Shown here: in pieces, positions 1-64,000 of the stretch | Numbering within the stretch: the stretch's first letter is position 1 | Layout of the letters: each line of letters opens with the position of its first letter | DNA from: Candidatus Omnitrophota bacterium | GTDB lineage: Bacteria > Omnitrophota > Gorgyraeia > Gygaellales > Profunditerraquicolaceae | Assembly: GCA_025453395.1 (NCBI GenBank) | Contig: JALOQK010000002.1 | Location: 241,102 to 305,101, forward strand | Length of the DNA stretch: 64,000 nucleotides | Reading direction: 5' to 3' | Notes under the pieces: model-generated | The model's database searches: none | Seen by the model: the letters and a program-made list of their open reading frames with translations, nothing else | Told to the model about the DNA's origin: nothing | Program-made: the position numbers and the translations under genes

Positions 1-606
1 CAGTATTTCTCCCGCATTATTATAATCAAGCCCGTGGCCGGCGAAAACCCGTAAGTCATTGCTTTTAGCGAACACGGCCGCGTCTTTTAATTGTTTTAAG
101 TATTTTTGTTGTTGGCTTTTATTCTGCGCTTGCGCAAAAGCTCCCGTGTGTAATTCTATTAACCGTACGCCCATCTTTTTAGCCGCGTTTATTTGTTTTT
201 TATCGGGGTCTATGAATAGGCTTACTTTTATGCCTGCTTGTTGAAGTTTTTCTATCGCAGGGCTTATCTTTTTGTATTGCGAAACTAAATCTAATCCGCC
301 TTCGGTGGTAAGTTCCTGCCTTTTTTCCGGGACAAGTGTTGCCTGGTGAGGTTTTACTTTGCAGGCAATATCCACTATCTGTTTGCAGGCAGACATTTCC
401 AGGTTAAATTTAATTCTTAAAATCTTTTTAAGGATAAAAATATCCCGGTCCTGTATATGCCTTCTGTCTTCTCTTAGATGCGCAACAATGGAATCCGCTC
501 CGGCATTCTGTGCGGTTACCGCGGCCAATATCGGGTCAGGGGTATCGCCCAGACGGGCTTGCCTTAAGGTGGCAACGTGGTCAATATTAACCCCAAGTTC
601 CATCAT
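1..606 (-). CDS. pdxJ: Pyridoxine 5'-phosphate synthase PdxJ. This is the 5' part only; the gene continues beyond the window start.
   Basis: Manual minus-strand translation from ATGATG at 601-606 gives MMELGVNIDHVATLRQARLGDTPDPILAAVTAQNAGADSIVAHLREDRRHIQDRD..., the PdxJ N-terminal signature. It is absent from the ORF track because it has no stop inside the window. Confidence 0.75.
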   Translation of the reverse strand, partial: MMELGVNIDHVATLRQARLGDTPDPILAAVTAQNAGADSIVAHLREDRRHIQDRDIFILKKILRIKFNLEMSACKQIVDIACKVKPHQATLVPEKRQELTTEGGLDLVSQYKKISPAIEKLQQAGIKVSLFIDPDKKQINAAKKMGVRLIELHTGAFAQAQNKSQQQKYLKQLKDAAVFAKSNDLRVFAGHGLDYNNAGEIL

Positions 607-607
607 A

Positions 608-745
608 TTAATAGTTGAAACGGTTTATTTCGTCACGCACATAAAACCAGAGCGCTATGGCAATGCCAAGAGCTAATAGTTTCAGCCAGGGGTGAGAAAA
701 AATCCATTTCTTCAGGGAATCGTAGATTTTATTAATCCTGTGCAT
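608..745 (-). CDS. 45-aa single-pass membrane peptide (MHRINKIYDSLKKWIFSHPWLKLLALGIAIALWFYVRDEINRFNY). It sits where a CdaR/YbbR gene would be expected.
   Basis: Manual translation shows one hydrophobic helix. The ATG overlaps the 3' end of cdaA by 14 nt, and the stop lies 2 nt upstream of the pdxJ start. It is below the 60-aa cutoff of the ORF track. Confidence 0.3.
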   Translation of the reverse strand: MHRINKIYDSLKKWIFSHPWLKLLALGIAIALWFYVRDEINRFNY

Positions 746-1490
746 ATTTTTGTTTTAGTATTTCTTTTACAAGAGTAAAAATGCTTTCCCTGCTTAGGTC
801 TTTATGCATTTTACCGTTATAGACAAGCGATATATCATTTCTTTCTTCTGATACAACTATGATGATCGCGTCTGTTTCTTCGCTTAAGCCGATTGCCGCC
901 CGGTGGCGCGTTCCGAATATGCGATTCAGGTTAGAGGATTCGCTTAAAGGAAAAATGCAGCCCGCAGCGCTTATTTTTCCGTGTTGTATGATAATCCCGC
1001 CATCATGAAGGATGCTTTTAGGGGTAAAAATTGACTCTATCAGTTCCGCGGATATTTTACCGTCTATCGTGATACCCTTTTCCACATAATTGGCCAGAGG
1101 GTCTTTTATTTCAAGGGCAATGAGCGCTCCATATTTGTTTCGCGCGAGGTTTTCGCAGGCAGTCATGACCTGGTCCAGCATTGAATCCACATCTTCATCG
1201 CGCAAGGTCGCCCCAAACAGGTGCTGCTGGCCCAGCCGCGCAAGCCCGTGCCTTATCTCCGGATGGAATATGATAAGTATAGCGATAACCGAGATGGCAA
1301 ATAATTTGGTGAATATCCAATCTACTACCTGAAGATTAAGTTTTTGGAATACAAAAAAGGCAAACATTATCAGCACAATCCCCCTTAATACCTGGATGGC
1401 CCTTGTCCCGTAAAAGAACAATATTATGCTGTAGATGATAAACCACAAGATAAGTATTTCCAGTATCATTTGCCAGTTTAAGAATTCCAT
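732..1490 (-). CDS. cdaA: Diadenylate cyclase CdaA (c-di-AMP synthase) with N-terminal TM helices
   Basis: DisA_N/DAC domain with the DGA...RHRAA motifs and three N-terminal hydrophobic helices. The ftsH-folP-cdaA order is a conserved synteny. Confidence 0.85.
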   Translation of the reverse strand: MEFLNWQMILEILILWFIIYSIILFFYGTRAIQVLRGIVLIMFAFFVFQKLNLQVVDWIFTKLFAISVIAILIIFHPEIRHGLARLGQQHLFGATLRDEDVDSMLDQVMTACENLARNKYGALIALEIKDPLANYVEKGITIDGKISAELIESIFTPKSILHDGGIIIQHGKISAAGCIFPLSESSNLNRIFGTRHRAAIGLSEETDAIIIVVSEERNDISLVYNGKMHKDLSRESIFTLVKEILKQKYAQD

Positions 1491-2698
1491 ATTTTAGAGG
1501 CCGCCTCCCAAATCTTTAGAGCTTCATTTATCTGTTTTATATCATGTATTCTTAAGATATTCACGCCATTTTTTACTGCTAAAAGGCAGGCGGCGATGGT
1601 ACCGTTTATTCTTTTTTGGGGGTCTTCTATGCCAAGGATATTACCGATGAATGATTTGCGCGATGGCCCGATAAGAACAGGCATCCCAAGGGTTTTAAAT
1701 TCCCGAAGCCTGTTTAATATTTCCAGGTTATGCTCCAGCGTCTTTCCAAAGCCAATTCCGGGATCAATAATGATCTTATTGTTAGGTATAGACGCATCGT
1801 GGGCTTTGTTTATAGATTCAGAAAGAAAGCTTTTTATATCCGCAATAAGGTTGGCATAACTGATATTCTTCTGCATATTACTAGGCCTGTTGCGCATATG
1901 CATAATAACTACCGCGGCTTTATATCTTGCTATTACTTTGGGCATTTTTTTATCGCGCAATCCGCTTATATCATTTACTATTGCCGCCCCGTTATCAAGG
2001 GCAGCTTTTGCTACTTCGGGTTTATAGGTATCAATAGAAATCGGTATCCGGATTTTCTTGGCTAAAAGCTTGATTACCGGGATAACCCGGCGTAATTGCT
2101 CTTTTTCTGATACCGGCTTTGCCTGCGGGCGGCTTGATTCTCCTCCTACATCTATTATTTGCGCTTTTTCTTTAACCATGCTTAACGCCGCATCAAGTAT
2201 TTTTCCGGTGTCAATACTATTGTTTTGGTATAACCCGTCGTTGCTAAAAGAATCAGGGGTAATGTTTAATATCCCCATCAAGCAAGCTTGGCCTTCTTTC
2301 AGGTGAAGCCGGGTAGACCCTAGATCTACCGTAAAAGAGTTTCTTTGATAGTTAGCAAAAAGTGTTTTAAGCTGTTTGGCGAAATCAGCCATACCAAAAG
2401 GCTGTAATTTCATTTTTTCTTGCAGCTTATGGAATTGGGATAAGTTTCCGATTAGGATACAGGGCGTTTTTTTTATTTGTCCGGTTAAGCTGCTGCGGCT
2501 TACGGCCGCGTCCGCTCCCAAGGAAAGCATTTGCTGCTTCAGGATATTAGCGGAAGGATTGCTTATGGAGGGGATTTCAACCATTAAGCTTGATGCTTTA
2601 GGAGACATTATTTTAATCCCGTAGGCATCTACGTTTATTCCCCGCATTATTTTATTAATTGTTTCAGAGTTATTTGTTTCAATAATGCGCATATCCAT
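1478..2698 (-). CDS. folP: Dihydropteroate synthase FolP with an extra N-terminal domain of about 130 aa
   Basis: Pterin-binding DHPS core (GILNITPDSFSNDG and DVGGES motifs) from about residue 135. At 406 aa it is well above the usual ~280 aa for DHPS. Confidence 0.85.
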   Translation of the reverse strand: MDMRIIETNNSETINKIMRGINVDAYGIKIMSPKASSLMVEIPSISNPSANILKQQMLSLGADAAVSRSSLTGQIKKTPCILIGNLSQFHKLQEKMKLQPFGMADFAKQLKTLFANYQRNSFTVDLGSTRLHLKEGQACLMGILNITPDSFSNDGLYQNNSIDTGKILDAALSMVKEKAQIIDVGGESSRPQAKPVSEKEQLRRVIPVIKLLAKKIRIPISIDTYKPEVAKAALDNGAAIVNDISGLRDKKMPKVIARYKAAVVIMHMRNRPSNMQKNISYANLIADIKSFLSESINKAHDASIPNNKIIIDPGIGFGKTLEHNLEILNRLREFKTLGMPVLIGPSRKSFIGNILGIEDPQKRINGTIAACLLAVKNGVNILRIHDIKQINEALKIWEAASKIWNS

Positions 2699-2710
2699 GG
2701 GGTTTTAGGT

Positions 2711-4570
2711 TTATAATCCTAAAAGCGCCTTTGCTTCTTCGCCGCTTAAAACTTCTTTTTCCAAAAGGGTTTTAGAAAGAAGAAGCAATTTGTCTTTATT
2801 TTCTATGATAAGTTTCTTAGCCTTTGCGTAGCAGTCGTCAATTATCTTTTTTATTTCTTCATCAATGATCCTGGCGGTTTGTTCGCTGTAGTTTCTTTCT
2901 TCCATAAGGTCGCGCCCTAAGAAAATCAATCCTTCGCGTTTGCCTAAAGTCAAATGCCCCAATCTCTCGGACATTCCTAACTGGCATACCATATAACGCG
3001 CCATATGAGTGGCTTTTTCCAGGTCATCCTGCGCCCCAGTTGTTATATCCGAAAGATTTATTTCTTCAGAAGCCCTGCCGCCTAAGGTCAACGAAATCTT
3101 TGCCATGATTTCACTGCGGGTTAGATAATGTTTATCTTCAAGCGGAGCGACAAAGGTATAGCCTCCGGCTAATCCGCGGGGGATAATCGAAACCTTTTTC
3201 AAGGGGTCAATTTCAGGCATTAATAGCGACAACAGCGCGTGCCCTGATTCATGCACCGAGGTTATTTCTTTTTCCTTCTTAGACATGATATGGCTTTTCT
3301 TCTCCGGGCCCATCAGGACGCGCTCAACGGATTTTTCAAATTCAATCATGCCCACAGATTCTCTATTGTACCTTGCCGCCAATAATGCGGCTTCATTACA
3401 CAGGTTTGCCAGGTCTGCTCCAGAGAATCCGGGAGTTTGCGAAGCAATAGATCTCATGTCCGCTTCCGGGGCTACTTTAATTTTACGCGTATGCACTTTT
3501 AATATTTCTTCTCTGCCCTTTATGTCAGGCAAATTAACTATGATATTGCGGTCAAATCTTCCCGGGCGAAGAAGCGCCGGGTCTAAAGTGTCAGGCCGGT
3601 TAGTAGCGGCAATAAGGATTATTCCATGTTCAGTATCAAATCCGTCCATCTCTACTAAAAGCTGGTTTAAGGTCTGTTCCCTTTCATCGTGGCCACCTCC
3701 AATGCCGGAAAAACGCAGCCTTCCCACTGCGTCAATTTCATCGATAAAAATAATCGCTCCCTTACCGGATACCTTTGAGGCGCGCCTGCCTTGATCAAAA
3801 AGATCCCTTACCCGGCTGGCGCCTACTCCGACAAACATCTCTACAAAGTCAGAGCCGGATATTCCAAAGAATGGCACTGCTGCTTCGCCTGCTACTGCTT
3901 TAGCGATCAATGTTTTTCCGCATCCCGGAGGCCCGACTAAAAGCACTCCCTTGGGGATTTTTCCTCCTAAGCGCTGGAATTTCTTGGGGTCTTTTAAGAA
4001 TTCTATAACTTCTTTTAGCTCTTCCTTAGCTTCATCCACGCCTGCCACATCGTCAAAAGTAACTTTTTCTTTTTTTGCCTCATCATGTATTTTCGGGCGA
4101 ATCTTTCCAAATCCCATTACCCTGTTGCCCATCTGTTCGCCGCGCGCTGACATTATCCAAAAAAAGAATATTAAAAGAAGTATCGGCCCCAAATTAAACA
4201 AAAGATTAGTCAGGAATGTGCGGGCCGGCTTTACTTCAAAATTAGGGATATTTTTGTTAGCAACATTTTCCTGGACTTTGCTTAGCAGCTCTTGGTCGTT
4301 TTCCGGTATCGTTAGCTTAAAATGGCTGTTATCGTCTAACTCGCCCATAAGGTCGGTTTCTATTTTTACAAGAGATTTTATTCTTTGCGGGGTGTTGTAT
4401 AATATGCGGTAAAACTCTCCGTAGGTCATTTCTTTCGTGCTTACATTCACCCCTGTATTCAGCAAATTGGCGAATAAATACAAAGCCATTAGGCCGATAA
4501 AAATCCATATCCATGGCATATTGGGTACTGGGGCATTCTTTTTTGGTGATTTATTATTTTTTACCGGCAT
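2711..4570 (-). CDS. ftsH: ATP-dependent zinc metalloprotease FtsH
   Basis: N-terminal TM helices, AAA+ Walker A GPPGCGKT, the second region of homology, and the HESGHAL zinc motif. Confidence 0.95.
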
Positions 4571-4646
4571 TATTTCTCCTTAAGTCTGCAGATCAGTTTA
4601 TAGAGTAGATTTATAATTATATTACAATTAAGCATAAAATCAAGTG

Positions 4647-5609
4647 TTATCGGGCTAATTGAAGTTTTAAATATCCGGATTTCTTGACAGCAGCAATGCC
4701 TGCCGGCAGGTCAACGATTGAGTTATTGGGGCGGTTATAAACGGTGTCCACAATTTCGTGGATGTGGCAGGCAGCGATCCGGCGGGTATCTCCTTTTAAG
4801 TTTTCAATAAGCAGGCGGATAACAAGATTTTGCATCGCCGGGTGTAACCTTACAAAGTTTGCGATCTCTACTGTTTTTCTATTGCTGACGATCTTTTTTG
4901 CTTTTTCGTAAAGATAGTCGTGGTCAGTTTCCGCGTTTACAGCGAGTGTCCTTAGCGCCGATTTTATATTCCGGTTATACTTTTGCTCTAACAATGGGAT
5001 AAGCTGTTTACGCAGGCGGTTACGCAAATATTTATCCTCAGCGTTTGTTTTATCTATCCTGAAGGGGATGCGGTTGTTTTTCAAGAAAATCCTGATATCC
5101 TTGCGCGAAGTTTCAACAAGCGGGCGGATAATGGTAAACCCATGCAATTGCCTTTTTGGCAAAATGCCCCGCAGCCCATAAAGCCCGGTCCCCCGGATAA
5201 TACGCATTAGAACAGTTTCTGCCTGATCGTCAAGGTTGTGCCCCAGGGCTATTTTGTTTATATGGTTTTTTCTGGCAGTTTCAAAAAGAAACTTAAGCCG
5301 CGCGTTACGCGCGGTTTCTTCAATATTATTCCTGGGGATATTTTTTGCCGCTATCCTCGCGGTAGTAATTTTTAAGCCATATTTTTTGGCAAGCTTCTCT
5401 GCCAGTTTTCTGTCTTTATATGAGTCTGGCCTTAAGGCATGATCTAAATGCGCCAGGTGAAGTTTCAAGCCCCAGAAAGGGGCTATCTCCACAAGCGCGC
5501 GCAAAAGCGCGCTTGAATCCGGGCCAGCCGATACGCCAACTAGGATTTTGTCATTTTTGTTAATCAGCCTGTATCTTTGGGAAGTTTTCTTTAGTTGTTC
5601 TATAACCAT
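4647..5609 (-). CDS. tilS: tRNA(Ile)-lysidine synthetase TilS
   Basis: PP-loop SAGPDSSAL (SGGxDS-type) N-terminal ATP-pyrophosphatase domain. The tilS-ftsH neighbourhood is conserved. Confidence 0.85.
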   Translation of the reverse strand: MVIEQLKKTSQRYRLINKNDKILVGVSAGPDSSALLRALVEIAPFWGLKLHLAHLDHALRPDSYKDRKLAEKLAKKYGLKITTARIAAKNIPRNNIEETARNARLKFLFETARKNHINKIALGHNLDDQAETVLMRIIRGTGLYGLRGILPKRQLHGFTIIRPLVETSRKDIRIFLKNNRIPFRIDKTNAEDKYLRNRLRKQLIPLLEQKYNRNIKSALRTLAVNAETDHDYLYEKAKKIVSNRKTVEIANFVRLHPAMQNLVIRLLIENLKGDTRRIAACHIHEIVDTVYNRPNNSIVDLPAGIAAVKKSGYLKLQLAR

Positions 5610-5627
5610 CGCGGCAATTTCTAATTC

Positions 5628-6116
5628 CTATGATTTAGGCAGGTTGCGTCTTATTACCGATATAAGCTCATCGGTTGTGAAAGGTTTGGATATATAATCA
5701 TCTACTCCATAGGTATCCGCTGCTATTCGCGGGATTTTATCATGCGGCATATCTTTGCTCTGCGCAATGGCAATAGGGTTATTGGGAAGCCACTTCCATT
5801 TCTTTTGTTTTGCGCAATAGTTCATCTCTCCGAATCCGCTCATGATGATAATGGGTATGTTTTGGGTGCTTGGGTTTCTCTTTAATGATTCCGCTATAAA
5901 GGAACCCTTTCTTTGCGGCATAACTACATCAAGAATGATCAGGTCCGGTTCAATAGCTTGGCATAGCTTCTCTGCGTCCAGGGGATTTGTTGTGGTAACA
6001 ACCTTAAACCTGCCCGTAGATTCAAGGTTTACCTTTATCAAGCTGCAAAGGTCTTCTTCATCGTCAACAACCAGCAGTTTATAGATGTTTTTATCTTCTT
6101 TGCTTGTTGTAAACAC
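5628..6116 (-). CDS. Stand-alone response-regulator receiver protein (CheY-like) with an internal insertion
   Basis: LLVVDDEED, phospho-acceptor D in DLIILDVVMP, IIIMSG and KPF motifs. About 25 extra residues sit between the S/T and KP motifs. There is no output domain. Confidence 0.75.
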   Translation of the reverse strand: MFTTSKEDKNIYKLLVVDDEEDLCSLIKVNLESTGRFKVVTTTNPLDAEKLCQAIEPDLIILDVVMPQRKGSFIAESLKRNPSTQNIPIIIMSGFGEMNYCAKQKKWKWLPNNPIAIAQSKDMPHDKIPRIAADTYGVDDYISKPFTTDELISVIRRNLPKS

Positions 6117-6858
6117 AGCGCTCTCCTTTTAGCCTCGGTATGTGAATGGCAAATTTTGTCCATTTACCTTTGAGGCTTTTTGCCTGAATTGTGGCATTAT
6201 GGCGTTTTAAGATATGGTAAACCATCGCCAGGCCAAGGCCGGTGCCCTCCTTCTTAGTGCTGAAAAACGGGTCAAATATGTTATTAAGATAATCTTTTTC
6301 AATGCCGCTGCCGTCATCTTCAATATGTATAACCGCGTATTTGCGGTCGCTTGAACTGCTGATTGTTATCTTGATGTTGCGGCAATGGGCTTCCAGAGAG
6401 TTATTCATTAAATTCAAGAACACCTCTTCCATGAGCACCATGTCGGCATTTATCAATAAATCTTCCTGCGGATAATGGATACATATTTTTGCCGCGCATA
6501 TCTTGGCTTTATTCTGGATAAGATATAGCGCCCTGGTTATGATATCTTTGAGAAAAACATGCTTTAATTCTGATTGCGCGGGGCGTGAAAAATTTAATAG
6601 CTCGGAAATGACTTTATTCGCCCGCAAAGACGCCTGCTTGATCATCTCGGAATATTTAGCTATTTTTTCCTTTTCTTTGAATTTACTTTTCAGCAGGGTA
6701 TTTTTTATCGCTTCATTCGCCTGAAAGATAATAGCCAAAGGGTTTTTAATTTCATGGGCCACCCCCACGGATAATTGCCCGGCAAGGGCCATTTTTTCCG
6801 ACTGGATGAGCATGTCCTGGGTTTTACGGGAAGTAAGAAGCGTAGGCCGCATGCTCAT
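6091..6858 (-). CDS. Soluble histidine kinase (HisKA plus HATPase_c), with no sensor or TM domain
   Basis: H-box VGVAHEIKNPL about 30 aa from the N-terminus, and N, G1 and G2 boxes (GTGLGLAMV). It overlaps the receiver gene by 26 nt. Confidence 0.8.
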   Translation of the reverse strand: MSMRPTLLTSRKTQDMLIQSEKMALAGQLSVGVAHEIKNPLAIIFQANEAIKNTLLKSKFKEKEKIAKYSEMIKQASLRANKVISELLNFSRPAQSELKHVFLKDIITRALYLIQNKAKICAAKICIHYPQEDLLINADMVLMEEVFLNLMNNSLEAHCRNIKITISSSSDRKYAVIHIEDDGSGIEKDYLNNIFDPFFSTKKEGTGLGLAMVYHILKRHNATIQAKSLKGKWTKFAIHIPRLKGERCVYNKQRR

Positions 6859-6859
6859 A

Positions 6860-7138
6860 TTATGATTTCAGGGTTATAAAGAATACTACCGAAGAGATAA
6901 TGCAAAGAATCCCTATGGCCACTCGCTTGTTTAATAGCCACTCATGAAAGGTCATTATGTTTTTTTCTACAACCAGTATTTTCTTTATTTTTACCGGCAT
7001 GATATTTTGCGCCAGTTTTTCTTCAAGGATGCGGTAATTAGAGTAGACAGCGATAATTACTCCTATAACAAAAAGTAACGGGCTGGACCAAAAGAAAATA
7101 ACCCTTAAAGCTGTGATAACAGTTAAAACGTCTTCCAT
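6860..7138 (-). CDS. Small hypothetical membrane protein (two predicted TM helices)
   Basis: ORF with two hydrophobic segments, tightly packed between the kinase gene and the next ORF. No recognisable domain. Confidence 0.4.
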   Translation of the reverse strand: MEDVLTVITALRVIFFWSSPLLFVIGVIIAVYSNYRILEEKLAQNIMPVKIKKILVVEKNIMTFHEWLLNKRVAIGILCIISSVVFFITLKS

Positions 7139-7150
7139 ATCGCCTCCTTT

Positions 7151-7486
7151 TTAATTTTTTATTTGCAGCCTTGATTTAAAATGATGCCCCACCTTAAGAT
7201 CGCTGAAAGGGAAGATTTCGATAAAATCTGTGCGCCCATCAAGCTCTATATTATTGTCATTTGTTTTTTGCAGCGACCATGATAACCAGAACTTCTTGCC
7301 GTTAATATTTTCTACCTGTTTTTGGGGGCCTTGCTTTATTTGTTTTAAGAGGATTTCTGTGTCTGTAGCGTAGAACTCTTCTGTTTTCTTATCGGAAAGA
7401 ATGGTTGCCAGGCTTGACTTGTCATAGTATTGGTAGCCTATCCAGCCAATCCATATGAATATGATGATTAAGATAAATCTGAGCAT
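7151..7486 (-). CDS. Hypothetical membrane-anchored protein
   Basis: The ORF-track ORF 7151..7549 overlaps the tRNA gene. I trimmed it to the internal ATG at 7486 (MLRFILIIIFIWIGW..., an N-terminal TM helix). Confidence 0.4.
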   Translation of the reverse strand: MLRFILIIIFIWIGWIGYQYYDKSSLATILSDKKTEEFYATDTEILLKQIKQGPQKQVENINGKKFWLSWSLQKTNDNNIELDGRTDFIEIFPFSDLKVGHHFKSRLQIKN

Positions 7487-7522
7487 TTCTGGCTCCTTTT
7501 TAAGCTTGCTAATGAATAGGTT

Positions 7523-7599
7523 TGGTGACGGCGAGTGGATTCGGACCACTGACCGAGCGGGTATGAGCCGCTTGCTCTACCAGGCTGAGCTACGCCGTC
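7523..7599 (-). tRNA. tRNA-Met (anticodon CAT), with CCA encoded
   Basis: Minus-strand sequence GACGGCGTAGCTCAGCCTGGTAGAGCAAGCGGCTCATACCCGCTCGGTCAGTGGTCCGAATCCACTCGCCGTCACCA folds as a cloverleaf with a 7-bp acceptor stem and a GTCC/GAATCC T-arm. G1-C72 argues against an initiator tRNA. Confidence 0.85.
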
Positions 7600-7720
7600 A
7601 AATTTAAATTATCAAGGCCTGTGTTTGCTTGAAGATTATCCGCCTGTATCCTATAGCTGCTTGAGCTGTTATACTGTTGTATTTTAGCATAAAAAATACA
7701 AAAGACAAGGATCGCAGTGC

Positions 7721-8107
7721 TTAAGGCTTTTTGGATGCAACTTGATCATAAAAGCTCCACCCCCAGCTTAAAAGCGTATTAGTTTGGTTATTTATGGCAA
7801 TAGGCGTATAATCTTTTTCCTGTAACTTTGAGAATAATTTAGGCTGTTTTGTGGCATAAAATAGAAATTCAATTACCAGGCCATTCCAGAAATATGTTTC
7901 TATGCGTTTCGGCGTTCCCATCAGCTGAATAACAGCTTTTCTTTGCATCCCTGGCCTTAGTTTGCTTATATTCTCTGTATTTATTTTGGCTTTTGTTTTT
8001 GGCAGGAATGAAAGTATCTGGGGGTTGCTTAAAATATACAGGTAGATAGCGAAAGCGGAAAAAGCCGCTATGAGGATAAACTTTAATCCTTTGGCAAGCT
8101 TTTTCAC
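7721..8107 (-). CDS. SmpA/OmlA (BamE-like) domain protein with an N-terminal membrane anchor
   Basis: The motif LRPGMQRKAVIQLMGTP resembles the BamE LxxGMTxxQVxxLLGxP signature. N-terminal hydrophobic helix. Confidence 0.5.
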   Translation of the reverse strand: MKKLAKGLKFILIAAFSAFAIYLYILSNPQILSFLPKTKAKINTENISKLRPGMQRKAVIQLMGTPKRIETYFWNGLVIEFLFYATKQPKLFSKLQEKDYTPIAINNQTNTLLSWGWSFYDQVASKKP

Positions 8108-9018
8108 TGGATGTTTTCTCCTACGCGGTATTGCATATCAACATTGCCGAAGCGCATGACTACGCAGTCTGGCTTGATCTGGGTTATAGTGCCTGCGCAG
8201 GTTTGATCATTGATATGGTAGATTATCCGGTCAATGAAAACAAATGGGCTTACCTGCGAGTAGAATATCGCGTCTATTCTGCAAGGCGCGCGCGGTTTGT
8301 CCTGCTGAGCAAGAAGAGTTTGGCTTAAAACGTCAATCCCCGAAGCCTCTTTAGCTTCAATGATATTTAAGGCGGATTCCGCCGCAAACTGGCGGGATTG
8401 TTTTATGATCTGCTGGTATTTGTATTCACAGTTTTTATCATTGGTGCCCAAAAGTTCTAATCTTTGCTCTAATGCCAACAGCTTCTGGTTATAGGATTGG
8501 ATAAGGTTGTATTTGGCATTTTTTAGCGCCTCTGATATCTGCGCAGGCAGATCTGCTGATATGGAAATAAACTTAATATCCTGGGTTATTTTCTCGCATT
8601 GTCCTATTGCTTGCTTGAGCATAAGATAAGCCTCTTTTGTCTCAAGGCGTTTTTGTCCCCATAAAGATATTGCTTCGTTTTGCCGGCTTAAGGCTTCTAG
8701 CGCCGGCTTTTCTACCGATGCCAAAGAATTTTCAAAGGCGATAATTTCATTTTGTATTTGCATTTTCGGCATAAAAGCGGGCCTTTCTTCTGGCTTTTGT
8801 TCCATACGTTTTTCTATTTGCTTGACTGTCCTTTCTATTGCTTCATCAATGCGCGCCTGTCTTTCGCGCAAGGTATTGATTGCCTGCTGTTTTGCGGAAA
8901 TATTTTCTACCATCTGCGGAATTGTGCTATTGAAATAATGCCAGAGAAATAGCCCTAATCCGGCAATTACGGCAAGCGTTAATAATGCGAAAATGATTTT
9001 TATCGGTTTTATCTGCAT
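8104..9018 (-). CDS. Membrane-anchored coiled-coil protein of unknown function
   Basis: N-terminal TM helix, long heptad-rich Q/E/K region, and a C-terminal domain of about 70 aa containing RAPCR...NDQTCAG (a weak PilZ-like RxxxR...DxSxxG echo). Confidence 0.5.
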   Translation of the reverse strand: MQIKPIKIIFALLTLAVIAGLGLFLWHYFNSTIPQMVENISAKQQAINTLRERQARIDEAIERTVKQIEKRMEQKPEERPAFMPKMQIQNEIIAFENSLASVEKPALEALSRQNEAISLWGQKRLETKEAYLMLKQAIGQCEKITQDIKFISISADLPAQISEALKNAKYNLIQSYNQKLLALEQRLELLGTNDKNCEYKYQQIIKQSRQFAAESALNIIEAKEASGIDVLSQTLLAQQDKPRAPCRIDAIFYSQVSPFVFIDRIIYHINDQTCAGTITQIKPDCVVMRFGNVDMQYRVGENIQ

Positions 9019-9395
9019 ATTTTAGGCAAAAAAAGTATCACTCCTACCGCTATGGCGTTTAACGAAGTAATCAAGACTACCGCGGCAGCGATGTCTTTGA
9101 TTAATTTTATCATAGGATTGTATTTTCTGGTAGCCATATCAAGCATCATTTCAATGGCGGTATTGAATATCTCTGCGACAAAAACAAGGGTTACCGCAAT
9201 AAAAATGGATACAAGTTCCATTCCCTTCAGCTTAAGCATGATCCCTAAAAGAAAAACGGCGATACCTGAAAGAAAAATAATGCGCATATTGCGGTGATAG
9301 ACAAACAGGTACGCTATGCCAGTTACTGCCAGGCGCATGCTTTCCCAGAAGCCGTGAAAACGAAAAATATGCCTTAATATTTTTACCCGCTTCAT
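9009..9395 (-). CDS. dgkA: Diacylglycerol kinase / undecaprenol kinase family (DgkA)
   Basis: Three TM helices and the conserved AEIFNTAIEMMLD motif of prokaryotic DgkA. Confidence 0.7.
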   Translation of the reverse strand: MKRVKILRHIFRFHGFWESMRLAVTGIAYLFVYHRNMRIIFLSGIAVFLLGIMLKLKGMELVSIFIAVTLVFVAEIFNTAIEMMLDMATRKYNPMIKLIKDIAAAVVLITSLNAIAVGVILFLPKICR

Positions 9396-10180
9396 TTTCT
9401 TAAATACGCCTCAAGGTATGAATCGCAATAGATATGCTTGTTCAGGATTAATTCAGTGGTAATGCTTGTGTCCATGAGCTGTTTGTCTTTTGGGTCTAAT
9501 ATTGCCGCGTCTAATCCGTAATTGATGGCCATGGTAAGGAAGGTGCGGTTTATCAGGCTTCTAAAATGTGCCCCCTGGGATACGTTGCTTAATCCGATTA
9601 TAGTTTTAGGCGAAGGCTCTGTAAGCATCTTAAACTCTTTTATAGATTCAAGTATTTCCTTCATCTGCTGTTGGGCGACATTTACCGGAAGCAGAATTGG
9701 GTCAATAAAAAGATCTTCAATGGGGAATCCCTGTTCTTGGCATGTGGATACGATAATAGCCGCTAATTCAAGGCGCTGGTCTTTATTTTGCGGTATGCCT
9801 TTTTGGCTTATGGTCAACCCGATTAATTTGGCGTTATGCTTTTTAGCCAAAGGGATAAACTTGTTAAGTTTTTCTGGATCAGAGGTAGTGGAATTAATAA
9901 TAGCCGGATTTTTCATCCGGGATAACCCGGCTTCAATTACTTCAAATCTGCTTGAATCAACAGCCAGCGGCTTATCAGTGACCTGTTGTATGGCGTCTAT
10001 AAGCCACTGGATATCTTCTTTGGGGTTTTTGGCGGTTGGGCCGCAATTTACGTCAAGCGCATCAGCGCCAGCTTGTATCTGCTCCAGGGCAATCCGTTGT
10101 ATCAGATCAATTTTTCTCTCGCGGATAGCAGCGGCTACATTTGAGTACATCCCGTTTATTAATTCTCCCACTATGAACAT
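9392..10180 (-). CDS. acsE: Methyltetrahydrofolate:corrinoid/iron-sulfur protein methyltransferase (AcsE-type pterin-binding MeTr)
   Basis: About 260-aa pterin-binding TIM barrel. The operon context (acsC and acsD) supports the call. Confidence 0.75.
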   Translation of the reverse strand: MFIVGELINGMYSNVAAAIRERKIDLIQRIALEQIQAGADALDVNCGPTAKNPKEDIQWLIDAIQQVTDKPLAVDSSRFEVIEAGLSRMKNPAIINSTTSDPEKLNKFIPLAKKHNAKLIGLTISQKGIPQNKDQRLELAAIIVSTCQEQGFPIEDLFIDPILLPVNVAQQQMKEILESIKEFKMLTEPSPKTIIGLSNVSQGAHFRSLINRTFLTMAINYGLDAAILDPKDKQLMDTSITTELILNKHIYCDSYLEAYLRK

Positions 10181-11085
10181 TAGTTTCCTCCATACATTGC
10201 GTCAATGTAGCTTTTGACTTTTGCGATAGATTCCGGATGGCGCATTACAAGGATATTCGCCCCTGCCTGAAGCAATGAGGTGGCGGTAATTACTTCCCAG
10301 GCAACGCCTTGATCTTTTATTTTGGCCTCTTTAGTTTTCCATGTCTCTTGCCCTACAAAACAAATAAACGGGCTTGCCACTGTTTTGTCTCCGGATAGGC
10401 CTGCAAGCCTGGCGCGCTCCATAATTGAATAGGCATACTCTAAGCCGTATCCTAAAGATCCGGTAGTAGGATTGATAACTATTCTGTCCAAACTTAACCC
10501 CATATCCGAAATAAGAATATTGAGCTGTTTGGCTATATTTATGTCAATGGGAGATTCCGCGATAATATTGTGGCCATCGGCTAATGCCGCAGCGGTTAAA
10601 GTTTTGTAGTTATCTTGAGTAACGCAACCCAAAAGGCAGCGCTTGGATTTTGTTTTTTCCGAACACAGGGGCAGCATTTGGTTATCCACAGCGTCGTCTC
10701 CGCAGCCCAGGATAATAAGCGGCAGATTAGTTTCTTTTATTATATCACAAGCAAGCTTCGCCTCTTGCTCTATTTTTATATTTCCCTGGTCCGGATGCGC
10801 GGCATAAAGCCTAAGGCAAAGAAGCTGTGCCTTATATTCTTTGGCGCATTTTTTCGCCCAGGCAATTGGATCTTTCAGGCAGTTTCCGTATATGCTTAAT
10901 AGCTCTTCAGGCCACTCTCTGGGAAACACATCCCAGATTTCATATGCCACAACCGGTTTATGCGGCAGAGAAGCCTCCTTAAATAAGAATGGCAGGGTTT
11001 TTTCTCCTCCCACGCTAATGGTATCCCCTATTCTTACTATCGCAACTTCGCCGGGCCATTTTTCAATCATTGCCTCTTGGGTCAT
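10180..11085 (-). CDS. acsD: Corrinoid iron-sulfur protein small subunit (AcsD / CdhD, CODH/ACS delta)
   Basis: About 300-aa CdhD-family TIM-barrel protein. It lies between acsE and cooC. Confidence 0.75.
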   Translation of the reverse strand: MTQEAMIEKWPGEVAIVRIGDTISVGGEKTLPFLFKEASLPHKPVVAYEIWDVFPREWPEELLSIYGNCLKDPIAWAKKCAKEYKAQLLCLRLYAAHPDQGNIKIEQEAKLACDIIKETNLPLIILGCGDDAVDNQMLPLCSEKTKSKRCLLGCVTQDNYKTLTAAALADGHNIIAESPIDINIAKQLNILISDMGLSLDRIVINPTTGSLGYGLEYAYSIMERARLAGLSGDKTVASPFICFVGQETWKTKEAKIKDQGVAWEVITATSLLQAGANILVMRHPESIAKVKSYIDAMYGGN

Positions 11086-11102
11086 AAAGATCTCCTGTTT
11101 AG

Positions 11103-11840
11103 TTAAATTATTTTGTCAGTTATTTGTTTTAAGGCTGTCAATGCTTGCGAATTGTTTTCAAGCGAGAAAACGCAACTAGCGTTAATGCCTATTTTTATTA
11201 ATTCGGCATCTTGCGGGATGTACCCTGCGATTTGCATGCCGGTAGTATTTTTAAGTATTATATTTTCATCAGCGCAGTTTAGAAGCAGCAATATCTTTTT
11301 TGTTTTTACTTTTAATTCTTTTACCAGTTCATTTACTCTCGCGGCAGCTTTCATGCTGACCGCATTTGGGTTTGCCAGAATAATCAAACTATCAGCATGG
11401 CGCGTGGTGCGCCGGGAAAAATGTTCCAGGCCTGCTTCGTTATCCATAATGACATAGTCATATTCAGCAACTAATTTGCCCATCATATTGCGCAAGAGAT
11501 TGTTCACGTAGCAGTAGCATCCCGGGCCTTCGGGCCTGCCCATAGTTAAAAGATCAAAACCCTCTTCTTCAGAAATAGCCGTGTGGATTTGGTATTCAAT
11601 GAAATTCTCTTTGCTGGTTCCGGCGGGGATCTTTTCCGGATGAGAAGATATCTCTTCTAATAGCGAGCCAATAGTTTTCCCCTCTTCAATCCCAAGCGCC
11701 TGTCCCAAATTGCTATTAGGATCAGCATCTATCGCTAAGATAGACCCGGATTTTCTTTCTTTTAATATCCTGACCAAAAGCGCAGCGATGGTGGTTTTTC
11801 CTGTGCCGCCTTTTCCTGATAACGCGATTATGTAACCCAT
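11103..11840 (-). CDS. cooC: CooC/AcsF-type Ni-insertion ATPase (MinD/ParA family)
   Basis: Deviant Walker A GKGGTGKTT and the CooC-characteristic CxC metal motif (EGPGCYCYVN). Confidence 0.8.
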   Translation of the reverse strand: MGYIIALSGKGGTGKTTIAALLVRILKERKSGSILAIDADPNSNLGQALGIEEGKTIGSLLEEISSHPEKIPAGTSKENFIEYQIHTAISEEEGFDLLTMGRPEGPGCYCYVNNLLRNMMGKLVAEYDYVIMDNEAGLEHFSRRTTRHADSLIILANPNAVSMKAAARVNELVKELKVKTKKILLLLNCADENIILKNTTGMQIAGYIPQDAELIKIGINASCVFSLENNSQALTALKQITDKII

Positions 11841-12131
11841 AAAATTAAAAATTTAAAATGAAAAATGTAAAATCAAAAGATAAAACCAAGAATATAATAT
11901 AGTGTTAAGAAATAAAAGCTTAGAATTCAAACAAGTGTGCGTTAAATAAATATTAAAAATCTATGATAAATCGTCCTGATTCTTTATTTTCTTGTTACTT
12001 CGCTATTTTTTATGATCTTTTTAATTTTTTGTATCTAGATTTTTAAATTTTAAATCTTTTCTTATCACTATCTTTAGCCGTTTCTTATACTTCTTTGTAT
12101 CTGTAGCTTTTTAATTTTGAATTGTTATTTT
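11841..12131. repeat. AT-rich intergenic repeat element, copy A. It has imperfect terminal inverted repeats and an internal direct repeat.
   Basis: The left arm aaaaatttaaaatgaaaaatgtaaaatcaaaag is approximately the reverse complement of the right arm gaattgttatttttcattttgaatttctcattttgaattttt. The internal direct repeat ttgtatctagatttttaaatttt (12027..12051) recurs as ttgtatctgtagctttttaatttt (12093..12118). Confidence 0.5.
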
Positions 12132-13979
12132 TCATTTTGAATTTCTCATTTTGAATTTTTCTAAGTCCGTATGCGGAAAGAATAATGCCGCCATATATTC
12201 TTCCATATATCCGGGTTGGTTAGACAGATCTATATATGTTGTTTTATTGGCTATTTCTAGAGATTTTGCTTTTGCCGGGATTGAAAAAATGATCTCCCTG
12301 GCTCCTCTAATGGAGCTGTTTCCGACAAACAGAAATTTGCCTTTTTCTAAATCTGGAAGCAGTCCTATTGCTATTGAGTCTTGAATGTCCAAATAAGTGC
12401 CAAAGCCTCCGGCAATAAAGAATTTGTGCACATCTTTAAAGGAAAATCCCATGTGTTTTATTAATGTTTCTGCCGCGGAATAAATCGCAGCTTTAGCGCG
12501 CTTAATATTCTCAATATCTGATTCGGTAATAATTATTTCTTCAGCTGCGTTGGATTGGCCCTGATGGCAGACAATAAAAGCTCTTCCCAGATCAGTATCT
12601 TTTATTTTTGAGGGGTTTTTAATCTGGATATTGCCTGCTTTGTCAATAATCCCTTTTTCCAGCATTTGGGCGATAAGCGAGATGTATCCAGACCCGCAAA
12701 TGCCTAAAGCCGGCACATCCCCGCCTATTATCTGAAAGCTTGTATCAAGGCTTCTGTTATCTATGGATACTTTTTGGATCGCCCCCCGAGAAGCGCGCAT
12801 GCCGCAGGATACTCCTGAGCCTTCAAAAGCCGGTCCGGCGCTGGCGGCACAAGATATCAGGAATTCTTTATTGCCAAGGACTATTTCTCCGTTTGTGCCT
12901 ATATCAATCAAGAGCGAAAGGTGTTCCTGTTGGTCTAATGAGCAAGCCAGTATTCCGCTTGTGATATCCCCTCCCACATAACTTGCTACTGCTGGTATGG
13001 GCATAAGTACGCCGCGCGGATTTATAATGATACCGGCTTCAACCGCATGTATAGACGGGAAAGAATTAGCTACGGGGGTATACGGGTCACGGCGGATAAA
13101 AGAAGGGTCGGTTTTTAAGAGGATATGCGTCATAGTGGTATTGCCGGCGCAGATTATAAAGTATACATTGTTTAAGTCTACCTGGTGCTGTTGGATCAAT
13201 TCCCGGATAATATCATTTATTTGCCCGGTAACAATACTGTGCAGTTTCTCTAACCCTTCAGAGTTCTTGGCAAAGATAATGCGGGTAATCACGTCACTGC
13301 CGAAACTGGCTTGCTTATTGTAACAGGCAGAAGCCCCCAATGACTTTCGGTTGTTTAGATCTACAAGCTCGCCGGTTATGGTAGTGGTTCCGATATCAAA
13401 ACAGAAACCGTAATTTTTGCTTGTTGTGTCACCCGGCTCTATGTGAATAACTTCAAATATTGTTTCCCTGTAAGCAAGGGTAATTGTAATTTGCCAGTTT
13501 GAATCTCTCAGAATTTCTGCGATTTGCCTTAAAGTAGTTATGCCTATAGTTATGCTTCCAAGGTTATATTTGTCTATTTCCCGCGTTATCCTTTCCCAAT
13601 CGCTTAAAGGGTCATTTGGCTTGGGCGCAGGCAATTTCAAAAATATTTTCTTAACCAGCGGTAATTGTTCAAAGCCGGTATTGCCCAAGGATATTTTAGA
13701 CAGTTCTATTTCCTGGGCATCGGTTTTTTCAAAGATCAATCTTGATTGTTCCGGTATTTCTACCTGCATATCTTCTTTTACTATGGTTAAGCAGGCAAGT
13801 TTAGATACGGAAATTCCTTTATCCTTGATGATCACTTTGCATTGCCCGCAGGTGCCTTCGCCTGCGCAGGCGGATTTAATATAGTTTGCGCAGGATATTG
13901 CCGCGGAAAGCACAGTTGTCCCCTTGGGGACTTCTACTGTTTTTCCTTCAGGGTAAAAAGTTACTTTACATTTATCCAT
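12132..13979 (-). CDS. Reductive activator of corrinoid iron-sulfur protein (RACo): [2Fe-2S] ferredoxin plus ASKHA ATPase
   Basis: N-terminal plant-type ferredoxin Cys pattern (CAGEGTCGQC...C) followed by an actin/HSP70-fold ATPase region. 615 aa, typical of RACo. Confidence 0.8.
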   Translation of the reverse strand: MDKCKVTFYPEGKTVEVPKGTTVLSAAISCANYIKSACAGEGTCGQCKVIIKDKGISVSKLACLTIVKEDMQVEIPEQSRLIFEKTDAQEIELSKISLGNTGFEQLPLVKKIFLKLPAPKPNDPLSDWERITREIDKYNLGSITIGITTLRQIAEILRDSNWQITITLAYRETIFEVIHIEPGDTTSKNYGFCFDIGTTTITGELVDLNNRKSLGASACYNKQASFGSDVITRIIFAKNSEGLEKLHSIVTGQINDIIRELIQQHQVDLNNVYFIICAGNTTMTHILLKTDPSFIRRDPYTPVANSFPSIHAVEAGIIINPRGVLMPIPAVASYVGGDITSGILACSLDQQEHLSLLIDIGTNGEIVLGNKEFLISCAASAGPAFEGSGVSCGMRASRGAIQKVSIDNRSLDTSFQIIGGDVPALGICGSGYISLIAQMLEKGIIDKAGNIQIKNPSKIKDTDLGRAFIVCHQGQSNAAEEIIITESDIENIKRAKAAIYSAAETLIKHMGFSFKDVHKFFIAGGFGTYLDIQDSIAIGLLPDLEKGKFLFVGNSSIRGAREIIFSIPAKAKSLEIANKTTYIDLSNQPGYMEEYMAALFFPHTDLEKFKMRNSK

Positions 13980-13982
13980 GTA

Positions 13983-15326
13983 TTATCCAGCAGAGTAGTT
14001 CTTTAAGAAAGCTGGCAGACCCGATGCTTCTTTTGGGCCCACGGTTATTTTCCAACCGGATTTTTCTTCCAGCTCTCCGCTTAAAACTGCGACATAACCG
14101 GGTATGATCAGGTTTTTATGCGATACAGCTTTATCGGCATTAAGCTTAATAAGGGCGTTAGCTATTTTCTCCGGGGTAAATTTCTCCGCCGCCCAGGCAG
14201 TTAAGACCGACATGCCTTCCGTATCCATGCTTATTATGTGCGAGGGGATTTTGCTGGCTTCTACCTCTCCCAGGACCGTGTAATAACTAAGCGAGAAATT
14301 TGTGGTGATCATGATCGGAGATTTGACAGTGGCATTTCCTATGGTGTAGATTTTTGGTTCAATCTGAAGAGGCTTTTGCGGATCGGTATAAATATTTTGC
14401 CTTAAGGTTAAAAGCGACAGGGCCTCCCACGCAAGCGCATGTTTCAATAAAACAATACCGGAATATTTACAGATGTAGGTTGCCGCTTCCATGATTTCAT
14501 CAAGGGGATCGGCCTTGTTGATAGTTACTATTGCGGGATATCCTAATAAGCGGTTTGATTTTTTAAGCGCCTGGCGGCGGATTTGGGTTAAGTCCCAGAG
14601 TTTTTCCCGGGTATTCTTATCTCCAGAATCAATAATCAGATCGTTAAGCCCTGCCTTGGCCAGGCTTTCAGTTTTAGCTGCCGCCTCTTCTATTGTTCCG
14701 GCCTTAACTACCATAGCAAGCTTGTTTTCTTTGGCTAAGGCAGCTGCTTCTTGGCTAATATTTTCATCCGGATAAATAAGCGGCTTTTGATCTTTGCTTA
14801 TTTTTATAGCCTGTTCCAAAGAAGCTATGTCGCTTACCATTAAAACTATGGCCAATTTTGTATTTTTTAAAGCCGTCTGCACTAATTTGATGAAATTTTG
14901 CAGGCAGCCGGTTTGCTTTAGGGCGATTAAATTAACTTCTAATTTTTGCCCTACGCGCTCAAATACAAAACTATTTATTTTATTGATCTGATGCAATATC
15001 TCTGTTTCTTTTAAAGTGTCTTCTAATATTATGCCGATTCCGCAAGGATTGTGGAACTTTTCTTCATGCCGGAACAAGACGCTTTCATTGCCAATATCAA
15101 GTTTATTTTCGCCTGTCCCGATGGATACTAATTTTATTGGAGGCTGGGAAGATTCTTCAAGTATTTTCTTTGATTCATTGGATAAAAACGGGCACTTATC
15201 GATGCTTATCCCCTTTTTTGCTAATTGCATGGCAAAGGCAAGGCAGGTTGCGATGCCGCATTGCCGGCAATTTGTTTTAGGCAATAACTTATAGATGTCT
15301 AATCCCGAAAGCGCCATAATTAACAA
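13983..15326 (-). CDS. acsC: Corrinoid iron-sulfur protein large subunit (AcsC / CdhE, CODH/ACS gamma)
   Basis: N-terminal [4Fe-4S] motif CRQCGIATC...C, a TIM barrel, and a C-terminal B12-binding Rossmann domain. 447 aa. Confidence 0.8.
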   Translation of the reverse strand: MLIMALSGLDIYKLLPKTNCRQCGIATCLAFAMQLAKKGISIDKCPFLSNESKKILEESSQPPIKLVSIGTGENKLDIGNESVLFRHEEKFHNPCGIGIILEDTLKETEILHQINKINSFVFERVGQKLEVNLIALKQTGCLQNFIKLVQTALKNTKLAIVLMVSDIASLEQAIKISKDQKPLIYPDENISQEAAALAKENKLAMVVKAGTIEEAAAKTESLAKAGLNDLIIDSGDKNTREKLWDLTQIRRQALKKSNRLLGYPAIVTINKADPLDEIMEAATYICKYSGIVLLKHALAWEALSLLTLRQNIYTDPQKPLQIEPKIYTIGNATVKSPIMITTNFSLSYYTVLGEVEASKIPSHIISMDTEGMSVLTAWAAEKFTPEKIANALIKLNADKAVSHKNLIIPGYVAVLSGELEEKSGWKITVGPKEASGLPAFLKNYSAG

Positions 15327-15516
15327 CTCCTTTTAAAAATGAACTTTGTTAAAGATTAAACGTGAAAAATGCAAAATTAAAATTCAAAACTAAAAATTAA
15401 ATCCAAAAAATAAGTAAGATATTATTCACTGCGTGTATTTTATTATATTTGTGGTCTTTTTTGCTTTTAATTTTAAATTATAATTTTACGCTTTTAGTTT
15501 TTAATTTTTAGTTTCC
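15327..15516. repeat. AT-rich intergenic repeat element, copy B
   Basis: Shares the gaaaaatgcaaaattaaaa and gcttttaattttaaatt motifs with copies A and C. Internal inverted symmetry (aaaactaaaaattaaa versus tttaatttttagttt). Confidence 0.45.
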
Positions 15517-16188
15517 TTATTTGTTTATCAAGTTAGCGAAATATCCCGCGCCAAAACCGTTATCAATATTTACTACCGTTATCCCAGCGGAACAGGCGTT
15601 TAACATGGTAAGCAGCGCCGATAGCCCTTGGAAACTGGCTCCGTATCCGCAGCTTGTGGGAACAGCAATAACCGGAGATTTTACTAAGCCGCTGACCAAG
15701 CTTGCTAACGCCCCCTCCATGCCCGCCACAACAATAATAACATTTGCCTGCTTGATTATATCAATATTAGAAAAAAGACGGTGTACTCCAGCTACCCCAA
15801 CATCGTAAAGCCTTTTTACTTTACTGCCGCCTATTTCCGCGACGATGGCGGCTTCTTCAGCTATCGGGATATCTGAAGTGCCGGCGCATACAACGGCAAT
15901 AATTTTGTGTTTTTTGACAGGTTTATTAAAAGTTATGAAAGCAAGCCTTGCTTCGCCGCTGTATTTTAAAGAAGGGTAGAATTTTTTAAGGTAAGAAAAT
16001 TTATCCCTGTCAAGGCGGGTTAAGATGACATCTTCCTTATTCTTTAAAAGGGCCGCGGTAATTTCTTTAAGCTGTTTTTTATTCTTGCCCGGTGAATATA
16101 CCGCCTCAGGATAACCCCTTCTTTGCCTTCTATTTGTATCCAGTTTTGCAAAGCCTAAATCGCAAAAGCCGGAATTTTCACAATTCAT
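15517..16188 (-). CDS. LarB-like PurE-family protein (nickel-pincer nucleotide cofactor biosynthesis carboxylase/hydrolase homologue)
   Basis: LarB N-terminal motif DTNRRQRRGYPEAVYSPGK and a PurE-like core (VVAGMEGALASLVSGL...PTSCGYG...NIDNGFGAGYFA). Confidence 0.65.
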   Translation of the reverse strand: MNCENSGFCDLGFAKLDTNRRQRRGYPEAVYSPGKNKKQLKEITAALLKNKEDVILTRLDRDKFSYLKKFYPSLKYSGEARLAFITFNKPVKKHKIIAVVCAGTSDIPIAEEAAIVAEIGGSKVKRLYDVGVAGVHRLFSNIDIIKQANVIIVVAGMEGALASLVSGLVKSPVIAVPTSCGYGASFQGLSALLTMLNACSAGITVVNIDNGFGAGYFANLINK

Positions 16189-16192
16189 TTAG

Positions 16193-16525
16193 TTAATATC
16201 CTCGCAAAATCACTAAGATAATCAATACGATCAGGATAGTGCTTAATATGTAAAAATCGTTGAAATACAAAAAGTCGCTTATTCTTTCTTTTAAGCAGTA
16301 TCCGCTGTAAGAAGGTTGTTTATTAAGCAGGTTTTTGTTTTTTTGGCGGTATTCTTCTACCTGATGGCGCTTAAACCTAAGGTATACCCCTGCTATTTTA
16401 TAGGCAGGGATTTCGCCTTTTTCCGCCAGCTCAATAACTTCTTTTTCTGTTACTCCCAGCGCAATAGAAACATCTCTTATGGTAATAAGTTTTTCGTCAG
16501 CCATTTTTATATAGATATTGTACAT
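16193..16525 (-). CDS. Excisionase-family HTH DNA-binding protein with a C-terminal TM helix
   Basis: The HTH ITIRDVSIALGVTEKEVIELAEKGEIPAYKIAGVYLRF matches the excisionase/MerR-type helix-turn-helix. The C-terminus ILSTILIVLIILVIL is hydrophobic. Confidence 0.55.
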   Translation of the reverse strand: MYNIYIKMADEKLITIRDVSIALGVTEKEVIELAEKGEIPAYKIAGVYLRFKRHQVEEYRQKNKNLLNKQPSYSGYCLKERISDFLYFNDFYILSTILIVLIILVILRGY

Positions 16526-16615
16526 TAGCCGATTGAAAAACCCGGCTAATCATCAACTTTAACAAGCCCAGACCAAGATTCGGGGTAGTCGCGGTTGATT
16601 TTGTTAAAAGAAAGG

Positions 16616-17119
16616 TTACTTTCCGATTTTTCCTGATGCTATCCAGGAGTCAATAGCTTTCCTGTCGAATCTCCAGCCTTCTCCTTCTTTGATTGCGGGT
16701 ACTTTTCCGGAATTGGCCCATTCTAATATGGAATTTAAATCAACTTCAAGGTACCGCGAAAGCTCATCTGTATTCAGAAAATCGTGCAGCATCATGCATT
16801 TGCCTTCTAGTATCGCGCCTTCGGCCACATTTAATTTTGCCGGGTAGATATCGCCTTCTACAAGCGCTGATGGCAGAAGGGTTAATCTTTCCCTGGCGGT
16901 AATATGCCCCTTGACTTTCCCCCCAACAATAACGTTATCCCCGATTATATCCGCGCAGACAACCGCAGTTTGGCCTATGGTTAAATTTCCTTTTATTTCC
17001 AGGTTGCCTTCAAACCTGCCATTGATGCGTAAATTTACCGGTTCCTTAAAGCTTAATGACCCTTGCATTGCTGCGTCCACATCAAGGATTTTTTCTTCTT
17101 GTTTCTTTTTAAAGGCCAT
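16616..17119 (-). CDS. Bactofilin-domain protein fused to a C-terminal excisionase-type HTH
   Basis: Residues ~25-115 show a bactofilin beta-helix repeat pattern (NLEIKGNLTIGQTAVVCADIIGDNVIVGGKVKGHITA...VEGDIYPAKLNVAEGAILEG). The C-terminal ELSRYLEVDLNSILEWANSGKVPAIKEGEGWRFDRKAIDSWI is paralogous to the HTH of the upstream gene. Confidence 0.65.
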   Translation of the reverse strand: MAFKKKQEEKILDVDAAMQGSLSFKEPVNLRINGRFEGNLEIKGNLTIGQTAVVCADIIGDNVIVGGKVKGHITARERLTLLPSALVEGDIYPAKLNVAEGAILEGKCMMLHDFLNTDELSRYLEVDLNSILEWANSGKVPAIKEGEGWRFDRKAIDSWIASGKIGK

Positions 17120-17130
17120 AACCTTACCTC

Positions 17131-17589
17131 CTATTTTTTATGTTCATGCGGCTGTTGCAGTTTTTCAAAAACAAGCGGTTCCGCGCGCCTTAAAACAAGA
17201 AGGACTATTAATGCCAAACAGGTTGCGAAAATAGCCCCGGTGTAAAAACCGCATCCTATTGATAATCCGATGCCAGAGACCACCCAAAGGCTGGCTGCGG
17301 TAGTTAAGCCTTTTATTTCAGTGCGGTCGCGCATAATCGTTCCTGCGCCTAAAAAGCCTATGCCAGTAATAACCCCGGCAGCTAAACGCACTGGATCAAG
17401 GGGTACTATGTCCTTATATATATCAAAAATATATATAGATGTCAACATCATAAGGCAGGAGCCTAAGCAAACCATGATATGGGTGCGAAGGCCAGCGTTC
17501 CTGCGATGGAATTGCCGTTCAAACCCGATCAGTCCACTTAAGACTACTGAAGCAGAAAGTCTGAAAAAAACCTGGAAATCTGTGACCAT
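17131..17589 (-). CDS. mgtC: MgtC/SapB family membrane protein
   Basis: The motif VLSGLIGFERQ...GLRTHIMVCLGS is characteristic of MgtC. Confidence 0.7.
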   Translation of the reverse strand: MVTDFQVFFRLSASVVLSGLIGFERQFHRRNAGLRTHIMVCLGSCLMMLTSIYIFDIYKDIVPLDPVRLAAGVITGIGFLGAGTIMRDRTEIKGLTTAASLWVVSGIGLSIGCGFYTGAIFATCLALIVLLVLRRAEPLVFEKLQQPHEHKK

Positions 17590-17591
17590 GA

Positions 17592-18539
17592 TTATTTGCC
17601 CTCCTTTTTTATCCTGTATGCTAATCCCGCGATCATAGCGGCATTATCCATGCACAAAGCCTTAGAAGGAAAAAAAACTTTTACTTTTTCTTTCTCTGCC
17701 AAGCGCCTAAAGGTATCGCGTAAATAAGAATTTGCGGCTACGCCTCCTCCCACAGCAAGTGTTTTAATCTTCTTTTGGCGGCAGGCAAGCAAAGATTTCT
17801 CTATTAACGCGTCTACAACTGTTTTCTGGAAAGAATACGCCAGTTCGCCTTTGGAATATTTCTTAAGTTTGTTTTGCGTAATATAAAGGACAGCGGTTTT
17901 AATCCCGCTAAAACTAAAATCTAACGGCCTGCTGGTATTGGAGCATTTTAATTTCAAGAGGCTGTGATTTATTTCTCGCGCTTTTTTCTCAATTTCCGGT
18001 CCGCCGGGGTAGCCCAATTGTAACAATTTCGCCACTTTATCAAAGGCCTCTCCGCAGGCATCATCGCAAGTCTGCCCTAAAAGGGAAATATTTCTGAAAC
18101 TTTTAACCAAAAATAAGCTAGTATGCCCTCCTGATACCACTAATGATATAAAAGGCGGCTTCAGTTTTTGGTCAGTCAATACGCAGGCGTATATATGAGC
18201 GTAAAGATGGTTTACTTCCATCAAGGGGATTCTTTTGGCCAAGCTTAAGCCTCTGGCAAAAGATAATCCCACAAGCAATGACCCCAAAAGCCCGGGTGAG
18301 CAGGTAACCGCAATCAATCCTATTTTGTCCAGAGTAAGCTTTGCGCTTTCAAGCGCGCTTCTGGCTACTGAATCAATTACTTCAAGATGTTTACGCGAGG
18401 CGATTTCCGGGATCACGCCCGCGTATTTCTTATGCCACAAAAGGCTTGAAGAAGTATGACAGGAAAGAATATCAATTCCGTCTTTAACTACCGCGGCAGA
18501 AGTTTCATCACATGATGTTTCTATGCCCAGGACAAACAT
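17592..18539 (-). CDS. tsaD: tRNA N6-adenosine threonylcarbamoyltransferase TsaD
   Basis: MFVLGIETSCDETSAAVV N-terminus and the Kae1/YgjD metal-binding HxxH...GGVAAN. Confidence 0.9.
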   Translation of the reverse strand: MFVLGIETSCDETSAAVVKDGIDILSCHTSSSLLWHKKYAGVIPEIASRKHLEVIDSVARSALESAKLTLDKIGLIAVTCSPGLLGSLLVGLSFARGLSLAKRIPLMEVNHLYAHIYACVLTDQKLKPPFISLVVSGGHTSLFLVKSFRNISLLGQTCDDACGEAFDKVAKLLQLGYPGGPEIEKKAREINHSLLKLKCSNTSRPLDFSFSGIKTAVLYITQNKLKKYSKGELAYSFQKTVVDALIEKSLLACRQKKIKTLAVGGGVAANSYLRDTFRRLAEKEKVKVFFPSKALCMDNAAMIAGLAYRIKKEGK

Positions 18540-19342
18540 TATTTAGCGATTTGTGAAACAAACACCAGTTTAAACCCTTCTCTTTCCATTTTGGGAAGTT
18601 CTTCTTCGAGCAAAACAATTGTATTAGCGCGGTCATGGCCTATGCCTATGGCGTAACCAGAAACCCTGGCCTTTGCTTTTAGTTTATAGATCTGGTTTCT
18701 TACGTAGACAGCATTATTTTGATTATCCAAGAAAACATTTCTTTTGGCAAAAGCAACCCCTGCTTCTTTCGCCTGTTTTTGGCATACAGACTTATCTGAT
18801 ACAAGGCTGTCTAAGAAATACAGCCCCTTTTCTTTTAGTACCCCTAAGACAACCGCCATTGTTTGCTTTGAAGCCGTAGCTTTAGAACCCATATGGTTAT
18901 TTACTCCCTTTACCTCCCCCACATTTTTTAGGCTGTTTTCTATGATGTTTCTTATCTGTTTTTTGCTCATAGAGGTAACAATAGTATTGTTTTCCAGTTT
19001 ATAATTGCCGTACGGTTCAAGCGGAAGATGCAGTATGGTTTCAAATTTCATAGCGCGCGCTTCCCGCGCGATAAAAGAAGAATATGGAAGATTCGGTAAA
19101 ATTGCTATAGTAAGCGGGTATTTACTCAGGCCTCTTAAAGCTTCAAGATTGCTTTGATTATACCCCCAATCATCCAGGACAATGGCAATTTCGCCTTTTA
19201 TCTTTTCCTGTTTGAAGGCAACAGGCGGCTTCTTAATATGAGGCCTTGCTTTTGGCTGAGGCCTTAAGAACACAAATATGATTATCGCCTGGATCAGGAC
19301 TATTGCTGACAATATTATGATGATAATATTTTCTTTTTTCAT
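18539..19342 (-). CDS. Divergent polysaccharide deacetylase (YibQ-like) family protein with an N-terminal TM helix
   Basis: IAIVLDDWGYN...ILPNLPY...ILHLPLEP motifs, as in the YibQ family. Confidence 0.65.
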   Translation of the reverse strand: MKKENIIIIILSAIVLIQAIIIFVFLRPQPKARPHIKKPPVAFKQEKIKGEIAIVLDDWGYNQSNLEALRGLSKYPLTIAILPNLPYSSFIAREARAMKFETILHLPLEPYGNYKLENNTIVTSMSKKQIRNIIENSLKNVGEVKGVNNHMGSKATASKQTMAVVLGVLKEKGLYFLDSLVSDKSVCQKQAKEAGVAFAKRNVFLDNQNNAVYVRNQIYKLKAKARVSGYAIGIGHDRANTIVLLEEELPKMEREGFKLVFVSQIAK

Positions 19343-19344
19343 TC

Positions 19345-20598
19345 TTATTTCTTGTATATGCTTATTGCTTTTAGAACATCAATCGCGTGGTTAACCTGTT
19401 TGTCCGGCTTAAACTCAACTTCTTGCGGTTGAGCGTTTTTCTCCAAATCTTCAAAGATCTCATTCTTTAAGTCTTCAGAGGTTTTTTCTTTATCATTATT
19501 AGAAGTTTCTTCTTCTACTACTATGTCAGGGATAATGCCCTTGTTGTGTATTTCTCTTCCAAGCGGCGTAAAATATTTGCTGGTAGTTAATCTTAAGGCG
19601 CAGCCATCCCTTAAAGGAATAACCGACTGCACAGAACCTTTGCCAAAGGACTTTACTCCAAGTATGATGGCGCGTTTATAGTCTTGCATGCACCCGGCGA
19701 CAATTTCGCTTCCGGAAGCAGATCCCGCGTTAACAAGTATTACCATCGGTAAATCCACTAAGCTTGATTCTAAACGCGAAACAAACTCAAGGTTTTGTTT
19801 GTCTTGGCGGCCCTTAGTGGAAACTATTATTTTTCCTTTGGGGATAAATTTCTCACAGACCTTTACTGCCGCGTCTAAAAGGCCTCCGGGATTATTGCGC
19901 AAGTCAAGTATCAGAGAAGCCATACCTTTTTCTTTCAGCTTATCCAGGGCAGCCTGCAAATCCGCGCAGGTATTTTCTCTGAATTCTATAAGCTTGATAT
20001 AGGCTATTCCATCTTCCAATATCCTGGCTTCTTTAATATCTTTGATCTTGATAATATCCCGGATAACGGTAATATCTAATACTTTCTTTTCTTTTTCGCG
20101 TAGTATAGTTAAAGTAACAGGTTCTCCGGGCTTGCCGCGCATTTTCTTTACTGCGTCAGAAAGGGTTATATCCCGGGTTAGCTCTGTGTTTATTTTAACG
20201 ATGCGGTCGTTGGGCTTAATTCCCGCCTTCCAGGCAGGAGTGTCTTCAATAGGAGTAATTACGGTTAAAAGGCCTTTATCAATAGTAATTTCAATGCCTA
20301 AGCCGCCGAATTTACCTTCAGTATCAACTTTTAATTCATTATAAGAATCCGGGTCCATAAATTGGCTGTAAGGGTCCAGGCTTGAGATCATTCCCTTTAG
20401 CGCCCCGTAGATAAGCTGTTTAGGGGAAGTTTCGTTGACATACTCAGCTTTAACAATAGCCAGAGTATTAGAAAAAAGTTCGACTTGTTTGTAAAGGTCG
20501 TCTTTTTTATCCTGTTTATCCGCAGCCCAGGAGAAACAAGCTGCCGCGATAATAATTGCCGTGATTACAAATAAAAACGCTGTTAGCTTTTTAAGCAT
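19345..20598 (-). CDS. ctpA: Carboxy-terminal processing protease (S41, PDZ-containing)
   Basis: Signal/anchor, PDZ domain, and the S41 catalytic region GSASGSEIVAG...K. Confidence 0.85.
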   Translation of the reverse strand: MLKKLTAFLFVITAIIIAAACFSWAADKQDKKDDLYKQVELFSNTLAIVKAEYVNETSPKQLIYGALKGMISSLDPYSQFMDPDSYNELKVDTEGKFGGLGIEITIDKGLLTVITPIEDTPAWKAGIKPNDRIVKINTELTRDITLSDAVKKMRGKPGEPVTLTILREKEKKVLDITVIRDIIKIKDIKEARILEDGIAYIKLIEFRENTCADLQAALDKLKEKGMASLILDLRNNPGGLLDAAVKVCEKFIPKGKIIVSTKGRQDKQNLEFVSRLESSLVDLPMVILVNAGSASGSEIVAGCMQDYKRAIILGVKSFGKGSVQSVIPLRDGCALRLTTSKYFTPLGREIHNKGIIPDIVVEEETSNNDKEKTSEDLKNEIFEDLEKNAQPQEVEFKPDKQVNHAIDVLKAISIYKK

Positions 20599-22030
20599 TA
20601 TCCAGCCTCCGTTTTAAAAGTTCCTGGGCTATCTTAGGATTGGCTTTACCTTTTGATTTTTTCATTACTTGGCCCACTAAAAACATAAGCGCGTTGGTTT
20701 TGCCGGCTTTATAATCATTTACCGAAGCGGTGTTTTCCTTGATAACCTGATCTATTTTACTTTCCAGTTCTGACGCATCTGATATCTGAAAAAGGCTTTC
20801 TTCCTGTATTATTTGCGACGCGGGTTTCTTGGCGGCTATTGATCTGCTAAAGACTGATTTAGCGGTTAAATTAGAAATTTTCTCTTCTTCTATAAATTGA
20901 ACAAGCTTGATCAGCTCTTCATTGCCGCCTGGAATCTCTAATAAATGCGGCGGGGTATTTAATTTTCCCGCCTCTTCTAATACCGGGCCAATATACCAAT
21001 TAATCATAGCTTTTTTATTTTTTATCGGATATCTGGCTATTGCTGATTCGGCGGCTGCAGCGAACTTATGGCTTGCGCAAAGAATCTTAGCTTCGTATTC
21101 GCTGGTTGCGTATTCTTTCATAAAACGTTTGATTTTCTCTTGCGGCAGTTCTGGGATAGTTTCTTTTATCTTTTGGATTTTATTAGAAGCAATAATAAAT
21201 GGCGGTAAATCTGGCTCAGGAAAATAGCGGTAATCCTTGGCCTCTTCCTTGCTTCTCATGGAAGATGTAGTCATGGTTTTAGCATCCCAAAGCAGGGTTT
21301 CCTGCAGGATCTTTTCCCCGGCTTCGGACATTTTTATTTGCCTTTTTATCTGGTATTCAAGGGCGTCTTTTACGCCTTTGAATGAGTTCATGTTTTTTAT
21401 TTCAGTTTTTACCCCCAGCTCTTTAGAGCCTTCAGGTCGGATAGAAACATTGGCATCGCAACGAAGTGAGCCCTTTTCCATATCGCAATCCGATACTTCT
21501 AAATATTCCAATATGCTTTTTAGGGTGGATAAGTATTCATACGCTTCTTGAGGGCTGTGCATATCCGGATCGCTTACGATTTCAAGCAAGGGCACTCCTG
21601 CGCGGTTAAAATCCACAAGGCTTGAGCTGGATTTATGGATAAGTTTGCCTGCGTCTTCTTCCAGATGCGCGCGGGTTATGCCAATGCGCCTTGTCTTTCC
21701 ATCAAGGGTTATTTTCAGGAAGCCTTTGCCAGCTACAGGAAGATCATACTGCGAGATCTGGTAATTCTTGGGCAGGTCGGGATAAAAATAATTCTTGCGG
21801 TCAAACTTGGTAAACTCATTGATTTTGCAGTTTAATGCCAGGCCGGTTTTTATCGCAAAATCAAGGGCAGTCTCATTTAAAACCGGCAGCGACCCCGGAA
21901 ACCCCAGGCATACCGGGCAGGTTTGTGAATTAGGGCTTTTGCCGAATTCCGTGGAGCATGCGCAAAAGGCCTTGCTTTTGGTTTTTAAATGAACGTGCAC
22001 CTCTAATCCAATAACTGGTTGATAGTTCAT
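20591..22030 (-). CDS. gatB: Asp/Glu-tRNA amidotransferase subunit B
   Basis: MNYQPVIGLEVHVHL N-terminus and a full-length GatB. Confidence 0.95.
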   Translation of the reverse strand: MNYQPVIGLEVHVHLKTKSKAFCACSTEFGKSPNSQTCPVCLGFPGSLPVLNETALDFAIKTGLALNCKINEFTKFDRKNYFYPDLPKNYQISQYDLPVAGKGFLKITLDGKTRRIGITRAHLEEDAGKLIHKSSSSLVDFNRAGVPLLEIVSDPDMHSPQEAYEYLSTLKSILEYLEVSDCDMEKGSLRCDANVSIRPEGSKELGVKTEIKNMNSFKGVKDALEYQIKRQIKMSEAGEKILQETLLWDAKTMTTSSMRSKEEAKDYRYFPEPDLPPFIIASNKIQKIKETIPELPQEKIKRFMKEYATSEYEAKILCASHKFAAAAESAIARYPIKNKKAMINWYIGPVLEEAGKLNTPPHLLEIPGGNEELIKLVQFIEEEKISNLTAKSVFSRSIAAKKPASQIIQEESLFQISDASELESKIDQVIKENTASVNDYKAGKTNALMFLVGQVMKKSKGKANPKIAQELLKRRLDNA

Positions 22031-22032
22031 AG

Positions 22033-23487
22033 TTATATTTTAGGTTTAACCTTATACAGCTGTGCATCCTGTTGATATATGTAAGCTACGCGCAAAAGCA
22101 TTTCTTCATCAAATGCCTTTGCCATAAGCTGCATTCCAATAGGAAGATTAGATTTGGTAAAACCGCAAGGTATGGATATAGCCGGGATCCCCGCCAAATT
22201 AGCTGAAATGGTATAGACGTCGGATAAATACATTTTTAAAGGGTCGCTTATCCTCTCGCCTATCTTAAACGCAGGCGTTGGCGAAGTAGGCGTGATGATG
22301 CAGTCGCATTCCTTAAAAACCGCGTCAAAATCATTTTTGATCAGCGTCCTGACTTTCATCGCGCGCAGATAATAGGCATCATAATAACCATGCGATAACA
22401 CGAATGTGCCTAAAATAATCCTTCTTTTGGCCTCTATCCCGAATCCATCTTGGCGGGTATTTTTATACATATCCATTAGATTTGATGACGCGCTGCGCAA
22501 TCCATACTGCACAGCGTCAAAACGCTCCAGATTTGAACTGGCTTCAGCGGTTGCCACAATATAATATACTGGCACGGCATATTGAGTATGCGGCAGGCTT
22601 ATATCTTTTATTATCGCGCCTAAACTTTTGAGTTTCTCTTTTGCTTCTTGTATCTTTGCTTTTACTTCTGTGTCTAAACCTTGCACAAAGTATTCTTTGG
22701 GCATGCCAATCTTAATCCCCTTGATGTCCGCCCCGAGTATCTTAGTGTAATCCGGAACAGGCATATCCGCTGATGTGGAATCCATGGGGTCATGCCCGCT
22801 TATGTATTTTAGCAATAAAGCGCAATCTTCAACATTCTTGGTGATCGGGCCTATCTGATCAAGGCTGGAGGCAAAAGCGATTAATCCATAGCGTGAAATC
22901 CTGCCATATGTAGGCTTTAGTCCTACTACCCCGCAGAAAGAAGCGGGCTGGCGTATGGAGCCGCCGGTATCTGAACCTAAAGCAAAAAAAGCCTCGCCTG
23001 ATGAGACTGCGGCCGCCGAACCTCCGGAAGAGCCCCCGGGAACACAACTTAAATCCCAGGGGTTATGAGTTACGCCGAAAAAGGAATTTTCTGTGGATGA
23101 GCCGAAGGCAAACTCGTCCATATTAGTTTTTAGTTCAAATATGCTGGCACCCGCTTGCTTTAATTTGCCTACTACCGTGGCGTCGTAAGGCGGCTTAAAT
23201 TTATCAAGGATTCTTGAACAGCATTGCGTAAGGCTGCCTTTTGTGCAGATGTTATCTTTAACAGATATGGCAAGGCCTTTAAGGGGAAGCGTTGATTCGC
23301 CGTGCTCTTCTTGCTGGGTTTGTTGCGAGAGATCATTTCTGCGCACATAGGCGTTGGTTTTATCTCCTATAGACTTGATCCTCTGCCTCAATTCTTGATT
23401 ATAATTTAAGCCAGAAGCCTTTTTCTGATGAATCAAATCTAGGATTTCAGTAACGCTTAAATGTATATTTTCCATTAGCTTATTCAA
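22033..23487 (-). CDS. gatA: Asp/Glu-tRNA amidotransferase subunit A (amidase)
   Basis: Amidase signature [11 protein letters not shown] and the Ser-cisSer-Lys triad region. Confidence 0.95.
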
Positions 23488-23794
23488 TTATTTTTGCTAC
23501 TTTAAAGAACTTCTCTTCTGTTTCCGGGGCGTTAAGAAGCGCCTCATCAATGGGTAATGATTCTTTTACGGTATCGCTTCTTAACACGTTATTTAAAGGC
23601 AGGATATGGCTTGTGGGGGGTATTTGGTTAATATCTGCTTTCTTTAAGGTATCAATGAAATTGACTATTCCCTCAAGCTGTATAGCTAAGCCAGAAGCTT
23701 CTTCTTGTGAAAGTTCAATGCGCGCCAGTTTCGCGGATAGTTTTACAGTATCTTTATTAATGCCCATTTTTGTCCCTGTTTTAAGAATTTTCAT
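23480..23794 (-). CDS. gatC: Asp/Glu-tRNA amidotransferase subunit C
   Basis: About 100-aa GatC, in gatC-gatA-gatB order with overlapping stop and start codons. Confidence 0.8.
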
Positions 23795-23872
23795 ATTTTA
23801 ACATTATTATTACCTTAAGTCAAAATAATAAAATATATAGACAAAATCCAGGAACACGCTAAAATAGTCTGC

Positions 23873-26800
23873 ATGAAAAAGCCAAGCTTTCAACTTTCTA
23901 AAACCGGCGAATTTGTCATCACAAACTATAATCACGCCAAGCCTTTTGCCAATTTCTTTCCCGCGATAGCGGGTTGTTTTGGCATTCCCATTTGGGTTTT
24001 CTACGTTAATCGCGGGCAGTGCATCGCCAGCCTAGGCACTAAAGATAAGGACCACGCCATAATGGAGTTCTCGCCTGCCAATAAAGCCTGGCAGCATACC
24101 TCTTTGCAGGGGTTTCGCACTTTTTTGAAGATAAGCCGCGGTAAAAGCAATCTTTTTTATGAGCCGTTCCACAATGGATTCTCTAATTTGCCATATACAA
24201 TAGAGAACAAAATGAAGGTATCCTCCTATGGTTTAAAAATAGAAGAAACAAACTATACTTTAGGCGTTCAAACCGAAGTAGAATATTTTACCCTGCCCAA
24301 CGACAGCTTTGGCGCTTTAGTGCGCGCTGTTACCATACGCAATATCTCAAAAAGAAATCAGCATATTCAGATGTTAGACGGTGCTTCCCAGATAATACCG
24401 TTTGGAATGAATAACTGGCTGATGAAAGAAATGAGCCGCACTATTGAAGCCTGGATGGTGGTTGATAATTTAAAGCAAAAGGCCGCATTCTTGCGGCTTC
24501 TTGTTGACCCCTCTGACCGCCCGGAAGTAACCCACATAAAAGAAGGTAATTTTTATTTTGGCGCAACTGATGAAAATTCCCAGATGCTTCTTTTAGACCC
24601 GATAGTTGACCCGGATGTTATTTTCGCAGAGGTAACCGACTTCTCTTGCCCGGCATCTTTTTTGCGCGGCAAAGATTTCCTCCCGGATCTTTCAAGACAG
24701 GCTGTAAAAAATAAGATCCCCTGCGGTTTTATCCACAGCGCATTTAATCTTAAAACCAATGAAGATAAGATATTTTATTCCATGCTGGGGTATGCTTTTA
24801 ACGTGGATGCCTTAAACAAGGCATTGAAGCGTATGCTCAGTCCGGGATATTTAAGCCGTAAGCGCGATGAAAATCAAGCTATTATTAGCGGCATTACTCA
24901 GATGATTGAAACAAAAAGTTCTTCCTTGGCTTTTGACTTTTATGCCAAGCAGACTTTTCTGGATAATATTATGCGCGGTGGGCTGCCTCTTACCTTAGAA
25001 ACCGGGGATAAAAAGCATATTTTTTACCTGTATTCGAGAAAACACGGAGATCTGGAGCGCGATTATAATCGTTTCCAAATTCAGCCGACCTATTTCTCCC
25101 AGGGCAATGGTAACTACCGCGATATCAACCAAAACCGACGTCTTGACTGCTGGTTTAACCCGCTGGTAAAGGAAAACAATATCGTTTCTTTCTTGAATCT
25201 GATTCAAACTGACGGGTTTAACCCTTTAGTGGTTAAGGGCGTAAGTTTTCTTATCCAAGATCAGGATCTGCTTCGATCACGATTAAAATCTTTTGTGCGG
25301 GGAGAAGATGAAAAAACCCTGATTGATTTCTTTGCCAAGCCGTTTACCCCTGGAGACCTGGCTCAGCTTATACTGGAGAAGGATATCAAGCTTTTTTCTT
25401 CTTTAGAAAATTTTATCGGCCAGATACTATCTTTGTCGGTTGAGTATCAAGAGGCTGAACATGGCGAAGGTTTCTGGATTGACCACTGGGCGTATAATCT
25501 GGACCTTCTGGAAAATTATTTCTCCATGTATCCCGAAGACAAATTAAATTTATGTTTTGAAAAGAAAATCTTTACTTTTTTTGATAATAGCGAGGTGGTT
25601 AAGCCGCGCGCTGAGAAATACCTGCTTTATCACGGACAGCCAAGGCAATTACACTGCGTGGGAGTTGATTCCCATAAAAAAGAATTGATCAAAAAGCGCC
25701 ATAGCCTTTCCCACGCAATGCACTCTGGATATGGAACAGCAGATATTTATACCACCAGCCTCTTTGCTAAGCTTTTGTGCTTGTTCGTGAATAAAATGTC
25801 CTCTCTTGACCCGTTTGGGGCAGGCATTGAAATGGAAGCAAATAAACCCGGCTGGTATGATGCCTTAAACGGGCTTCCGGCTTTATTTGGCTCATCATCC
25901 TGCGAGACCTTTGAATTAAAGCGCCTGATCCTCTTTTTAAAGGATATCGTGGATCTGGGGCCTAACATGAGAATACAGATTTCGGAAGAAGTAATTGATT
26001 TTATCTTTAGCCTTGACCCTATTATAAAAGAAAGCCTGCAGAGCGATTCCAATGAAAAAGACTATGTCTATTGGGATAAGGCAACCAGCCTTAAAGAGGC
26101 TTACCGTAAAAAGACCATTCTTGGATTTAGCGGAAATGATATTCAGATCTTAGCAAAAGATGTATTGCCTGTTTTGGATAATGCCTTAAAGAAAATTGAC
26201 TCGGCTATTAACAAGGCCTATGATCCTAAAGCAAAGATGTACTACGCGTATTTTATGCACGAGGTAGTTGAATTTTCCCAGTTGGAGCATGGGTTTATCA
26301 AGCCGCTTAAGTTCAGGCAAATAAGATTGCCCTTTTTCTTGGAATCTCAAGTGCACGCTTTGCGATTAGCTTCTGATGAAAAGCAGGCTCGCCAATTGCA
26401 TCAGGCAGTTATGAAAAGCGCTCTTTACGATAATAAACTTAAAATGTATAAGGTAAACGCCCCGTTATCTGCTATGCCTGAAGAAATCGGCAGATGCCGC
26501 GTGTTTACTCCCGGCTGGCTTGAAAATGAATCTATATGGCTGCATATGGAGTATAAGTATTTGCTTGAACTCTTAAAGCAGGGGCTTTATGATGAATTTT
26601 ACGCTGATTTTAAGAATGTGCTGATCCCCTTTCTTGACCCTTTTGTCTATGGAAGAAGTATATTAGAAAATTCTTCTTTTATCGTGGGAAGCGCCTATTT
26701 TGACAAAAAATTACATGGAGCTGGTTTTGTGGCGCGGCTATCCGGCTCAACGGCAGAATTTTTGCAGATCTGGCTTTTAATCAATACCGGCAAACAGCCA

Positions 26801-27097
26801 TTCTTTATGGATAACAAAGGCCAGCTTGCTTTACGTTTTCAGCCCGCGCTTGAGGCTTGGATGTTTGATAAAAAAACCGGCAGTTATTCTTTTAAATTTT
26901 TGAATAAAACTATGGTTACTTATCACAACCCAAAAAGAAAGAATACCTTTGGGGCAAATATGGCGCAGGTTAAGAAAATCACCTTCCTTGATAAAAATGC
27001 CAAACTTATAGAAATAGAATCATCTTTTATCTGTCCGCCTTACGCCGAACAAATCAGGTCCTGCCAAATTGGGAAAATAGACATCTATTTAGGATAA
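23873..27097 (+). CDS. Large cytoplasmic GH94-like glycoside phosphorylase superfamily protein (1074 aa)
   Basis: This is the only plus-strand gene. The N-terminus GEFVITNYNHAKPFANFF parallels cellobiose-phosphorylase EYVITxPxTPxPWxNYL. GNGNYRDINQN parallels GMGFRDSNQD, and GWYDALNG parallels the catalytic-region WNDCLN. No signal peptide. Confidence 0.5.
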   Translation: MKKPSFQLSKTGEFVITNYNHAKPFANFFPAIAGCFGIPIWVFYVNRGQCIASLGTKDKDHAIMEFSPANKAWQHTSLQGFRTFLKISRGKSNLFYEPFHNGFSNLPYTIENKMKVSSYGLKIEETNYTLGVQTEVEYFTLPNDSFGALVRAVTIRNISKRNQHIQMLDGASQIIPFGMNNWLMKEMSRTIEAWMVVDNLKQKAAFLRLLVDPSDRPEVTHIKEGNFYFGATDENSQMLLLDPIVDPDVIFAEVTDFSCPASFLRGKDFLPDLSRQAVKNKIPCGFIHSAFNLKTNEDKIFYSMLGYAFNVDALNKALKRMLSPGYLSRKRDENQAIISGITQMIETKSSSLAFDFYAKQTFLDNIMRGGLPLTLETGDKKHIFYLYSRKHGDLERDYNRFQIQPTYFSQGNGNYRDINQNRRLDCWFNPLVKENNIVSFLNLIQTDGFNPLVVKGVSFLIQDQDLLRSRLKSFVRGEDEKTLIDFFAKPFTPGDLAQLILEKDIKLFSSLENFIGQILSLSVEYQEAEHGEGFWIDHWAYNLDLLENYFSMYPEDKLNLCFEKKIFTFFDNSEVVKPRAEKYLLYHGQPRQLHCVGVDSHKKELIKKRHSLSHAMHSGYGTADIYTTSLFAKLLCLFVNKMSSLDPFGAGIEMEANKPGWYDALNGLPALFGSSSCETFELKRLILFLKDIVDLGPNMRIQISEEVIDFIFSLDPIIKESLQSDSNEKDYVYWDKATSLKEAYRKKTILGFSGNDIQILAKDVLPVLDNALKKIDSAINKAYDPKAKMYYAYFMHEVVEFSQLEHGFIKPLKFRQIRLPFFLESQVHALRLASDEKQARQLHQAVMKSALYDNKLKMYKVNAPLSAMPEEIGRCRVFTPGWLENESIWLHMEYKYLLELLKQGLYDEFYADFKNVLIPFLDPFVYGRSILENSSFIVGSAYFDKKLHGAGFVARLSGSTAEFLQIWLLINTGKQPFFMDNKGQLALRFQPALEAWMFDKKTGSYSFKFLNKTMVTYHNPKRKNTFGANMAQVKKITFLDKNAKLIEIESSFICPPYAEQIRSCQIGKIDIYLG

Positions 27098-27142
27098 TAA
27101 CCAATTTACCAAATCCCAAGTTGCAAACAATATCCAATAATC

Positions 27143-27238
27143 AATAACCAAATGCCAAACGGTTTGATTATTGGAAAATTGGTAATTGGTTATTATTTGG
27201 TGATTGGAATTTGATTATTGGTTATTTTAATGATTGCT
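27143..27238. terminator. Hairpin and tandem-repeat region between convergent genes (candidate bidirectional terminator)
   Basis: Stem ccaataatcaataacc/ggtttgattattgg (27143..27194), followed by repeats of ttgattattgg, ttggtaattgg and ttggtgattgg. It lies between the stops of the GH94-like gene and the outer-membrane protein gene. Confidence 0.4.
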
Positions 27239-27239
27239 A

Positions 27240-30053
27240 TTAAAATTTTCTGCGGTAATAGAGGCGTACTATATGGCGGGTATCTAAGACAGAATACCCT
27301 CCTGAGAATGGATCGTAAGATTTTATAGCTGACGGGGTTATTCCTCCATCGCCATATTGCATAATAAGCTCATCGTCAATTGAAGCAGCATATCTTGCTT
27401 CGGCAAAGAAATTATGGTGGCCTAAGTAAACCTTATTTTCTCCATCAAGCATTCTGTTCACGTCGTTCCAGCGTGAATAGGTGTAACGCAAAAAGAAGTT
27501 AAGCTTCTTAGTCGGCAGGTACGCTAATTCCATGCCTATGTGGTTGATGTTGTTATCAATCCCGCCGGCGCTTTTAAATTCATTGCGCGTGTAATCAAGG
27601 TAGATTTGCATTTGATCGCTTGGTTTAAGCTTTAAGCCTGTTTTCCAAATATCATAAAAAGGATAAGGCGGTAACGGAAATAACCCCTGGCTGTAAAGCG
27701 AGTTTAATTCCTCGCGGTATTTATTTCCGTATTCATAATAAGTGGTGCCTAAATTAGCATTACTAAGCAGGCTTCTTGGAAAATTATCATAAGCTAAAGT
27801 ATAGTCGTTTGTATGTTCCCAGATACCGGATAAAGAAACCCCATCAAAAAACTCGTATTCTAAACCCAGGGATCCGGTTTTTAATGAAGGGTCCTTGCCA
27901 TCAGTTATAGAAGAGTTGCTAATGTATTCTCCGGTGTTAGGATCAGTTATAAATGGGTCTATGCCGTTTTTAGTCTTAGGAAGATACTGATAAATCCCCA
28001 GCAGTTTTGTAGTCAGGCGCTGGTTTATCTTATAGGTAAATTCATCACGGGCAACAGTCTCCACTTGCTTGCCGTTAGTTTTATGCACATTTCTGACATC
28101 TAACAAATTATTCGCGCTATTATCAAAAAATGTATTTTCTACGCGCGCGCCTACCGCGTCCCTTCCGATATCAACACCATCGCCTATTTTATAAGGTTCG
28201 ATGTCTTCCCAGGTATTTGTGGGCTTGTATAGACCGGTATAATAATAATCGAATGGTTTCTGAAAATGCAGATGGCGCGACCAAAAGGCGTCATTGCGCG
28301 TTTGATGATAATTAGAAAGTTTAGTGTCAAACCCTTCATCCATATGCGTAAAGAATAATCTGTATCTGCAAAACGCCTCATCGCCTTCCTGCGGCTTCAT
28401 GCCGTAATAGCCGTATTCCTGGTTCATGATGCTTCTTCCGGAGAAATTACCGATCAATGATAAATGGTAGGCATTGCCCCGGTAGCTTGATTTATAAGTT
28501 TCATTGCTTAGATCCTGGCGCGTTTTAGAGGCAGCCGCCTGCATATATGTTTTAACTCCGTCTGTAATCTCATATTCGGTATCAACCGAATATACATAAT
28601 TTACCATATCTTCCCGTTGGCCGGAATCAAAGCCCATGCGGTAAGTCAAGGTGGAGCCGATATTGAAATTATCCGCCATATGATATTTCAGGCGCGTGGC
28701 ATTGATAATATTGTTGATATAGCTGTAATCTTCCCAAAGTGTTTTAGGAGCAGCAATCGTGGAATCAATAGACAGGTTATCGATTGTGCTTAATGAAAGG
28801 CTGGCGCCGCGCAAATTAGTAAGCCTTGTCCCGTCTGAATCACGCACCAAATAGGCCAGAGAATCGTCCATGCCGCCTTTAGTAAAATCAGAAACCCCAT
28901 CGTTATATTCACCTTGCCTCCAGGCGTCAATCCATGGGCTTTCTTGCCACCAGATATGGTTGTTGGAAAGCTTCAGCGGATCATCTGATGTATAAGCCTG
29001 GTCCTGATAAGCTATGGGGAACACGCGTAATTTTATCCCTTCTTGCTTGTAATCCGCCCAGAATTCGCGCAGCGGCTGAAAGTAAGCGTTAATCTTCTTT
29101 GAAGGAATGATAAAGGTGTCGTGTAATCCGGTGCCAACATCAGCAAAAGCGCCAAGTACCGTGGCTTGGCTTGTGCTGCCGCTATGGACTTTTAATTCCG
29201 GCAGGCTTAATGAATTTCCATTTTGTAAGGTGTAGATAGTTTGCGCCAGAGTGTAATTGGTGTTTCCTAGATATAATAATTGCATCTGGGCGGGATCACC
29301 CCAGCCGCTTGTCACGGTGAACTTATCGCTTTTACCGATATAACTCCACGGGTCAGCGGTAATATTGCCATGGAAGTTCAAGCCTTCTTTATTTTGAGTA
29401 TCTAAATTAACCCTTAAGCGGTCATATACGCGCGTGTCAAAGGTATTAGCCTTGCGGTTATACCCGGCAGTAGAAAGTATTCTCCAGTTTTTTTCATCCA
29501 AATCAGCGTTGGCCCTGTTGACTATAAAATCATCAGTATCCGCCCCCAGAGAAATCTGGGCTTCTCCCTCAACAGCAATATTGCCTACCTTAAGTTCTTC
29601 TTTCTGGGTTTCGGTATCTAATGCGGTTTTATCTTTCGCGGCGTAATAAGGGCTTGCGTAAGCAAGCTGTGTTTTTGCCTGATCCGGCTGTTCTTTGGGG
29701 ATCGTTTTGTCTAAAGAATCTAGCAAGCGGGCCATTTCCTTTTCTCTTTTTACGGAATCTTCAAATTCTAACGCTTTATCCGAATGTAGCTTATTGGTTT
29801 TGGCTTGCGCGGCAGAACCTTGCGCGGGGGCATTGATCTTAGCGATATAATAATTGGCGGTTTGATTATCTGGTTCTAGTATAAGGACTTTTGAGAATTC
29901 TCTAAGTGATGCAGTAAAATCTCCCTGATTATAGTATTTTACCCCATTCTGGCAGAGATACTCTGCGGCCATACTTTGAGAATAGCCTAAATTTGCTATT
30001 CCCTGCAAGATAAAAGCTATTATGAATATTTTAGCAAAGTTTTTCTTCATCAA
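27240..30053 (-). CDS. Large secreted outer-membrane beta-barrel-like protein (937 aa) with an N-terminal TPR motif
   Basis: Signal peptide MMKKNFAKIFIIAFILQGIANLGYS. A TPR-like segment (GDFTASLREFSKVLILEPDNQTANYYIAK). The rest is rich in Y/N/T/G with amphipathic beta-strand patterns and ends in YRRKF (C-terminal Phe, the OM-insertion signal). Confidence 0.6.
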   Translation of the reverse strand: MMKKNFAKIFIIAFILQGIANLGYSQSMAAEYLCQNGVKYYNQGDFTASLREFSKVLILEPDNQTANYYIAKINAPAQGSAAQAKTNKLHSDKALEFEDSVKREKEMARLLDSLDKTIPKEQPDQAKTQLAYASPYYAAKDKTALDTETQKEELKVGNIAVEGEAQISLGADTDDFIVNRANADLDEKNWRILSTAGYNRKANTFDTRVYDRLRVNLDTQNKEGLNFHGNITADPWSYIGKSDKFTVTSGWGDPAQMQLLYLGNTNYTLAQTIYTLQNGNSLSLPELKVHSGSTSQATVLGAFADVGTGLHDTFIIPSKKINAYFQPLREFWADYKQEGIKLRVFPIAYQDQAYTSDDPLKLSNNHIWWQESPWIDAWRQGEYNDGVSDFTKGGMDDSLAYLVRDSDGTRLTNLRGASLSLSTIDNLSIDSTIAAPKTLWEDYSYINNIINATRLKYHMADNFNIGSTLTYRMGFDSGQREDMVNYVYSVDTEYEITDGVKTYMQAAASKTRQDLSNETYKSSYRGNAYHLSLIGNFSGRSIMNQEYGYYGMKPQEGDEAFCRYRLFFTHMDEGFDTKLSNYHQTRNDAFWSRHLHFQKPFDYYYTGLYKPTNTWEDIEPYKIGDGVDIGRDAVGARVENTFFDNSANNLLDVRNVHKTNGKQVETVARDEFTYKINQRLTTKLLGIYQYLPKTKNGIDPFITDPNTGEYISNSSITDGKDPSLKTGSLGLEYEFFDGVSLSGIWEHTNDYTLAYDNFPRSLLSNANLGTTYYEYGNKYREELNSLYSQGLFPLPPYPFYDIWKTGLKLKPSDQMQIYLDYTRNEFKSAGGIDNNINHIGMELAYLPTKKLNFFLRYTYSRWNDVNRMLDGENKVYLGHHNFFAEARYAASIDDELIMQYGDGGITPSAIKSYDPFSGGYSVLDTRHIVRLYYRRKF

Positions 30054-30061
30054 TTGACCAA

Positions 30062-30097
30062 TAAAAAAACCGCATTGGCTTTTTGGCCAATCCGGTT
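30062..30097 (-). terminator. Rho-independent terminator downstream of hypothetical gene 30188..30532
   Basis: A 10-bp stem ccgcattggc/gccaatccgg with one mismatch and a 6-nt loop. On the minus strand it is followed by TTTTTTT (plus-strand aaaaaaa at 30063..30069). Confidence 0.65.
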
Positions 30098-30187
30098 AAG
30101 TTTATATTGCGCATGTATCTGTTTCATTAAGTCCTAATTATATAAAATCCCTCCTTTTTGTCAAGAAAAAATAATTAAATTCTTCAA

Positions 30188-30532
30188 TTATTCATCTTTA
30201 TATTGCATCAGGTTGCTGGGTATAGAGCTAAAAGTAATCCTAAGCGAATGCATGAAACAGATCAAATAAGTTTTGCCATTATTTATGGCGTAGATGCTGC
30301 CTTTAAGGCGGCAGAAAAACCTTTCTTGCTGTTTTTGATCGTTATGCTCTTTTAACACATATAGGTATGGCTGGGGCTTTTCTATTTTCTCCGGGCGCAC
30401 TTCGCGCACCGTGCAAATAAAATGCCTGCGGATAACGCTTCTAATGCCTTCTTTGTCCACGATTTCCGAAGCGCAGATTATGCGTCTGTTTTTTTCTTCG
30501 CAAGTCAGGTTTTTAAATACTAGATCCCTCAT
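30188..30532 (-). CDS. Hypothetical 114-aa protein, an orphan gene with its own terminator
   Basis: ORF with no recognisable domain; it contains 5 Cys. It is flanked by long non-coding gaps, unlike the tightly packed neighbours. Confidence 0.4.
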   Translation of the reverse strand: MRDLVFKNLTCEEKNRRIICASEIVDKEGIRSVIRRHFICTVREVRPEKIEKPQPYLYVLKEHNDQKQQERFFCRLKGSIYAINNGKTYLICFMHSLRITFSSIPSNLMQYKDE

Positions 30533-30698
30533 TTCGGCCCCTTTTTTAGAAACAGCCGGACTACTGGATAATTTATTCCCCCTGTTTTATCAGTAATCCG
30601 GCAACTTTCCCCTTTAATGCCATGGCTGGTGGGGAGATATTACACAAAAAGTATAACATCATAAGTTTAGTACTTTCAAGGGTATATGATGCTTTTTG

Positions 30699-30712
30699 AG
30701 AAAGCGCTTTCC
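30699..30712. promoter_or_regulatory. Palindrome-containing 14-mer agaaagcgctttcc (core GAAAGCGCTTTC), copy 1
   Basis: It is the exact reverse complement of ggaaagcgctttct at 48309..48322. Both copies lie in intergenic regions upstream of minus-strand genes and are followed by ccaggg. Confidence 0.3.
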
Positions 30713-30738
30713 AGGGGTTTTACTACAGCGGGTTATTT

Positions 30739-31362
30739 CTAAAGCTTAAGGCGGGGTTCTTTACCTTGAATGATCCGAAGGATGTTGGCGCGATGGCGCC
30801 AGGCCACTAAAAAACTTAAAATAAACGCGAAAATAAACAAGCTTAAGGGTTGTTTTAGGATAAAAATGCAGGCAGGAAAGGCCAAAGCCGCTATCACAGA
30901 GGCCAGGGATACCATTCTGAAAATCATAAAAACCGCCAGCCATATCACCAGCATTATGCCTAGGCTGATTGCTACCGCGTGTAGCTTTAAGGATATACCG
31001 ATTAATACCCCTAAAGAAGTAGCTACGCCTTTACCGCCTTTAAATTTTAAGAATATAGTCCAGATGTGGCCAATAACGCAACTTGCGGCTATACAGATAT
31101 ACACAAACTCTTGGCTTAAGGCCTTATTCTGCGATAAGACATAATTACCTAATAAGATTACCGGGACGATCCCTTTTAAGACGTCAACCAAAAGAACGAT
31201 AAACCCGGTTTTCTTGCCCAAAACGCGAAGCGCATTGGTTGCTCCAATATTACCGGAACCAAATTCGCGGATATCTATGCCTTTCAAAATCCTGCCGGCA
31301 AGATACGCGGTGGGTATAGAGCCGACTAGATAGCTAATGATGATTGCGGTTATCAATAACAT
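30739..31362 (-). CDS. plsY: Glycerol-3-phosphate acyltransferase PlsY
   Basis: SGNIGATNALRVLGKK...DVLKG motifs. I prefer the start at the internal ATG 31362 (MLLITAII...); the ORF-track start 31425 would overlap pgsA by 92 nt. Confidence 0.85.
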   Translation of the reverse strand: MLLITAIIISYLVGSIPTAYLAGRILKGIDIREFGSGNIGATNALRVLGKKTGFIVLLVDVLKGIVPVILLGNYVLSQNKALSQEFVYICIAASCVIGHIWTIFLKFKGGKGVATSLGVLIGISLKLHAVAISLGIMLVIWLAVFMIFRMVSLASVIAALAFPACIFILKQPLSLFIFAFILSFLVAWRHRANILRIIQGKEPRLKL

Positions 31363-31900
31363 AAAGCCAATTAAATCCTCTCTTGATATAATCCATACCG
31401 GAAATAAGCGTGAAAAATACCGCAATACCCCAAAAAATAAAAGCGATCTGTAATTGCAGAAGAACCGCGATTACAGATGCCATCTGGAAAGTAGTGGTCA
31501 ATTTTCCCCATCGCGTAGGCTTAATGTCAATATTTTGTTTTACGATGTAGATTACAACCGCGCCAAGCAAAATAATCACGTCCCGGCTTATAACTACAAG
31601 GCTCACCCAGATAGGAAGCTTAATGTTGCCCGGGAATTGATCAATAATGGAAAGCATGATAAAAGAGCTCATTAAAAGCAGTTTATCCCCTAATGGATCA
31701 AGTACCATGCCGGCCTTGGATACCTGTTTTGCTTTTCTGGCAATATATCCGTCCACGGCATCGGAAACCGCGCCTAAGACAAAGATCCCTAAGGCTATAA
31801 AACGCAGGTAATCTTTTTGGGGTTGATAATAAATAAGGGTAGCGATAAAAAACGGAACAGTAAGGATGCGGAAAATGGATATTTTATTGGCGAAATTCAT
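31334..31900 (-). CDS. pgsA: CDP-diacylglycerol--glycerol-3-phosphate 3-phosphatidyltransferase
   Basis: CDP-alcohol phosphatidyltransferase motif DAVDGYIARK...GMVLDPLGDK. Confidence 0.85.
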   Translation of the reverse strand: MNFANKISIFRILTVPFFIATLIYYQPQKDYLRFIALGIFVLGAVSDAVDGYIARKAKQVSKAGMVLDPLGDKLLLMSSFIMLSIIDQFPGNIKLPIWVSLVVISRDVIILLGAVVIYIVKQNIDIKPTRWGKLTTTFQMASVIAVLLQLQIAFIFWGIAVFFTLISGMDYIKRGFNWLYVIDNRNHH

Positions 31901-31904
31901 CTGT

Positions 31905-32474
31905 TTACTTAATAGCCCTGATCCTGTTCAATGGCCAATATATAAGAATGGCCTTACCGAGAATGTTGCCCTGCGGGACAAAACCCCAGAACCTGCTGTC
32001 TTGGGAATTAGCGGAGTTGTCCCCTAAAACAAAATATGAGCCCTTAGGCACAGTTATTTTTTCTCCTTCGCGCGCGTAGTTGCCGTGATTATAATAAAAA
32101 TTACGGCTAAAAACATTCTCTGTAAGCGGTTTATCGTTTACGTATATGGTGCCGTTTTCTATTAAAACCGTATCTGCTTCTTTGGCAACCAAGCGTTTTA
32201 TGAAATTCTTTTTCGGGTCTTCAGGATAAATAAATACTACTACATCTGCGGTTTGGGGCTTTCTAAATCCGGGCAGCCTCCAGCCCACAAAGGGCAGCCT
32301 GGGCCCGTAGATAAATTTATTCACCAGAATTATGTCTCCTACCATTAGCGTTTTTTGCATGGACCCGGTAGGTATTTTATACGGCTCAAAAAACAATATC
32401 CTTACTACTATGGCAAGCGCTAAAGCAACCAGAATAGACTCTGTCCATTCCCTTATCCTTGATTTAGGCCTCAT
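31905..32474 (-). CDS. lepB: Signal peptidase I
   Basis: TGSMQKTL (the SGSMxPTL box), KR, and GDNSANSQDSRFWG boxes. I prefer the start at ATG 32474, which overlaps the lepA stop as ATGA; the ORF-track start is 32564. Confidence 0.85.
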   Translation of the reverse strand: MRPKSRIREWTESILVALALAIVVRILFFEPYKIPTGSMQKTLMVGDIILVNKFIYGPRLPFVGWRLPGFRKPQTADVVVFIYPEDPKKNFIKRLVAKEADTVLIENGTIYVNDKPLTENVFSRNFYYNHGNYAREGEKITVPKGSYFVLGDNSANSQDSRFWGFVPQGNILGKAILIYWPLNRIRAIK

Positions 32475-34267
32475 ATTTTTAAAACCTCCAGGAATGCCTC
32501 TTGGGGAATTTCTATTTTTCCGAATTGCTTCAACCTTTTTTTGCCCTGTTTCTGATTTTCCCAAAGTTTACGCTTACGAGTAATATCCCCTCCTGAGCAT
32601 TTACTGGTCATGTGTTTTCCCGCGGGCCTTACCTTTTCTGAAGCAAGGATTTGATTCCCTACCGCCGCTTGGATGGCTACTTCAAATAACTGTCGGGGGA
32701 TAAGTTCTTTTAATTTTGATACCAAGGCATGGGCCCGGGAATACGCGCGGTCTTTGAACATAATTGAAGAAAAGGCATCGCAAATAGTCCCGTTTATTAA
32801 AATGTCAAGCCTGACTAATTTGGTGGGAGTATATTGCTTGAATTCGTAATCCAATGAGCCATATCCTCTGGTCAAAGATTTTATGCGGTCATAAAAATCC
32901 ACGATAATTTCAGAAAGCGGGATATCAAATATGATTTTTACCCTGTCTTCTCCGAGGTATTCATTAGAGCGGAAAATCCCCCTTCTTGACTTGGTAAAAT
33001 TGCACACGTCCTCTATTTTATCTACCGGAACGATCATAAGCAGGCTGACATAGGGTTCTTGTGTGTCTTGGATGTCCTGCGGGGCAGGTAATTTTGCCGG
33101 AGTGTCTACCTCAATAATTTCTGCGCTATTTGTTGTTACGCGGTAGACTACATTAGGCACAGTAAGAATAAGATTAAGATTATGCTCGCGCTCTAATCTC
33201 TCCTGGACTATTTCCATATGCAATAAGCCTAAAAACCCGCAACGAAAACCTGAGCCAAACGACTGTGAATTTTCCGGCTCAAAAACAAATGATGCGTCGG
33301 ATAATTTAAGTTTATCCATAGCATCACGCAAATAAGGAAAATCACTGGGATTTACCGGGTATATACCGCAGAAAACAAGCGGTTTCAACTGTTTGTATCC
33401 GGGCAGCGCTTGCTTGCACGGGTTTTTACTATCGGTGATTGTATCGCCTATGATTATTTCACGCGGATCACGGATATTAGCGGTAAAATAACCTACCTCT
33501 CCGCAAGATAAGGCGTCGGTTTGCGTGTATTTTAAGTTAAATGTGCCCAGTTCCTCTATTTTATAACTTGTGCCCGAATGCATCATGGTAAGAGGGGTTC
33601 TGTCATCTAATTTCCCGTCCATAATCCTGATAAAAACTACCACTCCTTTATAGATATCGAATCTACAATCAAAAACAAGCGCTTTGAGCGGATTATCGGG
33701 ATTGCCGCTTGGAGGAGGGATTACTTCTACGATGCGTTCCAATATCTCTTGGACCCCTGTGCCTTCTTTGGCAGAAGCTAATAAAACATCTTCCTGGCGG
33801 AATCCCAGTACAGAAACAATCTGCTTTTTTACCCTAGGCACATCCGCGCAAGAAAGGTCAATTTTATTTATTACCGGGATCATCTGCAGGTCGTTTTCCA
33901 AAGCCAGATAGTAATTCGCTACTGTCTGCGCTTCAATACCCTGCCCCGCGTCAACCACAAGAAGAGCCCCTTCGCAGGCGGCAAGCGATTTAGAGACTTC
34001 ATAGGTAAAATCCACGTGCCCGGGTGTATCAATCAGGTTTAAAACATATTCTTTTTTGTTTTTCTTGGAGTAGAAATTAAGCCTGACCATGGAAGCTTTG
34101 ATGGTGATGCCTCTTTCTTTTTCAAGGTCCATATCATCTAAAAGCTGGTCTCCCTTGTGAGAGCGGTCCACTACTCCGGTTATCTCTAGTATCCGGTCAG
34201 CAAGGGTAGACTTGCCATGGTCTATATGGGCTATGATAGAAAAATTCCTGATGAGCTCTTTATTCAT
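32471..34267 (-). CDS. lepA: Elongation factor 4 (LepA)
   Basis: N-terminal IRNFSIIAHIDHGKSTLADR G-domain and a full-length LepA. The classic lepA-lepB pair. Confidence 0.95.
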   Translation of the reverse strand: MNKELIRNFSIIAHIDHGKSTLADRILEITGVVDRSHKGDQLLDDMDLEKERGITIKASMVRLNFYSKKNKKEYVLNLIDTPGHVDFTYEVSKSLAACEGALLVVDAGQGIEAQTVANYYLALENDLQMIPVINKIDLSCADVPRVKKQIVSVLGFRQEDVLLASAKEGTGVQEILERIVEVIPPPSGNPDNPLKALVFDCRFDIYKGVVVFIRIMDGKLDDRTPLTMMHSGTSYKIEELGTFNLKYTQTDALSCGEVGYFTANIRDPREIIIGDTITDSKNPCKQALPGYKQLKPLVFCGIYPVNPSDFPYLRDAMDKLKLSDASFVFEPENSQSFGSGFRCGFLGLLHMEIVQERLEREHNLNLILTVPNVVYRVTTNSAEIIEVDTPAKLPAPQDIQDTQEPYVSLLMIVPVDKIEDVCNFTKSRRGIFRSNEYLGEDRVKIIFDIPLSEIIVDFYDRIKSLTRGYGSLDYEFKQYTPTKLVRLDILINGTICDAFSSIMFKDRAYSRAHALVSKLKELIPRQLFEVAIQAAVGNQILASEKVRPAGKHMTSKCSGGDITRKRKLWENQKQGKKRLKQFGKIEIPQEAFLEVLKI

Positions 34268-34928
34268 TGGGCGAATTAAGTATGTTTAAGATCTTATCTA
34301 CAACTTGGTCAATGGAAAGGCTGGTAGTATCCACAAGTATCGCGTCATCGGCTTTTTTAAGCGGGGCAGTTTCACGCGTAGAATCTATTTTATCGCGGTT
34401 AGACAAGTCATTTTCTATTTCCTGCAAAGAAACCGGATATCCTGAATCTTTTAGCTCTTTATAACGGCGCAAGGTCCGTTCTTGGAAATTTGCGTCTAAG
34501 AATATTTTTTTCTGGGCGTCAGGAAAAACAACGGTTCCGATATCCCTGCCATCAAGGATACTATTGGTACTTAAGCCCAGTTTTCTCTGCAGCCCAAGCA
34601 TTATTTCGCGGACTTCTTTGATTTTGGCAACATCAGATACAAACTTGGTCACCCGGGTTTCCCTTATGGATTTTGAAACATCGTTTCCATCAAGAAGGAC
34701 TTTTAGTTCCGCTGTACAGCTGTCATGGAGCAATTCTATCTTTGTCTGCTTTGCCAAATGGATAATGCCGTTTAGATCATCAACAGGCAGGCCTTTTTCA
34801 ATGACCTTTAAGGTCAGCGCTCTGTACATGGCGCCGGTGTCAATATATAAAAACCCAAGCTTCTGGGCTAATATCTTAGCAATGGTGCTTTTTCCTGCTC
34901 CCGCCGGTCCGTCAATGGCAATAATCAT
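34260..34928 (-). CDS. cmk: Cytidylate kinase
   Basis: IIAIDGPAGAGKSTIAK P-loop, YIDTGAMYR and an NMP-binding region. Confidence 0.9.
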   Translation of the reverse strand: MIIAIDGPAGAGKSTIAKILAQKLGFLYIDTGAMYRALTLKVIEKGLPVDDLNGIIHLAKQTKIELLHDSCTAELKVLLDGNDVSKSIRETRVTKFVSDVAKIKEVREIMLGLQRKLGLSTNSILDGRDIGTVVFPDAQKKIFLDANFQERTLRRYKELKDSGYPVSLQEIENDLSNRDKIDSTRETAPLKKADDAILVDTTSLSIDQVVDKILNILNSPNE

Positions 34929-34933
34929 ATTTT

Positions 34934-35767
34934 TTAAATAATAGACTCACGTTTTAAACGGGCTTCTTTTAATAACCTTAGAAGTTTCTGCCGGCCATTT
35001 TTCTGGATAGCCTGTTCCAAATTGGCAACATTCTTTTTAAATTCTTTGATACCTGCCAGCAGATATTTGGGATTGCTTAAAAATATATCCGCCCAGATGT
35101 TCTCTGCTGACGCCGCCACGCGCGTAGTATCTTTTAGCCCGCCTGAAGCATAAGGCAAATATTCTCTCGGCACGCAGCTTATAAGCGAAAAGGCTATTGC
35201 ATGCGGCAAGTGGCTGGTAATCCCGAGTATCTTATCGTGCTTGCGCGCATCCCAGAAGACGACTTTCGCCCCTAATTTCTTCCATAAATCGGCAATCTGC
35301 TGTTTGACTTTGCTGCTTGTGGCTTTAGTCGGAGTAAACACGCATAAACAGCTTTGGAATAAATCCGGCCTCGCGTAAGAAACGCCTTTTTTCTCTAACC
35401 CCGCGATGGGGTGAGTGCCGATATACCTGCCGGGAAAGATTTTATCTAAAGCGCAAACAACCTCTTTTTTTGTGCTTCCGACGTCAATAACTATGCAGTC
35501 AGGCTTTATGATTCTGCCTATTTTAGCAGCTTGAGAGATTATTGTTTTAACGGGGGCAGCCAAGATGATTAAATCCGCGTTAGAAGCGATATTTAAATTT
35601 GTTGAGCCCTGATCAATAACTTTTAGTTTTTTAGCTTTAATAATGGAGCTTTGGTGCAAGCTTATCCCGGTAATGTAAGAGCATAGTTTATTTCTTTTTA
35701 GCCCCAAGGCAATAGAGCCTCCGATTAATCCTGTTCCGAATATGCAAACATTCTTAAAGTTATTCAT
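34934..35767 (-). CDS. tyrA: Prephenate/arogenate dehydrogenase
   Basis: NAD-binding VCIFGTGLIGGS and a PDH domain. The start is set at ATG 35767 (MNNFKNV...), 4 nt after the upstream stop; the ORF-track start is 35896. Confidence 0.8.
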   Translation of the reverse strand: MNNFKNVCIFGTGLIGGSIALGLKRNKLCSYITGISLHQSSIIKAKKLKVIDQGSTNLNIASNADLIILAAPVKTIISQAAKIGRIIKPDCIVIDVGSTKKEVVCALDKIFPGRYIGTHPIAGLEKKGVSYARPDLFQSCLCVFTPTKATSSKVKQQIADLWKKLGAKVVFWDARKHDKILGITSHLPHAIAFSLISCVPREYLPYASGGLKDTTRVAASAENIWADIFLSNPKYLLAGIKEFKKNVANLEQAIQKNGRQKLLRLLKEARLKRESII

Positions 35768-35771
35768 CAGT

Positions 35772-36788
35772 TTAAATTTCTCTTTCAATAGCTTTTGCGA
35801 TATTTTTAAGTTCCTTGATAAGATTAGCAAAGTTGGCCGGAGTAAGCGATTGCGCTCCGTCTGACATTGCCTCTTCAGGATGAGAATGCACTTCAATTAG
35901 AAGCCCGTCTGCTCCAGAGGCGATACTGGCCTTGGCTAAAGCCGGTACCAGGCCCCATTTTCCCGCAGCGTGGCTGGGGTCAACAATAATTGGGAGATGC
36001 GAATATTGCTTCACAAGCGGAACAGCGCTTATATCAAGGGTATTGCGGGTGGCATCTTCAAAGGTGCGTATGCCCCTTTCGCATAAGATCACATTGAAAT
36101 TACCCCCGGAAACAATGTATTCCGCGGACATAAGCAGTTCTTTTATTGTTGAAGACAAGCCCCTTTTAAGAAGGACCGGTTTCTTGGTAAGCCCCACTTC
36201 TTTAAGCAGGTTAAAATTTTGCATATTGCGCGCGCCTATCTGCAAGACATCCACATATTTGGCAACTAATTCCACGTCGCGGGTATCCATGACCTCGCTT
36301 AATGTGACCATCTCCAGGTCTTTGCCAACCTTGTTTAAATATTTCAGCCCCTCTTCTCCTAATCCCTGAAAACTGTATGGAGAACTGCGAGGCTTAAAAG
36401 CTCCGCCTCTTAATACTTTTACCCCCATTTGTTTGATTTCTTTGGCTATTTCATAAAGGGTATCATAATTTTCTATGGCGCAGGGGCCTGCCATAGCAAT
36501 AATCTTGTTGCCTCCTATAAAAACGCCTTTGCCTAAATCAATAACTGAAGATTCTTTCTTGAATTCTTGGGATACAAGTTTATAGGGGGCCAAAACCGGA
36601 ATAACTTTTTCTACTCCGGGGAAAGCCTCAAGTGGGGTAACCCTTAATATATCTTCCGGGCCAATAACCCCAATAATAGTGCGCTCTGTGCCTTTGGATA
36701 TATGCGGGGTAAGCCCGATCTTTTTTACCTTTTCGACTATATGATTTATATCGGCGTCTGCAGCGCCGGGTTTTAATACAATGATCAT
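35772..36788 (-). CDS. DAHP synthase, type I-beta (AroA(G)-like) with an N-terminal regulatory domain
   Basis: DAHPS/KDO8PS TIM-barrel motifs (GPCAIEN, KPRSSPYSFQG, LLIEVHSHPE). An N-terminal ~70-aa ferredoxin-like extension marks regulated DAHPS. Confidence 0.8.
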   Translation of the reverse strand: MIIVLKPGAADADINHIVEKVKKIGLTPHISKGTERTIIGVIGPEDILRVTPLEAFPGVEKVIPVLAPYKLVSQEFKKESSVIDLGKGVFIGGNKIIAMAGPCAIENYDTLYEIAKEIKQMGVKVLRGGAFKPRSSPYSFQGLGEEGLKYLNKVGKDLEMVTLSEVMDTRDVELVAKYVDVLQIGARNMQNFNLLKEVGLTKKPVLLKRGLSSTIKELLMSAEYIVSGGNFNVILCERGIRTFEDATRNTLDISAVPLVKQYSHLPIIVDPSHAAGKWGLVPALAKASIASGADGLLIEVHSHPEEAMSDGAQSLTPANFANLIKELKNIAKAIEREI

Positions 36789-37885
36789 TTTGCCCTCCGC
36801 TTATCAAACTTAATTTCTTTTAGCACGGAAATGAATCTCTTGTTTTCTTTTTCAGTCCCGATAGTAACGCGTATAAAATTATTTAAGTTATATTGTTTCA
36901 TATCCCTGACAATTACTCCTTTTTCAAGCATTTTCTTAAATAGGCCTACGCCATCCTCTTGCACGTCCATAAGTATGAAATTCGTGACAGAATCTACATA
37001 AAATATGCCTAATTGCTTTAAGGCTGAAGAAAAGTATTTTTTACCTTCCGCATTTATTCTGCGGGCTTTCTTCAGGAAGGCCTTATCGCCTAAGGCGGCA
37101 AGGGCTGCTTCTTGCGCAATAAGATTAGTATTAAACGGCTGCCTGACCCTTTCCATAAAAGAAGTGAATTCTTTTCTTGCTATAGCGTAACCAATGCGCA
37201 AGCCCGCCAAACCGTAACCTTTGGAGAATGTCTTCAAGGTTATAACATTGGCATCCTTAAAATAATCAAGGCCGCTGGGGTAATCATCAACATCAATAAA
37301 TGTATCATAGGCTTCATCTAAAACCACAATAACATGTTCGGGCAGGCCCTTTAAGAAATCCTGGATTTGGCCTTTTGTAAGATATGTTCCTGTGGGGTTA
37401 TTGGGGTTGGCGATAAATACAAGCTTGGTTTTATCTGAAATCGCGTTTTTTAACCCCGCCAGGTCGTATTTAAAAGATTTAAGAGGAACAGTTATTACCT
37501 TTTTATTGTTGACTTTAGAAATGATTTCATACTCCAGAAAAGTTACTTCAGAGGTAACGATATTTTCATCATCCTCGACAAAAGTCTTAATGATAATATC
37601 AATTAACTCATCCGAGCCGTTGCCCAAAACTAAATTTTCCGGTTCTACTTTCAGAAATTCAGCCAATCCCTTTTTGAGGTAAAAACCCTGTCCGTCAGGA
37701 TAGCGGTTGACCGATTTTAAGGCCTTTTGCATTGCCCTTACCGCTTTTGGAGAGCCGCCTAACGGGTTTTCATTGGAAGCCAGCTTAATAACTTCTTTAA
37801 GGCGGAATTGGCGTTTTATTTCTTCAATGGGCCTTCCGCCAACATAGGGTGTAATATTTTGCACATTTTTTCTTGCCAGCTGCAT
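36785..37885 (-). CDS. hisC: Histidinol-phosphate/aromatic aminotransferase (class II)
   Basis: IKLASNENPLG N-terminal motif and a PLP-Lys region. The start is set at ATG 37885 (MQLARKN...); the ORF-track start is 37960. Confidence 0.8.
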   Translation of the reverse strand: MQLARKNVQNITPYVGGRPIEEIKRQFRLKEVIKLASNENPLGGSPKAVRAMQKALKSVNRYPDGQGFYLKKGLAEFLKVEPENLVLGNGSDELIDIIIKTFVEDDENIVTSEVTFLEYEIISKVNNKKVITVPLKSFKYDLAGLKNAISDKTKLVFIANPNNPTGTYLTKGQIQDFLKGLPEHVIVVLDEAYDTFIDVDDYPSGLDYFKDANVITLKTFSKGYGLAGLRIGYAIARKEFTSFMERVRQPFNTNLIAQEAALAALGDKAFLKKARRINAEGKKYFSSALKQLGIFYVDSVTNFILMDVQEDGVGLFKKMLEKGVIVRDMKQYNLNNFIRVTIGTEKENKRFISVLKEIKFDKRRAK

Positions 37886-37917
37886 TTTATCTCCTGCGAT
37901 TATAGAAATTGTTTCAA

Positions 37918-39012
37918 TTAAGATTCCGGATACGAGCCTAAAATCTTCAAGAACTTGCATTTACTGTCCAAATCTGCGATAGCTTTTGAAACATTCTTGT
38001 CCTGCAAGTGCCCCTCCAGGTCCACATAGAAATAATATTCCCATGCCTTGACTTTAGACGGCCGGGATTCTATTTTTGTTAAGTTTATTTTATATTTCTT
38101 AAAGGTGTTCAGCATATCATGTAAGGCCCCTACCCTGTCTTTTATGGAAAAAAGAAGTGACGTCCGGCTGTGTTTTATCTGCGGCACCTGGGTATTGCCG
38201 ATAACCATAAAACGAGTTATATTGTGCGGCGAATCTTCAATGCCTTTAGAGAGGACTTTTAATTTATAAACCTTAGCCGCTAAAAGCGATGCGATACAAG
38301 CGCTGTTTCTTTCTTTGCTTACAATTTGTGCCGCCTTGGTGGTGCTGGAAACTTCAATTCTTTCCGCGTGGGGAAGATTATCCTGCAGCCATCTGCGGCA
38401 TTGCCCGAAAACTTGTAAAATAGAGTATACTTTCTTAATCTGTTTGAGCTGGCATTTAGCAAGTAAATTATGCGCAATCGGCTGCAATATCTGGCTGCAT
38501 ATTTTCAAATCGGACTGCATAAACATATCTAAGGTATGGGTTACCGCTCCCTCGATAGAGTTTTCTATCGGGACAACGCCGTAATCCGCCTGATTGTTTT
38601 CAACGCTGTTAAAAACATCAAAGATGCTTTCGCAGGGAATATATTCTACCTGTAATCCAAAACGTTTGATCGCGGCCAAATTCGTGAAGCTTGCCTGCGG
38701 GCCTAAGTATGCCACTTTTAACTTCCGTCCGATCGCAAGGCTGTAAGACATGATCTCGCGGTAAACAGCTTCTAAAGCCGAAGACGGGAAAGGGCCATTG
38801 TTGAAAGATTTTATTTTATTTAAGACTTCGTATTCTCTTTCCGGGGCATACGCGCTTTTGCCCTGGTCTTTCTTGCTGCTGGCGATCTCCAAGACCAGAT
38901 TAGCGCGTTTGTTTAAGACGCCCACTATCTGTTTATCTAACTTATCTATTTTCTGACGAAGCTTCTGTATTTTCATTTTCCGTGACCTCGGTTTTTGTGT
39001 TTTGCGTTTCAA
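37918..39012 (-). CDS. pheA: Bifunctional chorismate mutase / prephenate dehydratase (P-protein) with a C-terminal ACT domain
   Basis: N-terminal chorismate mutase helix (IDKLDKQIVGVLNKRANLVLEIA), a PDT domain (VAYLGPQASFT...) and a C-terminal ACT domain. The ORF-track start decodes as TTG; an in-frame ATG (MKIQKL...) lies 36 nt downstream. Confidence 0.85.
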   Translation of the reverse strand: MKRKTQKPRSRKMKIQKLRQKIDKLDKQIVGVLNKRANLVLEIASSKKDQGKSAYAPEREYEVLNKIKSFNNGPFPSSALEAVYREIMSYSLAIGRKLKVAYLGPQASFTNLAAIKRFGLQVEYIPCESIFDVFNSVENNQADYGVVPIENSIEGAVTHTLDMFMQSDLKICSQILQPIAHNLLAKCQLKQIKKVYSILQVFGQCRRWLQDNLPHAERIEVSSTTKAAQIVSKERNSACIASLLAAKVYKLKVLSKGIEDSPHNITRFMVIGNTQVPQIKHSRTSLLFSIKDRVGALHDMLNTFKKYKINLTKIESRPSKVKAWEYYFYVDLEGHLQDKNVSKAIADLDSKCKFLKILGSYPES

Positions 39013-39556
39013 TTTCCTCTATTTCTATATTTTCCGGTATTTTTAATTCTTCGATTTTCGGCAAATCTTCAAGATTGTTTAACCCGAAATATTCTAAGAA
39101 TTTTTTGGTTGTGCCGAATACATAAGGGCATCCAGGCGTATTTCTTCTTCCGGCTACGCGGACCAGATCTTTTTCCAACAAGCTATCTATAACCCCGTCC
39201 ACATTGACATTACGCAATGTCTCTATTTCTATCTTGGTAAGCGGCTGTTTATAGGCGATTATTGCCAGGGTTTCCAGGGCCGGGCGCGACAGTTTTTCCA
39301 CTTTGCGCCCTTTATGCAGTTTCTTTAGTAATGGGGCGAAATCAACGGGAGTGCTTAATTGGAAACCTCCTGCGACTTCATTGATCCTTAAGCCGCGGTT
39401 GGAAACCTGGTAATCTGTTTTTAATTCTTGAATAACCGCGTTTATATCTGCCGAAGGCAGATTATCCAGGGCTTTTCTTATCTGCTCAATGGTAAGCGGT
39501 TTATCAGTTGAAAAAAGCATTGCTTCTACAACAGCCTTCAAGTTATTCTCTGCCAT
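38942..39556 (-). CDS. scpB: Segregation and condensation protein B
   Basis: Tandem winged-helix ScpB (LKAVVEAMLFSTDKPLTIEQI...) and an acidic C-terminal tail. Confidence 0.85.
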   Translation of the reverse strand: MAENNLKAVVEAMLFSTDKPLTIEQIRKALDNLPSADINAVIQELKTDYQVSNRGLRINEVAGGFQLSTPVDFAPLLKKLHKGRKVEKLSRPALETLAIIAYKQPLTKIEIETLRNVNVDGVIDSLLEKDLVRVAGRRNTPGCPYVFGTTKKFLEYFGLNNLEDLPKIEELKIPENIEIEEIETQNTKTEVTENENTEASSENR

Positions 39557-39557
39557 T

Positions 39558-40208
39558 TTAGATTGCCTTTTTTTGTTTGTAAACTTCGTTTAACAGCTCT
39601 TCAGTAGTCTTTATATCTTTCGCCCTCTCAAAAGCCCTCTTGACCATATTTTCCGCTTCGGATTTATTATATTCCAGCTGCATTAAAACAGAAACCGCTT
39701 CTTTAATTAAATCCGATTGCGCGGGCTGCAACCGTCCTTGTGAGGCGTCTTGCATAAGGCCGAACTTTCCGATTTTATTCTGCAGCTTTGCTATTATATC
39801 TCGTGCTTTTTGCTGGCCTATCCCCGGAAGAGACCGCAAGAAATCCATGTCTGCTTCGTATATGGCTTTGGCAATAAGGGAAATCGGCTTATCAATAGCT
39901 TTAACCGCCGCTCTTGGCCCGATGCCAGAGACACTAATAAAACTTAAGAAGAAATCTTTCTCTATTTGATTCAAAAAACCTATTAATACCGGCGTATTTT
40001 TTGACGGCTCGGCCTGCAGGTAATGGTAAGTAATCAAGGTTATTTTATTATCTTCGGTAATATTCTTCTCTATACGCTGGATTATTGCTTGAGGGATTAA
40101 TACCTCATAGCAAATACCACCGGCATCTATAATGGCGCTTGTTTGGTCATGCGAAATCAATTTTCCGCTTATACGCGCAATCATAATACCCTCTTGGATA
40201 TGTAACAA
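39558..40208 (-). CDS. ruvA: Holliday junction branch-migration protein RuvA
   Basis: MIARISGKL... OB-fold N-terminus, HhH motifs (LPGIGQQKARDII) and domain III. The likely start is the internal ATG at 40184, which overlaps the ruvC stop. Confidence 0.9.
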   Translation of the reverse strand: MLHIQEGIMIARISGKLISHDQTSAIIDAGGICYEVLIPQAIIQRIEKNITEDNKITLITYHYLQAEPSKNTPVLIGFLNQIEKDFFLSFISVSGIGPRAAVKAIDKPISLIAKAIYEADMDFLRSLPGIGQQKARDIIAKLQNKIGKFGLMQDASQGRLQPAQSDLIKEAVSVLMQLEYNKSEAENMVKRAFERAKDIKTTEELLNEVYKQKKAI

Positions 40209-40663
40209 TGCGCAACCGCTAAGCCTAAGGCATCGGTAACATCAGTATATTTGGGCAGGTCCTTGATGCCCAGTATATTGGCAATCATATGCTGCACTTG
40301 ATGTTTTGACGCCAGGCCGTTTCCGACAATAGCTTTTTTTACTCTTGTTGCCGCGTATTCAACCATCGTAATACGGCAGGTAGAGCAGGCTAAACAAATT
40401 ACTCCTCTTGCTTGGCCAAGCATATATGAAATAGTCGGATACTGATAATGTGAATAGATCTTTTCAAGCACCATTATCTTAGGATTTGTTTCTTTAATCA
40501 AGGCTGATACTTCAGAATAGATCTTACCCAGCCTTGAAGCGATATCATTTTTCCCGGAAGTGGTAATTACCCCCGCCTCCAAAAGGCGTAAACTGTTTTT
40601 TCCAAAATCAATTACGCCGTAACCGGTGGTATTTATCGCCGGGTCAATCCCTAAGATCACCAT
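40181..40663 (-). CDS. ruvC: Holliday junction resolvase RuvC
   Basis: ILGIDPAINTTGYGVI N-terminus and an RNase H-like fold with catalytic acidic residues. Confidence 0.9.
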   Translation of the reverse strand: MVILGIDPAINTTGYGVIDFGKNSLRLLEAGVITTSGKNDIASRLGKIYSEVSALIKETNPKIMVLEKIYSHYQYPTISYMLGQARGVICLACSTCRITMVEYAATRVKKAIVGNGLASKHQVQHMIANILGIKDLPKYTDVTDALGLAVAHCYISKRVL

Positions 40664-40669
40664 TAATTC

Positions 40670-41425
40670 CTACTGTTCGTTTGAGATCTTTTCCATGATT
40701 TCATCCGGGATATCAAAATTAGCATAAACCTGCTGTACGTCATCGTGTTCTTCCAGGGCATCTATCAAGGCTAACAGCTGTTTTGCTTCACTTTCACCGA
40801 GCTTTATGGTGGATGAAGGGATCATGGTTACTTCAGCGTCCTGGCATTTTATGCCTTTTTGGTCAATGGCAGCTTTAACCTTTTCAAAATTCTGCAGGTC
40901 GGTGGTGATTTCAAAATTTTTATCATCGCTTTTCATATCTTCCGCGCCGGCTTCAAGCACTAAATTCATAAGCTCTTCTTCTTTGGCAGAGCTTTTCTCA
41001 ATAAGAAAGTATCCTTTTTTAGCAAACATCCAGCTTACCGCTCCCGCCCCGGCGAAATTTCCGCCTCGTTTAGACATAATACTTCTTATTTCAGCGCTGG
41101 TGCGATTTTTATTGTCCGTAAGGGTTTCAACTAATATGGCTACTCCTGCCGGCCCATAGGCTTCATAAATAGCGTTCTCATAAATAACGCCGGGAAGCTC
41201 GCCGGTGCCTCTTTTAATTGCCATCTTGACATTATCCGAAGGCATATTGCCTTCTTTGGCTTTAAGCATTACCGCGCGCAGCCTAGGATTGGTGTCGGGA
41301 TTGCCTCCGCCTTCACGGGCCACGGTAGTAAGTTCCCTGATAATCTTAGTGTAGAGCGCGCCTTTTTTGGCGTCCGCTAAGCTTTTCTTGCCTTTATTCG
41401 TCTTCCATTTTGAATGGCCGGACAT
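40670..41425 (-). CDS. yebC: YebC/PmpR family transcriptional regulator
   Basis: MSGHSKWKTNKGKK...RLR signature N-terminus. It lies upstream of ruvC as in many bacteria. Confidence 0.9.
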   Translation of the reverse strand: MSGHSKWKTNKGKKSLADAKKGALYTKIIRELTTVAREGGGNPDTNPRLRAVMLKAKEGNMPSDNVKMAIKRGTGELPGVIYENAIYEAYGPAGVAILVETLTDNKNRTSAEIRSIMSKRGGNFAGAGAVSWMFAKKGYFLIEKSSAKEEELMNLVLEAGAEDMKSDDKNFEITTDLQNFEKVKAAIDQKGIKCQDAEVTMIPSSTIKLGESEAKQLLALIDALEEHDDVQQVYANFDIPDEIMEKISNEQ

Positions 41426-41440
41426 AATTTTAATCCTCCT

Positions 41441-41608
41441 TTAATACTAGGTTAATTAAAAATTTAAAGTGTAAAATTAAAAATTACAGCGTAAAATCTA
41501 AAACTTTGAAAACAAAAAGCTTAAAGCGCAAAATGATAAGCAAAATTAGAAATTTTGAATTTTACTCTATACTTTTAGGCTTTTCGCTTTACGTTTTTAG
41601 TTTTTAAA
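41441..41608. repeat. AT-rich intergenic repeat element, copy C
   Basis: Shares gtaaaat-containing motifs (aaagtgtaaaattaaaaattacagcgtaaaatctaaaac) and a right-arm motif cgctttacgtttttagtttttaaaat, similar to cgcttttagtttttaatttttag in copy B. Confidence 0.4.
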
Positions 41609-42039
41609 ATAGCAGGTAAAATAAGCCGGGTTCTGTATAATTGTGGCCATTTCTCTAGTCCTTAAAGCCTTACAGCAAAGGATCAAGCAGCCTACCCGCC
41701 CGGCTTCCTCAAAATCAGAGGCATCGACTGGGACTTCTCCGTCCTATCTTTCGATAGGAACGCCGGGCCTATTTGGCCTTGCTCCACGTAGAGATTGCTC
41801 GTTTCACCCCCCGCCGCTTTGCTTCGCTTTGCGAAGCAAAGCGGCGCCAATACTGGAAAAACCAGCTTAAGCGGCGGGATCCTAAAATTAAGGATATCCT
41901 ACTCAAAATTAATTGAGTGATGGGCGTTGCCCACTACGTTTACCCTGCGGAGCCCGGACTTTCCTCCCCCCCGCTGTTTTGCTTTTGCAAAAGCAAAAGC
42001 AAAACAAGACGCGGGGGCAGCCACATTTTACCTGCTATC
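41609..42039 (-). ncRNA. rnpB: RNase P RNA, bacterial type A
   Basis: Minus-strand sequence carries the universally conserved GGAGGAAAGUCCGGGCUCC (P4 5' half) and ACAGAACCCGGCUUA (P4 3' half). P1 is formed by 5' AGCAGGUAAAAU and 3' AUUUUACCUGCU. There are extended GC-rich hairpins (the UUUUGCUUUUGCAAAAGCAAAA and GCCGCUUUGCUUCGCAAAGCGAAGCAAAGCGGCGG inserts). The ends are approximate, within about 5 nt. Confidence 0.85.
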
Positions 42040-42454
42040 AAAGAGCGGTTTCTCTTAATTTTTCTTTTACGGCAATCGTAGCCAGTTTGTCTGCGCCTTT
42101 ATTTTCTTCCCGCGGGATATGCTCTATTTTAAAATGCGGGAAAGATTCCAAAAGCCGAGTTACCCGGCCGTACAAAACAGCGATATTTTTATCTTTTACT
42201 TTATACTCTTTGATAACTTGCCGATGCAAAAGCTGGCTGTCAGTTTTTACTTCTACTTGGCCCGCTTTTAGTTTTAAAGCCTCTTCTAAGGCGTAAATAA
42301 GAGCAGTATACTCCGCGATATTATTTGTGGCCTCTCCTATGTATCTGGCGATATTACAAATCACCTGCTCGCCCTCAAGGATGATAACGCCTATCCCCGC
42401 GTGCCCGGGATTTCCTTTAGATGCCCCATCTATATAAATTTCAAGTTTTCGCAT
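42038..42454 (-). CDS. rnhA: Ribonuclease HI
   Basis: DGASKGNPG...E...D...H...D catalytic residues; a 138-aa RNase H1. Its stop codon overlaps the rnpB 5' end. Confidence 0.9.
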   Translation of the reverse strand: MRKLEIYIDGASKGNPGHAGIGVIILEGEQVICNIARYIGEATNNIAEYTALIYALEEALKLKAGQVEVKTDSQLLHRQVIKEYKVKDKNIAVLYGRVTRLLESFPHFKIEHIPREENKGADKLATIAVKEKLRETAL

Positions 42455-43171
42455 CTATTCTTCTATGTAAAGCATGCGGTTACAATTCTCGCAGGTAATA
42501 ATATGGTCGTACATCTTGATAAGATTAATCACCTGGGCAGGCATAAAAAGATTGCATCCCTGGCAGGAATTATTTTTTACCGCAACTATGCCAAGGCCGT
42601 TTCTATTGCTTAGTATTCTTTCGTACTCTGCGAAGATCTTTTTATCTACTTCAGGGATGACTTGGCTTCTTTGCGCCTCTAATTGGCTGATTTTCTCGTC
42701 TATTAACTTGATGCTGTCAGTTATTTTCTTTTTTTCTTCATTAACAGCCTTTTCTTCTTGAGCAAGCATCTGTTTTTCTTTATCCATATCCTGCTTGGCT
42801 TTATCTATCTGATCCATAGAAGAAAGGATTTTGTCTTCTATCAAAGACATATCCGCTTTTGCGTCTTGTATCTGTCCAAGCATAGTATTGTACTCTTTAT
42901 TGGTTTTTAAGCTGTAAAGCTGGCCCTGCAACTTTTTAACAGCCTCTTCTCTTGAACCTAGTTCAAGCTCAAAATCCTTTTTCGCTTTCTGTAGGTCAAG
43001 GTAAGCTTTTTCTAATTGCGCAAGAACTTGTTTCTTAAGGTCAAAGGCTTCATCAATTGCTTTAAGCTTGAGCGGTTGATTTTGTTTTTCGTTATTCAAA
43101 AGGTATATCTGCCGGTCTATATCCTGTAATCTTAAGAGAACCGCTATTTGCGCTTTTAAATCAGCTGGCAT
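42455..43171 (-). CDS. COG1579-type coiled-coil protein with a C-terminal C4 zinc ribbon
   Basis: Long coiled coil, then CQGCNLFMP...CENCNRMLY. I trimmed the ORF to ATG 43171 (MPADLK...) because the first 75 residues of ORF-track ORF 42455..43396 lie across two tRNA genes. Confidence 0.75.
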   Translation of the reverse strand: MPADLKAQIAVLLRLQDIDRQIYLLNNEKQNQPLKLKAIDEAFDLKKQVLAQLEKAYLDLQKAKKDFELELGSREEAVKKLQGQLYSLKTNKEYNTMLGQIQDAKADMSLIEDKILSSMDQIDKAKQDMDKEKQMLAQEEKAVNEEKKKITDSIKLIDEKISQLEAQRSQVIPEVDKKIFAEYERILSNRNGLGIVAVKNNSCQGCNLFMPAQVINLIKMYDHIITCENCNRMLYIEE

Positions 43172-43196
43172 AACCGCATCCTTTTCTTTATATATA

Positions 43197-43270
43197 TGGG
43201 CGCAATAGGACTTGAACCTATGACCTCTACAATGTGAATGTAGCGCTCTAACCAACTGAGCTATGCGCCC
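43197..43270 (-). tRNA. tRNA-Val (anticodon CAC)
   Basis: GGGCGCATAGCTCAGTTGGTTAGAGCGCTACATTCACATTGTAGAGGTCATAGGTTCAAGTCCTATTGCGCCCA folds as a cloverleaf with anticodon loop TTCACAT. CCA is not encoded. Confidence 0.9.
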
Positions 43271-43272
43271 GA

Positions 43273-43345
43273 TGGGCCCACAGGGATTTGAACCCCGGGC
43301 CAAGTGATTATGAGTCACCTGCTCTAACCACTGAGCTATGGGCCC
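43273..43345 (-). tRNA. tRNA with CAT anticodon, tRNA-Ile2 (lysidine)-like rather than elongator Met
   Basis: GGGCCCATAGCTCAGTGGTTAGAGCAGGTGACTCATAATCACTTGGCCCGGGGTTCAAATCCCTGTGGGCCCA is nearly identical in D-arm and anticodon arm (GGyGA-CUCAUAA-UCrCU) to the E. coli ileX tRNA. It lies 2 nt from tRNA-Val. Confidence 0.8.
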
Positions 43346-43418
43346 TAAAACAGGCAAAAAAGTATAATTACAGAGAATAATAATTATATCATACAAAGGA
43401 AAAGCTTCAAAGGGATTT

Positions 43419-43452
43419 TTACAAGAAAAAGGCGGCTGGTAAGCAGCCGCCT
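43419..43452 (-). terminator. Rho-independent terminator downstream of rpoD
   Basis: A 9-bp perfect stem aggcggctg/cagccgcct with loop gtaag. On the minus strand it is followed by TTTTTCTTGT. Confidence 0.65.
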
Positions 43453-43484
43453 GGAGTAACCTTTAAACCTTAAAACCGATCTTC

Positions 43485-45026
43485 CTACTCTCTTTGGTGC
43501 TCGATGGTCATGTCTAAGAATGCTCTAAGCCTGCGTGAACGCGTAGGGTGGCGCAGTTTCTTTAATGCCTTGGCCTCTATTTGCCGCACCCTTTCGCGGG
43601 TAACTTTAAATACGTTGCCTACTTCTTCAAGGGTCCTTGGGCAACCATCGGTTATGCCAAACCTTAAAACAAGAATTTTTCTTTCTCGGTCGGTTAGGGA
43701 GCTTAATATCGTGCCCATTTCTTCCTTAAGCATGGATCTTACTGTGGCGTTTGCCGGAGAAATTGCTTTTTTGTCCTGGATAAAATCCCCAAAATGCGTA
43801 TCCCCCTCATCTCCGATAGGCATCTGAAGCGATATTGGTTCCTGCGCGATCTTAAGGATAGATTTTATTTTATCCTGGGGCAGGCGTATTTTATGGGCTA
43901 TCTCTTCGGGCGTTGGCTCTCTTCCATGCTGCTGCACAAACAATCTTGAGAAACGCATGATCTTGTTTATGGTTTCGGTCATGTGCACCGGGATCCTGAT
44001 GGTGCGCGCCTGATCCGCGATAGAGCGGGTAATTGCCTGGCGTATCCACCAGGTGGCATAAGTGGAGAATTTATATCCTCTTCTGTATTCAAATTTCTCA
44101 ACCGCGCGCATTAAGCCGATATTGCCCTCTTGGATCAAATCAAGAAAAGACAAACCGCGATTGGTGTATTTTTTGGCAATACTTACCACCAGCCTTAAGT
44201 TAGCTTCAACTAATTTCTTTTTTGCGCGGTTAAATTTAAGCTGAGTTGAGCGAATAAGCTTAACCTGTTCTTTAACCTTACCATAAGGCTGGATCAGCCG
44301 CCTGAGGATCTCTTTTTTGCGCAAGGCGTCTTTTTTCTTGTTCTTTGGCTTTAACGCGTCATACTCTTTAATTAAGGCAAAAAGCTTTTTTACCAGGTTC
44401 TCTAATACCGCGGTAGTGAAATTAAGCTTCCAAAGAAAATCTGAGGCCTTTTTCTCGCAGCGCGCCTGGCTTATAGCCAAACAAAGCTTTTTGATCTTAT
44501 TGATTACCTGATTGCGGTTAGTCTTGATTTCCTCTTTGACTATTTCATCCAGATTAAGCGTCCCGTCAATTACCTCGTCGGCGATATGTACCATTCCCTT
44601 GCGGGCAAAACGGGTAGCCATAACAGCTAATTTAAAATTATTCTCCGCTTCCTCTATTTTCTTAGCCAACGCAATTTCATTCTCGCGGGAAAGAAGCGAT
44701 ATCGAGCCCATCTGTTTTAGGTACATTTTTACCGGGTCATCCAAAGGGATAAATCTGTCTTCGGTAATCGCCGGCTGCTCAGAAAGGATGGATTCATCTT
44801 TCATCGCCGGGATATGCTTTTCGCTGGGTTTCCCTTCGGAAGCATTATCCACAAGCTGGATATCTTCATTGCCCAATATCTCAAATACTTCATCGATCGC
44901 GTCAGAGGAAGACATATCTTCAGGCAAAAGGTTATTTACCTCATCGTAAGTTAAGAATCCTTTTTGGCGGCCCAAGGCTATTATCTTCTCAACATCTTTA
45001 TTCTTAGCGCTTATTTTCTTAGACAT
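43485..45026 (-). CDS. rpoD: RNA polymerase sigma-70 factor RpoD
   Basis: Regions 1.1-4.2, including the rpoD box [27 protein letters not shown] and the 4.2 HTH. Confidence 0.95.
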
Positions 45027-45028
45027 TT

Positions 45029-46798
45029 TTACCTACCTTTTTTAGTAAGCCTGCAATACTCTAATTTCAGGATATTTAACTTATTATCGTCGTTATTTTT
45101 CTCCGCCTGCTGCATTTCTTCCTGCAGGTGGCGCATCAATTGCATTTTCCGTTTGCTTTTTAGCATTTGAATACAGCCATCCACGATCTCGTTTCTATTA
45201 TCAGGCCCCGCTTCATCAGCCAGCGCGCAAGAACACACAAACTCCAGCATCTGTTTATCTTCTAAATTCTTAAAAAGCCTGTTGGGGTGAATTTCCTTGC
45301 CCTGTTTAAAAGCCTCAAAAAGTATTTCTACGATCCGGGAGACACGCTTGTCCATGAAATCATCCGGGCCGATATGATTGCATATATTCTCAATCAAAGC
45401 GGTTTCCTGCAGCATTAGCTTAAGAAGCATTTTCTCTGTTGGGTGCACTTCTGTCATAGTTTTTGCTGTATGGCTTACAGCGGCCTGCCTATCATCAAGG
45501 ACAGCTTTACTTTTCTTGAATTCTTCATATAAATGCTGTTCATTGATATTGAAATGTTCAGCAAGTTTCTTAAGGTATTCCGCGCAAAGTATGCTGTTCT
45601 TAAACTTCTTTAATGTCGGGAATATTTCATTTATAACCTTTGTTTTTGCTTCCGGGGTATCTTCGCCATATTGCAATTCTAAGGCATTCAATTTATAGTC
45701 AAATAAATTTTTAGCCGAATTTATAGCTTCCAGAAATTTACCTGGGCCGTATTTGCGCACAAAGGAATCCGGGTCTGATCCTTGCTCCAGAGAGGCTACC
45801 CGCACGTTCATGCCTTCTTCGATAAAGATATCCAAATTCCTCAAAGTAGCCATTTGCCCTGCTTTATCCGCGTCATAAACCATGACCACATTCTGGGTGT
45901 ATCTTTTAAGAAGGCTGGCCTGATTAGCGGTAAAAGCCGTTCCTAAAGAAGCTACAATATTGCGAATGCCTTCTTGGTATGGGATTATAAGGTCCAAGTA
46001 CCCCTCTACCACGATAGCGTAATTGGTTTCACAGATAGCGTCTTTTGTGAAATTAAGCCCGTAAAGGTGGTTTCCTTTGGTGTATACGGGTGTTTCCGGA
46101 GAATTGATATATTTAGCAGATTCTTTCTCGGTATTCTCAAACGCCCTGCCACCAAAAGCAATGATCCGCGAACGCGTGTCAAACACCGGAAAGATGATGC
46201 GGCTCCTGAAACGGTCATAGTACCCGCCGTTACTGCGCTTTATAATCAATCCCGCTTTTTCTATAGTGGATATGCTTATGTCTTTTTGACGCAAATAATT
46301 TAAAAGCCCGTCCCATTTGTCGGAAGAAAAACCCAATTTAAAAAGCTTAGCGGTTTCTCTTTTGACCATTCTTTTAGAAAGATAGTTCCTGGCCTCCTGG
46401 GCCAAGGCCTGGGAATCAAGATGATCGTGATAAAATTGCGCCGCTAATTCATTCGCCTTGTAGATCAATCCGGAAATACTATATGTTTTATCGTTGTCTT
46501 TGGGCTCAGGAAGCACTACCCCGGCTTTACGCGCTAAAGCCTCTACCGCCTCGATAAAATCAATTCTTTCATGCTGCATAAGAAATTTAAAGGCATTGCC
46601 GGATTCTCCGCAGCCAAAACAATGATATATCTGCTTATCAGGCGAAACTACAAAAGAAGGTGTTTTTTCGTGGTGGAACGGGCAATTCGCCTTAAAATTC
46701 CTCCCCGCCTTTTTTAAAGGGATGTAGCCGGAAATAAGCTCCACTATGTCTGTGCGGCTTAAAATATCGTCTAATATTTGATCAGCGATGCGCGGCAT
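45029..46798 (-). CDS. dnaG: DNA primase
   Basis: Zinc-binding [11 protein letters not shown]...HCFGCG, a TOPRIM domain, and the dnaG-rpoD operon order. Confidence 0.95.
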
Positions 46799-47669
46799 TT
46801 CTCTTCACCCTATAGAAGCCAGAACATTGAATAATCTCAAAGTGCTCTTTGGCCTTTCTTTCGATATTATCCAACAATAGATTAAGCCCCAAAACATCCG
46901 AAGCAATATGCCCAGCGATAATCACGTTCATGTTTAAATCTCTTACTTTCTTAAAATGATCCTCGCCCAAATGCATGCAGACTAAAGTGCGCACGCCTTT
47001 TTTATATAATTCGGGATAAATATCCTTCGGCCCTTCAGTGCCGCCAGTCATCTCTATCATTATCTTGCCGGCTGGACGATTACGGTCTCCCAAAAGAATG
47101 CTGGGCCCGAGTTTTCTACCCGAAGCAATCCTGTATTCCGGGATGCGCATTAAAATGTCCATAATATCAGAAAGCTTTTGCTTTTTTTTGGCATTTAAAA
47201 GCTTATCCAAAAAGCTGAAGACATGATTGTCCGCCACAGTGTGCAAACAGATAAAAGGAATATCCAAGATTCTTGCGGTATCAACACAGCGGGTATGATT
47301 TGCCGGTGAAAGCCTGCGCTCTACCTCGTTCTGCCTTTCCTGCAAGAATTTTAATGCCACGCTATCTTTTATGCCTTTTTGGCGCAAGAGATCAACCTGG
47401 ACAGACATTACTTCAGCCAAATTTGCCAAGGCATAACCTTCGGGGTGATGCGACAGCACCAGGTCCAGACCGCTTTTTTTCCTTATCGCGTCCGCTAAAA
47501 TAATCTCCGCGGATTCAATATCAATGCCCACAAGAATTTTCTTTACATTAACAGAGCCTTTTGCGTATAAAATAGCGCTGTCCGGAAAAGATTTTACCTT
47601 CTCTTTTGGCCGAGGGTCGTTTAAAATGCCAAAGTTAATGGCTTCTTTGAATAAAACTTCTAATTTCAT
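46782..47669 (-). CDS. Nif3-like dinuclear metal centre protein (YqfO family)
   Basis: LVLSHHPE and C-terminal IIAGHIASD motifs parallel the Nif3 ITHHP and GHYATE motifs. Nif3 family genes commonly neighbour the dnaG-rpoD operon. Confidence 0.7.
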   Translation of the reverse strand: MKLEVLFKEAINFGILNDPRPKEKVKSFPDSAILYAKGSVNVKKILVGIDIESAEIILADAIRKKSGLDLVLSHHPEGYALANLAEVMSVQVDLLRQKGIKDSVALKFLQERQNEVERRLSPANHTRCVDTARILDIPFICLHTVADNHVFSFLDKLLNAKKKQKLSDIMDILMRIPEYRIASGRKLGPSILLGDRNRPAGKIMIEMTGGTEGPKDIYPELYKKGVRTLVCMHLGEDHFKKVRDLNMNVIIAGHIASDVLGLNLLLDNIERKAKEHFEIIQCSGFYRVKRNAAHR

Positions 47670-48244
47670 CGGCTGATTGCTTCTTGCGTTTGTTTTACCT
47701 GCGGATTAAGACGGTCCGTTGATGAGAACTTGGAAACTACACTGCCCCATATAGCGTTATAAATGCCCGGGGAGACTTTAAACAGGCTATAGCCAAAATA
47801 AGAGTTTTTTATGCTTTTGGGGAAATAAGAAACACTGCAGATTGCAAGGATATAGCATAATAAACTGGCGGTCAACACGGCTCTTAATATCCCTAATGCC
47901 AAGCCTCCCCATTTGTTCAATAAAGAAACCGCTTCTATCTTAACCATATTAAGGATGGAGATCCTTAAAAGAATAAATAACGAATATGCCGAAGCGACCA
48001 ATAATATAAAAATCAGAAAATCCATAAATTCAATAGGCGCAACCGTGATAGAAAATCTGCCGGTGATGAATTCCGAAATACGGCTGTAATAATGCAGAGC
48101 GACAAGAATAGCGAAAATACTTCCCAAGAGTTTAAATATTTCTATAGGGAATCCCGTCTTTAGCGCCACAAAACATATGCGCACTAAAATTAAAATTATT
48201 ACGATATCCAACCAGTTAAATTGCTTTAAAGTATTTAATATCAT
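47666..48244 (-). CDS. cvpA: CvpA family membrane protein
   Basis: Four TM helices with the CvpA-like N-terminus LDIVIILILVR... Confidence 0.7.
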   Translation of the reverse strand: MILNTLKQFNWLDIVIILILVRICFVALKTGFPIEIFKLLGSIFAILVALHYYSRISEFITGRFSITVAPIEFMDFLIFILLVASAYSLFILLRISILNMVKIEAVSLLNKWGGLALGILRAVLTASLLCYILAICSVSYFPKSIKNSYFGYSLFKVSPGIYNAIWGSVVSKFSSTDRLNPQVKQTQEAISR

Positions 48245-48308
48245 AGGGTTAGGTAAATTTAATTAAGCAAGTATGTTAAAGTATAGCACATACTGCTTTA
48301 AGTGTCAA

Positions 48309-48322
48309 GGAAAGCGCTTTCT
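48309..48322. promoter_or_regulatory. Palindrome-containing 14-mer ggaaagcgctttct (core GAAAGCGCTTTC), copy 2
   Basis: Reverse complement of the 14-mer at 30699..30712. It lies about 60 bp upstream of the cvpA start. Confidence 0.3.
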
Positions 48323-48333
48323 TTTTCCCAGGG

Positions 48334-49011
48334 CTATTCTAATTCAAAGGAAATAATAACATTAAAGGATAATTGCGGATAATCCAATTCTTTGGGGAAA
48401 GATGGAAAAGGCCCTGCCTCCCGCACGCTTTTGATAGCAATCTGGCCAAGATAAGCGCTTGCTGATGATTTTTCGCTGATCACATGCACATCATTTATTT
48501 GCCCATTGTTCGCCACAATAAAAGAAGTATAAACTTCTCCTGTTTCTGTGCGCACATAATTGTGATAGGCCGCGCGGCGTATTTTCTCCCTGACTAACTG
48601 GTAATAGTTTATATAAGAGGGGTTTTTTATTTTGTCCTGATCAAGCGGCGGCAAAGAAACCTTCATTTTGATACTGGATATTTCTGGCTTTATAAAGTTT
48701 GGCTTTATCATAGTGTCGGCTGCTTGCGGGATATCGCCAGCCTTAGAGCCATTGTTAAATTGTTTAAAGGCAGGCGCGGATTTAACGTTCATGCGTATTT
48801 TAGCATTAACATCATAAGGATCAACGCGTTTATCCAGCTGTTCCCTGGGAAGAGTTTTAGGTATGCCGGGGCTTTTTAGATAACGCAGTTCTACTTTTTG
48901 TTCTGCAGCAGCCTTAGAGAATAAATTCAGATGATACGAATTTAATAAGATTATCCCGTGAACAGCTGCGGATATGATGAATGTGGCAAAAAATACCTTT
49001 GGAGAGTTCAT
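48334..49011 (-). CDS. TonB C-terminal domain-like membrane-anchored protein
   Basis: N-terminal TM anchor. The C-terminal YTSFIVANNGQINDVHVISEKSSASAYLGQIAIKSVREAGPFPSFP matches the TonB-C fold pattern. It lacks a long Pro-rich spacer. Confidence 0.55.
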   Translation of the reverse strand: MNSPKVFFATFIISAAVHGIILLNSYHLNLFSKAAAEQKVELRYLKSPGIPKTLPREQLDKRVDPYDVNAKIRMNVKSAPAFKQFNNGSKAGDIPQAADTMIKPNFIKPEISSIKMKVSLPPLDQDKIKNPSYINYYQLVREKIRRAAYHNYVRTETGEVYTSFIVANNGQINDVHVISEKSSASAYLGQIAIKSVREAGPFPSFPKELDYPQLSFNVIISFELE

Positions 49012-49019
49012 TTATCTTT

Positions 49020-49520
49020 TTAAAACTCAAATCCCTTACGGGCTAAGCGGCCTTTATTAAAATAGTGCTTAACGCATTTGATGTAACTGACTAAGTCCGC
49101 TTTATTTATTATAGCCTGCGGAGCGTTCCTTCCGGTTAAAACCCATTCTGTATTATGGCGGGATGTTTTTATAATCCGCATCAAGTCTTCCTGTTTAATA
49201 AGGTTAAAATGCAAGGCGAGATTTATTTCATCCAGGATAATCAGGTCGTAGCTATTGTTTTCTAGAACTTCCCTTAGTCTCTTGAGGCCTTTGCGCGCGG
49301 ATAACTTATCTAATCTTCCAGGGGCACGCACAAAATCAGATCTTCCGCATTGTTCAACGGTTATCCCTGATAAAAAGGAAATGGCCTTTAATTCGCTTGT
49401 GGGATTTTTCTTAAGGAATTGAAGGATATATACCTTTAAACCGGCGCCGCTTGCGCGCAACGCTAACCCCAGGCTTGCGGTAGTTTTTCCTTTACCGCAT
49501 CCCGTATATACTTGGATCAT
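49020..49520 (-). CDS. cobO: Cob(I)yrinic acid a,c-diamide / corrinoid adenosyltransferase (CobO/BtuR/CobA family)
   Basis: P-loop TGCGKGKTTASLG and the acidic LILDEINLA motif. Confidence 0.85.
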   Translation of the reverse strand: MIQVYTGCGKGKTTASLGLALRASGAGLKVYILQFLKKNPTSELKAISFLSGITVEQCGRSDFVRAPGRLDKLSARKGLKRLREVLENNSYDLIILDEINLALHFNLIKQEDLMRIIKTSRHNTEWVLTGRNAPQAIINKADLVSYIKCVKHYFNKGRLARKGFEF

Positions 49521-49540
49521 ATTAGAAAAATAAAACAGGC

Positions 49541-51610
49541 TTATTTATAGGAAATAGTTACCGTGAATCTTTCTTCCGTTTTATTAATTCCCGTCGGGAA
49601 TACCGGAAATGGAATGGCATCTTTGATAACCTTTAAAGCATAAGGCACAAGGCTGTCCTCGCTTGAGCTTATAATATTAGGCTCAGCTAAAAGCTGGCCG
49701 TTAGAAGAAAGAAGAAAATTCACCACCACATTTCCATTCACTCCGACAGGAGAATTGCGCTTGGCAAATCCCTGAATGCGGTTAATCAGATTTTGATAAT
49801 ACGTCGCCTTCTCTGCTTCCTGGGCTGCCTGATTATCTAAAATCTGCTTTTTCTGCTCTTTAAGCTTAGCCTGTTTATCGCGTTCTTGCTGGCCGCTCAG
49901 TTCTTGAGTTTTTTTATCGCGCGCCTCTTGCATCTGCTTTAGGCGGGCTTCTTTTTTAGCCTGCAGCTGTTTAATTTTCAACGCCCGCGGGTCCTCTTTT
50001 ATATCCGCAGGTATTTTCTCAATAACAATGTTCCCGTTTTTCATGCTCGCTACCGCGCCTTGCTTGGGAGCAATTTCTTTGAATTCAGTAAACGATGATT
50101 CTCCGCTCATTATATGAGGGGTAAGAAGTATGATCAGATCCGAAGTAGTTGAATCATCCGATATTCTTCGGAAGAAATGCCCGATAAGCGGTATGTCGCC
50201 AAATAAAGGTATCTTTTTAACCGTTTTATCGCGGGAATCCTTGCGCAATCCCCCAATGACGATAGTTACGCCATCGCGGATCATAACTGTTGTTTCGGAT
50301 TCCGAAGTGCTGACAATGGGAACTTGGGTGATTGTCCCTTCAGAGGTGATATCTGTCCTAATTGCAGAGCTTATCTCCGGGCGTATTTTCATGGTAATAA
50401 AACCATCCCTGCTTATTGTGGGAGTTACAAAAAGTTTGATCCCCACATCCACAAAATTTACTGTTTGCGATATTGAGCTTGGGCTTCCAGAGGACTGCAC
50501 AGTCGTAGAAGTAATATAAGCGTCTTTTGTGCCAACCAGTATCTTTGCCTCTTGATTATTTAAAGCCATGATCCTGGGGCTGGAAAGGATCTTAACATCT
50601 CCGATGGTGCGGATAATATCCATGGTGGCTTTGTAGTCGCCTGGCTTAGTTACTGTAGATGCCGTGCCTACCAGAAGCGCCCCTGTAGTATTTATTGGAA
50701 GCGCTGCTTTAATGTCCATGTATTTCTGAAACCAGTAATCCCAATCAAAACCTACTTCCAATTTATCTGAAGGCTTTACTTCTATTATTTGAGCATCAAT
50801 CAATACCTGCTGGGTCTTTTCATCGAACGCGGCTATTACCTTGGCTATCTCATCAAGCTTTTGCACGGTATCGGTAACGGCAATCTTATTGGTCCTTTCG
50901 TCAATCTTCACCACGCCAAGCCCTTTTGTAAGGGAATCCTGTAATTTAGAGCTTATTTTTTCAGCCTGGGCGTAATTAAGGTTAAAAATGCGGGTTTCTA
51001 TCGGCACATCGGCATTCTTGACGAACTCCGCCATTTCTATTAATTTAATCGGGGTATCTATAATAACCAAGGTATTAGAAACATCATCCGCTATTACCTT
51101 GCCGATATTAGTTTTCATCTGGGTAAGCGCCCGTGAGATGTCAGCGGCCTTGGCATATTTAAGTTGTATGATTTTGGCTCTTTTCTTATCTTGAAAACGC
51201 TCACCGTATAACAACTCATAATCTCTTTGACTCATGACATTGACCATGTCTCCCCTTCTATCATAAGCCAAGTCATTTGAAACAAGCACAAACTCAAACG
51301 CCTCCCAGGCATCAACGTCTTTAATAAAAAGCGTGACTTTGCCGGATACGTTCTTGCCCACGATAACATTCAACCCTACTTTTCCAGAAAGCATTTTTAT
51401 CACATCAACTATATCCATGCCCTTAATATCCAGGGTGATTTTTCTGGGGTCAGCTGATGAACTGACAATCGGCGCGGTGCTGGCTTCCGGAACAGTTGTT
51501 TGAGAGAAAGCGTCCTGTTTTAATAAAATCAAAACACCTGTTAAAGTAAATAGTAAAAATGCCAGCAATTTTTTCATTGCTTTTATGTGTCTCCTTTCTA
51601 AGAGAATCAT
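49541..51610 (-). CDS. gspD: Secretin (GspD/PilQ) with a C-terminal TonB-C-like domain
   Basis: Signal peptide, N0/N1-type domains, and the secretin core (VPIVSTSESETTVMIRDGVTIVIGGL...IPLFGDIPLIGHFF). After a K/E/Q-rich linker, the last ~90 aa (NGNVVVNFLLSSNGQLLAEPNIISSSEDSLVPYALKVIKDAIPFPVFP) resemble a TonB C-terminal domain. Confidence 0.85.
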   Translation of the reverse strand: MILLERRHIKAMKKLLAFLLFTLTGVLILLKQDAFSQTTVPEASTAPIVSSSADPRKITLDIKGMDIVDVIKMLSGKVGLNVIVGKNVSGKVTLFIKDVDAWEAFEFVLVSNDLAYDRRGDMVNVMSQRDYELLYGERFQDKKRAKIIQLKYAKAADISRALTQMKTNIGKVIADDVSNTLVIIDTPIKLIEMAEFVKNADVPIETRIFNLNYAQAEKISSKLQDSLTKGLGVVKIDERTNKIAVTDTVQKLDEIAKVIAAFDEKTQQVLIDAQIIEVKPSDKLEVGFDWDYWFQKYMDIKAALPINTTGALLVGTASTVTKPGDYKATMDIIRTIGDVKILSSPRIMALNNQEAKILVGTKDAYITSTTVQSSGSPSSISQTVNFVDVGIKLFVTPTISRDGFITMKIRPEISSAIRTDITSEGTITQVPIVSTSESETTVMIRDGVTIVIGGLRKDSRDKTVKKIPLFGDIPLIGHFFRRISDDSTTSDLIILLTPHIMSGESSFTEFKEIAPKQGAVASMKNGNIVIEKIPADIKEDPRALKIKQLQAKKEARLKQMQEARDKKTQELSGQQERDKQAKLKEQKKQILDNQAAQEAEKATYYQNLINRIQGFAKRNSPVGVNGNVVVNFLLSSNGQLLAEPNIISSSEDSLVPYALKVIKDAIPFPVFPTGINKTEERFTVTISYK

Positions 51611-52179
51611 ATGGATAACTCCATTTTCTGCCCCTTATAATCAATGATAATTTTACCGTCGTGGATTTCTTCTACAGTCATGTCGCCAAAAGATTGGCCC
51701 ACAGTCAAATAATAAGTGCGTTGATTTTTTTTGTCTTCAATAACCGCTTGCGGAGTAGGTTCAAGCATGATACCTACAAGGTTTATATTTTTGAAAAGTT
51801 CTCCCGCTATATCAGCGGCAACCGGGTCAATTGTCCCGGATCCTGCGCTCTGGGAAATAAAAAGCTTCTTACTTTTAAAAATCTGTTCAAAACCTTCATA
51901 GTTTGATAAAACATCTTTACTTTCCTCTAAAAGCTTGCTTGTGAAAGCGGCGTCTGATTCCGGCAGCTTAATTTTCTTAAGCCCATAATAGGGATAAAGC
52001 AAGGCAGAAATAAAATAAATAGCTTCCAGAATGAAAATAATGGAAATTATATTCTTTAACCGTTCAAAATTAATAAAATCATTGAGAATATAAGAGATGG
52101 GGAATTTTAATGGGTTTTTTTTCCCTGTAGGATTGACTGCGGGTGAAGAGCTATTTGCCGCTTTTGAAAGTTCTGCCAT
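51607..52179 (-). CDS. GspC/PilP-like secretin-associated inner-membrane protein
   Basis: N-terminal TM helix. A C-terminal beta-rich segment (TYYLTVGQSFGDMTVEEIHDGKIIIDYKGQKMEL) fits the PilP/GspC HR-domain pattern. Its position is immediately upstream of the secretin gene. Confidence 0.45.
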   Translation of the reverse strand: MAELSKAANSSSPAVNPTGKKNPLKFPISYILNDFINFERLKNIISIIFILEAIYFISALLYPYYGLKKIKLPESDAAFTSKLLEESKDVLSNYEGFEQIFKSKKLFISQSAGSGTIDPVAADIAGELFKNINLVGIMLEPTPQAVIEDKKNQRTYYLTVGQSFGDMTVEEIHDGKIIIDYKGQKMELSI

Positions 52180-52236
52180 ATTTATAATTATTTAATACCT
52201 CTTAACCCTGTTTGTCAAGTTTATTTTGTAATGCCT

Positions 52237-52764
52237 TTACTCTACAGAAATCTGGCTTAATGAAAAATTAGCTTCTAATTCACCGGAATTAACTTTTTGG
52301 ATAATCTGCAGTCTTCTAACCTCAAAATATAAAAGGGAGTTTTCTAACCCGTAAATAAACTTAGTTTGAGACACAATATCGCCTGAAGTCTTTAAATCCA
52401 CAATATTTTCCTTATAGATAGTTGAACGCTTGGTCTGGCGCGGACGAAGGTCAATGATCTTTACCCCTGATGCTTTAGCGTCTCTTTCTATGGTAGTAAG
52501 CGCCAGAAGCATGCTGTCTGTGGCCTGGCCGCGGGTATTTAACCCGGGCAACAATTTAGAATATTTCTTTTGGATCCCGGATTTTTTATCCACCAAGTGC
52601 ATATATTTAAGGATTCTGCTGCGAGAAACGCTTATTTCCTTGCTATAAGTATCATTTGTCTTAAGCAAAGGGGCAACTATGTAATTAAACGCCATAGCCA
52701 AAATAATCACAAGCGCCGCTATAATAAAAAACGATTTCTCTCTCTGGGATATGATTTTTATCAT
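52237..52764 (-). CDS. GspM/PilO-like bitopic assembly protein
   Basis: N-terminal TM helix plus a periplasmic domain. It sits between the GspL-like and GspC-like genes. Confidence 0.45.
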   Translation of the reverse strand: MIKIISQREKSFFIIAALVIILAMAFNYIVAPLLKTNDTYSKEISVSRSRILKYMHLVDKKSGIQKKYSKLLPGLNTRGQATDSMLLALTTIERDAKASGVKIIDLRPRQTKRSTIYKENIVDLKTSGDIVSQTKFIYGLENSLLYFEVRRLQIIQKVNSGELEANFSLSQISVE

Positions 52765-52767
52765 ATT

Positions 52768-54222
52768 CTAATTTAACTGGCAGATTATTTCAAATTCAAC
52801 TATCTCGGTACCTTTACTTTTCTTTTTTGTGACATAACGCAGCTTTGCCGGGATCTTTTTAAAGCCGCTAGCGTTTTGTAGTTTTGACATGAAAGAAAAA
52901 ACATTTTCCAGGGAATCAGTTTGCGCGCGCATAAGTATCTGTTTCTCTGCTTCATAATCAAAAGAAAGAAGCGATATATTGTCCGGGGCTACTTTATATA
53001 ACTCATACATCTTATCAAAAAGAGCCACTCTTTGCGAATGCCTTTTTTCAAAGAAATCAAACCTCTTCTCTATTTCTTCCAGCTGCTTGGCCTCTGATGA
53101 CATATATACAAGTTCGTCTTTTAATTTCCCCAAATAAAGCTTTTTATTATCAATGTGTTTTAATACTCCTACTACCAATAAAGCGCAGGCGCCTATAAAG
53201 ATAGCCAGTAACTTCATGCGCTCACGCCAAAGATAGGCTTTTCTTAAGCGTTCCTTATAATCTTCAGCCAAAAGGTTTAGCGAATCATTAAGTTTAACTA
53301 AACCAAATCCAATAAGGTTAGTATAAAGATCTTTATCCTGCTCTATCTTTTCCGCCACGTTCTTAATCACCGGCCAATTCATGTCTATGGGGCAGACTTC
53401 TACCGGCACTTCTACTTCTTCTGAAGTGGCTTCTATGGCTGAAGCGGGAATTTCCTCTTTGGATATAAAGATTATCTTCTTGGGTTTTTGCTGGGATATT
53501 TCCTTTAAATACGCGTCGCGGGTCTTGCGCACCTCTTCGGCTAAAACATTTTCCCATTGTGGAGAGTTTCGGTTAACCTTAAAATAGCGGCTATAGAGAA
53601 GTTTTTGGTTGTTTACTACCGCCACCTCCACTGCCTTGGGGTTAAAATTCACCAAAAGAAGAGTGTCTTTGTCTTGCGGCTTTACATAGGAATAAAAATT
53701 GCTTAAACCATAGGAGCCTAAAACAATATTAAACCTGCGCGGCCTTAACTCTTCCACTATTTTAAGATGTTTCTCTATGACGTTGCGCAAGACAATGATC
53801 AGGTTAACATGAGAATAGCCGTCTTTATCAACATTGACGATTTCATAACCGCTTATTAATTCTTCCGGAGGATACGGCAGGTATCTGGAAACCTGAAAAG
53901 ACAATATTCTTTCGATTTCCGGGACAAAACGCGTGGGGATCTTTAAATAGCGGCAGGTTACAAGATTTCTGGGCACAGAAACTATGATGTAATTATTTTT
54001 ATACCCAAGCTGCCGGAAGATATCGTGGATCTTAGTAGCAGATCCGGCCTGTTCAGCGGCAAGAGAATAGGTTTTTAAATCAACGAAATATTTGCTTCTT
54101 TTATCAACAGCGCAATGAGCAATACTTAAGATTTCATCTGTTATCTGGAAGATAAAAGCAGAATCTTTAGTTTTATATTTAATGCTCGCTGATTTCGGGA
54201 TAAGGTTATCTCTATTGTTCAT
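52768..54222 (-). CDS. GspL-like protein: a cytoplasmic actin-like (PilM-type) domain fused to TM and PilN-like periplasmic parts
   Basis: At 484 aa it is about the length of PilM plus PilN. There is a single internal TM helix (LKLLAIFIGACALLVVGVL) about 140 aa from the C-terminus. It sits between gspK and gspM-like. Confidence 0.55.
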   Translation of the reverse strand: MNNRDNLIPKSASIKYKTKDSAFIFQITDEILSIAHCAVDKRSKYFVDLKTYSLAAEQAGSATKIHDIFRQLGYKNNYIIVSVPRNLVTCRYLKIPTRFVPEIERILSFQVSRYLPYPPEELISGYEIVNVDKDGYSHVNLIIVLRNVIEKHLKIVEELRPRRFNIVLGSYGLSNFYSYVKPQDKDTLLLVNFNPKAVEVAVVNNQKLLYSRYFKVNRNSPQWENVLAEEVRKTRDAYLKEISQQKPKKIIFISKEEIPASAIEATSEEVEVPVEVCPIDMNWPVIKNVAEKIEQDKDLYTNLIGFGLVKLNDSLNLLAEDYKERLRKAYLWRERMKLLAIFIGACALLVVGVLKHIDNKKLYLGKLKDELVYMSSEAKQLEEIEKRFDFFEKRHSQRVALFDKMYELYKVAPDNISLLSFDYEAEKQILMRAQTDSLENVFSFMSKLQNASGFKKIPAKLRYVTKKKSKGTEIVEFEIICQLN

Positions 54223-55231
54223 ACCAGGATATAATTTTACTTTCTTCTATTTTATCATGATTTCTGTAATAAATACAATTAATTTTTCGTTTTAAGTTTT
54301 TATTTTCTAAAACTGCTTCAGAAGAAATCTTGAAATAGTCTGAACTGGCGCTCATTTTATTGCCTAGCGCAGCAAGCACTGTTTGATATTTGATATCTAG
54401 ACTAAGAAATGTCGGCGAAAGAACTTTTGTATTTTCAAAGTGCCCGATTTCGTTACGCTTGCTAAGTATGGCATTGGTTATTTCTCCTGTTGCCTCATCA
54501 GATAAGCTTGCGGCTTTAACACAACTTAGGACTAGTATTCTTAAAACATCTTCCCCAACAGTATTAATATTAATTTTATCTCCTGAACAAACAAAATAAT
54601 CCTGCAGAATAGCGTAAGCCTTAAAACCTTCTTCCAGATAGGTTTCCTGATTTATATTTTTAAAATAGTATTGCAGAGGATAAACTAACTCCTCTATTAC
54701 TGTTAAAGATGCTTTTTTAAACCCAGCGTATTTATCCGCTTTTAAATCTTCATCACTAGCCTGATTATCCTTCTTTCTTTGTATGCAGATATCCTCAACT
54801 AAGGCATCAGGATCAGTAATCCCGTCAATTTTCTCCGTAACGATTGATTTTATTATTTCCCTGTCAACGGTGTTTATATTGAAACGCCTTTCTTCATCTT
54901 CTATGTGCACGCTAAAAGAATACGGATCATCATCGCGTATTCTTATATTACTGAAAATATCCGAATTGGTCTTGGCATCTATCCCCGTAGACCAGGTTTC
55001 ATCAAGGCCGTCGTAGTTTTTCGCATCGTAATCTTTTAACCACTTTACCGCCTTATTTACTCCTGCCTGCGCCATTAAGTATGCCTTCAGCCTTTGATAA
55101 TAGGTCTGTGAAGCCTTTAGATTAAAATAAGCTCTTCTGCCTAAAGTCAAAGAAAAAACAACCAAGATAAAAAGTAGCCAAAGGCTGAAGATAAGTATAG
55201 AACCGGTATTTCTTTTATTTTTCATTAACAT
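54212..55231 (-). CDS. GspK-like minor pseudopilin
   Basis: N-terminal hydrophobic segment ILIFSLWLLFILVVF without Glu5, and about 330 aa as for GspK. Confidence 0.6.
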   Translation of the reverse strand: MLMKNKRNTGSILIFSLWLLFILVVFSLTLGRRAYFNLKASQTYYQRLKAYLMAQAGVNKAVKWLKDYDAKNYDGLDETWSTGIDAKTNSDIFSNIRIRDDDPYSFSVHIEDEERRFNINTVDREIIKSIVTEKIDGITDPDALVEDICIQRKKDNQASDEDLKADKYAGFKKASLTVIEELVYPLQYYFKNINQETYLEEGFKAYAILQDYFVCSGDKININTVGEDVLRILVLSCVKAASLSDEATGEITNAILSKRNEIGHFENTKVLSPTFLSLDIKYQTVLAALGNKMSASSDYFKISSEAVLENKNLKRKINCIYYRNHDKIEESKIISWYEQ

Positions 55232-55856
55232 CGCAAAATAAAGGGATGACTTTTGTGAATGCTACAGTATCTGTATTTTTAGCTTTATCCAAGGAGATAA
55301 AAATCTTGACCCTTAGTGCCAAAGGTAACCTGGCTTTTTGTTGCAGGGAAATATCCTGGGGTGCTTCCACCGGCCAAACCTCTTGCCACACATAAGCCGA
55401 GCTTGCTTTAGGGTCGTCACTCTTCCTGGCATACTCAAAAGAAAGATCCTTAACCTGGCTTGAGAAACTACTTTGCGCATTTTCTTTAGTTAAGATCTGC
55501 CGGGTTAAAGCGTTATTATTAAAAGCATACTCTATTTGAGCAGCTTCCCGGTATAAGGTTGAATTCTTATAGGCGTTTGTTATTGTGTAAAAATCAAGCT
55601 TATTGCTTGAGCCGATAAAACCAGAATCCCCTGTTTTATAAATAAAAGCATTTCTTAAGTCTCTCTGTATCTGGCTAAAAACTAACCTTTGGGTATTGTA
55701 TATTTCTGAAGAGTCTTCTATTTTCTGATAATTACGGATTGCTGAATAGAATAATGAATATAGGCCCACCGCTAAGATCGCAAAAATAGCACTTGCCAAT
55801 AAAACTTCTACTAAGGTAAAAGCCTTTTTATTATTTAACATAAGAAAAGAAATCAA
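55215..55856 (-). CDS. GspJ-like minor pseudopilin (prepilin-type N-terminus)
   Basis: N-terminal KKAFTLVEVLLASAIFAIL. The alternative start ATG at 55841 gives MLNNKKAFTLVEV. Confidence 0.6.
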   Translation of the reverse strand: MISFLMLNNKKAFTLVEVLLASAIFAILAVGLYSLFYSAIRNYQKIEDSSEIYNTQRLVFSQIQRDLRNAFIYKTGDSGFIGSSNKLDFYTITNAYKNSTLYREAAQIEYAFNNNALTRQILTKENAQSSFSSQVKDLSFEYARKSDDPKASSAYVWQEVWPVEAPQDISLQQKARLPLALRVKIFISLDKAKNTDTVAFTKVIPLFCDVNEK

Positions 55857-56199
55857 GGTTTAAACTATTAGTTGATTTTCTAGTTTGCCAGTTTACAGTT
55901 AAGAAAAGCTCATTTAAATCTAAGGCCTGCGGGTCTTTTTCTAAAACATACTGCCACTTAAAAACCCGGTTCTGCATATCTTCCTGGCCTTCTGCCGTAG
56001 TTACTGAAGGGTTGCGGGAAGCCTCCCAAAATTTTTCTTCAGCTAAGTAACAGGCAAGAAGTATATCCTGGGATTTACTGGTAGCCGCGATAATCACAGA
56101 AAATCCTTTGTAAATAAAAACTACCGCTACCGAGATTATCGCGATAGTAATCAATACTTCCAGAAGCGTAAAGGCTTTATTCTTCCTTGGAAATCTCAC
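55831..56199 (-). CDS. GspI-like minor pseudopilin
   Basis: N-terminal KNKAFTLLEVLITIAIISVAVVF. Confidence 0.6.
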   Translation of the reverse strand: MRFPRKNKAFTLLEVLITIAIISVAVVFIYKGFSVIIAATSKSQDILLACYLAEEKFWEASRNPSVTTAEGQEDMQNRVFKWQYVLEKDPQALDLNELFLTVNWQTRKSTNSLNLDFFSYVK

Positions 56200-56653
56200 T
56201 TTTTAATCCTTTTATTTCAAGGTTAAGAGTCTCTCCTGCGGGATTCTTAAAAGAAATCTTTATTTCCGCGGCGCTTCCGTCAGGATAAAAATATGCCGCG
56301 CTTTCTTCATCGGGCTGGAAAGATACTTCAACAAATCGAGGGACTTTTTGCAGTCCAGAGAGCCGTCCGGCAATAGGATTGGATTCCTGGGTTTGGGGAT
56401 CAATATAAAGCGGCACGAAATAGCGCTCTTGGGCGTTATATTCCAAACAATATACCTTTTGCTCCGAGCCGGATAAATCCCGCAAATACATGCTCAGATA
56501 ATAAATATCCCTGACAAAACTTTCTAATTCAATTTTCTGCTGTATGTGTTTTATTTTCGGAAATGACAGGGCGATAAAAACGCCCAATACAACCGTGATT
56601 ATGATTAATTCTATGAACGTGAAAGCCCTATCTTTAATTGTTGCAGATGTCAT
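56177..56653 (-). CDS. GspH-like minor pseudopilin
   Basis: DRAFTFIELIIITVVLGVF. The start is set at ATG 56653 (MTSATIKDRAF...); the ORF-track start 56710 would overlap gspG by 77 nt. Confidence 0.55.
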   Translation of the reverse strand: MTSATIKDRAFTFIELIIITVVLGVFIALSFPKIKHIQQKIELESFVRDIYYLSMYLRDLSGSEQKVYCLEYNAQERYFVPLYIDPQTQESNPIAGRLSGLQKVPRFVEVSFQPDEESAAYFYPDGSAAEIKISFKNPAGETLNLEIKGLKSEISKEE

Positions 56654-57026
56654 CTTCGGATTTATTTTCGTCGGGGCCTGGAGAGCAAAGCTTATAGTCT
56701 TTATTGTCATCGCTTAAAAGCTCATATTTGTAGGCCCTACCCCAGGGGTCTTTCAGGTCTCTGTCCTTTTTGATATAAGGGCCTTTCCATTGGGTGCTGG
56801 AGTCAGGATTTGTCAAAAGGTCATCCAACTTGCCGGGATAATGCCCCATATCTATTTCAAACATGTCCAAGGCAACCGGTATATTCGCCTGGACCGCGGA
56901 CCTGGCCACAGTAATGCGCGCTTCTTCAGAGCGGCCCACAAGCCTGGGCATAACCATCGCGGCCAAAACCCCTATAATGATAACTACCAACATAAGCTCA
57001 ATTAAAGTAAAGGCTGTTTTTTTCAC
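56634..57026 (-). CDS. gspG: Major pseudopilin GspG
   Basis: MKKTAFTLIELMLVVIIIGVLAAMV plus GspG-specific ALDMFEIDMGHYPGKLDDL...WKGPYIKK...DPWGRAYKYE motifs. Confidence 0.85.
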   Translation of the reverse strand: MKKTAFTLIELMLVVIIIGVLAAMVMPRLVGRSEEARITVARSAVQANIPVALDMFEIDMGHYPGKLDDLLTNPDSSTQWKGPYIKKDRDLKDPWGRAYKYELLSDDNKDYKLCSPGPDENKSEDDICNN

Positions 57027-57049
57027 TTTTTCCTCCTGGAATATGGCAA

Positions 57050-58258
57050 TTACCGCACAATTAAATTAATCTGGAATATCGGCAACAACATGGAAATTAC
57101 AATAAAACCTACGACCAGGCCCATAAAAAGAATTACCGCCGGCTCTACAAGTTTGCTTATTGTCTTTAAGAAAGAATCCACCTCTTTTTCATAGTCATCC
57201 GAAATACGCACCAACGCCTTTTCCAAGGTCCCGCTTTCTTCGCCCACGGTAATAACATTCATAATAAGAGGCGGAAATAATTTTGAATCCTTGATACTAT
57301 TGGAAAGGCTTTTGCCTTCGCTTATATCGTCCTTAACCTTTAAGATCTCCGCTTTAATGATTTTATTATCCAATAGTGAAGCTGAGATATCAAGCGCCGG
57401 CACGATAGTGACTCCGCTTGAAATCAAAAGCGATAACGTGCGCATCATCCTGCTTATCTCGCTTTTAAGGATGATGTCGCCAAAAATAAAAACTTTAAGT
57501 TTTAATTTATCGCAATGCATCCTTCCTTCATCGCTTTGATAGTATCGATATAGCACAAATCCAACCAGGGCAATAAAACCTAAAGCCATCCACCAATATT
57601 GCCTGAGCATCTGGGATGAATCTATGAGGATTCTGGTGGGAACCGGCAAGGCTTGCCCCATATCATCAAACATCACCACTAACCTGGGGATAACAAATCC
57701 CATTAAAACGCCTATGGTCAATACCCCCACGCAAAACACAAACGCCGGGTAAATCAGGGCCCCTTTTATGGAACTTTTAAATTCTTCTTCTTTCTCCAGG
57801 AATGTCGCTAATCGGCTTAAAGTTTTATCCAATGTTCCGCCAACTTCCCCGGAATGCACCATGGAAACATATATGGCCGGGAATAATTCTTTATGCTTAG
57901 ACAGGGCCTCGGAAAGCGGGATCCCGTCTTTTATTTTGCTTGCGATATCCCTTAAGACAATCTTAAAATGCTGGTTCGGGCTCTGATCGCCTATGATGCT
58001 TATCCCGTTAATAATGTTTACCCCGGAACCAACCAGGCTGGATAATTGCGTGGTAAATTGCACGATATCTTTTTTTGAAATACGGGACACCTTCAGGAAA
58101 TTATCTTTAATGAAGAACGTTTCTTCGGGGATGATGCTTATAGGGTAGAGGCCTTTTTGGGCAAGCTTGTCTATCGCGTCTTGCTGGGATTGGGCGTCGA
58201 CAATTCCGCTTGCGGCTTTCCCGGGGCCAGATTTGGCGCTATACTTATAACGTGGCAT
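57050..58258 (-). CDS. gspF: Type II secretion / type IV pilus platform protein GspF/PilC
   Basis: Two T2SSF repeats and three TM segments. Confidence 0.9.
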   Translation of the reverse strand: MPRYKYSAKSGPGKAASGIVDAQSQQDAIDKLAQKGLYPISIIPEETFFIKDNFLKVSRISKKDIVQFTTQLSSLVGSGVNIINGISIIGDQSPNQHFKIVLRDIASKIKDGIPLSEALSKHKELFPAIYVSMVHSGEVGGTLDKTLSRLATFLEKEEEFKSSIKGALIYPAFVFCVGVLTIGVLMGFVIPRLVVMFDDMGQALPVPTRILIDSSQMLRQYWWMALGFIALVGFVLYRYYQSDEGRMHCDKLKLKVFIFGDIILKSEISRMMRTLSLLISSGVTIVPALDISASLLDNKIIKAEILKVKDDISEGKSLSNSIKDSKLFPPLIMNVITVGEESGTLEKALVRISDDYEKEVDSFLKTISKLVEPAVILFMGLVVGFIVISMLLPIFQINLIVR

Positions 58259-58259
58259 G

Positions 58260-59972
58260 TTATTCGTTTAACCCTTCTTGCTGGGTCACGCGGATAATTT
58301 CACTGTAAGTAGTGATCCCCATTAAAACCTTCTTTAGGCCGTCATCACGCAAGGTGCGCATGCCTTTTTCAACAGCTTTTTGTTTGATCTGCTGGCTGGA
58401 AGCTCGGTTAATGATCATTTCGCGGATAACCTCATCCACAACTAATATTTCATGAATACCGGTCCTGCCGCGATAACCGGTAAAACGGCACTGGTCACAG
58501 CCCTTTCCTTCATATACGGTAATATTATCTGCGTCGGGCATACTGCTTTTTATTTGTTTTATGATCTGCTCGCTTGTCTTGGCCTGAAATTTGCAATTAG
58601 GGCAAATAAGCCTGACCAATCTTTGCGCGATCAGGCATTCTAATGAAGAAGAAACCAAAAACGGCTCAATGCCCATATCCAAGAGGCGGGTTACTGCCCC
58701 GGCCGCGTCGTTAGTATGAAGCGTTGAAAAAACCAAATGCCCGGTTAACGCCGCGCGGATAGCAGTTTCGGCGGTTTCATAATCTCGGACTTCTCCCACC
58801 ATCATAATGTCCGGGTCGTGCCTTAACATATGCCTTAGGCCCAAAGCAAAATCAAGGCCAATGCGGGAATTTACCTGGATCTGATTTATCCCTTTTAGCT
58901 GATATTCAATCGGATCTTCCATGGTAATGATTTTTACCGCTTGAGAATTGATCTTGGCCAATGAAGCATAAAGGGTAGTGGATTTGCCAGAACCGGTAGG
59001 CCCGTTCAAAAAGATAACCCCGTGCGGTTTTTTGATCATCTGCTCAATTATGCGCAAGTTATCCGGCAATAAGCCTATCTTCTCAAGTTCCAAGAAGAAT
59101 TGAGAACTTAATATCCTAATGTGCACCGCTTCCCCAAAAGCTGTAGGGATCGTAGAAACTCTTAGGTCTAATTCCTGATTATCAATTTTGATCTTAATCC
59201 TTCCATCCTGCGGGATACGATGCTCGGCGATATTCATATGCCCCATGATCTTAATACGCGAAACAATGGCAGGATGAAAATACTTAATCGTCTCAGGGAT
59301 GTTGATATTATACAAGATACCGTCTATTCTAAAGCGGGTGCGCAATTCATCCTGAAACGGCTCAAGATGGATATCGGTGGCGCGGTCTTTGATTGCTTCG
59401 GATAAGATCTGATTAACGAATTTTATAATAGAGGCGTCTTCGGCTAAGACTTCCAGGTCTTCGGTTTTATCCAAATGCCCGGGTATCTCATGGATGGGCT
59501 GATCCTTGGAGATCATTTTTTCTAATGTTTCCGCCCCTACCCCGTAATATTTACGGATAGCATCTTGAATTTCCGCTTCGCTTGCCAAAACACCTTTAAC
59601 ATCAAAGCCTAAGATAAGGTTTAAATCATCAACTGTGCGCACGTCTAAAGGATCGGTCATGGCTATGGTCATGACGTTATCCTTAAAATCCAGAGGGATT
59701 ATTTTATAGTGGCTGGCGAATTTAGCGGATACCTTGCGGATTACCGAAGGGTCAATTTTTTTGTCTTTTAATTTTAAATACGGAATGTTTAACTGATGGG
59801 ATAGAAGCTGGAAAACTTTTTCTTCTGTGGCAAAGCCCAGCTTAATTAAAGTGGCGCAAATAAATTCTCCGGTTTTTTCGCGCTCCTTAAGCCCCACCTG
59901 AAGCTGCTCGGAAGTGATTATTCCCTGCTCAATGAGAAGCTGCCCGATAAGAATACTATTTTTAGTAGACAA
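58260..59972 (-). CDS. gspE: Type II secretion ATPase GspE/PilB
   Basis: N-terminal T2SSE_N domain, Walker A GPTGSGKST, Asp/His boxes, and the tetracysteine CPNC...CDQC. The start decodes as TTG, preceded by a GGGAGG Shine-Dalgarno sequence. Confidence 0.95.
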   Translation of the reverse strand: MSTKNSILIGQLLIEQGIITSEQLQVGLKEREKTGEFICATLIKLGFATEEKVFQLLSHQLNIPYLKLKDKKIDPSVIRKVSAKFASHYKIIPLDFKDNVMTIAMTDPLDVRTVDDLNLILGFDVKGVLASEAEIQDAIRKYYGVGAETLEKMISKDQPIHEIPGHLDKTEDLEVLAEDASIIKFVNQILSEAIKDRATDIHLEPFQDELRTRFRIDGILYNINIPETIKYFHPAIVSRIKIMGHMNIAEHRIPQDGRIKIKIDNQELDLRVSTIPTAFGEAVHIRILSSQFFLELEKIGLLPDNLRIIEQMIKKPHGVIFLNGPTGSGKSTTLYASLAKINSQAVKIITMEDPIEYQLKGINQIQVNSRIGLDFALGLRHMLRHDPDIMMVGEVRDYETAETAIRAALTGHLVFSTLHTNDAAGAVTRLLDMGIEPFLVSSSLECLIAQRLVRLICPNCKFQAKTSEQIIKQIKSSMPDADNITVYEGKGCDQCRFTGYRGRTGIHEILVVDEVIREMIINRASSQQIKQKAVEKGMRTLRDDGLKKVLMGITTYSEIIRVTQQEGLNE

Positions 59973-59995
59973 ATCAACCTCCCTTAGTTACCAAT

Positions 59996-60024
59996 ATAAT
60001 ATATTTAAAGCCTCAAATTGTAAA
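59996..60024 (-). promoter_or_regulatory. Candidate sigma-70-type promoter for the gspE operon
   Basis: On the minus strand, TTTACA (rc of 60019..60024), a 17-nt spacer, then TATTAT (rc of 59996..60001), about 25 nt upstream of the gspE TTG. Confidence 0.3.
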
Positions 60025-60038
60025 GTTATATTCTTTTT

Positions 60039-60674
60039 TTAATTAAAACCAAATCTGCCCACCAAAGGCACAAACACGCAGGCGCAAGAAGGCCTACATT
60101 CGATTTTCAAGTTTTTTATAACCACATTGATTGTCTGTATTGCCTTATCTCCCAAAGGTATGACCATACGCCCGCCTTGTTTCAACTGGTCCAAGAGCGG
60201 CTGCGGTATTTCGGGGCTGGCTGCGGATACGATTATTTTATCAAAACATCCCTTTTCTTTATATCCCATTGTCCCGTCGCCAGTGATCACGGTTACATTT
60301 GAATACCCTAACTTGTTTAACAGGTCTTTGGCATTAGTTGCTATGCTTTCTATGCGCTCAATAGTAAAAACCTCTTTGGCCAATTGCGCCAGTATCGCGC
60401 TTTGGTATCCGGAACCGGTGCCTATCTCAAGCACGCAATCATCCTTGTTGATCTCTAAAAGCTCAACCATCAACGCTGTAATATAAGGTTGAGAAATAGT
60501 TTGTGCCTGCCCTATTTGCACGGGATGGTCAGCATACGCCTGCTCAATTCTGGATGCAGGGACAAAAAGATGCCGTTCAATCTTCATAAACGCTTCTAAG
60601 ACACGGGCACATTTTATGCCCCTGGATACCAATTGGGACTGCACCATATCCTTGCGCAAAGACAGAAAATCCAT
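60039..60674 (-). CDS. pcm: Protein-L-isoaspartate O-methyltransferase
   Basis: Motifs QTISQPYITALMVELL, VLEIGTGSGYQSAILA and a post-III region. Confidence 0.9.
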   Translation of the reverse strand: MDFLSLRKDMVQSQLVSRGIKCARVLEAFMKIERHLFVPASRIEQAYADHPVQIGQAQTISQPYITALMVELLEINKDDCVLEIGTGSGYQSAILAQLAKEVFTIERIESIATNAKDLLNKLGYSNVTVITGDGTMGYKEKGCFDKIIVSAASPEIPQPLLDQLKQGGRMVIPLGDKAIQTINVVIKNLKIECRPSCACVFVPLVGRFGFN

Positions 60675-60675
60675 G

Positions 60676-61350
60676 CTATTTCCTCTTGTGCGGGGCTAAT
60701 TCCTTAAAAATCATCGCTACGAATTTAATGGTATCTACAAACGGGTTTATCTTACTTTTTTCGCGTGAATAAATAGTCTGAATAGGCACAGATTGTATTT
60801 TAACGCCCAAGCGCGAGGCCTTAATAATTATTTCTGATTCGGTTTCATACCCGGAAGTTTTAAGATAAAGCTTTTTAAGAAGCGGCGTTGAGATCAGGCG
60901 AAAACCGCACTGGGTATCAGGAATATGCTGATGCGCAAGAAAAGAAATAAAAGCGGACATCACGCTATTTGTCATCACTCTTTCCCAGGGCATATTGCGG
61001 GTATCCCGCATTCTATTGCCGATAATAAACGCATTGCTTTTGCCTTGGGCAAGATCAAGCAATAAGGGTATTTCTTCAGGCAGATGCTGGCCATCGGCAT
61101 CCATGGTAACAACAGGGTCATATCCGTTATTCATCGCGTAATCAAATCCCAGAGAAAGCGAGGCGCCCTTGCCTTTATTTTTCAAAGAAGATATTACTAT
61201 AGCGCCCTGCTCTTTAGCTAAGCGCGCAGTTTGGTCAGATGAACCGTCATTAATAACAACGGCTTCAAGGCCTTGATTTCTCACGCGCGCGGTAATTCCG
61301 GAGATCGTCTTTTCTTCGTTATAAGCTGGGATTACCACGCAAGTTTTCAT
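60676..61350 (-). CDS. GT2 family glycosyltransferase (polyprenyl-phosphate sugar synthase-like)
   Basis: VVIPAYNEE...INDGSSD...DADGQH DxD-type GT-A fold. Confidence 0.8.
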   Translation of the reverse strand: MKTCVVIPAYNEEKTISGITARVRNQGLEAVVINDGSSDQTARLAKEQGAIVISSLKNKGKGASLSLGFDYAMNNGYDPVVTMDADGQHLPEEIPLLLDLAQGKSNAFIIGNRMRDTRNMPWERVMTNSVMSAFISFLAHQHIPDTQCGFRLISTPLLKKLYLKTSGYETESEIIIKASRLGVKIQSVPIQTIYSREKSKINPFVDTIKFVAMIFKELAPHKRK

Positions 61351-62204
61351 TGTTTATAGAATTTGCGAAACATATACCACTGTTCAGGGTACTGTTTTAT
61401 ATATCGCTCAAATATTTCCTTGTATTCAAAGATAGTCCGGATTAAATCATTTTTCTTATCGCCAGAATTCTTGCATTCAATCGGCCGGTTAAAATGCAAT
61501 GTGAAAGTATCGTCATTGTTGCGCACCATAAAAATAGGGACAATCAAGGCGCCGGTCTTAAGGCCAAAGGCTGCCGGGCCTTCAGGAAATAATGTTTTCT
61601 TGCCAAAAAAATCTATTAACTGTCCTCTTTCGCCAAAATCCCTGTCGCCGACTAAAGCAAGGATGCCTTTTTCTTCCAAAACACGCAGGCATTGCCTGAC
61701 CGCCTTCCCAAAAGGTATAACTGTCAAACCTTTACTTTGCCTTTGGCGGTTAAAAAAATCATTAACTTTTTTATCCTGATGCACTAAAGCCACCGCAGAA
61801 AGTGCATGCCCCAGAACGCCCATTACCGCTCCGCCTAATTCCCAATTGCCCAAATGCGCGGTAACAATAATTACCCCTTTGCCGCTTGCCCGCGCCTGGT
61901 CGAAATATTGTTTATTTTGGAAGAAAACATTCTTATCTATAAATTTTTTATCCAGCTTATCGTATCTAAAAAAATCTACCAGGTATTTGGCGAAATTCCT
62001 GAAAATCGCCTTTCTTATCCCGGCTATTTCCTTATTTGTTTTTTGCGGGAAAATTATTTTAAGATTGCAGGTTACCGCTTTACGGTCTTCTTTATTAAAT
62101 AAACAGTGGATATCTGAAACAAATGCGGCGAATTTATACGCAAAATTTAACGGCAGGTTTAAAGCAATAGTCTTTCCTATTTGATATAACCAATAAGTGG
62201 CCAT
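61347..62204 (-). CDS. Lysophospholipid / lipid A late acyltransferase (LpxL/HtrB family)
   Basis: HLGNWE motif (TAHLGNWELGG) of the HtrB/MsbB family, with a membrane-anchored N-terminus. Confidence 0.8.
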   Translation of the reverse strand: MATYWLYQIGKTIALNLPLNFAYKFAAFVSDIHCLFNKEDRKAVTCNLKIIFPQKTNKEIAGIRKAIFRNFAKYLVDFFRYDKLDKKFIDKNVFFQNKQYFDQARASGKGVIIVTAHLGNWELGGAVMGVLGHALSAVALVHQDKKVNDFFNRQRQSKGLTVIPFGKAVRQCLRVLEEKGILALVGDRDFGERGQLIDFFGKKTLFPEGPAAFGLKTGALIVPIFMVRNNDDTFTLHFNRPIECKNSGDKKNDLIRTIFEYKEIFERYIKQYPEQWYMFRKFYKQ

Positions 62205-63319
62205 CAGCTTAAGTCAAGAAGAAGCCTTGCGGTATCAAGGCTTGAATTAGGCCTGCTAATAGCATTTGCAGCCTGGCGCATGGCATCTATTTTTAAAGGT
62301 TTATTTATGAAATCTTTGATGTAGAAATTTATATTCTTGAAATCATCAAGCCTTATCGCTGCTTTAGAATGCACAAGATAGGCGGAATTGTTGGCTTCTT
62401 GCCCGGGTATAGGTTTAATAATAATCATCGGCAGGGACTTGGATAGCGCCTCTGATGTGGTGATCCCCCCGGGCTTGGTAATAATAATATCCGAAACCGT
62501 CATAAACTCGTGGATATTGTTTGCATACCCAAAAACAAGCATCTTGTGTTTTGATTTTGCGGACTTTTTCCTTAAACTTTTATAAAGTTTCGTATTGCTT
62601 CCGGCTATAACAATACTTTGCACAGGGAGATCAAGCTTTTCCAACGAAGAAATTATGGTTTTTATGGGCCCCAGTCCTTGCCCTCCACCCATGATCAATA
62701 TCGTAAAGACTTTGGGGTTTAATCCTAAGTCACGGCATATTTTATCTTTATCAAGCGAATAGCTGAATTTCGGGTCGCAAGGTATGCCAAAGGGTTTGAT
62801 CTTCTGAATAGGCACTCCTCTTTGCGAAAGCTTATCTCCCACTTCGCTTGATGGGACAACATAATAATTTACCTGATTATAGATCCAATAGAGATGCGGC
62901 ACATAATCCGTTAATACCGCCACTAGCGGCATGTTAGAGCGGTAGATTTGCTTAAAATCCGCCACCATCCCGCAGGGGAAAGCCTGGGAGCAAGCTACCA
63001 CATCAGGCTGGAATTGATCGAAAAGGCGCTTGAATTTTATAGAATTTTGCTTATGCAGCAGCTCTTTTATGCTGCCTAAACTTTTTACCACCTTCGGGTT
63101 ATCATAAAGATAATCCCATATCCGAGGGATCCTTTTGATGACCGTCATGTACAAACGGTTAACTACTTTCTCTGATATGGGATTTGTATAGTTAAAAGCA
63201 TTTAAATTCATCACCTGAGTTTCTGGTGAAAGGGTTTTTATGGCTTTTTCTATAGCGATGGTAGCGCTATGATGCCCGGATATTTCTGAAATGTACATTA
63301 AAATTATACGCTTGCCCAT
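62204..63319 (-). CDS. GT28-family glycosyltransferase (MGDG-synthase / MurG-like)
   Basis: The N-terminal GHHSATIAIEKAI resembles the MGDG_synth GNGH motif. The central ILIMGGGQGLGP is a MurG/GT28 C-terminal-domain glycine loop. Confidence 0.6.
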   Translation of the reverse strand: MGKRIILMYISEISGHHSATIAIEKAIKTLSPETQVMNLNAFNYTNPISEKVVNRLYMTVIKRIPRIWDYLYDNPKVVKSLGSIKELLHKQNSIKFKRLFDQFQPDVVACSQAFPCGMVADFKQIYRSNMPLVAVLTDYVPHLYWIYNQVNYYVVPSSEVGDKLSQRGVPIQKIKPFGIPCDPKFSYSLDKDKICRDLGLNPKVFTILIMGGGQGLGPIKTIISSLEKLDLPVQSIVIAGSNTKLYKSLRKKSAKSKHKMLVFGYANNIHEFMTVSDIIITKPGGITTSEALSKSLPMIIIKPIPGQEANNSAYLVHSKAAIRLDDFKNINFYIKDFINKPLKIDAMRQAANAISRPNSSLDTARLLLDLS

Positions 63320-63338
63320 TTTTATTCTAAGCTGCCTT

Positions 63339-64000
63339 TTAGATTCCTCCTTTATGGTAGATTGTCGTAAAGGCTTGAACTACTTTGGGGTCAAATTGGC
63401 TTCCAGAACAACGCTTGATTTCCTGAAAGGCTTCATCTTTGCTTAACGCCCGGCGGTAGGGACGATGGGTAATCATCGCGTCAAAGGCATCAGCCACAGA
63501 GATTATAGAAGCCATAAGCGGTATCTGATCTTCTTTTAATTTTCCCGGATATCCATTGCCGTCATAATGCTCATGGTGGCATTTGACCGCTTCAATGGCA
63601 TTTTCCAATTCAGTAATGGGGGCAAGAATTGATGAGCCCACCTTGGGATGCTCTTGGACCACCGTTCTTTCTTCCGGGGTAAGAAACCCGTTTTTATTAA
63701 GGATACTTTCCGGAACGCCTATTTTCCCGATATCATGCAGAAGGCTTGCCACCCTTAATTGCTCTAAAAATTTGCTCGAAGCAACCGCAGAGTTTTCTTG
63801 CGCCATTTCACAGGCAATTTGATTGCTTAAAGAAGTTACCCTTTCGGTGTGCCCGTGCGTATAATGGTCTTTAGCGTCTATTGCCGCGGCAAGCGCCATA
63901 ACGGTATTGATAAACAGCCGGTAGTTTTTATTAACTTGATTTTCCAGGTCTTGAAATAGCTTGGCGTTTCTTATGGCCATAGCCATGTCGGAAGCAAGCG
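63339..64000 (-). CDS. HD-GYP domain protein; this is the C-terminal part only, and the gene continues beyond the window end
   Basis: HTHGHTERV...LLHDIGKIGVPESIL...HHEHYDGNGYPG (HD plus GYP signature). The ORF is open to the window edge. Confidence 0.75.
   Translation of the reverse strand, partial: LASDMAMAIRNAKLFQDLENQVNKNYRLFINTVMALAAAIDAKDHYTHGHTERVTSLSNQIACEMAQENSAVASSKFLEQLRVASLLHDIGKIGVPESILNKNGFLTPEERTVVQEHPKVGSSILAPITELENAIEAVKCHHEHYDGNGYPGKLKEDQIPLMASIISVADAFDAMITHRPYRRALSKDEAFQEIKRCSGSQFDPKVVQAFTTIYHKGGI

Follow-up and report, generated by a model that had tools for sequence, protein, structure and literature searches.

Organization of the gene module

The stretch of DNA analyzed here (hereafter, the window; 64,000 nt) contains five co-directional open reading frames (ORFs) on the minus strand that occupy positions 9392-15326 and that, in the ORF list, comprise acsC, RACo, a CooC/AcsF-type ATPase gene, acsD and acsE, arranged head to tail at 9392-15317. 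The large subunit of the corrinoid iron-sulfur protein (CFeSP) is encoded by acsC (13983-15317; 444 aa). It is followed by RACo, also known as acsV or orf7 (12132-13979; 615 aa), encoding the ATP-dependent reductive activator of the corrinoid protein; the gene for an acsF-type nickel-insertion ATPase of the CooC family (11103-11840; 245 aa); acsD (10180-11085; 301 aa), encoding the small CFeSP subunit; and acsE (9392-10180; 262 aa), encoding the methyl-tetrahydrofolate:CFeSP methyltransferase (MeTr). The packing is operon-like: acsC and RACo are separated by 3 nt and acsF and acsD by 17 nt, whereas stop and start overlap by 1 nt between acsD and acsE and by 4 nt between acsE and the downstream dgkA gene. 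The sole exception is an AT-rich spacer of 291 nt between RACo and acsF (11841-12131; GC 0.20). For acsC, a TTG start at 15326 was rejected because AAGGAG lies 8 nt upstream of the ATG at 15317 and the JGI call likewise yields 444 aa.

The flanking genes are those named in the original prediction, larB upstream (15517-16188, minus strand; NF033503, 288 bits against a cutoff of 175), across an AT-rich spacer of 199 nt (15318-15516; GC 0.19), and dgkA downstream (9009-9395, minus strand; PF01219, 92 bits). Both are treated here as context genes.

None of the five ORFs is truncated, each one matching a solved Carboxydothermus or Moorella protein from end to end, and every catalytic or cofactor residue checked in the module is intact. 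The identities assigned in the original prediction hold for all five genes. AcsC (NF003195, 535 bits against a cutoff of 306; also PF04060 and PF03599) aligns over residues 1-440 with the full length of 2H9A_A (426 bits) and has the layout expected of a large CFeSP subunit, namely an N-terminal [4Fe-4S] motif with cysteines 17, 20, 25 and 42, a TIM barrel and a cobamide-binding domain at the C terminus. AcsD (NF003376, 378 bits against 280) matches 2H9A_B over its full length (286 bits); the small TIM-barrel subunit is encoded in the same module as AcsC. AcsE (NF005719, 294 bits against 259) aligns without gaps over residues 1-259 with the Moorella MeTr 2E7F (264 bits) and keeps all five methyl-THF-binding residues, D75, N96, D160, N199 and R207 in Moorella numbering. 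RACo has the full four-part architecture, with an N-terminal 2Fe-2S ferredoxin domain, a linker, a middle domain and an ASKHA ATPase domain (PF00111/PF13510, PF17650, PF17651 and PF14574, all above cutoffs), and aligns over residues 3-609 with PDB 3ZYY (509 bits).

The ATPase contains a P-loop of the deviant Walker A type, GKGGTGKT, and the predicted CxC motif, C108-Y-C110, which is aligned with that of its best solved match, CooC1 (3KJE, 87 bits). Otherwise, it is matched by generic Pfam and NCBIfam models only, and no curated model in either collection separates the AcsF type, acting on ACS, from the CooC type, acting on CODH. The AcsF-type assignment is positional and tentative: with orf7 on one side and acsD on the other, the gene takes the place that acsF has in classical clusters, and a gene of this type is also kept in the metagenome cluster L201, where acsB has no adjacent CODH.

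Comparison with characterized clusters

The same five genes, in the same order and orientation, are found in the acs cluster of Moorella thermoacetica (presumably Moth_1197-1204), Carboxydothermus hydrogenoformans and other Firmicutes (cooS/acsA-acsB-acsC-orf7/RACo-acsF/cooC-acsD-acsE), and all five window proteins are full-length homologues of the solved proteins, with the catalytic residues kept. The window gene order corresponds to the 3' portion of the classical operon, cooS-acsB-acsC-(unassigned)-cooC-acsD-acsE (PMC8671834). However, the Firmicutes cluster has acsA and acsB attached, whereas the window module comes without both and, flanked by larB and dgkA, forms part of a block of housekeeping genes. 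Unlike the Firmicutes proteins, those of the window score below the acetogen-specific NCBIfam cutoffs: RACo reaches 594 bits with AcsV (NF040756), under an exception-level cutoff of 800; AcsD, 240 bits with WLP_AcsD, under 430; and AcsE, 177 bits with CODH_ACS_meth (NF040758), under 370. The window proteins thus form a subfamily distinct from the biochemically studied ones and, in particular, AcsE represents a distinct subfamily outside the Firmicutes acetogen clade.

The CFeSP subunits are also homologous to the gamma and delta subunits (CdhE/CdhD) of archaeal acetyl-CoA decarbonylase/synthase (ACDS), and the best-scoring NCBIfam models bear the names 'ACDS complex subunit gamma/delta'. In contrast to the archaeal system, the window proteins are of the bacterial type, with a separate AcsE MeTr, RACo, AcsF and an AcsD of 301 aa; the cdhD model TIGR00381 yields 178 bits, below its cutoff of 253.

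Intergenic spacers

At 291 nt, the spacer between RACo and acsF exceeds the corresponding gap in all relatives (median 19 nt, maximum 161 nt). On the coding strand, its first half is A-rich and its second half T-rich; it folds no better than shuffled sequence (z -0.48), and a search of Rfam gave no match. This spacer possibly contains an internal promoter. The 199-nt spacer upstream of acsC is likely a promoter region and includes two sigma-70-like matches on the minus strand (15504-15477 and 15470-15442, 10/12 each), although across the 8-kb region 8800-16800 promoter-like sites are no more common than in shuffled sequence. At the position of this spacer, 39 of the 80 relatives have a gene encoding an FmdE domain (PF02663), which is absent in the window.

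Conservation of the module across Omnitrophota

The GTDB relatives of the window AcsC, as represented by the best 80 of 238, are almost all Omnitrophota metagenome-assembled genomes, and about 80 species of the phylum share the block TsaD-MgtC-bactofilin-HTH-LarB-acsC-RACo-acsF-acsD-acsE-DgkA. Among these best 80 of 238 relatives, counting only evaluable loci, RACo (69/69), AcsD (59/59) and AcsE (53/53) are present throughout; LarB precedes acsC in 69 of 75, TsaD is present in 58 of 60, and DgkA follows acsE in 32 of 50. AcsF was detected in 57 of 65; the composition of the module thus varies, acsF being missing in eight.

The relatives UBA6253, UBA1562 and UBA6233 are classed as Velamenicoccia/Profunditerraquicolaceae, and the host of the window is an uncultured member of Candidatus Omnitrophota with affinity to the Velamenicoccia/Koll11 class. 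Its AcsC is 66% identical to the nearest GTDB neighbour, compared to a median of 78% among the relatives; with no GTDB species exceeding 66%, the window genome represents a new lineage.

This conservation bears on whether the module is still functional. Reduced genomes are typical of Omnitrophota according to the published survey of the phylum (PMC10066038), and the window genome has lost the FmdE-domain gene of half the relatives and gained AT-rich spacers, as would befit a non-functional relic decaying in a genome reduced to about 1.6 Mb. We consider such decay very improbable because the five ORFs are full length, with end-to-end matches to solved structures and intact residues, and because gene order and sequence are conserved, at 50-70% identity, over about 80 species, which implies purifying selection.

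ACS and CODH genes in the vicinity of the module

No gene with an ACS (PF03598) or CODH (PF03063) domain was found in the window, and Moorella AcsB, the query having been checked against PDB 1OAO (1696 bits), gave no tblastn match there. The predicted absence of acsA and acsB from the window is thus borne out, but the claim that it extends over 40 kb or more on either side is not: on the dgkA side, the window includes just 9.4 kb, or about 20 kb with the contig extension. The same two domains are missing from positions 31331-113946 of the source contig, that is, 82.6 kb of a 346-kb contig from a JGI metagenome. In the related loci, tblastn detected AcsB within 10 kb of the module in 0 of 80.

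Taken at face value, these results would fit a truly orphan module, in which AcsB and CODH have been lost while the remaining proteins (MeTr, CFeSP, RACo and the ATPase resembling CooC) serve a different purpose, for instance methyl transfer to another acceptor or nickel enzyme, or a methyl-cobamide buffer. Several observations point in this direction. Neither the metagenome contigs listed in a pattern scan (at least 120) nor the AcsB proteins looked up include any from the window's own sample, 3300037461; the organism diverges from its relatives as an outlier, which makes a lineage-specific loss of AcsB conceivable; and the C-terminal domain weakly matches the HgcA model NF040863 (62 bits). 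CFeSP-like proteins serve other acceptors elsewhere, HgcA being one example. A more specific version, in which AcsB and CODH were lost in a divergent lineage and the CFeSP methyl group feeds a novel, possibly nickel-dependent acceptor, would draw attention to the conserved neighbour larB; LarB has a role in making the nickel-pincer cofactor.

However, the region searched amounts to 24% of one contig, and in a relative acsB lies about 295 kb from the module (see below), so that absence from this region says little; with the same spacing and orientation, acsB would fall off the window's contig. The orphan-like layout is common to all relatives examined, yet the phylum has hundreds of AcsB proteins and a fixed second locus for them. 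The acsF-type nickel insertase is kept and intact, and the published survey (PMC10066038) reports AcsB-E in Profunditerraquicolaceae. We therefore regard an orphan module as unlikely, and its version with a novel acceptor as slightly less likely still.

A second conserved locus encodes AcsB

A full-length AcsB (P0140; PF18537, PF19436 and PF03598), named as a protein of Candidatus Omnitrophota, has 436 relatives at E<1e-50. In all six places where AcsB was annotated with Pfam domains, the gene order is FTCD_C-FolD-MTHFR-AcsB-TPR-PolA, which defines a second conserved locus, FchA-FolD-MetF-AcsB-TPR-PolA. In metagenome loci, MetF is directly upstream of AcsB in 58 of the 58 that could be evaluated, and PolA is downstream in 31 of 35. 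In one relative, SO_2017_GW1_22, a single contig of 922,655 bp carries both loci at a distance of 295 kb, the module spanning 406-428 kb and the AcsB locus 702-725 kb. A contiguous acsB-acsC-RACo-acsF-acsD-acsE cluster is retained on L201 and L128, two metagenome contigs that are more distant.

Thus, the acs genes of these bacteria form two loci, larB-(fmdE)-acsC-RACo-acsF-acsD-acsE and fchA-folD-metF-acsB. The framing of the original prediction, an incomplete module that runs methyl transfer without CODH/ACS, is not supported: the same layout is the norm in about 80 species, with AcsB at the FolD-MetF-AcsB locus. The prediction had also allowed for an ordinary split cluster with acsB immediately outside the window; a split cluster is indeed what the lineage has, but acsB is far away. 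Because the split is routine in Omnitrophota, the window is best read as an ordinary split cluster rather than as a strange orphan module. We assign a probability of roughly 0.8 to the region being the CFeSP half of an ordinary two-locus Wood-Ljungdahl cluster, with AcsB at a distant second locus, and the window genome itself probably carries AcsB, too. The original prediction had further expected, from the CooC-like gene, that a nickel enzyme is encoded elsewhere as its partner; this is borne out by the relatives, which have AcsB at another locus.

Proposed function of the two-locus cluster

Under the two-locus reading, and with the individual steps borrowed from the characterized Moorella and Carboxydothermus proteins, the region would constitute the half of the Wood-Ljungdahl carbonyl branch that handles the methyl group. 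AcsE would transfer the methyl group of methyl-tetrahydrofolate to the Co(I) of the cobamide in the AcsC/AcsD CFeSP, and RACo, drawing on ATP and on its own 2Fe-2S cluster, would restore the reduced state of cobamide that has fallen to Co(II). The CooC-family ATPase, as the positional equivalent of acsF, is predicted to supply nickel to a partner enzyme. This partner is probably the acetyl-CoA synthase AcsB, which would join the CFeSP methyl group, CO and CoA, or catalyze the reverse reaction, and which in this lineage would be encoded immediately after fchA-folD-metF, at a distance of hundreds of kilobases. An ancestral acsB-acsC-orf7-acsF-acsD-acsE operon would have been severed between acsB and acsC, both halves now residing inside blocks of housekeeping genes of conserved order.

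Whether the AcsB of such a split cluster is accompanied by CODH is a separate question. No CODH gene adjoins AcsB in the six annotated places or in the clusters of L201 and L128. The single CooC-family gene seen is in the acsF position. In the published survey, 24 Omnitrophota species, some of them Profunditerraquicolaceae, are without AcsA and CooS/F, but CooS/F is present in 19 other species, again including some Profunditerraquicolaceae (PMC10066038). A split cluster in a genome that has AcsB elsewhere but no CODH, and hence no CO2 fixation, is a tentative reading, somewhat less likely than not. Such a bacterium might use external CO, in the style proposed for Velamenicoccus archaeovorus (Seymour et al. 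2023; PMC10066038), or might cleave acetyl-CoA to obtain methyl-tetrahydrofolate, in the style of Dehalococcoides mccartyi.

The window genome may share with D. mccartyi the combination of AcsB and CFeSP without a CODH subunit, and the same question of the direction of flux arises in both. D. mccartyi reportedly has an incomplete Wood-Ljungdahl pathway, with AcsB and CFeSP but neither CODH nor MetF. In contrast, the Omnitrophota relatives encode metF immediately upstream of acsB (all 58 evaluable loci), which weakens the case that cleavage is required for methyl-THF.

Implications

The window encodes a textbook set of CFeSP, MeTr, RACo and AcsF, and published work already covers partial Wood-Ljungdahl pathways in this phylum. 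For Profunditerraquicolaceae and related families, Seymour et al. 2023 (PMC10066038) report AcsB-E both with and without AcsA/CooS, and a partial pathway in Velamenicoccia/Gorgyraia that consists of AcsB-E and the methyl branch, with no formate dehydrogenase; phylum and gene set are the same. In the searched passages of that survey (main text, supplementary text and part 1 of source-data file 6), gene presence is given, with no description of the two-locus layout.

Because the acs genes are distributed over two conserved loci, judging the completeness of the pathway from one window or a short contig yields false orphan modules. The question of CODH is a matter of the whole genome and extends beyond the module locus: the presence of CODH decides between CO2 fixation, CO scavenging and acetyl-CoA cleavage in these ultra-small, possibly parasitic cells.

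Identification of the Corrinoid Iron-Sulfur Protein Module

The ORF listing of the window includes five genes, all in the same direction on the minus strand, at positions 9392-15326. The family scan assigned these genes to AcsC, the large subunit of the corrinoid iron-sulfur protein (CFeSP) (NF003195, 535 bits against a cutoff of 306, with additional matches to PF04060 and PF03599); the reductive activator RACo (PF17650, PF17651 and PF14574, with a 2Fe-2S domain at the N-terminus); a P-loop ATPase that matched generic CbiA/AAA_31 models only; AcsD, the small CFeSP subunit (NF003376, 378 bits against 280); and the MeTr protein AcsE (NF005719, 294 bits against 259). Each of the five proteins aligned over its whole length with a Carboxydothermus or Moorella protein of solved structure: AcsC with 2H9A_A (426 bits), AcsD with 2H9A_B (286 bits), AcsE with 2E7F (264 bits, gapless), RACo with 3ZYY (509 bits), and the CooC-family ATPase with CooC1 (3KJE, 87 bits). 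The key residues are kept, namely, the cofactor residues Cys17, 20, 25 and 42 of AcsC; the catalytic residues D75, N96, D160, N199 and R207 of AcsE; and the GKGGTGKT and C108-x-C110 motifs of the ATPase. The start codon of acsC is most likely the ATG at 15317, not the TTG at 15326, because a Shine-Dalgarno sequence precedes the former. Thus, the five genes are those named in the original prediction, and so are the flanking ones, LarB (NF033503, 288 bits against a cutoff of 175) and DgkA.

The module proteins pass the general family thresholds despite missing the cutoffs of the three acetogen-specific NCBIfam models, AcsV, WLP_AcsD and CODH_ACS_meth, and therefore form a subfamily apart from the clade of Firmicutes acetogens. 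In its order, acsC-orf7(RACo)-cooC/acsF-acsD-acsE, the module reproduces exactly the 3' portion of the classical acs cluster of Firmicutes, such as Moth_1197-1204, and the established function is therefore the best supported one for the module. The classical order is cooS-acsB-acsC-x-cooC-acsD-acsE (PMC8671834). Under this assignment, AcsE would transfer the methyl group of methyl-tetrahydrofolate to the Co(I) cobamide of AcsCD, RACo would spend ATP to rescue Co(II), the CooC-family ATPase would take part in nickel site maturation, and CFeSP would either give the methyl group to the acetyl-CoA synthase (ACS) AcsB or take it from AcsB. The ATPase gene occupies the acsF position and is also kept in the metagenome locus L201, where acsB is present and no CO dehydrogenase (CODH) gene lies beside it; judged by gene position only, the likely client of the ATPase is therefore the A-cluster of AcsB rather than CODH.

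Spacing and Transcription Signals

The module genes lie close together, at distances of 3, 17, -1 and -4 nt (negative values being overlaps), with a single exception, the spacer between RACo and acsF (11841-12131; 291 nt, 20% GC), where the coding strand is A-rich and then T-rich. In relatives, the corresponding gap has a median length of 19 nt and does not exceed 161 nt, and the long spacer of the window could represent an insertion or an internal promoter. A second AT-rich spacer (15318-15516; 199 nt, 19% GC) precedes acsC, and either of the two could hold a promoter. The promoter and terminator scans yielded counts equal to the shuffled expectation and are therefore uninformative on co-transcription of the module. 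A riboswitch or another RNA in the long spacers was considered and rejected: both spacers folded no better than shuffled sequence, and Rfam at the gathering threshold gave no match within the module, be it that of the window or those of nine relatives.

Between larB and acsC, 39 of the 80 related Omnitrophota loci have an additional gene, which encodes an FmdE-domain (PF02663) protein of about 140 aa (for example, L009:9559-9978 and L014:7803-8240). The window lacks this gene, and the 199-nt spacer stands in its place.

Conservation of the Module in Omnitrophota

A scan with AcsC, with one genome taken per GTDB species, yielded 238 relatives. The best 80 of these are 58-66% identical to the window protein and derive almost entirely from Candidatus Omnitrophota MAGs; among these 80 are UBA6253, UBA1562 and UBA6233, which are classified as Velamenicoccia, Gygaellales, Profunditerraquicolaceae (Koll11/GIF10/UBA6249 in GTDB). 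A tblastn comparison of the window proteins with the loci of the relatives revealed a conserved block, TsaD-MgtC-bactofilin-HTH-LarB-AcsC-RACo-AcsF-AcsD-AcsE-DgkA. When only loci long enough to judge were counted, RACo (69/69), AcsD (59/59) and AcsE (53/53) were present throughout, TsaD was found in 58 of 60 loci, LarB in 69 of 75, and AcsF in 57 of 65. No AcsB homolog was detected in any of the best 80 of the 238 related loci, with flanks of up to 10 kb on each side; therefore, the orphan appearance of the module is the standard layout of the whole clade, not a peculiarity of the window genome. Within this clade, the organism is divergent: the nearest neighbor of its AcsC is 66% identical, compared with a median of 78% among the relatives.

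The eight relatives without an acsF/cooC-like gene between RACo and acsD (L018, L032, L042, L043, L051, L073, L078 and L084) have gaps of 31-338 nt at this place. The larB gene (15517-16188), which encodes a nickel-pincer cofactor carboxylase/hydrolase, lies immediately upstream of the module; the 82.6 kb covered on the contig showed no larC, larE or larA. A functional link between larB and the module was considered and not adopted; the two nickel-related functions may stand together through mere synteny, and the adjacency is uninformative because the whole block from TsaD to DgkA is syntenic.

A Separate AcsB Locus in Omnitrophota Relatives

The window corresponds to the reverse complement of approximately 40.7-104.7 kb of the 346,222-bp contig Ga0392394_0000003 in JGI metagenome 3300037461, and short Logan contigs from SRR12684589 carry the same genes as well. 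Neither PF03598 (ACS) nor PF03063 (CODH) was found among the Pfam-annotated called genes at contig positions 31,331-113,946, that is, the window with 10 kb on either side, and tblastn of the window with Moorella AcsB (identity confirmed against PDB 1OAO, 1696 bits, full length) gave no match. The predicted absence of acsA and acsB therefore stands for the window itself but not for "40+ kb" on either side of the module, as the dgkA side extends for only 9.4 kb.

A homolog search with Moorella AcsB gave only Firmicutes among the matches listed. Cluster representatives were searched exhaustively with HMMER and the same query; together with cluster look-up, this identified P0140, a 717-aa protein with PF18537, PF19436 and PF03598 domains that is named in NCBI as a Candidatus Omnitrophota protein. 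It has 436 relatives at E<1e-50, and among the matches listed, most of the named ones are labeled Omnitrophota. One AcsB, P0324, is encoded on a 922,655-bp contig of the MAG SO_2017_GW1_22 that also bears the acsC module; the two share one strand and lie about 295 kb apart, the module at 406-428 kb and AcsB at 702-725 kb.

All six Pfam-annotated AcsB places share one neighborhood, TGT-TrmD-L19-RNase HII-UPF0102-FchA-FolD-MetF-(sometimes a Pyr_redox_2 gene)-AcsB-TPR-PolA-GlgA-CoaE-Rho. At least 120 further metagenome loci matched a degenerate DNA pattern designed on an AcsB motif specific to Omnitrophota; MetF directly precedes AcsB in all 58 of those that could be judged, and PolA follows it in 31 of 35. 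Among the loci listed, CFeSP genes adjoin AcsB only in L201 (acsB-acsC-RACo-acsF-acsD-acsE) and L128 (metV-metF-acsB-acsC-RACo-acsD-acsE, with an ORF containing a DUF6036 domain, and no acsF, between RACo and acsD), the AcsC proteins of which are about 53% identical to that of the window. No CODH gene lies beside AcsB in the six annotated places, L201, L128 or the pattern-found metagenome loci listed. In the simplest history, the genes once formed a single uninterrupted (metF)-acsB-acsC-orf7-acsF-acsD-acsE cluster that broke apart between acsB and acsC, and this break would have occurred in the ancestor of the clade that includes the window organism.

No AcsB or CODH of the window genome itself was among the sequences retrieved: none of the relatives of P0140 among the matches listed (120 of 436) lies on the contig of the window, all six AcsB candidate proteins looked up come from other samples, and no Ga0392394 contig is among the at least 120 pattern-found loci, in a collection that may not include this sample. 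Given that the organism is an outlier, its AcsB would rank low in any list ordered by similarity. The same divergence is what a CFeSP system genuinely devoid of ACS could appeal to, as AcsB may have been lost specifically in this lineage. We consider such a loss very unlikely, because surroundings without AcsB are standard for the module across the 80 related loci and AcsB resides at a separate, conserved MetF-AcsB locus in the clade. Furthermore, if the spacing and orientation seen in SO_2017_GW1_22 apply here, AcsB would lie beyond the start of the contig, so that its absence from the span covered carries little weight. Hence the "incomplete module" of the original prediction is most probably an artefact of viewing a single window, the layout in the clade being split over two loci.

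Most Omnitrophota AcsB proteins (P0324, P0388, P0298 and many others) are 840-868 aa long and extend about 125 aa further at the N-terminus than Moorella AcsB. For the 726-aa forms, a distinct Pyr_redox_2 gene (289 aa) lies immediately upstream instead (L214:9147-10016), and in some 1029-aa proteins (P0312, P0367) the Pyr_redox_2 domain is fused to AcsB. These arrangements suggest that AcsB has a flavoprotein partner in this clade, in which CODH is often missing. In the AcsB of L128 (3223-7008; 1261 aa), the C-terminal A-cluster domain is interrupted by an intein (PF14890 Intein_splicing and PF14528 LAGLIDADG).

Other Features of the Window

The only cobamide-related gene of the window outside the module encodes a CobA/CobO/BtuR-type corrinoid adenosyltransferase (PF02572; 49020-49520) and is directly downstream of a secretin gene. 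A type II secretion/type IV pilus-like cluster (49541-59972) encodes a secretin, a GspE/MshE ATPase, GspF, a GspG-like pseudopilin and several N_methyl pseudopilins, and includes five ORFs without a Pfam match; it fits the host-attachment lifestyle that has been proposed for Omnitrophota. Two large convergent ORFs, 23873-27097 (+, 1074 aa) and 27240-30053 (-, 936 aa), have no Pfam record; the former is the only sizeable plus-strand gene in the 64 kb, the other 60 or so being all on the minus strand. RNA genes, all on the minus strand, include a class A RNase P RNA (41606-42037, 141 bits), two adjacent tRNAs (43197-43345) and one further tRNA (7526-7599). The tRNA pair overlaps a mechanically listed 313-aa ORF (42455-43396); part of this ORF is therefore probably spurious.

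Relation to Known Omnitrophota Pathways

According to Seymour et al. 2023 (PMC10066038), Velamenicoccia and Gorgyraia, with Profunditerraquicolaceae among them, encode AcsB-E and a methyl branch without formate dehydrogenase; 24 species lack both AcsA and CooS/F, which those authors read as CO dependence, and 19 species have CooS/F. Compared with these AcsB-E sets, the module in the window is a fairly divergent instance. No description of a two-locus acs layout was found in the searched parts of that article, relative to which this layout in Omnitrophota is the one descriptive addition made here.

Follow-up and report, generated by a model that had tools for sequence, protein, structure and literature searches.

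A spacer with inverted heptad arms in an Omnitrophota acs operon is probably a gene-less relic of a small PF05635 cassette

The non-coding DNA that separates acsV from cooC in the minus-strand acs operon of this Candidatus Omnitrophota bacterium (spacer A, Table 1) is, like two related copies (B and C) in the same 64,000-nucleotide stretch, here called the window, probably a remnant, partly decayed and devoid of the gene, of a small selfish cassette. The organising feature of A is a 7-nt periodicity, which a preliminary description of this DNA had missed. Both ends of the spacer consist of degenerate 7-nt units (AAAAWNN or its complement) repeated in arrays, and their layout is inverted: the A-rich arm leads and the T-rich arm follows.

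Table 1. Positions of spacer A, its neighbours and its relatives within the window
Feature	Position	Strand	Remarks
Spacer A	11841-12131	-	291 bp, non-coding; minus-strand operon, between acsV and cooC
acsV (RACo, corrinoid activation protein)	12132-13979	-	Upstream neighbour of A; NF040756 and Pfam
cooC-like CbiA/ParA-family ATPase	11103-11840	-	Downstream neighbour of A
ATGA overlap	12132-12135	-	acsV stop TGA 12134-12132; putative relic cassette ATG 12135-12133
A, 5' (upstream) arm	12108-12163	-	A-rich degenerate heptads; TRF, autocorrelation, R1/R2 profiles
A, centre	11898-12107	-	Non-periodic; purine-rich, then pyrimidine-rich
A, 3' (downstream) arm	11833-11897	-	T-rich heptad array running straight into cooC ATG (11840-11838)
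Copy B	15327-15516	-	Between larB and acsC
B, 5' arm	15455-15519	-	
B, 3' arm	15348-15413	-	
B, centre, promoter-like site	15470-15442	-	TTAAAA-N17-TATAAT
Copy C	41438-41609	-	Begins at RNase P RNA 3' end; stops ~12 nt before yebC
C, compact foldback	41497-41608		
C, second 3'-arm-like array	41438-41497		Follows the compact foldback
RNase P RNA gene (rnpB)	41606-42037		Upstream neighbour of C

The names given to the flanking genes in the preliminary description could be upheld. AcsV matched the NCBIfam model NF040756 (E 2.6e-178, 594 bits, under the strict cut-off) and carries the RACo Pfam domains, and cooC stands as a CbiA/ParA-type ATPase whose position and sequence make it the ortholog of the cooC-like gene found in other Omnitrophota; relatives read MGY(I/V)IA..GKGG(T/S)GKTT. 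No ORF of 60 aa or more had been reported for the spacer, in agreement with our finding that no ORF overlapping 11841-12131 is longer than 27 aa, the two largest having 25 and 27 aa. The acsV-cooC junction measures only ~5-60 nt in seven other Omnitrophota, compared to the length of A here, and A is therefore a lineage-specific insertion, as judged from orthologs with only ~50% protein identity (nearest database AcsV, 56%). Rfam covariance models gave no match within 11700-12300 at E up to 1, and at gathering threshold the window contains only the RNase P RNA and tRNAs, with no rRNA gene. A small RNA gene was rejected given the lack of an Rfam match and of conservation. An assembly artefact was likewise rejected, since separate assemblies and orthologous sites show the same architecture, and so were a CRISPR and an integron attC site, as neither spacer/repeat regularity nor an integrase context was seen.

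The periodicity of A was detected both by TRF, with period 7/14 at 12108-12161 (5' arm) and 11839-11897 (3' arm), and by autocorrelation, with peaks at lags 7, 14 and 21. The 5' arm reads AAAAATTC AAAATGA GAAATTC AAAATGA AAAATAA CAATTC AAAATTA AAAAGC, and the 3' arm ends in ..TTTTATC TTTTGAT TTTACAT TTTTCAT TTTAAAT TTTTAAT TTT, with no Shine-Dalgarno sequence upstream of the cooC start. The inverted ends (11841-11885 and 12108-12152) are 78% complementary over 45 nt, and a second inverted pairing is 84% complementary over 32 nt. Their alignment score of 43 compares to 25.5±4.3 for shuffled arms (z 4.1, 1/1000) and to 33.8±5.3 when heptads are permuted (z 1.75, 57/1000). The inverted repeat thus goes beyond composition, but is mainly due to both arms being built of the same 7-nt units. 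This supports the terminal inverted repeat proposed in the preliminary description; its right arm extends beyond the end given there, into the last acsV codons, to ~12160. The internal direct repeat placed at 12027-12051 and 12093-12118 is also present, in our analysis as 12017-12063 and 12094-12131, with ~80% identity and indels (z 3.35 against shuffles, 7/1000). Its ungapped copies are 71% identical over 38 nt, and the exact 12-mer CTTTTTAATTTT occurs at 12017 and 12107. The centre of A also holds a small palindrome at 12019-12054.

In a period-7 scan of the window the arms of A, then of B and then of C stand out, together with a hairpin at a convergent gene junction (27098-27239), and TRF found arrays of period 7/14/21 at the same places. 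The only other calls, four stretches at 897-973, 22816-22887, 54107-54179 and 58184-58254, were barely above threshold, with period-7 peaks of 0.17-0.19 as compared to 0.26-0.36 for A, B and C. The hairpin at 27098-27239 is unrelated to the A/B/C family. Pairwise similarity among the three copies exceeds that of arm-preserving shuffles (z 2.3 to 8.2), and is confined to short blocks of ~75-80% identity. The relatedness of A, B and C was already claimed in the preliminary description, which named shuffled controls as the means of refuting it; the controls show that the family is real and that AT-richness does not explain it. Of the genes upstream of the three copies, the one next to C is the RNase P RNA gene and not a protein-coding gene.

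An nhmmer profile of compact foldbacks, built from 12 elements outside the window, recognised C (E 1.9e-15) and B (E 3.5e-4). Relative to heptad-permuted controls, C scored 53.2 bits against 26.4±6.4 (0/300) and B 24.9 against 8.7±4.9 (1/300). The same profile failed on A, with E 0.35-7 and 6.3 bits against 1.6±4.0 (42/300).

The link to a gene cassette comes from longer relatives of these elements. They encode a four-helix bundle of ~125 aa belonging to PF05635/TIGR02436 (annotated as 23S rRNA intervening-sequence protein, and Avd-like), and in Omnitrophota, Planctomycetota, Zixibacteria and other uncultured bacteria they separate genes of one orientation. Among the matches listed for motif-selected loci there are five complete PF05635 genes, each of them flanked by such arms (inverted repeat, z 3.5-13). 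Four cassettes retrieved by protein and not by motif all have the same arms as well, and are co-oriented with their called neighbours: atpE|IVP|atpF and thpR|IVP|recA from Omnitrophica, ribBA|IVP from Planctomycetes, and a Zixibacteria locus in which the upstream neighbour is uncalled. A search against solved structures returned a single match, 2rld, an uncharacterized protein of 121 aa with five chains in the entry.

Two profiles were built exclusively from the arms of nine PF05635 cassettes, all outside the window, R1 from the 3' arms and R2 from the 5' arms. With either profile, the top seven matches in the window all fall on the arms of C, B and A and show the inverted layout that was expected. 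The 5' arm of A (12108-12163) was found by R2 on the minus strand (E 1.4e-5) and by R1 on the plus strand (E 7.4e-8), and its 3' arm, at 11833-11885, by R1 on the minus strand (E 9.2e-6) and by R2 on the plus strand (E 5.2e-4). The arms of B gave E 8.4e-7 with R2 and 2.1e-9 with R1, those of C 9.9e-12 and 1.6e-9 with R1 and 2.3e-8 and 2.2e-6 with R2. The best match outside A, B and C had E 0.009-0.02; as calibration was shortened and the arms are of low complexity, these E-values are rough, and the order of the matches in the window can be relied on more than their values. A weak arm-like match at 54271-54318 falls in coding sequence. In 722 kb of metagenome loci, the best BLAST match of A is a cassette arm (L081, 88.9% over 45 nt); the matches listed by the metagenome motif scan did not include the source contig. 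Furthermore, the 3' arms of A and of the Zixibacteria cassette L153 are identical at 33 of 41 positions.

The start of the cassette gene also appears to be preserved. Alignment (A4) places an ATG of A on the cassette ATG, and the heptads of A keep the same register as those of cassette arms from four phyla. The frame opened by this ATG translates as MKNNNSKLKSYRYKEV*, and ~10 codons are kept, MKNNNSKLKS resembling the cassette-protein N-termini MQNQNSKLKT and MKNYNEKLKA. On the other side, the 5' arm overlaps the final ~6 acsV codons and the stop. AcsV here ends in HTDLEKFKMRNSK*, where relatives have HTDLxKFPSVK, and the departure begins exactly at the arm start; these final ~6 codons are derived from the element. 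No remnant of a PF05635 gene was found in the window by tblastn with five cassette proteins, including the 210-nt centre of A. Since A retains only the ATG and ~10 codons, and B and C likewise have no PF05635 gene, we take all three as gene-less relics. The lack of any PF05635 trace in its centre leaves room for A never having held the gene, and it may have originated from a gene-less copy.

Gene-less foldbacks of the A/B/C family saturate the intergenic DNA of Atribacterota, occupying nearly every spacer in some loci. Similar heptad foldbacks fill almost every intercistronic spacer of one ribosomal-protein operon in CPR bacteria, with near-identical copies inside the one operon and one that matches the family profile. 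Several copies occur per genome, in both orientations, and copies can be very similar across phyla. Among the matches listed, 19 gene-less foldbacks have the same orientation as the flanking genes and 21 the opposite. The sequences turn over fast: in Atribacterota strains that are 92% identical, orthologous spacers have been replaced wholesale, modules have been swapped at the foldback apexes, and orthologous elements differ by whole heptads, as do copies within L115. Many unrelated heptad sequences coexist, even inside one spacer.

Some of these observations would also be expected if A was local simple-sequence DNA, expanded by replication slippage with a 7-nt unit and then turned into a quasi-palindrome by template switching, its resemblance to cassettes being a convergence of A-tract heptads. 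In many prokaryotes, heptanucleotide repeats are reported to be the most frequent class among the long simple repeats (Mrazek 2007, summarised in PMC4679880). Consistent with slippage are the whole-heptad differences in Atribacterota and L115, the existence of heptad dialects with no link to a cassette (27098-27239 in the window, L002 and L014), the lack of significance of A against the compact-foldback profile and of a conserved heptad order, and the inverted repeat of A, which is largely a shared heptad vocabulary. We nevertheless consider this explanation unlikely. Profiles made from cassette arms alone rank the arms of A next after those of B and C, with E-values at least 17-fold better than the rest of the window, the ATG and codon order of the cassette N-terminus are kept in register, and the best database match of A, among those listed, is itself a cassette arm. 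In addition, gap lengths between orthologous Atribacterota spacers show no excess of multiples of 7 (8/97), a count subject to the unreliable alignment of repeats.

As a relic, A can be understood from the order of an intact cassette: an A-rich heptad arm, the PF05635 gene, whose first ~10 codons themselves belong to the arm, and a T-rich arm, approximately the complement of the A-rich one. Intact cassettes sit right after a stop codon and right before the next ribosome-binding site, between co-oriented genes, and loss of the gene would leave foldbacks of 100-300 nt like those in the window. In A, the putative cassette ATG overlaps the acsV stop, and the 3' arm abuts the cooC start codon. A is presumably transcribed as part of the acs operon, and its arms could pair into a long A-U stem with the stop of acsV and the start of cooC side by side at its base. 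Perhaps owing to this pairing, the 291-nt insertion is tolerated in an operon that is otherwise tight. The stem might be a substrate for RNase III, as in the intervening sequences (IVSs) of 23S rRNA. Overall, we see in A largely neutral or selfish DNA whose effects on the expression of cooC would be incidental, and not a dedicated regulator; its consequence for the acs operon is probably small.

We also considered that A was selected for a role in the expression of the acs operon, as an internal promoter with AT-rich, UP-like DNA for cooC-acsD-acsE, an attenuator or terminator after acsV, or an mRNA-processing or stability hairpin setting the ratio of AcsC/AcsV to CooC/AcsD/AcsE. The context of the spacers gives this some appeal. 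Heptad-bearing spacers are depleted between divergent genes (4/42, vs 75/245 of the spacers containing a gene's 3' end; Fisher p 0.0045), and in 50 of the 66 such spacers among the matches listed the A-rich half precedes the other, which would place a U-rich tract after any inner hairpin. C is the sole hairpin between rnpB and yebC, a canonical promoter lies 3' of the foldback in Atribacterota, so that the foldback is at the position of a terminator, and the start of cooC, devoid of a Shine-Dalgarno sequence, is embedded in the U-rich arm. These context statistics are, however, drawn from motif-selected loci. On the sense (minus) strand, A contains no sigma-70-like site of at least 9/12, whereas genuine promoters elsewhere in the window are near-consensus; the promoter-like site in the centre of B belongs to a type whose count does not exceed that in shuffles. 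Nor is there an intrinsic terminator, i.e. a short G+C-rich stem-loop with a T run, inside A or C. The short junction in all other Omnitrophota examined, the wholesale replacement of spacers in closely related Atribacterota, and the foldbacks between CPR ribosomal-protein cistrons, where efficient termination would harm, likewise argue against a selected element, which we find improbable.

RNA folding points in the same direction. Prediction on both strands, suggested in the preliminary description, did not favour A: its fold is not beyond arm-preserving shuffles (z -1.0), and it is better in antisense (-36.9 kcal/mol) than in sense (-29.6 kcal/mol). B and C reached z -2.35 and -3.1 to -3.7 in the same comparison, and dinucleotide shuffles were uninformative (z +1.1, -1.5 and -1.9 for A, B and C). 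Among the matches listed, the 66 heptad-bearing spacers show no clear preference for the sense fold (40 to 25, p 0.12), compared to 89 to 27 in ordinary spacers, and G-U/A-C mismatch counts carry no strand signal. When 13 compact foldbacks were aligned with MAFFT, RNAalifold gave no consensus structure, since the arms shift by whole heptads. The poor sense fold of A, the lack of a clear sense preference in the 66 spacers and the foldbacks in either orientation speak against a strand-specific RNA function.

The preliminary description had suggested a MITE-like repeat family rather than a plain promoter. The family, its gene-less miniatures and the absence of a sigma-70-like site largely bear this out, whereas neither a transposase nor a target duplication was found. 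A classical, non-autonomous DNA-transposon MITE, mobilised by a transposase supplied in trans from another genomic locus, would fit the inverted ends, the small size and the lack of an ORF, as well as the several copies per genome in either orientation, the near-identical copies in one CPR operon and the similarity across phyla. We think it very unlikely, as the only longer relatives found encode PF05635 and no transposase, the window copies share just short blocks, and the arms vary in heptad content with no fixed termini. No target-site duplication was seen at A, B, C or the compact copies, where A/T-rich ends could mask a short A/T duplication. The Correia elements of Neisseria, MITEs that are co-transcribed with neighbouring genes, resemble the present family in being short, gene-less, intergenic, multi-copy miniatures of a longer element, with inverted ends and found in either orientation. 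They differ in that no target-site duplication or transposase parent was found here and that the ends are variable repeat arrays instead of fixed termini. REPs are GC-rich units of 20-40 bp with GTAG or CGTC tags, linked to RAYT transposases, and REP/BIME sequences have been proposed as mRNA stabilisers or terminators. They too are palindromic intergenic or intercistronic repeats tolerated within operons, but their GC-richness, the RAYT link and the absence of a 7-nt periodicity set them apart. The foldback (FB) elements of Drosophila have long inverted ends of short tandem repeats and an optional central segment, and share this plan with the present elements, but are eukaryotic, much larger and unrelated in sequence.

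The closest described system is the 23S rRNA IVS with an S23p ORF, as in Coxiella burnetii and Leptospira (PMC4990558). In Coxiella this is described as a selfish stem-loop whose 28-bp stem, formed by terminal inverted repeats, is cut by RNase III, and which has an S23p ORF with tandem heptameric repeats, variable in number, upstream of it (PMC4990558). Like the cassettes, IVSs are small, regarded as selfish and bounded by terminal inverted repeats, which form a long stem in IVSs and may do so in the cassettes; they enclose a four-helix-bundle ORF of PF05635, as do the intact relatives of the window copies, and next to the start of the ORF have tandem heptameric repeats whose number differs from strain to strain. 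The majority of IVSs lack an ORF, as do A, B and C, and they insert at, or replace, hairpin apexes, which recalls the module swapping in Atribacterota. The difference is one of location and extent: A lies between acsV and cooC, and the elements in general between protein or RNA genes and not in 23S helix 25 or 45; whole arms are heptad arrays here, and copies are far more numerous. PF05635 further resembles Avd, the accessory protein of diversity-generating retroelements (PMC10053308), and the cassette protein thus belongs to an Avd-resembling family, but no reverse transcriptase, template repeat or variable repeat adjoins the cassettes examined.

Heptanucleotide simple repeats (long SSRs, the cyanobacterial STRR and the TAACTGA repeats of Beggiatoaceae; PMC4679880) share with the present elements the 7-nt unit, the intergenic location, the frequent position just 5' of start codons and the copy number variation between strains. 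Those repeats are exact direct tandems of one heptamer, whereas the units here are degenerate, form two inverted arrays and are tied to a gene cassette. For TAACTGA, cold-shock proteins or S1 were proposed as readers at the RNA level. Similarly, A could offer a series of binding sites to a protein that recognises 7-nt units, either on DNA, in the manner of the heptad operators of omega repressor, or on RNA, as with cold-shock proteins or S1. The strict 7-nt spacing, the U-rich heptads directly 5' of the start codon and the precedent of heptamer repeats upstream of start codons discussed for Beggiatoaceae (PMC4679880) are compatible with this speculation. It is hard to reconcile with the very fast sequence turnover, and the coexistence of many unrelated heptads, even in one spacer, means that no single sequence-specific reader fits. 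We therefore give a binding array very little credence.

Beyond A itself, we tentatively raise the possibility that the window spacers are part of an undescribed, multi-phylum superfamily of mobile IVS-like cassettes, gene-less miniatures of which colonise intergenic DNA and essential operons. Each cassette would be an Avd-like four-helix-bundle gene between inverted heptad arms, and the miniatures, turned over by swapping of apex modules, would make up most intergenic DNA in Atribacterota (JS1). A literature search on intergenic repeats of Atribacteria or Omnitrophota returned no description of them. Our results put the IVS gene and its stem-plus-heptamer architecture between ordinary genes in at least four phyla, with gene-less derivatives in at least two more, and provide many natural insertion sites, including filled and remodelled ones in near-identical strains. 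If the superfamily exists, the IVSs of 23S rRNA would be only its rRNA-resident tip, and the many insertion sites at protein genes would offer a route to the mobility of IVSs and the role of S23p/Avd-like proteins. The results also account for long AT-rich "spacers" in tight operons and for element-derived C-terminal tails on annotated proteins in Omnitrophota, Atribacterota and CPR MAGs. A period of 7, A-rich and then T-rich, could serve as a signature for finding cassettes and foldbacks. The motif of the metagenome scan had three matches in viral contigs, of which the one inspected, L010, is a chance match in an AT-rich giant-virus contig.

Copy A, the spacer between acsV (RACo) and a cooC-like ATPase gene, is one of three related spacers in the window (copies A, B and C) and lies in the minus-strand order larB, copy B, acsC, acsV, copy A, cooC, acsD, acsE, with every gene around it carried on that strand. 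Close relatives of the source organism are absent from the databases, where the nearest AcsV homologue is 56% identical. Only about 5–60 nt separate acsV from cooC in seven other Omnitrophota, whose AcsV ends in ...HTDLxKFPSVK, whereas the AcsV of the window ends in ...HTDLEKFKMRNSK*. By this comparison copy A is an insertion at the junction, and its A-rich arm supplies the stop and roughly the final six codons of acsV. On the sense strand copy A begins A-rich and finishes T-rich, the T-rich end reaching directly to the cooC ATG, and no Shine-Dalgarno sequence precedes that ATG. The spacer holds no ORF of 60 aa or more, as the preliminary description had stated (longest 27 aa), and searching it for Rfam families (E up to 1), sense-strand sigma-70-like sites (at least 9/12) and terminator-like hairpins gave no match. 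Directly upstream of larB and copy B lie two neighbouring small genes with HTH_17/excisionase-type domains, one of them fused to a bactofilin domain.

Coordinates of copy A, its relatives and other features in the window and in metagenome loci (L-numbers)
Feature	Sequence	Position	Strand	Remark
Copy A	window	11841-12131	minus	291 bp, acsV/cooC junction
Copy A, 5'-arm profile match (R2)	window	12108-12163	minus	
Copy A, 3'-arm profile match (R1)	window	11833-11885	minus	
Relic ATG/acsV stop overlap	window	12135-12132	minus	ATGA
Copy B	window	15327-15516	minus	larB/acsC junction
Copy C	window	41438-41609	minus	3' of RNase P RNA gene
Compact foldback	window	41493-41608		6-bp/7-nt stem
Compact foldback	L079	5148-5263		6-bp/7-nt stem
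Compact foldback	L114	4077-4186		6-bp/7-nt stem
Convergent-junction hairpin	window	27098-27239		142 nt, arms AATAACC/TTGGTTA
Weak one-arm match	window	54271-54318		C-terminal coding part (..ENKNLKRKIN..) of ORF 54212-55231
HTH_17/excisionase-type genes	window	16193-17119		
RNase P RNA gene	window	41606-42037		432 nt vs 367-position model
GCAAAA x3 hairpin	window	41987-42004		within RNase P RNA gene
Membrane-protein ORF, plausible	window	6859-7150		about 90 aa
Foldback-rich spc operon (CPR)	L115	1-5000		L14-L24-L5-S14-S8-L6-L18-S5-L15-SecY
CGTAAAT-type hairpin	L002	9624-9790		acsD/acsE junction, another Omnitrophota genome
GTATCCA direct array	L008	3120-3223		
Long direct arrays	L014	4575-5014		AAAAACT, CACCCTT, TGCTCAC; Syntrophobacteraceae

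The organising feature of copy A is a 7-nt period: its arms are arrays of degenerate 7-nt units (heptads), and both of them show maxima of base autocorrelation at lags of 7, 14 and 21 nt, as do B and C. A sliding period-7 score over all 64 kb selected first both arms of A, next B and then C. It also selected a hairpin at a convergent junction, built of another heptad type (CCAAT), and beyond that only four stretches barely over threshold. Tandem Repeats Finder, an independent tool, placed arrays of period 7, 14 and 21 at the same coordinates. The terminal inverted repeat, internal direct repeat and kinship of the three copies proposed earlier were all recovered. The inverted repeat (45 nt, 78% complementarity) gives z 4.1 against shuffled arms and only 1.75 against heptad-permuted arms, and is thus largely due to the same units building both arms. 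The direct repeat has z 3.35, and A, B and C resemble one another, pair by pair, more than arm-preserving shuffles do (z 2.3 to 8.2). The convergent-junction hairpin, unrelated in sequence to these copies, is strong (MFE -41.3 kcal/mol vs -19.6±3.1 in arm-preserving shuffles, z -7), and looks like a bidirectional terminator-type foldback.

Scanning JGI metagenomes with a 21-nt motif common to the 5' arms of B and C gave at least 120 loci; among the matches listed, the motif lay within a period-7 region in 61 of 120, and some loci were saturated, with up to eight arrays per 8 kb. Taxa, read from exact-protein cluster names and homologue names, included Atribacterota/JS1 (L111, L114, L089, L079), Patescibacteria (L115, Minisyncoccales; L090, L092) and Syntrophobacteraceae (L014). 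The Atribacterota loci have a nested foldback in every spacer, each with several heptad "dialects"; in four orthologous ones (L111, L114, L041, L105) these include TAGTCGT.., TAGCGTA.., GTATCTC.. and AAAAGCG.., and a canonical promoter (TTGCTA-N17-TATAAT) is situated 3' of the foldback. The spc ribosomal-protein operon in L115 has near-identical A-rich/T-rich foldbacks in nearly all its spacers, one foldback having an additional AAAAACT x3 within one arm. Genomes that were non-selected or distant yielded further heptad arrays (L002, L008, L014).

Statistics on context, polarity, structure, strand, orientation and turnover come from motif-selected loci and are indicative only: heptad-bearing spacers are rarer between divergent genes (4/42 vs 75/245 elsewhere, p 0.0045), and in 50 of 66 the A-rich half precedes the T-rich; the compact copies form true hairpins (z -3 to -6 vs arm-preserving shuffles), with predicted stems of about 6-bp helices interrupted by a single mismatch at about every 7th position (modal length 6, modal spacing 7); no sense-strand folding preference was found in heptad-bearing spacers (40 vs 25; ordinary spacers 89 vs 27); gene-less copies have the same orientation as their neighbours in 19 cases and the opposite in 21; and divergence between four Atribacterota strains is 7.6% in coding DNA vs 29% at aligned spacer positions, outer foldback modules being retained and apex modules swapped wholesale.

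An nhmmer profile built from 12 compact foldbacks, none from the window, recovered C at E 1.9e-15, B at 3.5e-4 and A at only 0.35. Compared with heptad-permuted controls, C scored 53.2 bits vs 26.4±6.4 (0/300), B 24.9 vs 8.7±4.9 (1/300) and A 6.3 vs 1.6±4.0 (42/300). B and C therefore match the compact family in both heptad vocabulary and order, and by this profile alone A would fall outside it.

Large-centre foldbacks (340–410 nt) at five loci (L081, L117, L069, L027, L075) contain a homologous ORF of 123–135 aa that belongs to PF05635 ("23S rRNA-intervening sequence protein") and TIGR02436 ("four helix bundle protein"), with 2rld as its sole match among solved structures. Each of the five complete ORFs is preceded by the A-rich arm and followed by the T-rich arm (inverted-repeat z 3.5 to 13). 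As these loci were motif-chosen, additional cassettes (the PF05635 gene between two heptad arms) were retrieved by protein identity: L134 (Omnitrophica, between atpE and atpF), L140, L147 (Planctomycetes) and L153 (Zixibacteria), the group including one between thpR and recA and the Planctomycetes one after ribBA. All four carry the same arms and run in the direction of those neighbours that were called (none upstream in Zixibacteria); the insertions at atpE-atpF, at thpR-recA and after ribBA lie inside operons. The 5' arm extends through the first ten or so codons (MQNQNSKLK). Identity of about 65–72% between phyla suggests that the cassette proteins have spread horizontally.

As a non-circular test of copy A, the window was searched, filters off, with two sequence-only models from nine cassettes that carry the gene, R1 for their 3' arms and R2 for their 5' arms. 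The seven top matches of either model fell exactly on the C, B and A arms and had the inverted layout of a minus-strand cassette. Copy A was matched at E 1.4e-5 by R2 and 9.2e-6 by R1, with complementary matches at 7.4e-8 and 5.2e-4, and the best match outside the three copies in the whole window reached 0.009 to 0.02; shortened calibration and low sequence complexity make these values rough, but the rank gap between the arms of A, B and C and the remaining window is clear. The weak one-arm match in that E range, inside a coding region, may be chance or a gene-absorbed arm. In agreement with this ranking, the L081 cassette arm is the top BLAST match of A in 722 kb of loci, the 3' arm of A is identical to that of the Zixibacteria cassette at 33 of 41 positions, and its 5' arm aligns with the cassette start, where an ATG that shares bases with the acsV stop starts a relic frame (MKNNNSKLKS..) soon closed by a stop. 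No trace of the PF05635 gene was found in the centre of A, which is the most decayed family member within the window.

The observation of copy A is thus confirmed and sharpened. The preliminary description, which had favoured a MITE-like or regulatory family over a plain promoter, is partly right. The family consists of miniature, gene-less derivatives of a longer element, an IVS-type cassette that lacks a transposase and shows no visible target duplication. Among described entities the 23S rRNA intervening sequence (IVS) comes closest. That of Coxiella, termed selfish, is 428 nt long; RNase III cuts its 28-bp terminal-inverted-repeat stem, the loop contains the S23p ORF, and tandem heptameric repeats of strain-variable number lie directly upstream of that ORF (PMC4990558). 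The PF05635 family resembles the DGR protein Avd (PMC10053308). Intergenic heptanucleotide repeats known in other bacteria are direct repeats of a single heptamer (PMC4679880), unlike the inverted heptad arms here. A literature search turned up no account of PF05635 cassettes with heptad arms lying between protein genes, of gene-less forms derived from them, or of repeat-saturated Atribacterota spacers. Copy A is most likely tolerated selfish DNA in the acs operon; pairing of its arms would draw the stop of acsV close to the start of cooC, and RNase III may cut it.

Besides its GCAAAA hairpin, the RNase P RNA gene next to copy C has a second long GC-rich repeat hairpin. A plausible membrane-protein ORF (MEDVLTVITALRVIFFWSSPLLFVIGVIIAVYSNY...), preceded by AAAGGAGG, lies in a region taken as intergenic, having escaped the 100-aa ORF cut-off.

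Follow-up and report, generated by a model that had tools for sequence, protein, structure and literature searches.

The window, that is, the whole 64,000-nucleotide stretch of Omnitrophota DNA analysed here, contains two adjacent open reading frames on its minus strand between positions 16193 and 17119 (hereafter genes A and B), and both are present where the initial annotation had placed them. Gene B, read first, encodes a bactofilin fused to a helix-turn-helix domain of the winged type (wHTH), and gene A a small wHTH protein with a predicted membrane tail. The features of the locus are as follows.

16193–16504, minus strand: gene A, encoding a wHTH membrane protein with a predicted tail anchor, 103 aa when read from its second ATG (alternative start at 16525, giving 110 aa); from the open reading frame, homologue alignment and AlphaFold2 model
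16196–16276, minus strand: juxtamembrane motif DFxYFNDFY of A, then the C-terminal transmembrane helix; from alignment, hydropathy and model
16331–16504, minus strand: winged HTH of A, predicted to lie on the cytoplasmic side; from HTH_17, Foldseek and hhalign
16505–16615, minus strand: B–A intergenic spacer, 111 nt up to the probable start of A and 90 nt up to its first ATG, unusually long for this gene pair
16616–17119, minus strand: gene B, bactofilin–wHTH fusion protein, 167 aa (stop codon at 16616–16618); from the open reading frame, Pfam and AlphaFold2
16619–16789, minus strand: C-terminal winged HTH of B, residues 111–167; from HTH_17, model, Foldseek and PDB profiles
16790–17089, minus strand: bactofilin beta-helix polymerization domain of B, residues 11–110; from Pfam, PDB profiles and Foldseek
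17090–17119, minus strand: N-terminal tail of B, residues 1–10 (MAFKKKQEEK), resembling a bactofilin membrane-targeting sequence
17131–17589, minus strand: MgtC/SapB-family membrane protein, 152 aa, transmembrane domain only (Pfam MgtC, PF02308)

The bactofilin assignment made earlier for the N-terminus of B holds against the Pfam profile (PF04519, DUF583): residues 11–108 score 84.4 bits against a cutoff of 27.9 (E 7e-24), and the match spans profile positions 2–97 of 98. The C-terminal part (residues 114–163) matches HTH_17 (PF12728) with 42.7 bits against a cutoff of 27 (E 6.9e-11), and B also exceeds the cutoff of TIGR01764 'excise' (32.0 versus 28.8 bits). In the AlphaFold2 model of B (mean pLDDT 84), residues 11–110 are modelled entirely as beta-strand (pLDDT 83–95), which corresponds to a predicted right-handed beta-helix fold. 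PDB profile searches match this region to BacA (2n3d, 1.2e-14) and to the Thermus bactofilin (6ria, 7e-14); Foldseek on the predicted structure likewise finds BacA (2n3d, target-normalized TM-score 0.83, rmsd 2.2) and TtBac (6rib/6ria). The HTH is modelled as strand–helix–helix–strand–strand–helix (residues 114–161), with Foldseek matches to BldC (rmsd 1.5), RdfS (1.3–1.4), Xis and RacA, and PDB profile matches to RacA (E 0.006) and BldC (0.009). Homologues of B are numerous (1272 matches), and the best 120 of these 1272 are all 161–173 aa long with both domains present. Two short matches that appeared to consist of the HTH only (P0406 and P0432) are truncated fragments of fusion genes.

Canonical bactofilins include Caulobacter BacA/BacB, Thermus TtBac and Helicobacter/Proteus CcmA; they have short disordered tails and recruit their clients (e.g. 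PbpC and LmdC) in trans. B resembles them in its match to PF04519, in a predicted fold that superposes on 2n3d and 6rib, in its interface residue and, to some extent, in its N-terminal tail, but differs in carrying a folded winged HTH at its C-terminus and in always being followed by the gene of a dedicated, tail-anchored partner. The hydrophobic residue of the C-terminal polymerization interface is kept in B: Leu104 aligns with the interface residue Phe105 of TtBac (Phe130 of BacA), and all members of the fusion family have L or F there. B would be expected to polymerize into filaments. Its tail, which is disordered in the AlphaFold2 model, is conserved at M1, A2, F3, K4 and K5 in 70–100% of 80 species. 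The sequence MAFKKK resembles MFSKKKK, the published global consensus of bactofilin membrane-targeting sequences (PMC12448750), but its Phe is shifted by one position and the divergent members have tails that are basic and hydrophobic only. B may bind the membrane through this tail.

In the clade of the window, the HTH joins the beta-helix with essentially no linker (the beta-helix ends near residue 110 and the first HTH strand begins at 114), and in the model this could hinder the C-terminal polymerization interface. B might then not be cytoskeletal: its beta-helix would be a mere dimerization or oligomerization module of a soluble HTH regulator, with the HTH capping the interface. Such a module would suit MerR-type wHTHs, which usually need one, and B has no other. 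We regard this as very unlikely, since divergent members of the fusion family have linkers of 10–25 residues between the two domains, the hydrophobic interface residue and the membrane-targeting-like tail are conserved, and the constraint on the beta-helix is as strong as in true bactofilins.

From N- to C-terminus, the product of gene A consists of an HTH_17 domain, a linker that varies, the invariant motif DFxYFNDFY and a transmembrane helix. It scores 32.4 bits with HTH_17 (cutoff 27, E 1.2e-7) and 31.1 bits with TIGR01764 (cutoff 28.8), so that the excisionase-type HTH originally read in both proteins is above the cutoffs of both models in each of them. The 110-aa open reading frame first attributed to A exists, but its true start is probably the second ATG (16504), giving 103 aa, because nearly all of the 316 homologues are 101–105 aa long and begin with MA(D/E)EKL. 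The C-terminal transmembrane helix was correctly recognized: the Kyte–Doolittle 19-residue mean reaches 2.6 (residues 84–102 of 103), and the AlphaFold2 model of A (mean pLDDT 76) has helices at 78–88 and 90–108. In 87 homologues the hydrophobic stretch has a median value of 2.45 (minimum 1.69) and is followed by only 0–5 residues, and the transmembrane tail is conserved in divergent clades as well. All 22 aligned sequences share D84, F85, Y87, N89, D90, F91 and Y92, and these residues are also conserved across 80 species. These features suggest that A is C-tail-anchored, with a single transmembrane helix at its extreme C-terminus and a topology that would leave the remainder in the cytoplasm. 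The HTH of A has the RacA–DNA complex 5i44 as its top Foldseek match, followed by the Pukovnik Xis and BldC at rmsd 1.1.

Both HTHs therefore have a winged helix-turn-helix fold in the models, with Foldseek rmsd values of 1.1–1.6 Å against BldC, Xis and RdfS. They had been described as paralogous, and a distant homology is indeed found by profile–profile comparison (hhalign probability 97.8%, E 6.5e-13, 21% identity), but BLASTP gives no alignment between A and B. Each HTH profile scores unrelated, free-standing HTH_17 proteins above the partner family; as foreign proteins outscore the partner in both directions, A and B are ruled out as sister paralogues. Neither protein reaches the more specific HTH families compared: the BldC family NF033787 gives 12.9 bits for A and 14.7 bits for B against a cutoff of 77, and the MADS1 antiphage HTH NF047737 gives 32.1 and 40.2 bits against a cutoff of 80.

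We then consider the distribution and genomic context of the pair. Alignments of 23 sequences for the B family and 22 for A underlie the residue-level comparisons, and a 10-sequence alignment was used for the genome scan. The bactofilin–HTH fusion is present in at least 522 species-level genomes, and every named match belongs to Omnitrophota; no fusion relatives occur in the plasmid, phage and viral-contig (IMG/VR) collections searched. Wherever a locus reaches beyond B, A lies next to it (81 of the first 82 loci, each from a different species), and the pairing of the two genes is kept down to 35–37% identity of B while the flanking genes change, which bears out the conservation of the gene pair in related genomes. 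The gap between the two genes has a median of about 11 nt over 87 pairs (range −4 to 174), with occasional overlaps. The long spacer of the window has no Rfam match and folds no better than shuffled sequence (z −0.88), and the region has promoter-like sites at chance level by comparison with shuffled sequence. In all 56 comparable loci B is the most conserved gene of its neighbourhood, and its median identity over 80 species is 77%, compared with 57% for TsaD. B is under strong purifying selection, and the B–A module is restricted to Omnitrophota chromosomes.

The chromosomal gene order GatB–CtpA–YibQ–TsaD–MgtC–B–A–LarB is conserved in more than 80 species. The neighbours are mostly envelope and housekeeping genes (CtpA, a YibQ-like deacetylase, SPOR, PDZ/TPR proteins and TsaD) rather than DNA-segregation genes. 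A ParA/MinD-type ATPase gene is found three genes upstream of the fusion in one divergent clade; no ParB-like gene adjoins the fusion. The MgtC-like neighbour matches PF02308 (E 1.7e-41, 141.8 bits against a cutoff of 31.4) and stays below the NCBIfam equivalog cutoffs. In most of the 82 close loci its gene is the one immediately upstream of B, and it is upstream of B too in three divergent loci (L083, L091 and L094) with otherwise different flanking genes; it is absent upstream of B in three further loci (L089, L095 and L092). Judging from this gene order, the MgtC-like protein may be a third component of the module.

This context bears on another reading, in which the HTH genes would belong to an integrated mobile element as its excisionases or recombination directionality factors and would adjoin a bactofilin domain only incidentally. 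Both proteins do lie just above the TIGR01764 cutoff, and a JGI database name is 'excisionase family DNA binding protein'. The view that neither gene has a classical annotation thus needs qualifying, as both carry generic database names (the others being 'polymer-forming cytoskeletal protein' and 'helix-turn-helix domain-containing protein'). Yet the synteny with housekeeping genes is chromosomal, none of the neighbourhoods examined contains an integrase, and B has a fixed length and very high conservation. Restriction-modification, methylase and other defence genes are likewise absent from the neighbourhoods examined. Conserved chromosomal synteny, together with the absence from plasmids, phages and IMG/VR contigs, rules out a mobile-element or plasmid origin; the excisionase reading is effectively refuted, and the plasmid anchoring suggested in the initial annotation does not fit this context.

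Nucleoid anchoring, the other role suggested there, has fared better and is plausible, although a protein–protein role is a serious rival. In its favour, the solved structures closest to the two HTHs come from architectural, anchoring or partition proteins in complex with DNA (RacA, BldC, Xis, RdfS and pSK1 Par). Against it, several residues expected to touch DNA are altered. In BldC, Arg30 reads bases, and the R30A substitution abolishes DNA binding (PMC5859096). The position of this base-reading Arg, which has an equivalent in RacA, is occupied by Glu133 in B (E in 14 of the 23 family members, Q in three, K in two, D in two and other residues in two) and by Asp/Glu32 in all 22 sequences of A. 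For the HTH of B, net charge lies between −2 and −11 in 21 of the 23 family members (median −4), as against +6 for BldC and +3 for RacA. The prospective DNA-facing side of A is acidic as well, because A has invariant Glu where BldC has Thr27 and Lys33; the helix 2 residues E27, E29, D/E32 and E35 are all invariant or nearly so. Some contacts are kept: in B, Trp134 (BldC Trp31), Arg150 (Arg48) and Ser130 (Thr27), and in A, Lys28 (BldC Lys26) and an invariant basic wing (K43, R50, K52 and R53). Loss of the Arg30 equivalent is not decisive, because this position varies among other HTH_17 proteins (K, S, N, A or T). Taken at the residue level, these alignments and models weaken the case for DNA as the ligand of the two HTHs.

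The alternative is that the winged HTHs have been repurposed as protein–protein adaptors. A, as an integral membrane protein, would then be the receptor of the B polymer or regulate it, perhaps jointly with the MgtC-like protein; the whole would be an envelope or morphogenesis scaffold, like other bactofilins, with no DNA binding. Besides the charge reversals at canonical DNA-contact positions in both HTHs, the acidity of the HTH of B and the invariant acidic residues of A, several observations agree with this possibility: (i) column identity across the HTH of B is uniformly high (mean 0.84), over its whole surface and equal to that of the beta-helix; (ii) the tight spacing of B and A is typical of subunits of one complex; (iii) the neighbours include the envelope genes CtpA, YibQ-like, SPOR, PDZ/TPR and MgtC; and (iv) protein-binding MerR-like wHTHs are known, and one of them, CbpM (with the CbpA J-domain), is among the fold matches. 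A membrane anchor supplied in trans can also support bactofilin assembly (PMC12448750), and the Bacillus subtilis HTH protein BacR binds bactofilins directly, in competition with DNA binding (PMC13649987). However, the great majority of wHTHs of the HTH_17/excisionase/MerR type bind DNA, every one of the best structural matches is a DNA complex, the variability of the Arg30 equivalent in other HTH_17 proteins tempers the argument from its loss, and a separate anchor looks redundant when B has its own membrane-targeting-like tail. We treat the adaptor role as the main rival, somewhat less likely than DNA tethering.

We found no description of a bactofilin–HTH fusion or of Omnitrophota bactofilins in the literature. 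Among known systems, one of the closest is BacR (YhbD, DUF4004), whose gene adjoins the bactofilin genes in B. subtilis and whose partners are BacE and BacF; it is recruited to membrane foci through bactofilin, and vancomycin releases it to the nucleoid (PMC13649987). By analogy, one or both HTHs could be transcription regulators, perhaps autoregulators of the operon, whose access to DNA is set by membrane or polymer sequestration, possibly in response to envelope stress. The gene of A, a small HTH protein, adjoins a bactofilin gene as that of BacR does, and envelope genes lie nearby. The differences are considerable, however: BacR is soluble, about 210 aa long, a member of the DUF4004 family and restricted to Bacillota, and its gene comes first in the Bacillus operon, whereas here A follows B, the bactofilin carries one HTH as a fusion, and the second HTH belongs to a protein with a transmembrane anchor of its own. 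The DUF4004 model (PF13171), which has a conserved C-terminal domain, gives no match at E ≤ 1 with A or B, and A is a 103-aa protein with a transmembrane tail. That helix would anchor A permanently, with no cleavage or release mechanism evident, while the HTH of B is covalently fused to a polymer-forming domain. Promoter-like sites at the level of shuffled sequence, and a 77% median identity over 80 species that exceeds that of TsaD and is unusual for a local regulator, also speak against such a switch, which we consider unlikely.

Three further systems bear on the DNA-tether reading. The first is RacA–DivIVA of sporulating B. subtilis, in which a MerR-like winged HTH is likewise borne on an oligomerizing module and ends at a scaffold bound to the membrane; among the PDB sequence matches of B other than bactofilins, RacA is the best (E 0.006), and it is also the top fold match for A, although the sequence similarity is weak. 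By contrast, RacA has a coiled coil that binds DivIVA, neither of which is present here (no coiled coil occurs in the AlphaFold2 models of A or B), and its base-reading Arg is Glu/Asp in A and B. The second is BacNOP–PadC–ParAB of Myxococcus xanthus, in which a bactofilin scaffold positions the chromosome segregation machinery (PMC5703909). The divergent Omnitrophota clade with the fusion near a ParA/MinD-type ATPase gene recalls this arrangement, but the DNA link in Myxococcus is indirect (through the ParB-like adaptor PadC and ParA/ParB), whereas here the DNA-binding-type domain lies within the bactofilin itself. The third comprises BldC, Xis and RdfS, which share the wHTH fold and the principle of many weak wHTH units acting cooperatively as an array (PMC5859096; PMC11963761). 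They are small proteins of the excisionase/MerR-like wHTH type and multimerize head-to-tail on DNA. HTH_17 arrays are used in other contexts too, because free-standing proteins with three to seven tandem HTH_17 repeats exist. The differences are that BldC, Xis and RdfS are free units of 50–70 aa that assemble on DNA, while an array here would be pre-formed by the polymer or the membrane, and that A and B lack the key Arg30 as well as most Arg/His contacts of the wing.

Our leading reading, to which we assign a probability of roughly 40%, is that B and A form a membrane-bound scaffold that tethers DNA. The two proteins would constitute an Omnitrophota-specific module at the cytoplasmic face of the inner membrane, often co-encoded with the MgtC-like protein, and may act in one complex. 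B would polymerize through its bactofilin beta-helix and would be held on the membrane by many weak contacts of its MAFKKK tails; with a winged HTH on each subunit, the polymer would display a multivalent HTH array. A would sit in the membrane by its C-terminal helix and display a homologous winged HTH on a flexible, basic linker. The most likely joint role of A and B would be to keep chromosomal DNA, or else a nucleoprotein complex, at the envelope, in the manner of RacA–DivIVA, Noc or BacNOP–PadC–ParB but with the DNA-binding-type domain built into the polymer. This reading is supported by the domain scores and predicted folds, the DNA-bound nearest structures, the BldC contacts that are kept, the conserved MAFKKK tail and interface residue, the pairing of the two genes, the conservation of B, the ParA/MinD-type neighbour in one clade, the tandem HTH_17 repeats of other proteins and the precedents of BacR and BacNOP. 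Counted against it are the Glu/Asp at the Arg30-equivalent position, the acidic face of A, the acidic HTH of B, the envelope and housekeeping neighbours and the near-absence of a linker in the clade of the window. A stronger version is rather doubtful in our view: it would make the membrane-attached bactofilin lattice, a polymer independent of nucleotide, bind DNA directly and act with its tail-anchored HTH partner as an essential, lineage-specific chromosome anchor or organizer of the ultra-small Omnitrophota and as an alternative or supplement to anchoring of the ParABS or DivIVA type.

Bactofilins are membrane scaffolds that recruit other proteins, and their links to DNA have so far been indirect, via PadC–ParB or BacR. 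A bactofilin with a DNA-binding-type domain on every subunit would be the first such polymer built for direct, multivalent engagement of a ligand. Omnitrophota form a widespread phylum of very small cells, most of them uncultured, about whose cell biology hardly anything has been learned. That B is more conserved across 80 species than TsaD, a universal enzyme of tRNA modification, points to a core role of B in the cells of this phylum. If its ligand is DNA, the module would represent a new mode of chromosome–membrane attachment; if the ligand is a protein, it would show clearly how an excisionase-type HTH can be turned into an adaptor.

Both open reading frames (ORFs) predicted by the initial annotation are present on the minus strand, in a co-oriented run encoding a CtpA-like protease, a YibQ-like deacetylase, TsaD, an MgtC-family membrane protein, protein B, protein A, LarB and an acetyl-CoA synthase corrinoid protein. 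The nearest database copy, from a Candidatus Omnitrophica MAG, is a 100% match. The features concerned are:

17131–17589, minus strand: MgtC/SapB-family protein, transmembrane part only, 152 aa; directly upstream of B, 11 nt apart
16616–17119, minus strand: B, ORF of 167 aa
16505–16615: spacer between B and A, 90–111 nt
16193–16525, minus strand: A, ORF of 110 aa from the first ATG; likely start at the second ATG (16504)

Strand bias in the window (1–64000) is extreme: among 59 ORFs that reach 150 aa, 55 are minus-strand and only four plus-strand. Three of those four are overlapped by longer ORFs of the opposite strand, so that 23873–27097 is the sole likely plus-strand gene. Just downstream of LarB lies a Wood–Ljungdahl/acetyl-CoA synthase cluster (~10180–15326, minus strand), identified by synteny with L001, another locus with a B relative, as encoding an AcsC-like corrinoid Fe–S protein, a RACo-type activator, a CooC/CbiA ATPase and a CdhD-like protein. 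A small FmdE-domain gene that L001 has between LarB and AcsC is lacking in the window, whose gap at this point measures just 190 nt; going by gap size, it is present in some and absent in others of 80 loci.

Profile searches bore out the domains claimed for B: Pfam Bactofilin matches residues 11–108 (E 7e-24, 84.4 bits versus a cutoff of 27.9) and HTH_17 matches residues 114–163 (E 6.9e-11). The AlphaFold2 model (input alignment of 23 family members, mean pLDDT 84) predicts a disordered tail (1–8), a continuous beta-helix (11–110, pLDDT 83–95) and a strand-helix-helix-strand-strand-helix domain (114–161). Foldseek matched the first domain to Caulobacter BacA (2n3d; target-normalised TM-score 0.83, rmsd 2.2 Å) and a Thermus bactofilin, and the second to BldC (rmsd 1.5 Å), the RdfS excisionase (1.3–1.4 Å), mycobacteriophage Pukovnik Xis and RacA. 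This agrees with the B profile searched against PDB sequences (E values: BacA 1.2e-14, TtBac 7e-14, RacA 0.006, BldC 0.009–0.013). Leu104 of B, a position that is L or F family-wide, aligns with Phe105 of TtBac, which is mutated in the non-polymerising crystal form. Sequence, predicted fold and interface residue all place B in the bactofilin family. Its N-terminus, MAFKKK, is kept across 80 species and is similar to the bactofilin membrane-targeting consensus MFSKKKK, in which hydrophobic residues enter the bilayer and lysines contact lipid head groups (PMC12448750). That the beta-helix is an oligomerisation module and nothing more seems quite improbable. Between beta-helix and HTH there is no linker in the window's clade, and divergent members have 10–25 additional residues.

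The HTH of A was likewise recovered (HTH_17 E 1.2e-7, residues 14–63). Because its homologs are 101–105 aa long and begin MA(D/E)EKL, the second ATG is the likely start, giving a protein of 103 aa. In an alignment of 22 sequences, numbered from the first ATG, a conserved HTH (8–58) is followed by a variable basic linker, the invariant motif D84-F85-x-Y87-F-N89-D90-F91-Y92 and a hydrophobic C-terminus with an RGY end. The expected transmembrane helix is consistent with a hydropathy of 2.6 over the last 19–20 residues (median 2.45 in 87 homologs) and a modelled helix at 90–108. Since only 0–5 residues follow this stretch in the homologs, A is, judging from sequence, a C-tail-anchored membrane protein with a cytoplasmic HTH. 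Its AlphaFold2 model (pLDDT 76) comprises a wHTH, a disordered linker and helices 78–88 and 90–108; the best fold matches are the RacA–DNA complex, BldC and Pukovnik Xis (rmsd 1.1 Å), with the centromere-binding domain of pSK1 Par lower. This architecture recurs in divergent clades, where L083, L088 and L091 also keep the motif and L089 has the transmembrane tail only.

By sequence and fold, both HTHs are HTH_17 members. The two had been described as paralogous, which holds for homology but not for sister duplication. Family alignments of A and B match over 63 columns (hhalign probability 97.8%, E 6.5e-13, 21% identity), while BLASTP of A against B gave no alignment. With the B-HTH profile, the A family has a median of 32.7 bits and free-standing tandem HTH_17 proteins reach 49.5 and 61.4 bits; with the A-HTH profile, B scores 11 bits versus 19–25 bits for the same proteins. 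As outsiders outscore the partner family in both profiles, we reject the sister-duplicate reading. Within the 150 best matches listed from a library in which proteins are clustered at 50% identity, the nearest relatives of the B HTH outside the bactofilins are the free-standing proteins P0303 (231 aa), P0344 (417 aa) and P0365 (135 aa), which carry 2, 3 or 7 tandem HTH_17 repeats.

A protein search with B gave 1272 relatives; the best 120 are all 161–173 aa, 76–86% identical and contain both domains, and those that are named are all Omnitrophota. In the clustered library, 11,433 proteins match B; among the best 150 listed, ~25 clusters span both domains (30–57% identity, 168–192 aa) and the remainder are plain bactofilins or fragments. 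A second search from divergent seeds again found fusion proteins, with Omnitrophica as the sole taxonomic names; after the last of these, scores fall from 163 bits to the 95 bits at which fragments and plain bactofilins set in. When one genome was scanned for each GTDB species, relatives turned up in at least 522 genomes, and synteny assigns every one of the 80 best loci to Omnitrophota. Several GTDB representative records with this Omnitrophota-type syntenic locus (L005, L007, L010, L017, L059, L069 and others; 75–81% identity) bear the names 'uncultured Planctomycetales', 'Candidatus Margulisiibacteriota' or 'Candidatus Pacebacteria', probably through naming or binning errors. Nothing resembling the fusion was found in the plasmids, phages and IMG/VR viral contigs searched, and both HTHs lack the mobile-element context and the basic recognition helix looked for in HTH_17-type proteins. 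Both proteins narrowly pass the NCBIfam 'excise' domain model; the reading as mobile-element excisionases is effectively refuted.

Conservation of the gene pair was confirmed: 81 of 82 loci (80 best plus two metagenomic) have A as the gene immediately downstream of B, and in the single exception the sequence stops just past B. The gap in 87 extracted pairs ranges from −4 to 174 nt (median ~11 nt), versus 90–111 nt in the window; a minority of other species have 97–174 nt. The window's spacer contains an imperfect hairpin (TTAGCCG...CGGCTAA); its fold is not significant and it has no Rfam match. The pair survives changed flanks: BatD-TPR-MgtC-B-A-PDZ (B 50% identical), MgtC-B-A (43%), B-A-LarB (37%), SPOR-TPR/PDZ-B-A (35%), CtpA-TsaD-MgtC-B-A and CtpA-TsaD-B-A-GroES. 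The SPOR-domain and TPR/PDZ proteins flanking divergent pairs (L089:3289–4946, L083:5984–6985) form a cell-envelope/division-type setting that recalls the CtpA and YibQ-like genes beside the pair in the window's clade. The MgtC/SapB-family gene stays upstream of B in L083, L091 and L094 despite other neighbours differing, so its product may be a third module component. We know of no link between MgtC and bactofilins.

Only in the most divergent clade (~30% identity, Omnitrophica WOR_2 genome) is B without an adjoining A; the order there is a ParA/MinD-type ATPase, two uncharacterised genes, B and a multi-pass membrane protein. This ATPase (465 aa; L092:866–2263 and L093:869–2266; AAA_31 E 1.5e-51), three genes upstream of the bactofilin-HTH gene, has a C-terminal glycogen-/carbohydrate-binding module (AMPK1_CBM/CBM48), an unusual architecture and a hint that it may position a carbohydrate granule, or some comparable cargo, in the manner of ParA. 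Neither of the two intervening proteins (273 and 217 aa) matches a Pfam family.

We compared both HTHs with BldC, in which Lys26 and Arg30 make major-groove base contacts (R30A abolishes binding), Thr27, Thr29, Trp31 and Lys33 contact phosphates, and wing residues His46, Arg47 and Arg48 make minor-groove contacts; RacA uses the equivalent of Arg30 (PMC5859096). The alignment is firmly anchored by V-D...V/I..W-A..G-K.

DNA-contacting residues of BldC and their counterparts
Lys26: B Asn129; A Lys28 (kept)
Thr27: B Ser130; A Glu29
Thr29: B Leu132; A Ile31
Arg30: B Glu133; A Asp/Glu32
Trp31: B Trp134 (kept); A Leu33
Lys33: B Asn136; A Glu35
His46: B Gly148; A Tyr48
Arg47: B Trp149; A Leu49
Arg48: B Arg150 (kept); A Arg50 (kept)

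The three acidic replacements in A (Glu29, Asp/Glu32, Glu35) show little or no variation, and its basic wing (K43, R50, K52, R53) is retained. For 21 of 23 B family members the HTH carries a net charge between −2 and −11; in the A family it is mostly +1 to +2, compared with +6 in BldC and +3 in RacA, the HTH cores of whose reference sequences are confirmed by alignment. Other HTH_17 proteins have K, S, N, A or T at the Arg30 position, so loss of this arginine is not decisive; none with an acidic residue was seen outside the A and B families. Glutamate in some HTH proteins can read cytosine. The modelled fold could permit DNA binding, and the residues urge caution: canonical BldC/RacA-type reading is unlikely, some DNA binding is possible, more so via the polar helix of B and the basic wing and linker of A, and a protein as ligand is a serious alternative. 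The HTHs might then be protein adaptors, with A as the membrane receptor of B. The charge pattern, the envelope genes around the pair and the precedents of CbpM–CbpA and BacR–bactofilin binding (BacR: PMC13649987) favour this reading, which we hold as possible but somewhat unlikely. A BacR-like sequestration switch is less probable still. A and B both fall outside the BldC, MADS1, DUF4004/BacR and RacA families, and are far under the NCBIfam cutoffs for BldC and the MADS1 antiphage HTH.

Our leading model, to which we give a probability of roughly 40%, is that a membrane-bound B polymer and A tether DNA or a nucleoprotein complex to the envelope. Membrane-targeting-like tails, binding cooperatively, would let B assemble on the inner membrane, and the polymer would display weak wHTH units as an array; A would contribute membrane-fixed wHTH units on flexible linkers, and the two would jointly retain the complex. 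Arrays of HTH_17 units are seen elsewhere, as in single proteins with 3–7 tandem repeats, and BldC, Xis and RdfS form head-to-tail multimers on DNA (PMC5859096, PMC11963761). The closest functional analogues are BacR–BacEF, RacA–DivIVA and BacNOP–PadC–ParB. In the full-text literature searched, neither a bactofilin-HTH fusion nor Omnitrophota bactofilins are described; the fusion is already visible, uninterpreted, in automatic annotation.

Median identity to the window proteins over 80 species is 76.8% for B, 66.4% for MgtC-like, 62.4% for LarB, 61.2% for CtpA, 60.8% for AcsC-like, 57.0% for TsaD, 52.9% for A and 47.5% for YibQ-like, and B tops conservation in all 56 loci with a complete comparison. 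Mean column identity is roughly equal in its tail (0.87), beta-helix (0.85) and HTH (0.84). Architecture, linkage and conservation are unusual and well established, and the function that they may serve is a proposal. The high and near-equal constraint on all three parts points to a core cellular function of B involving several constrained surfaces.
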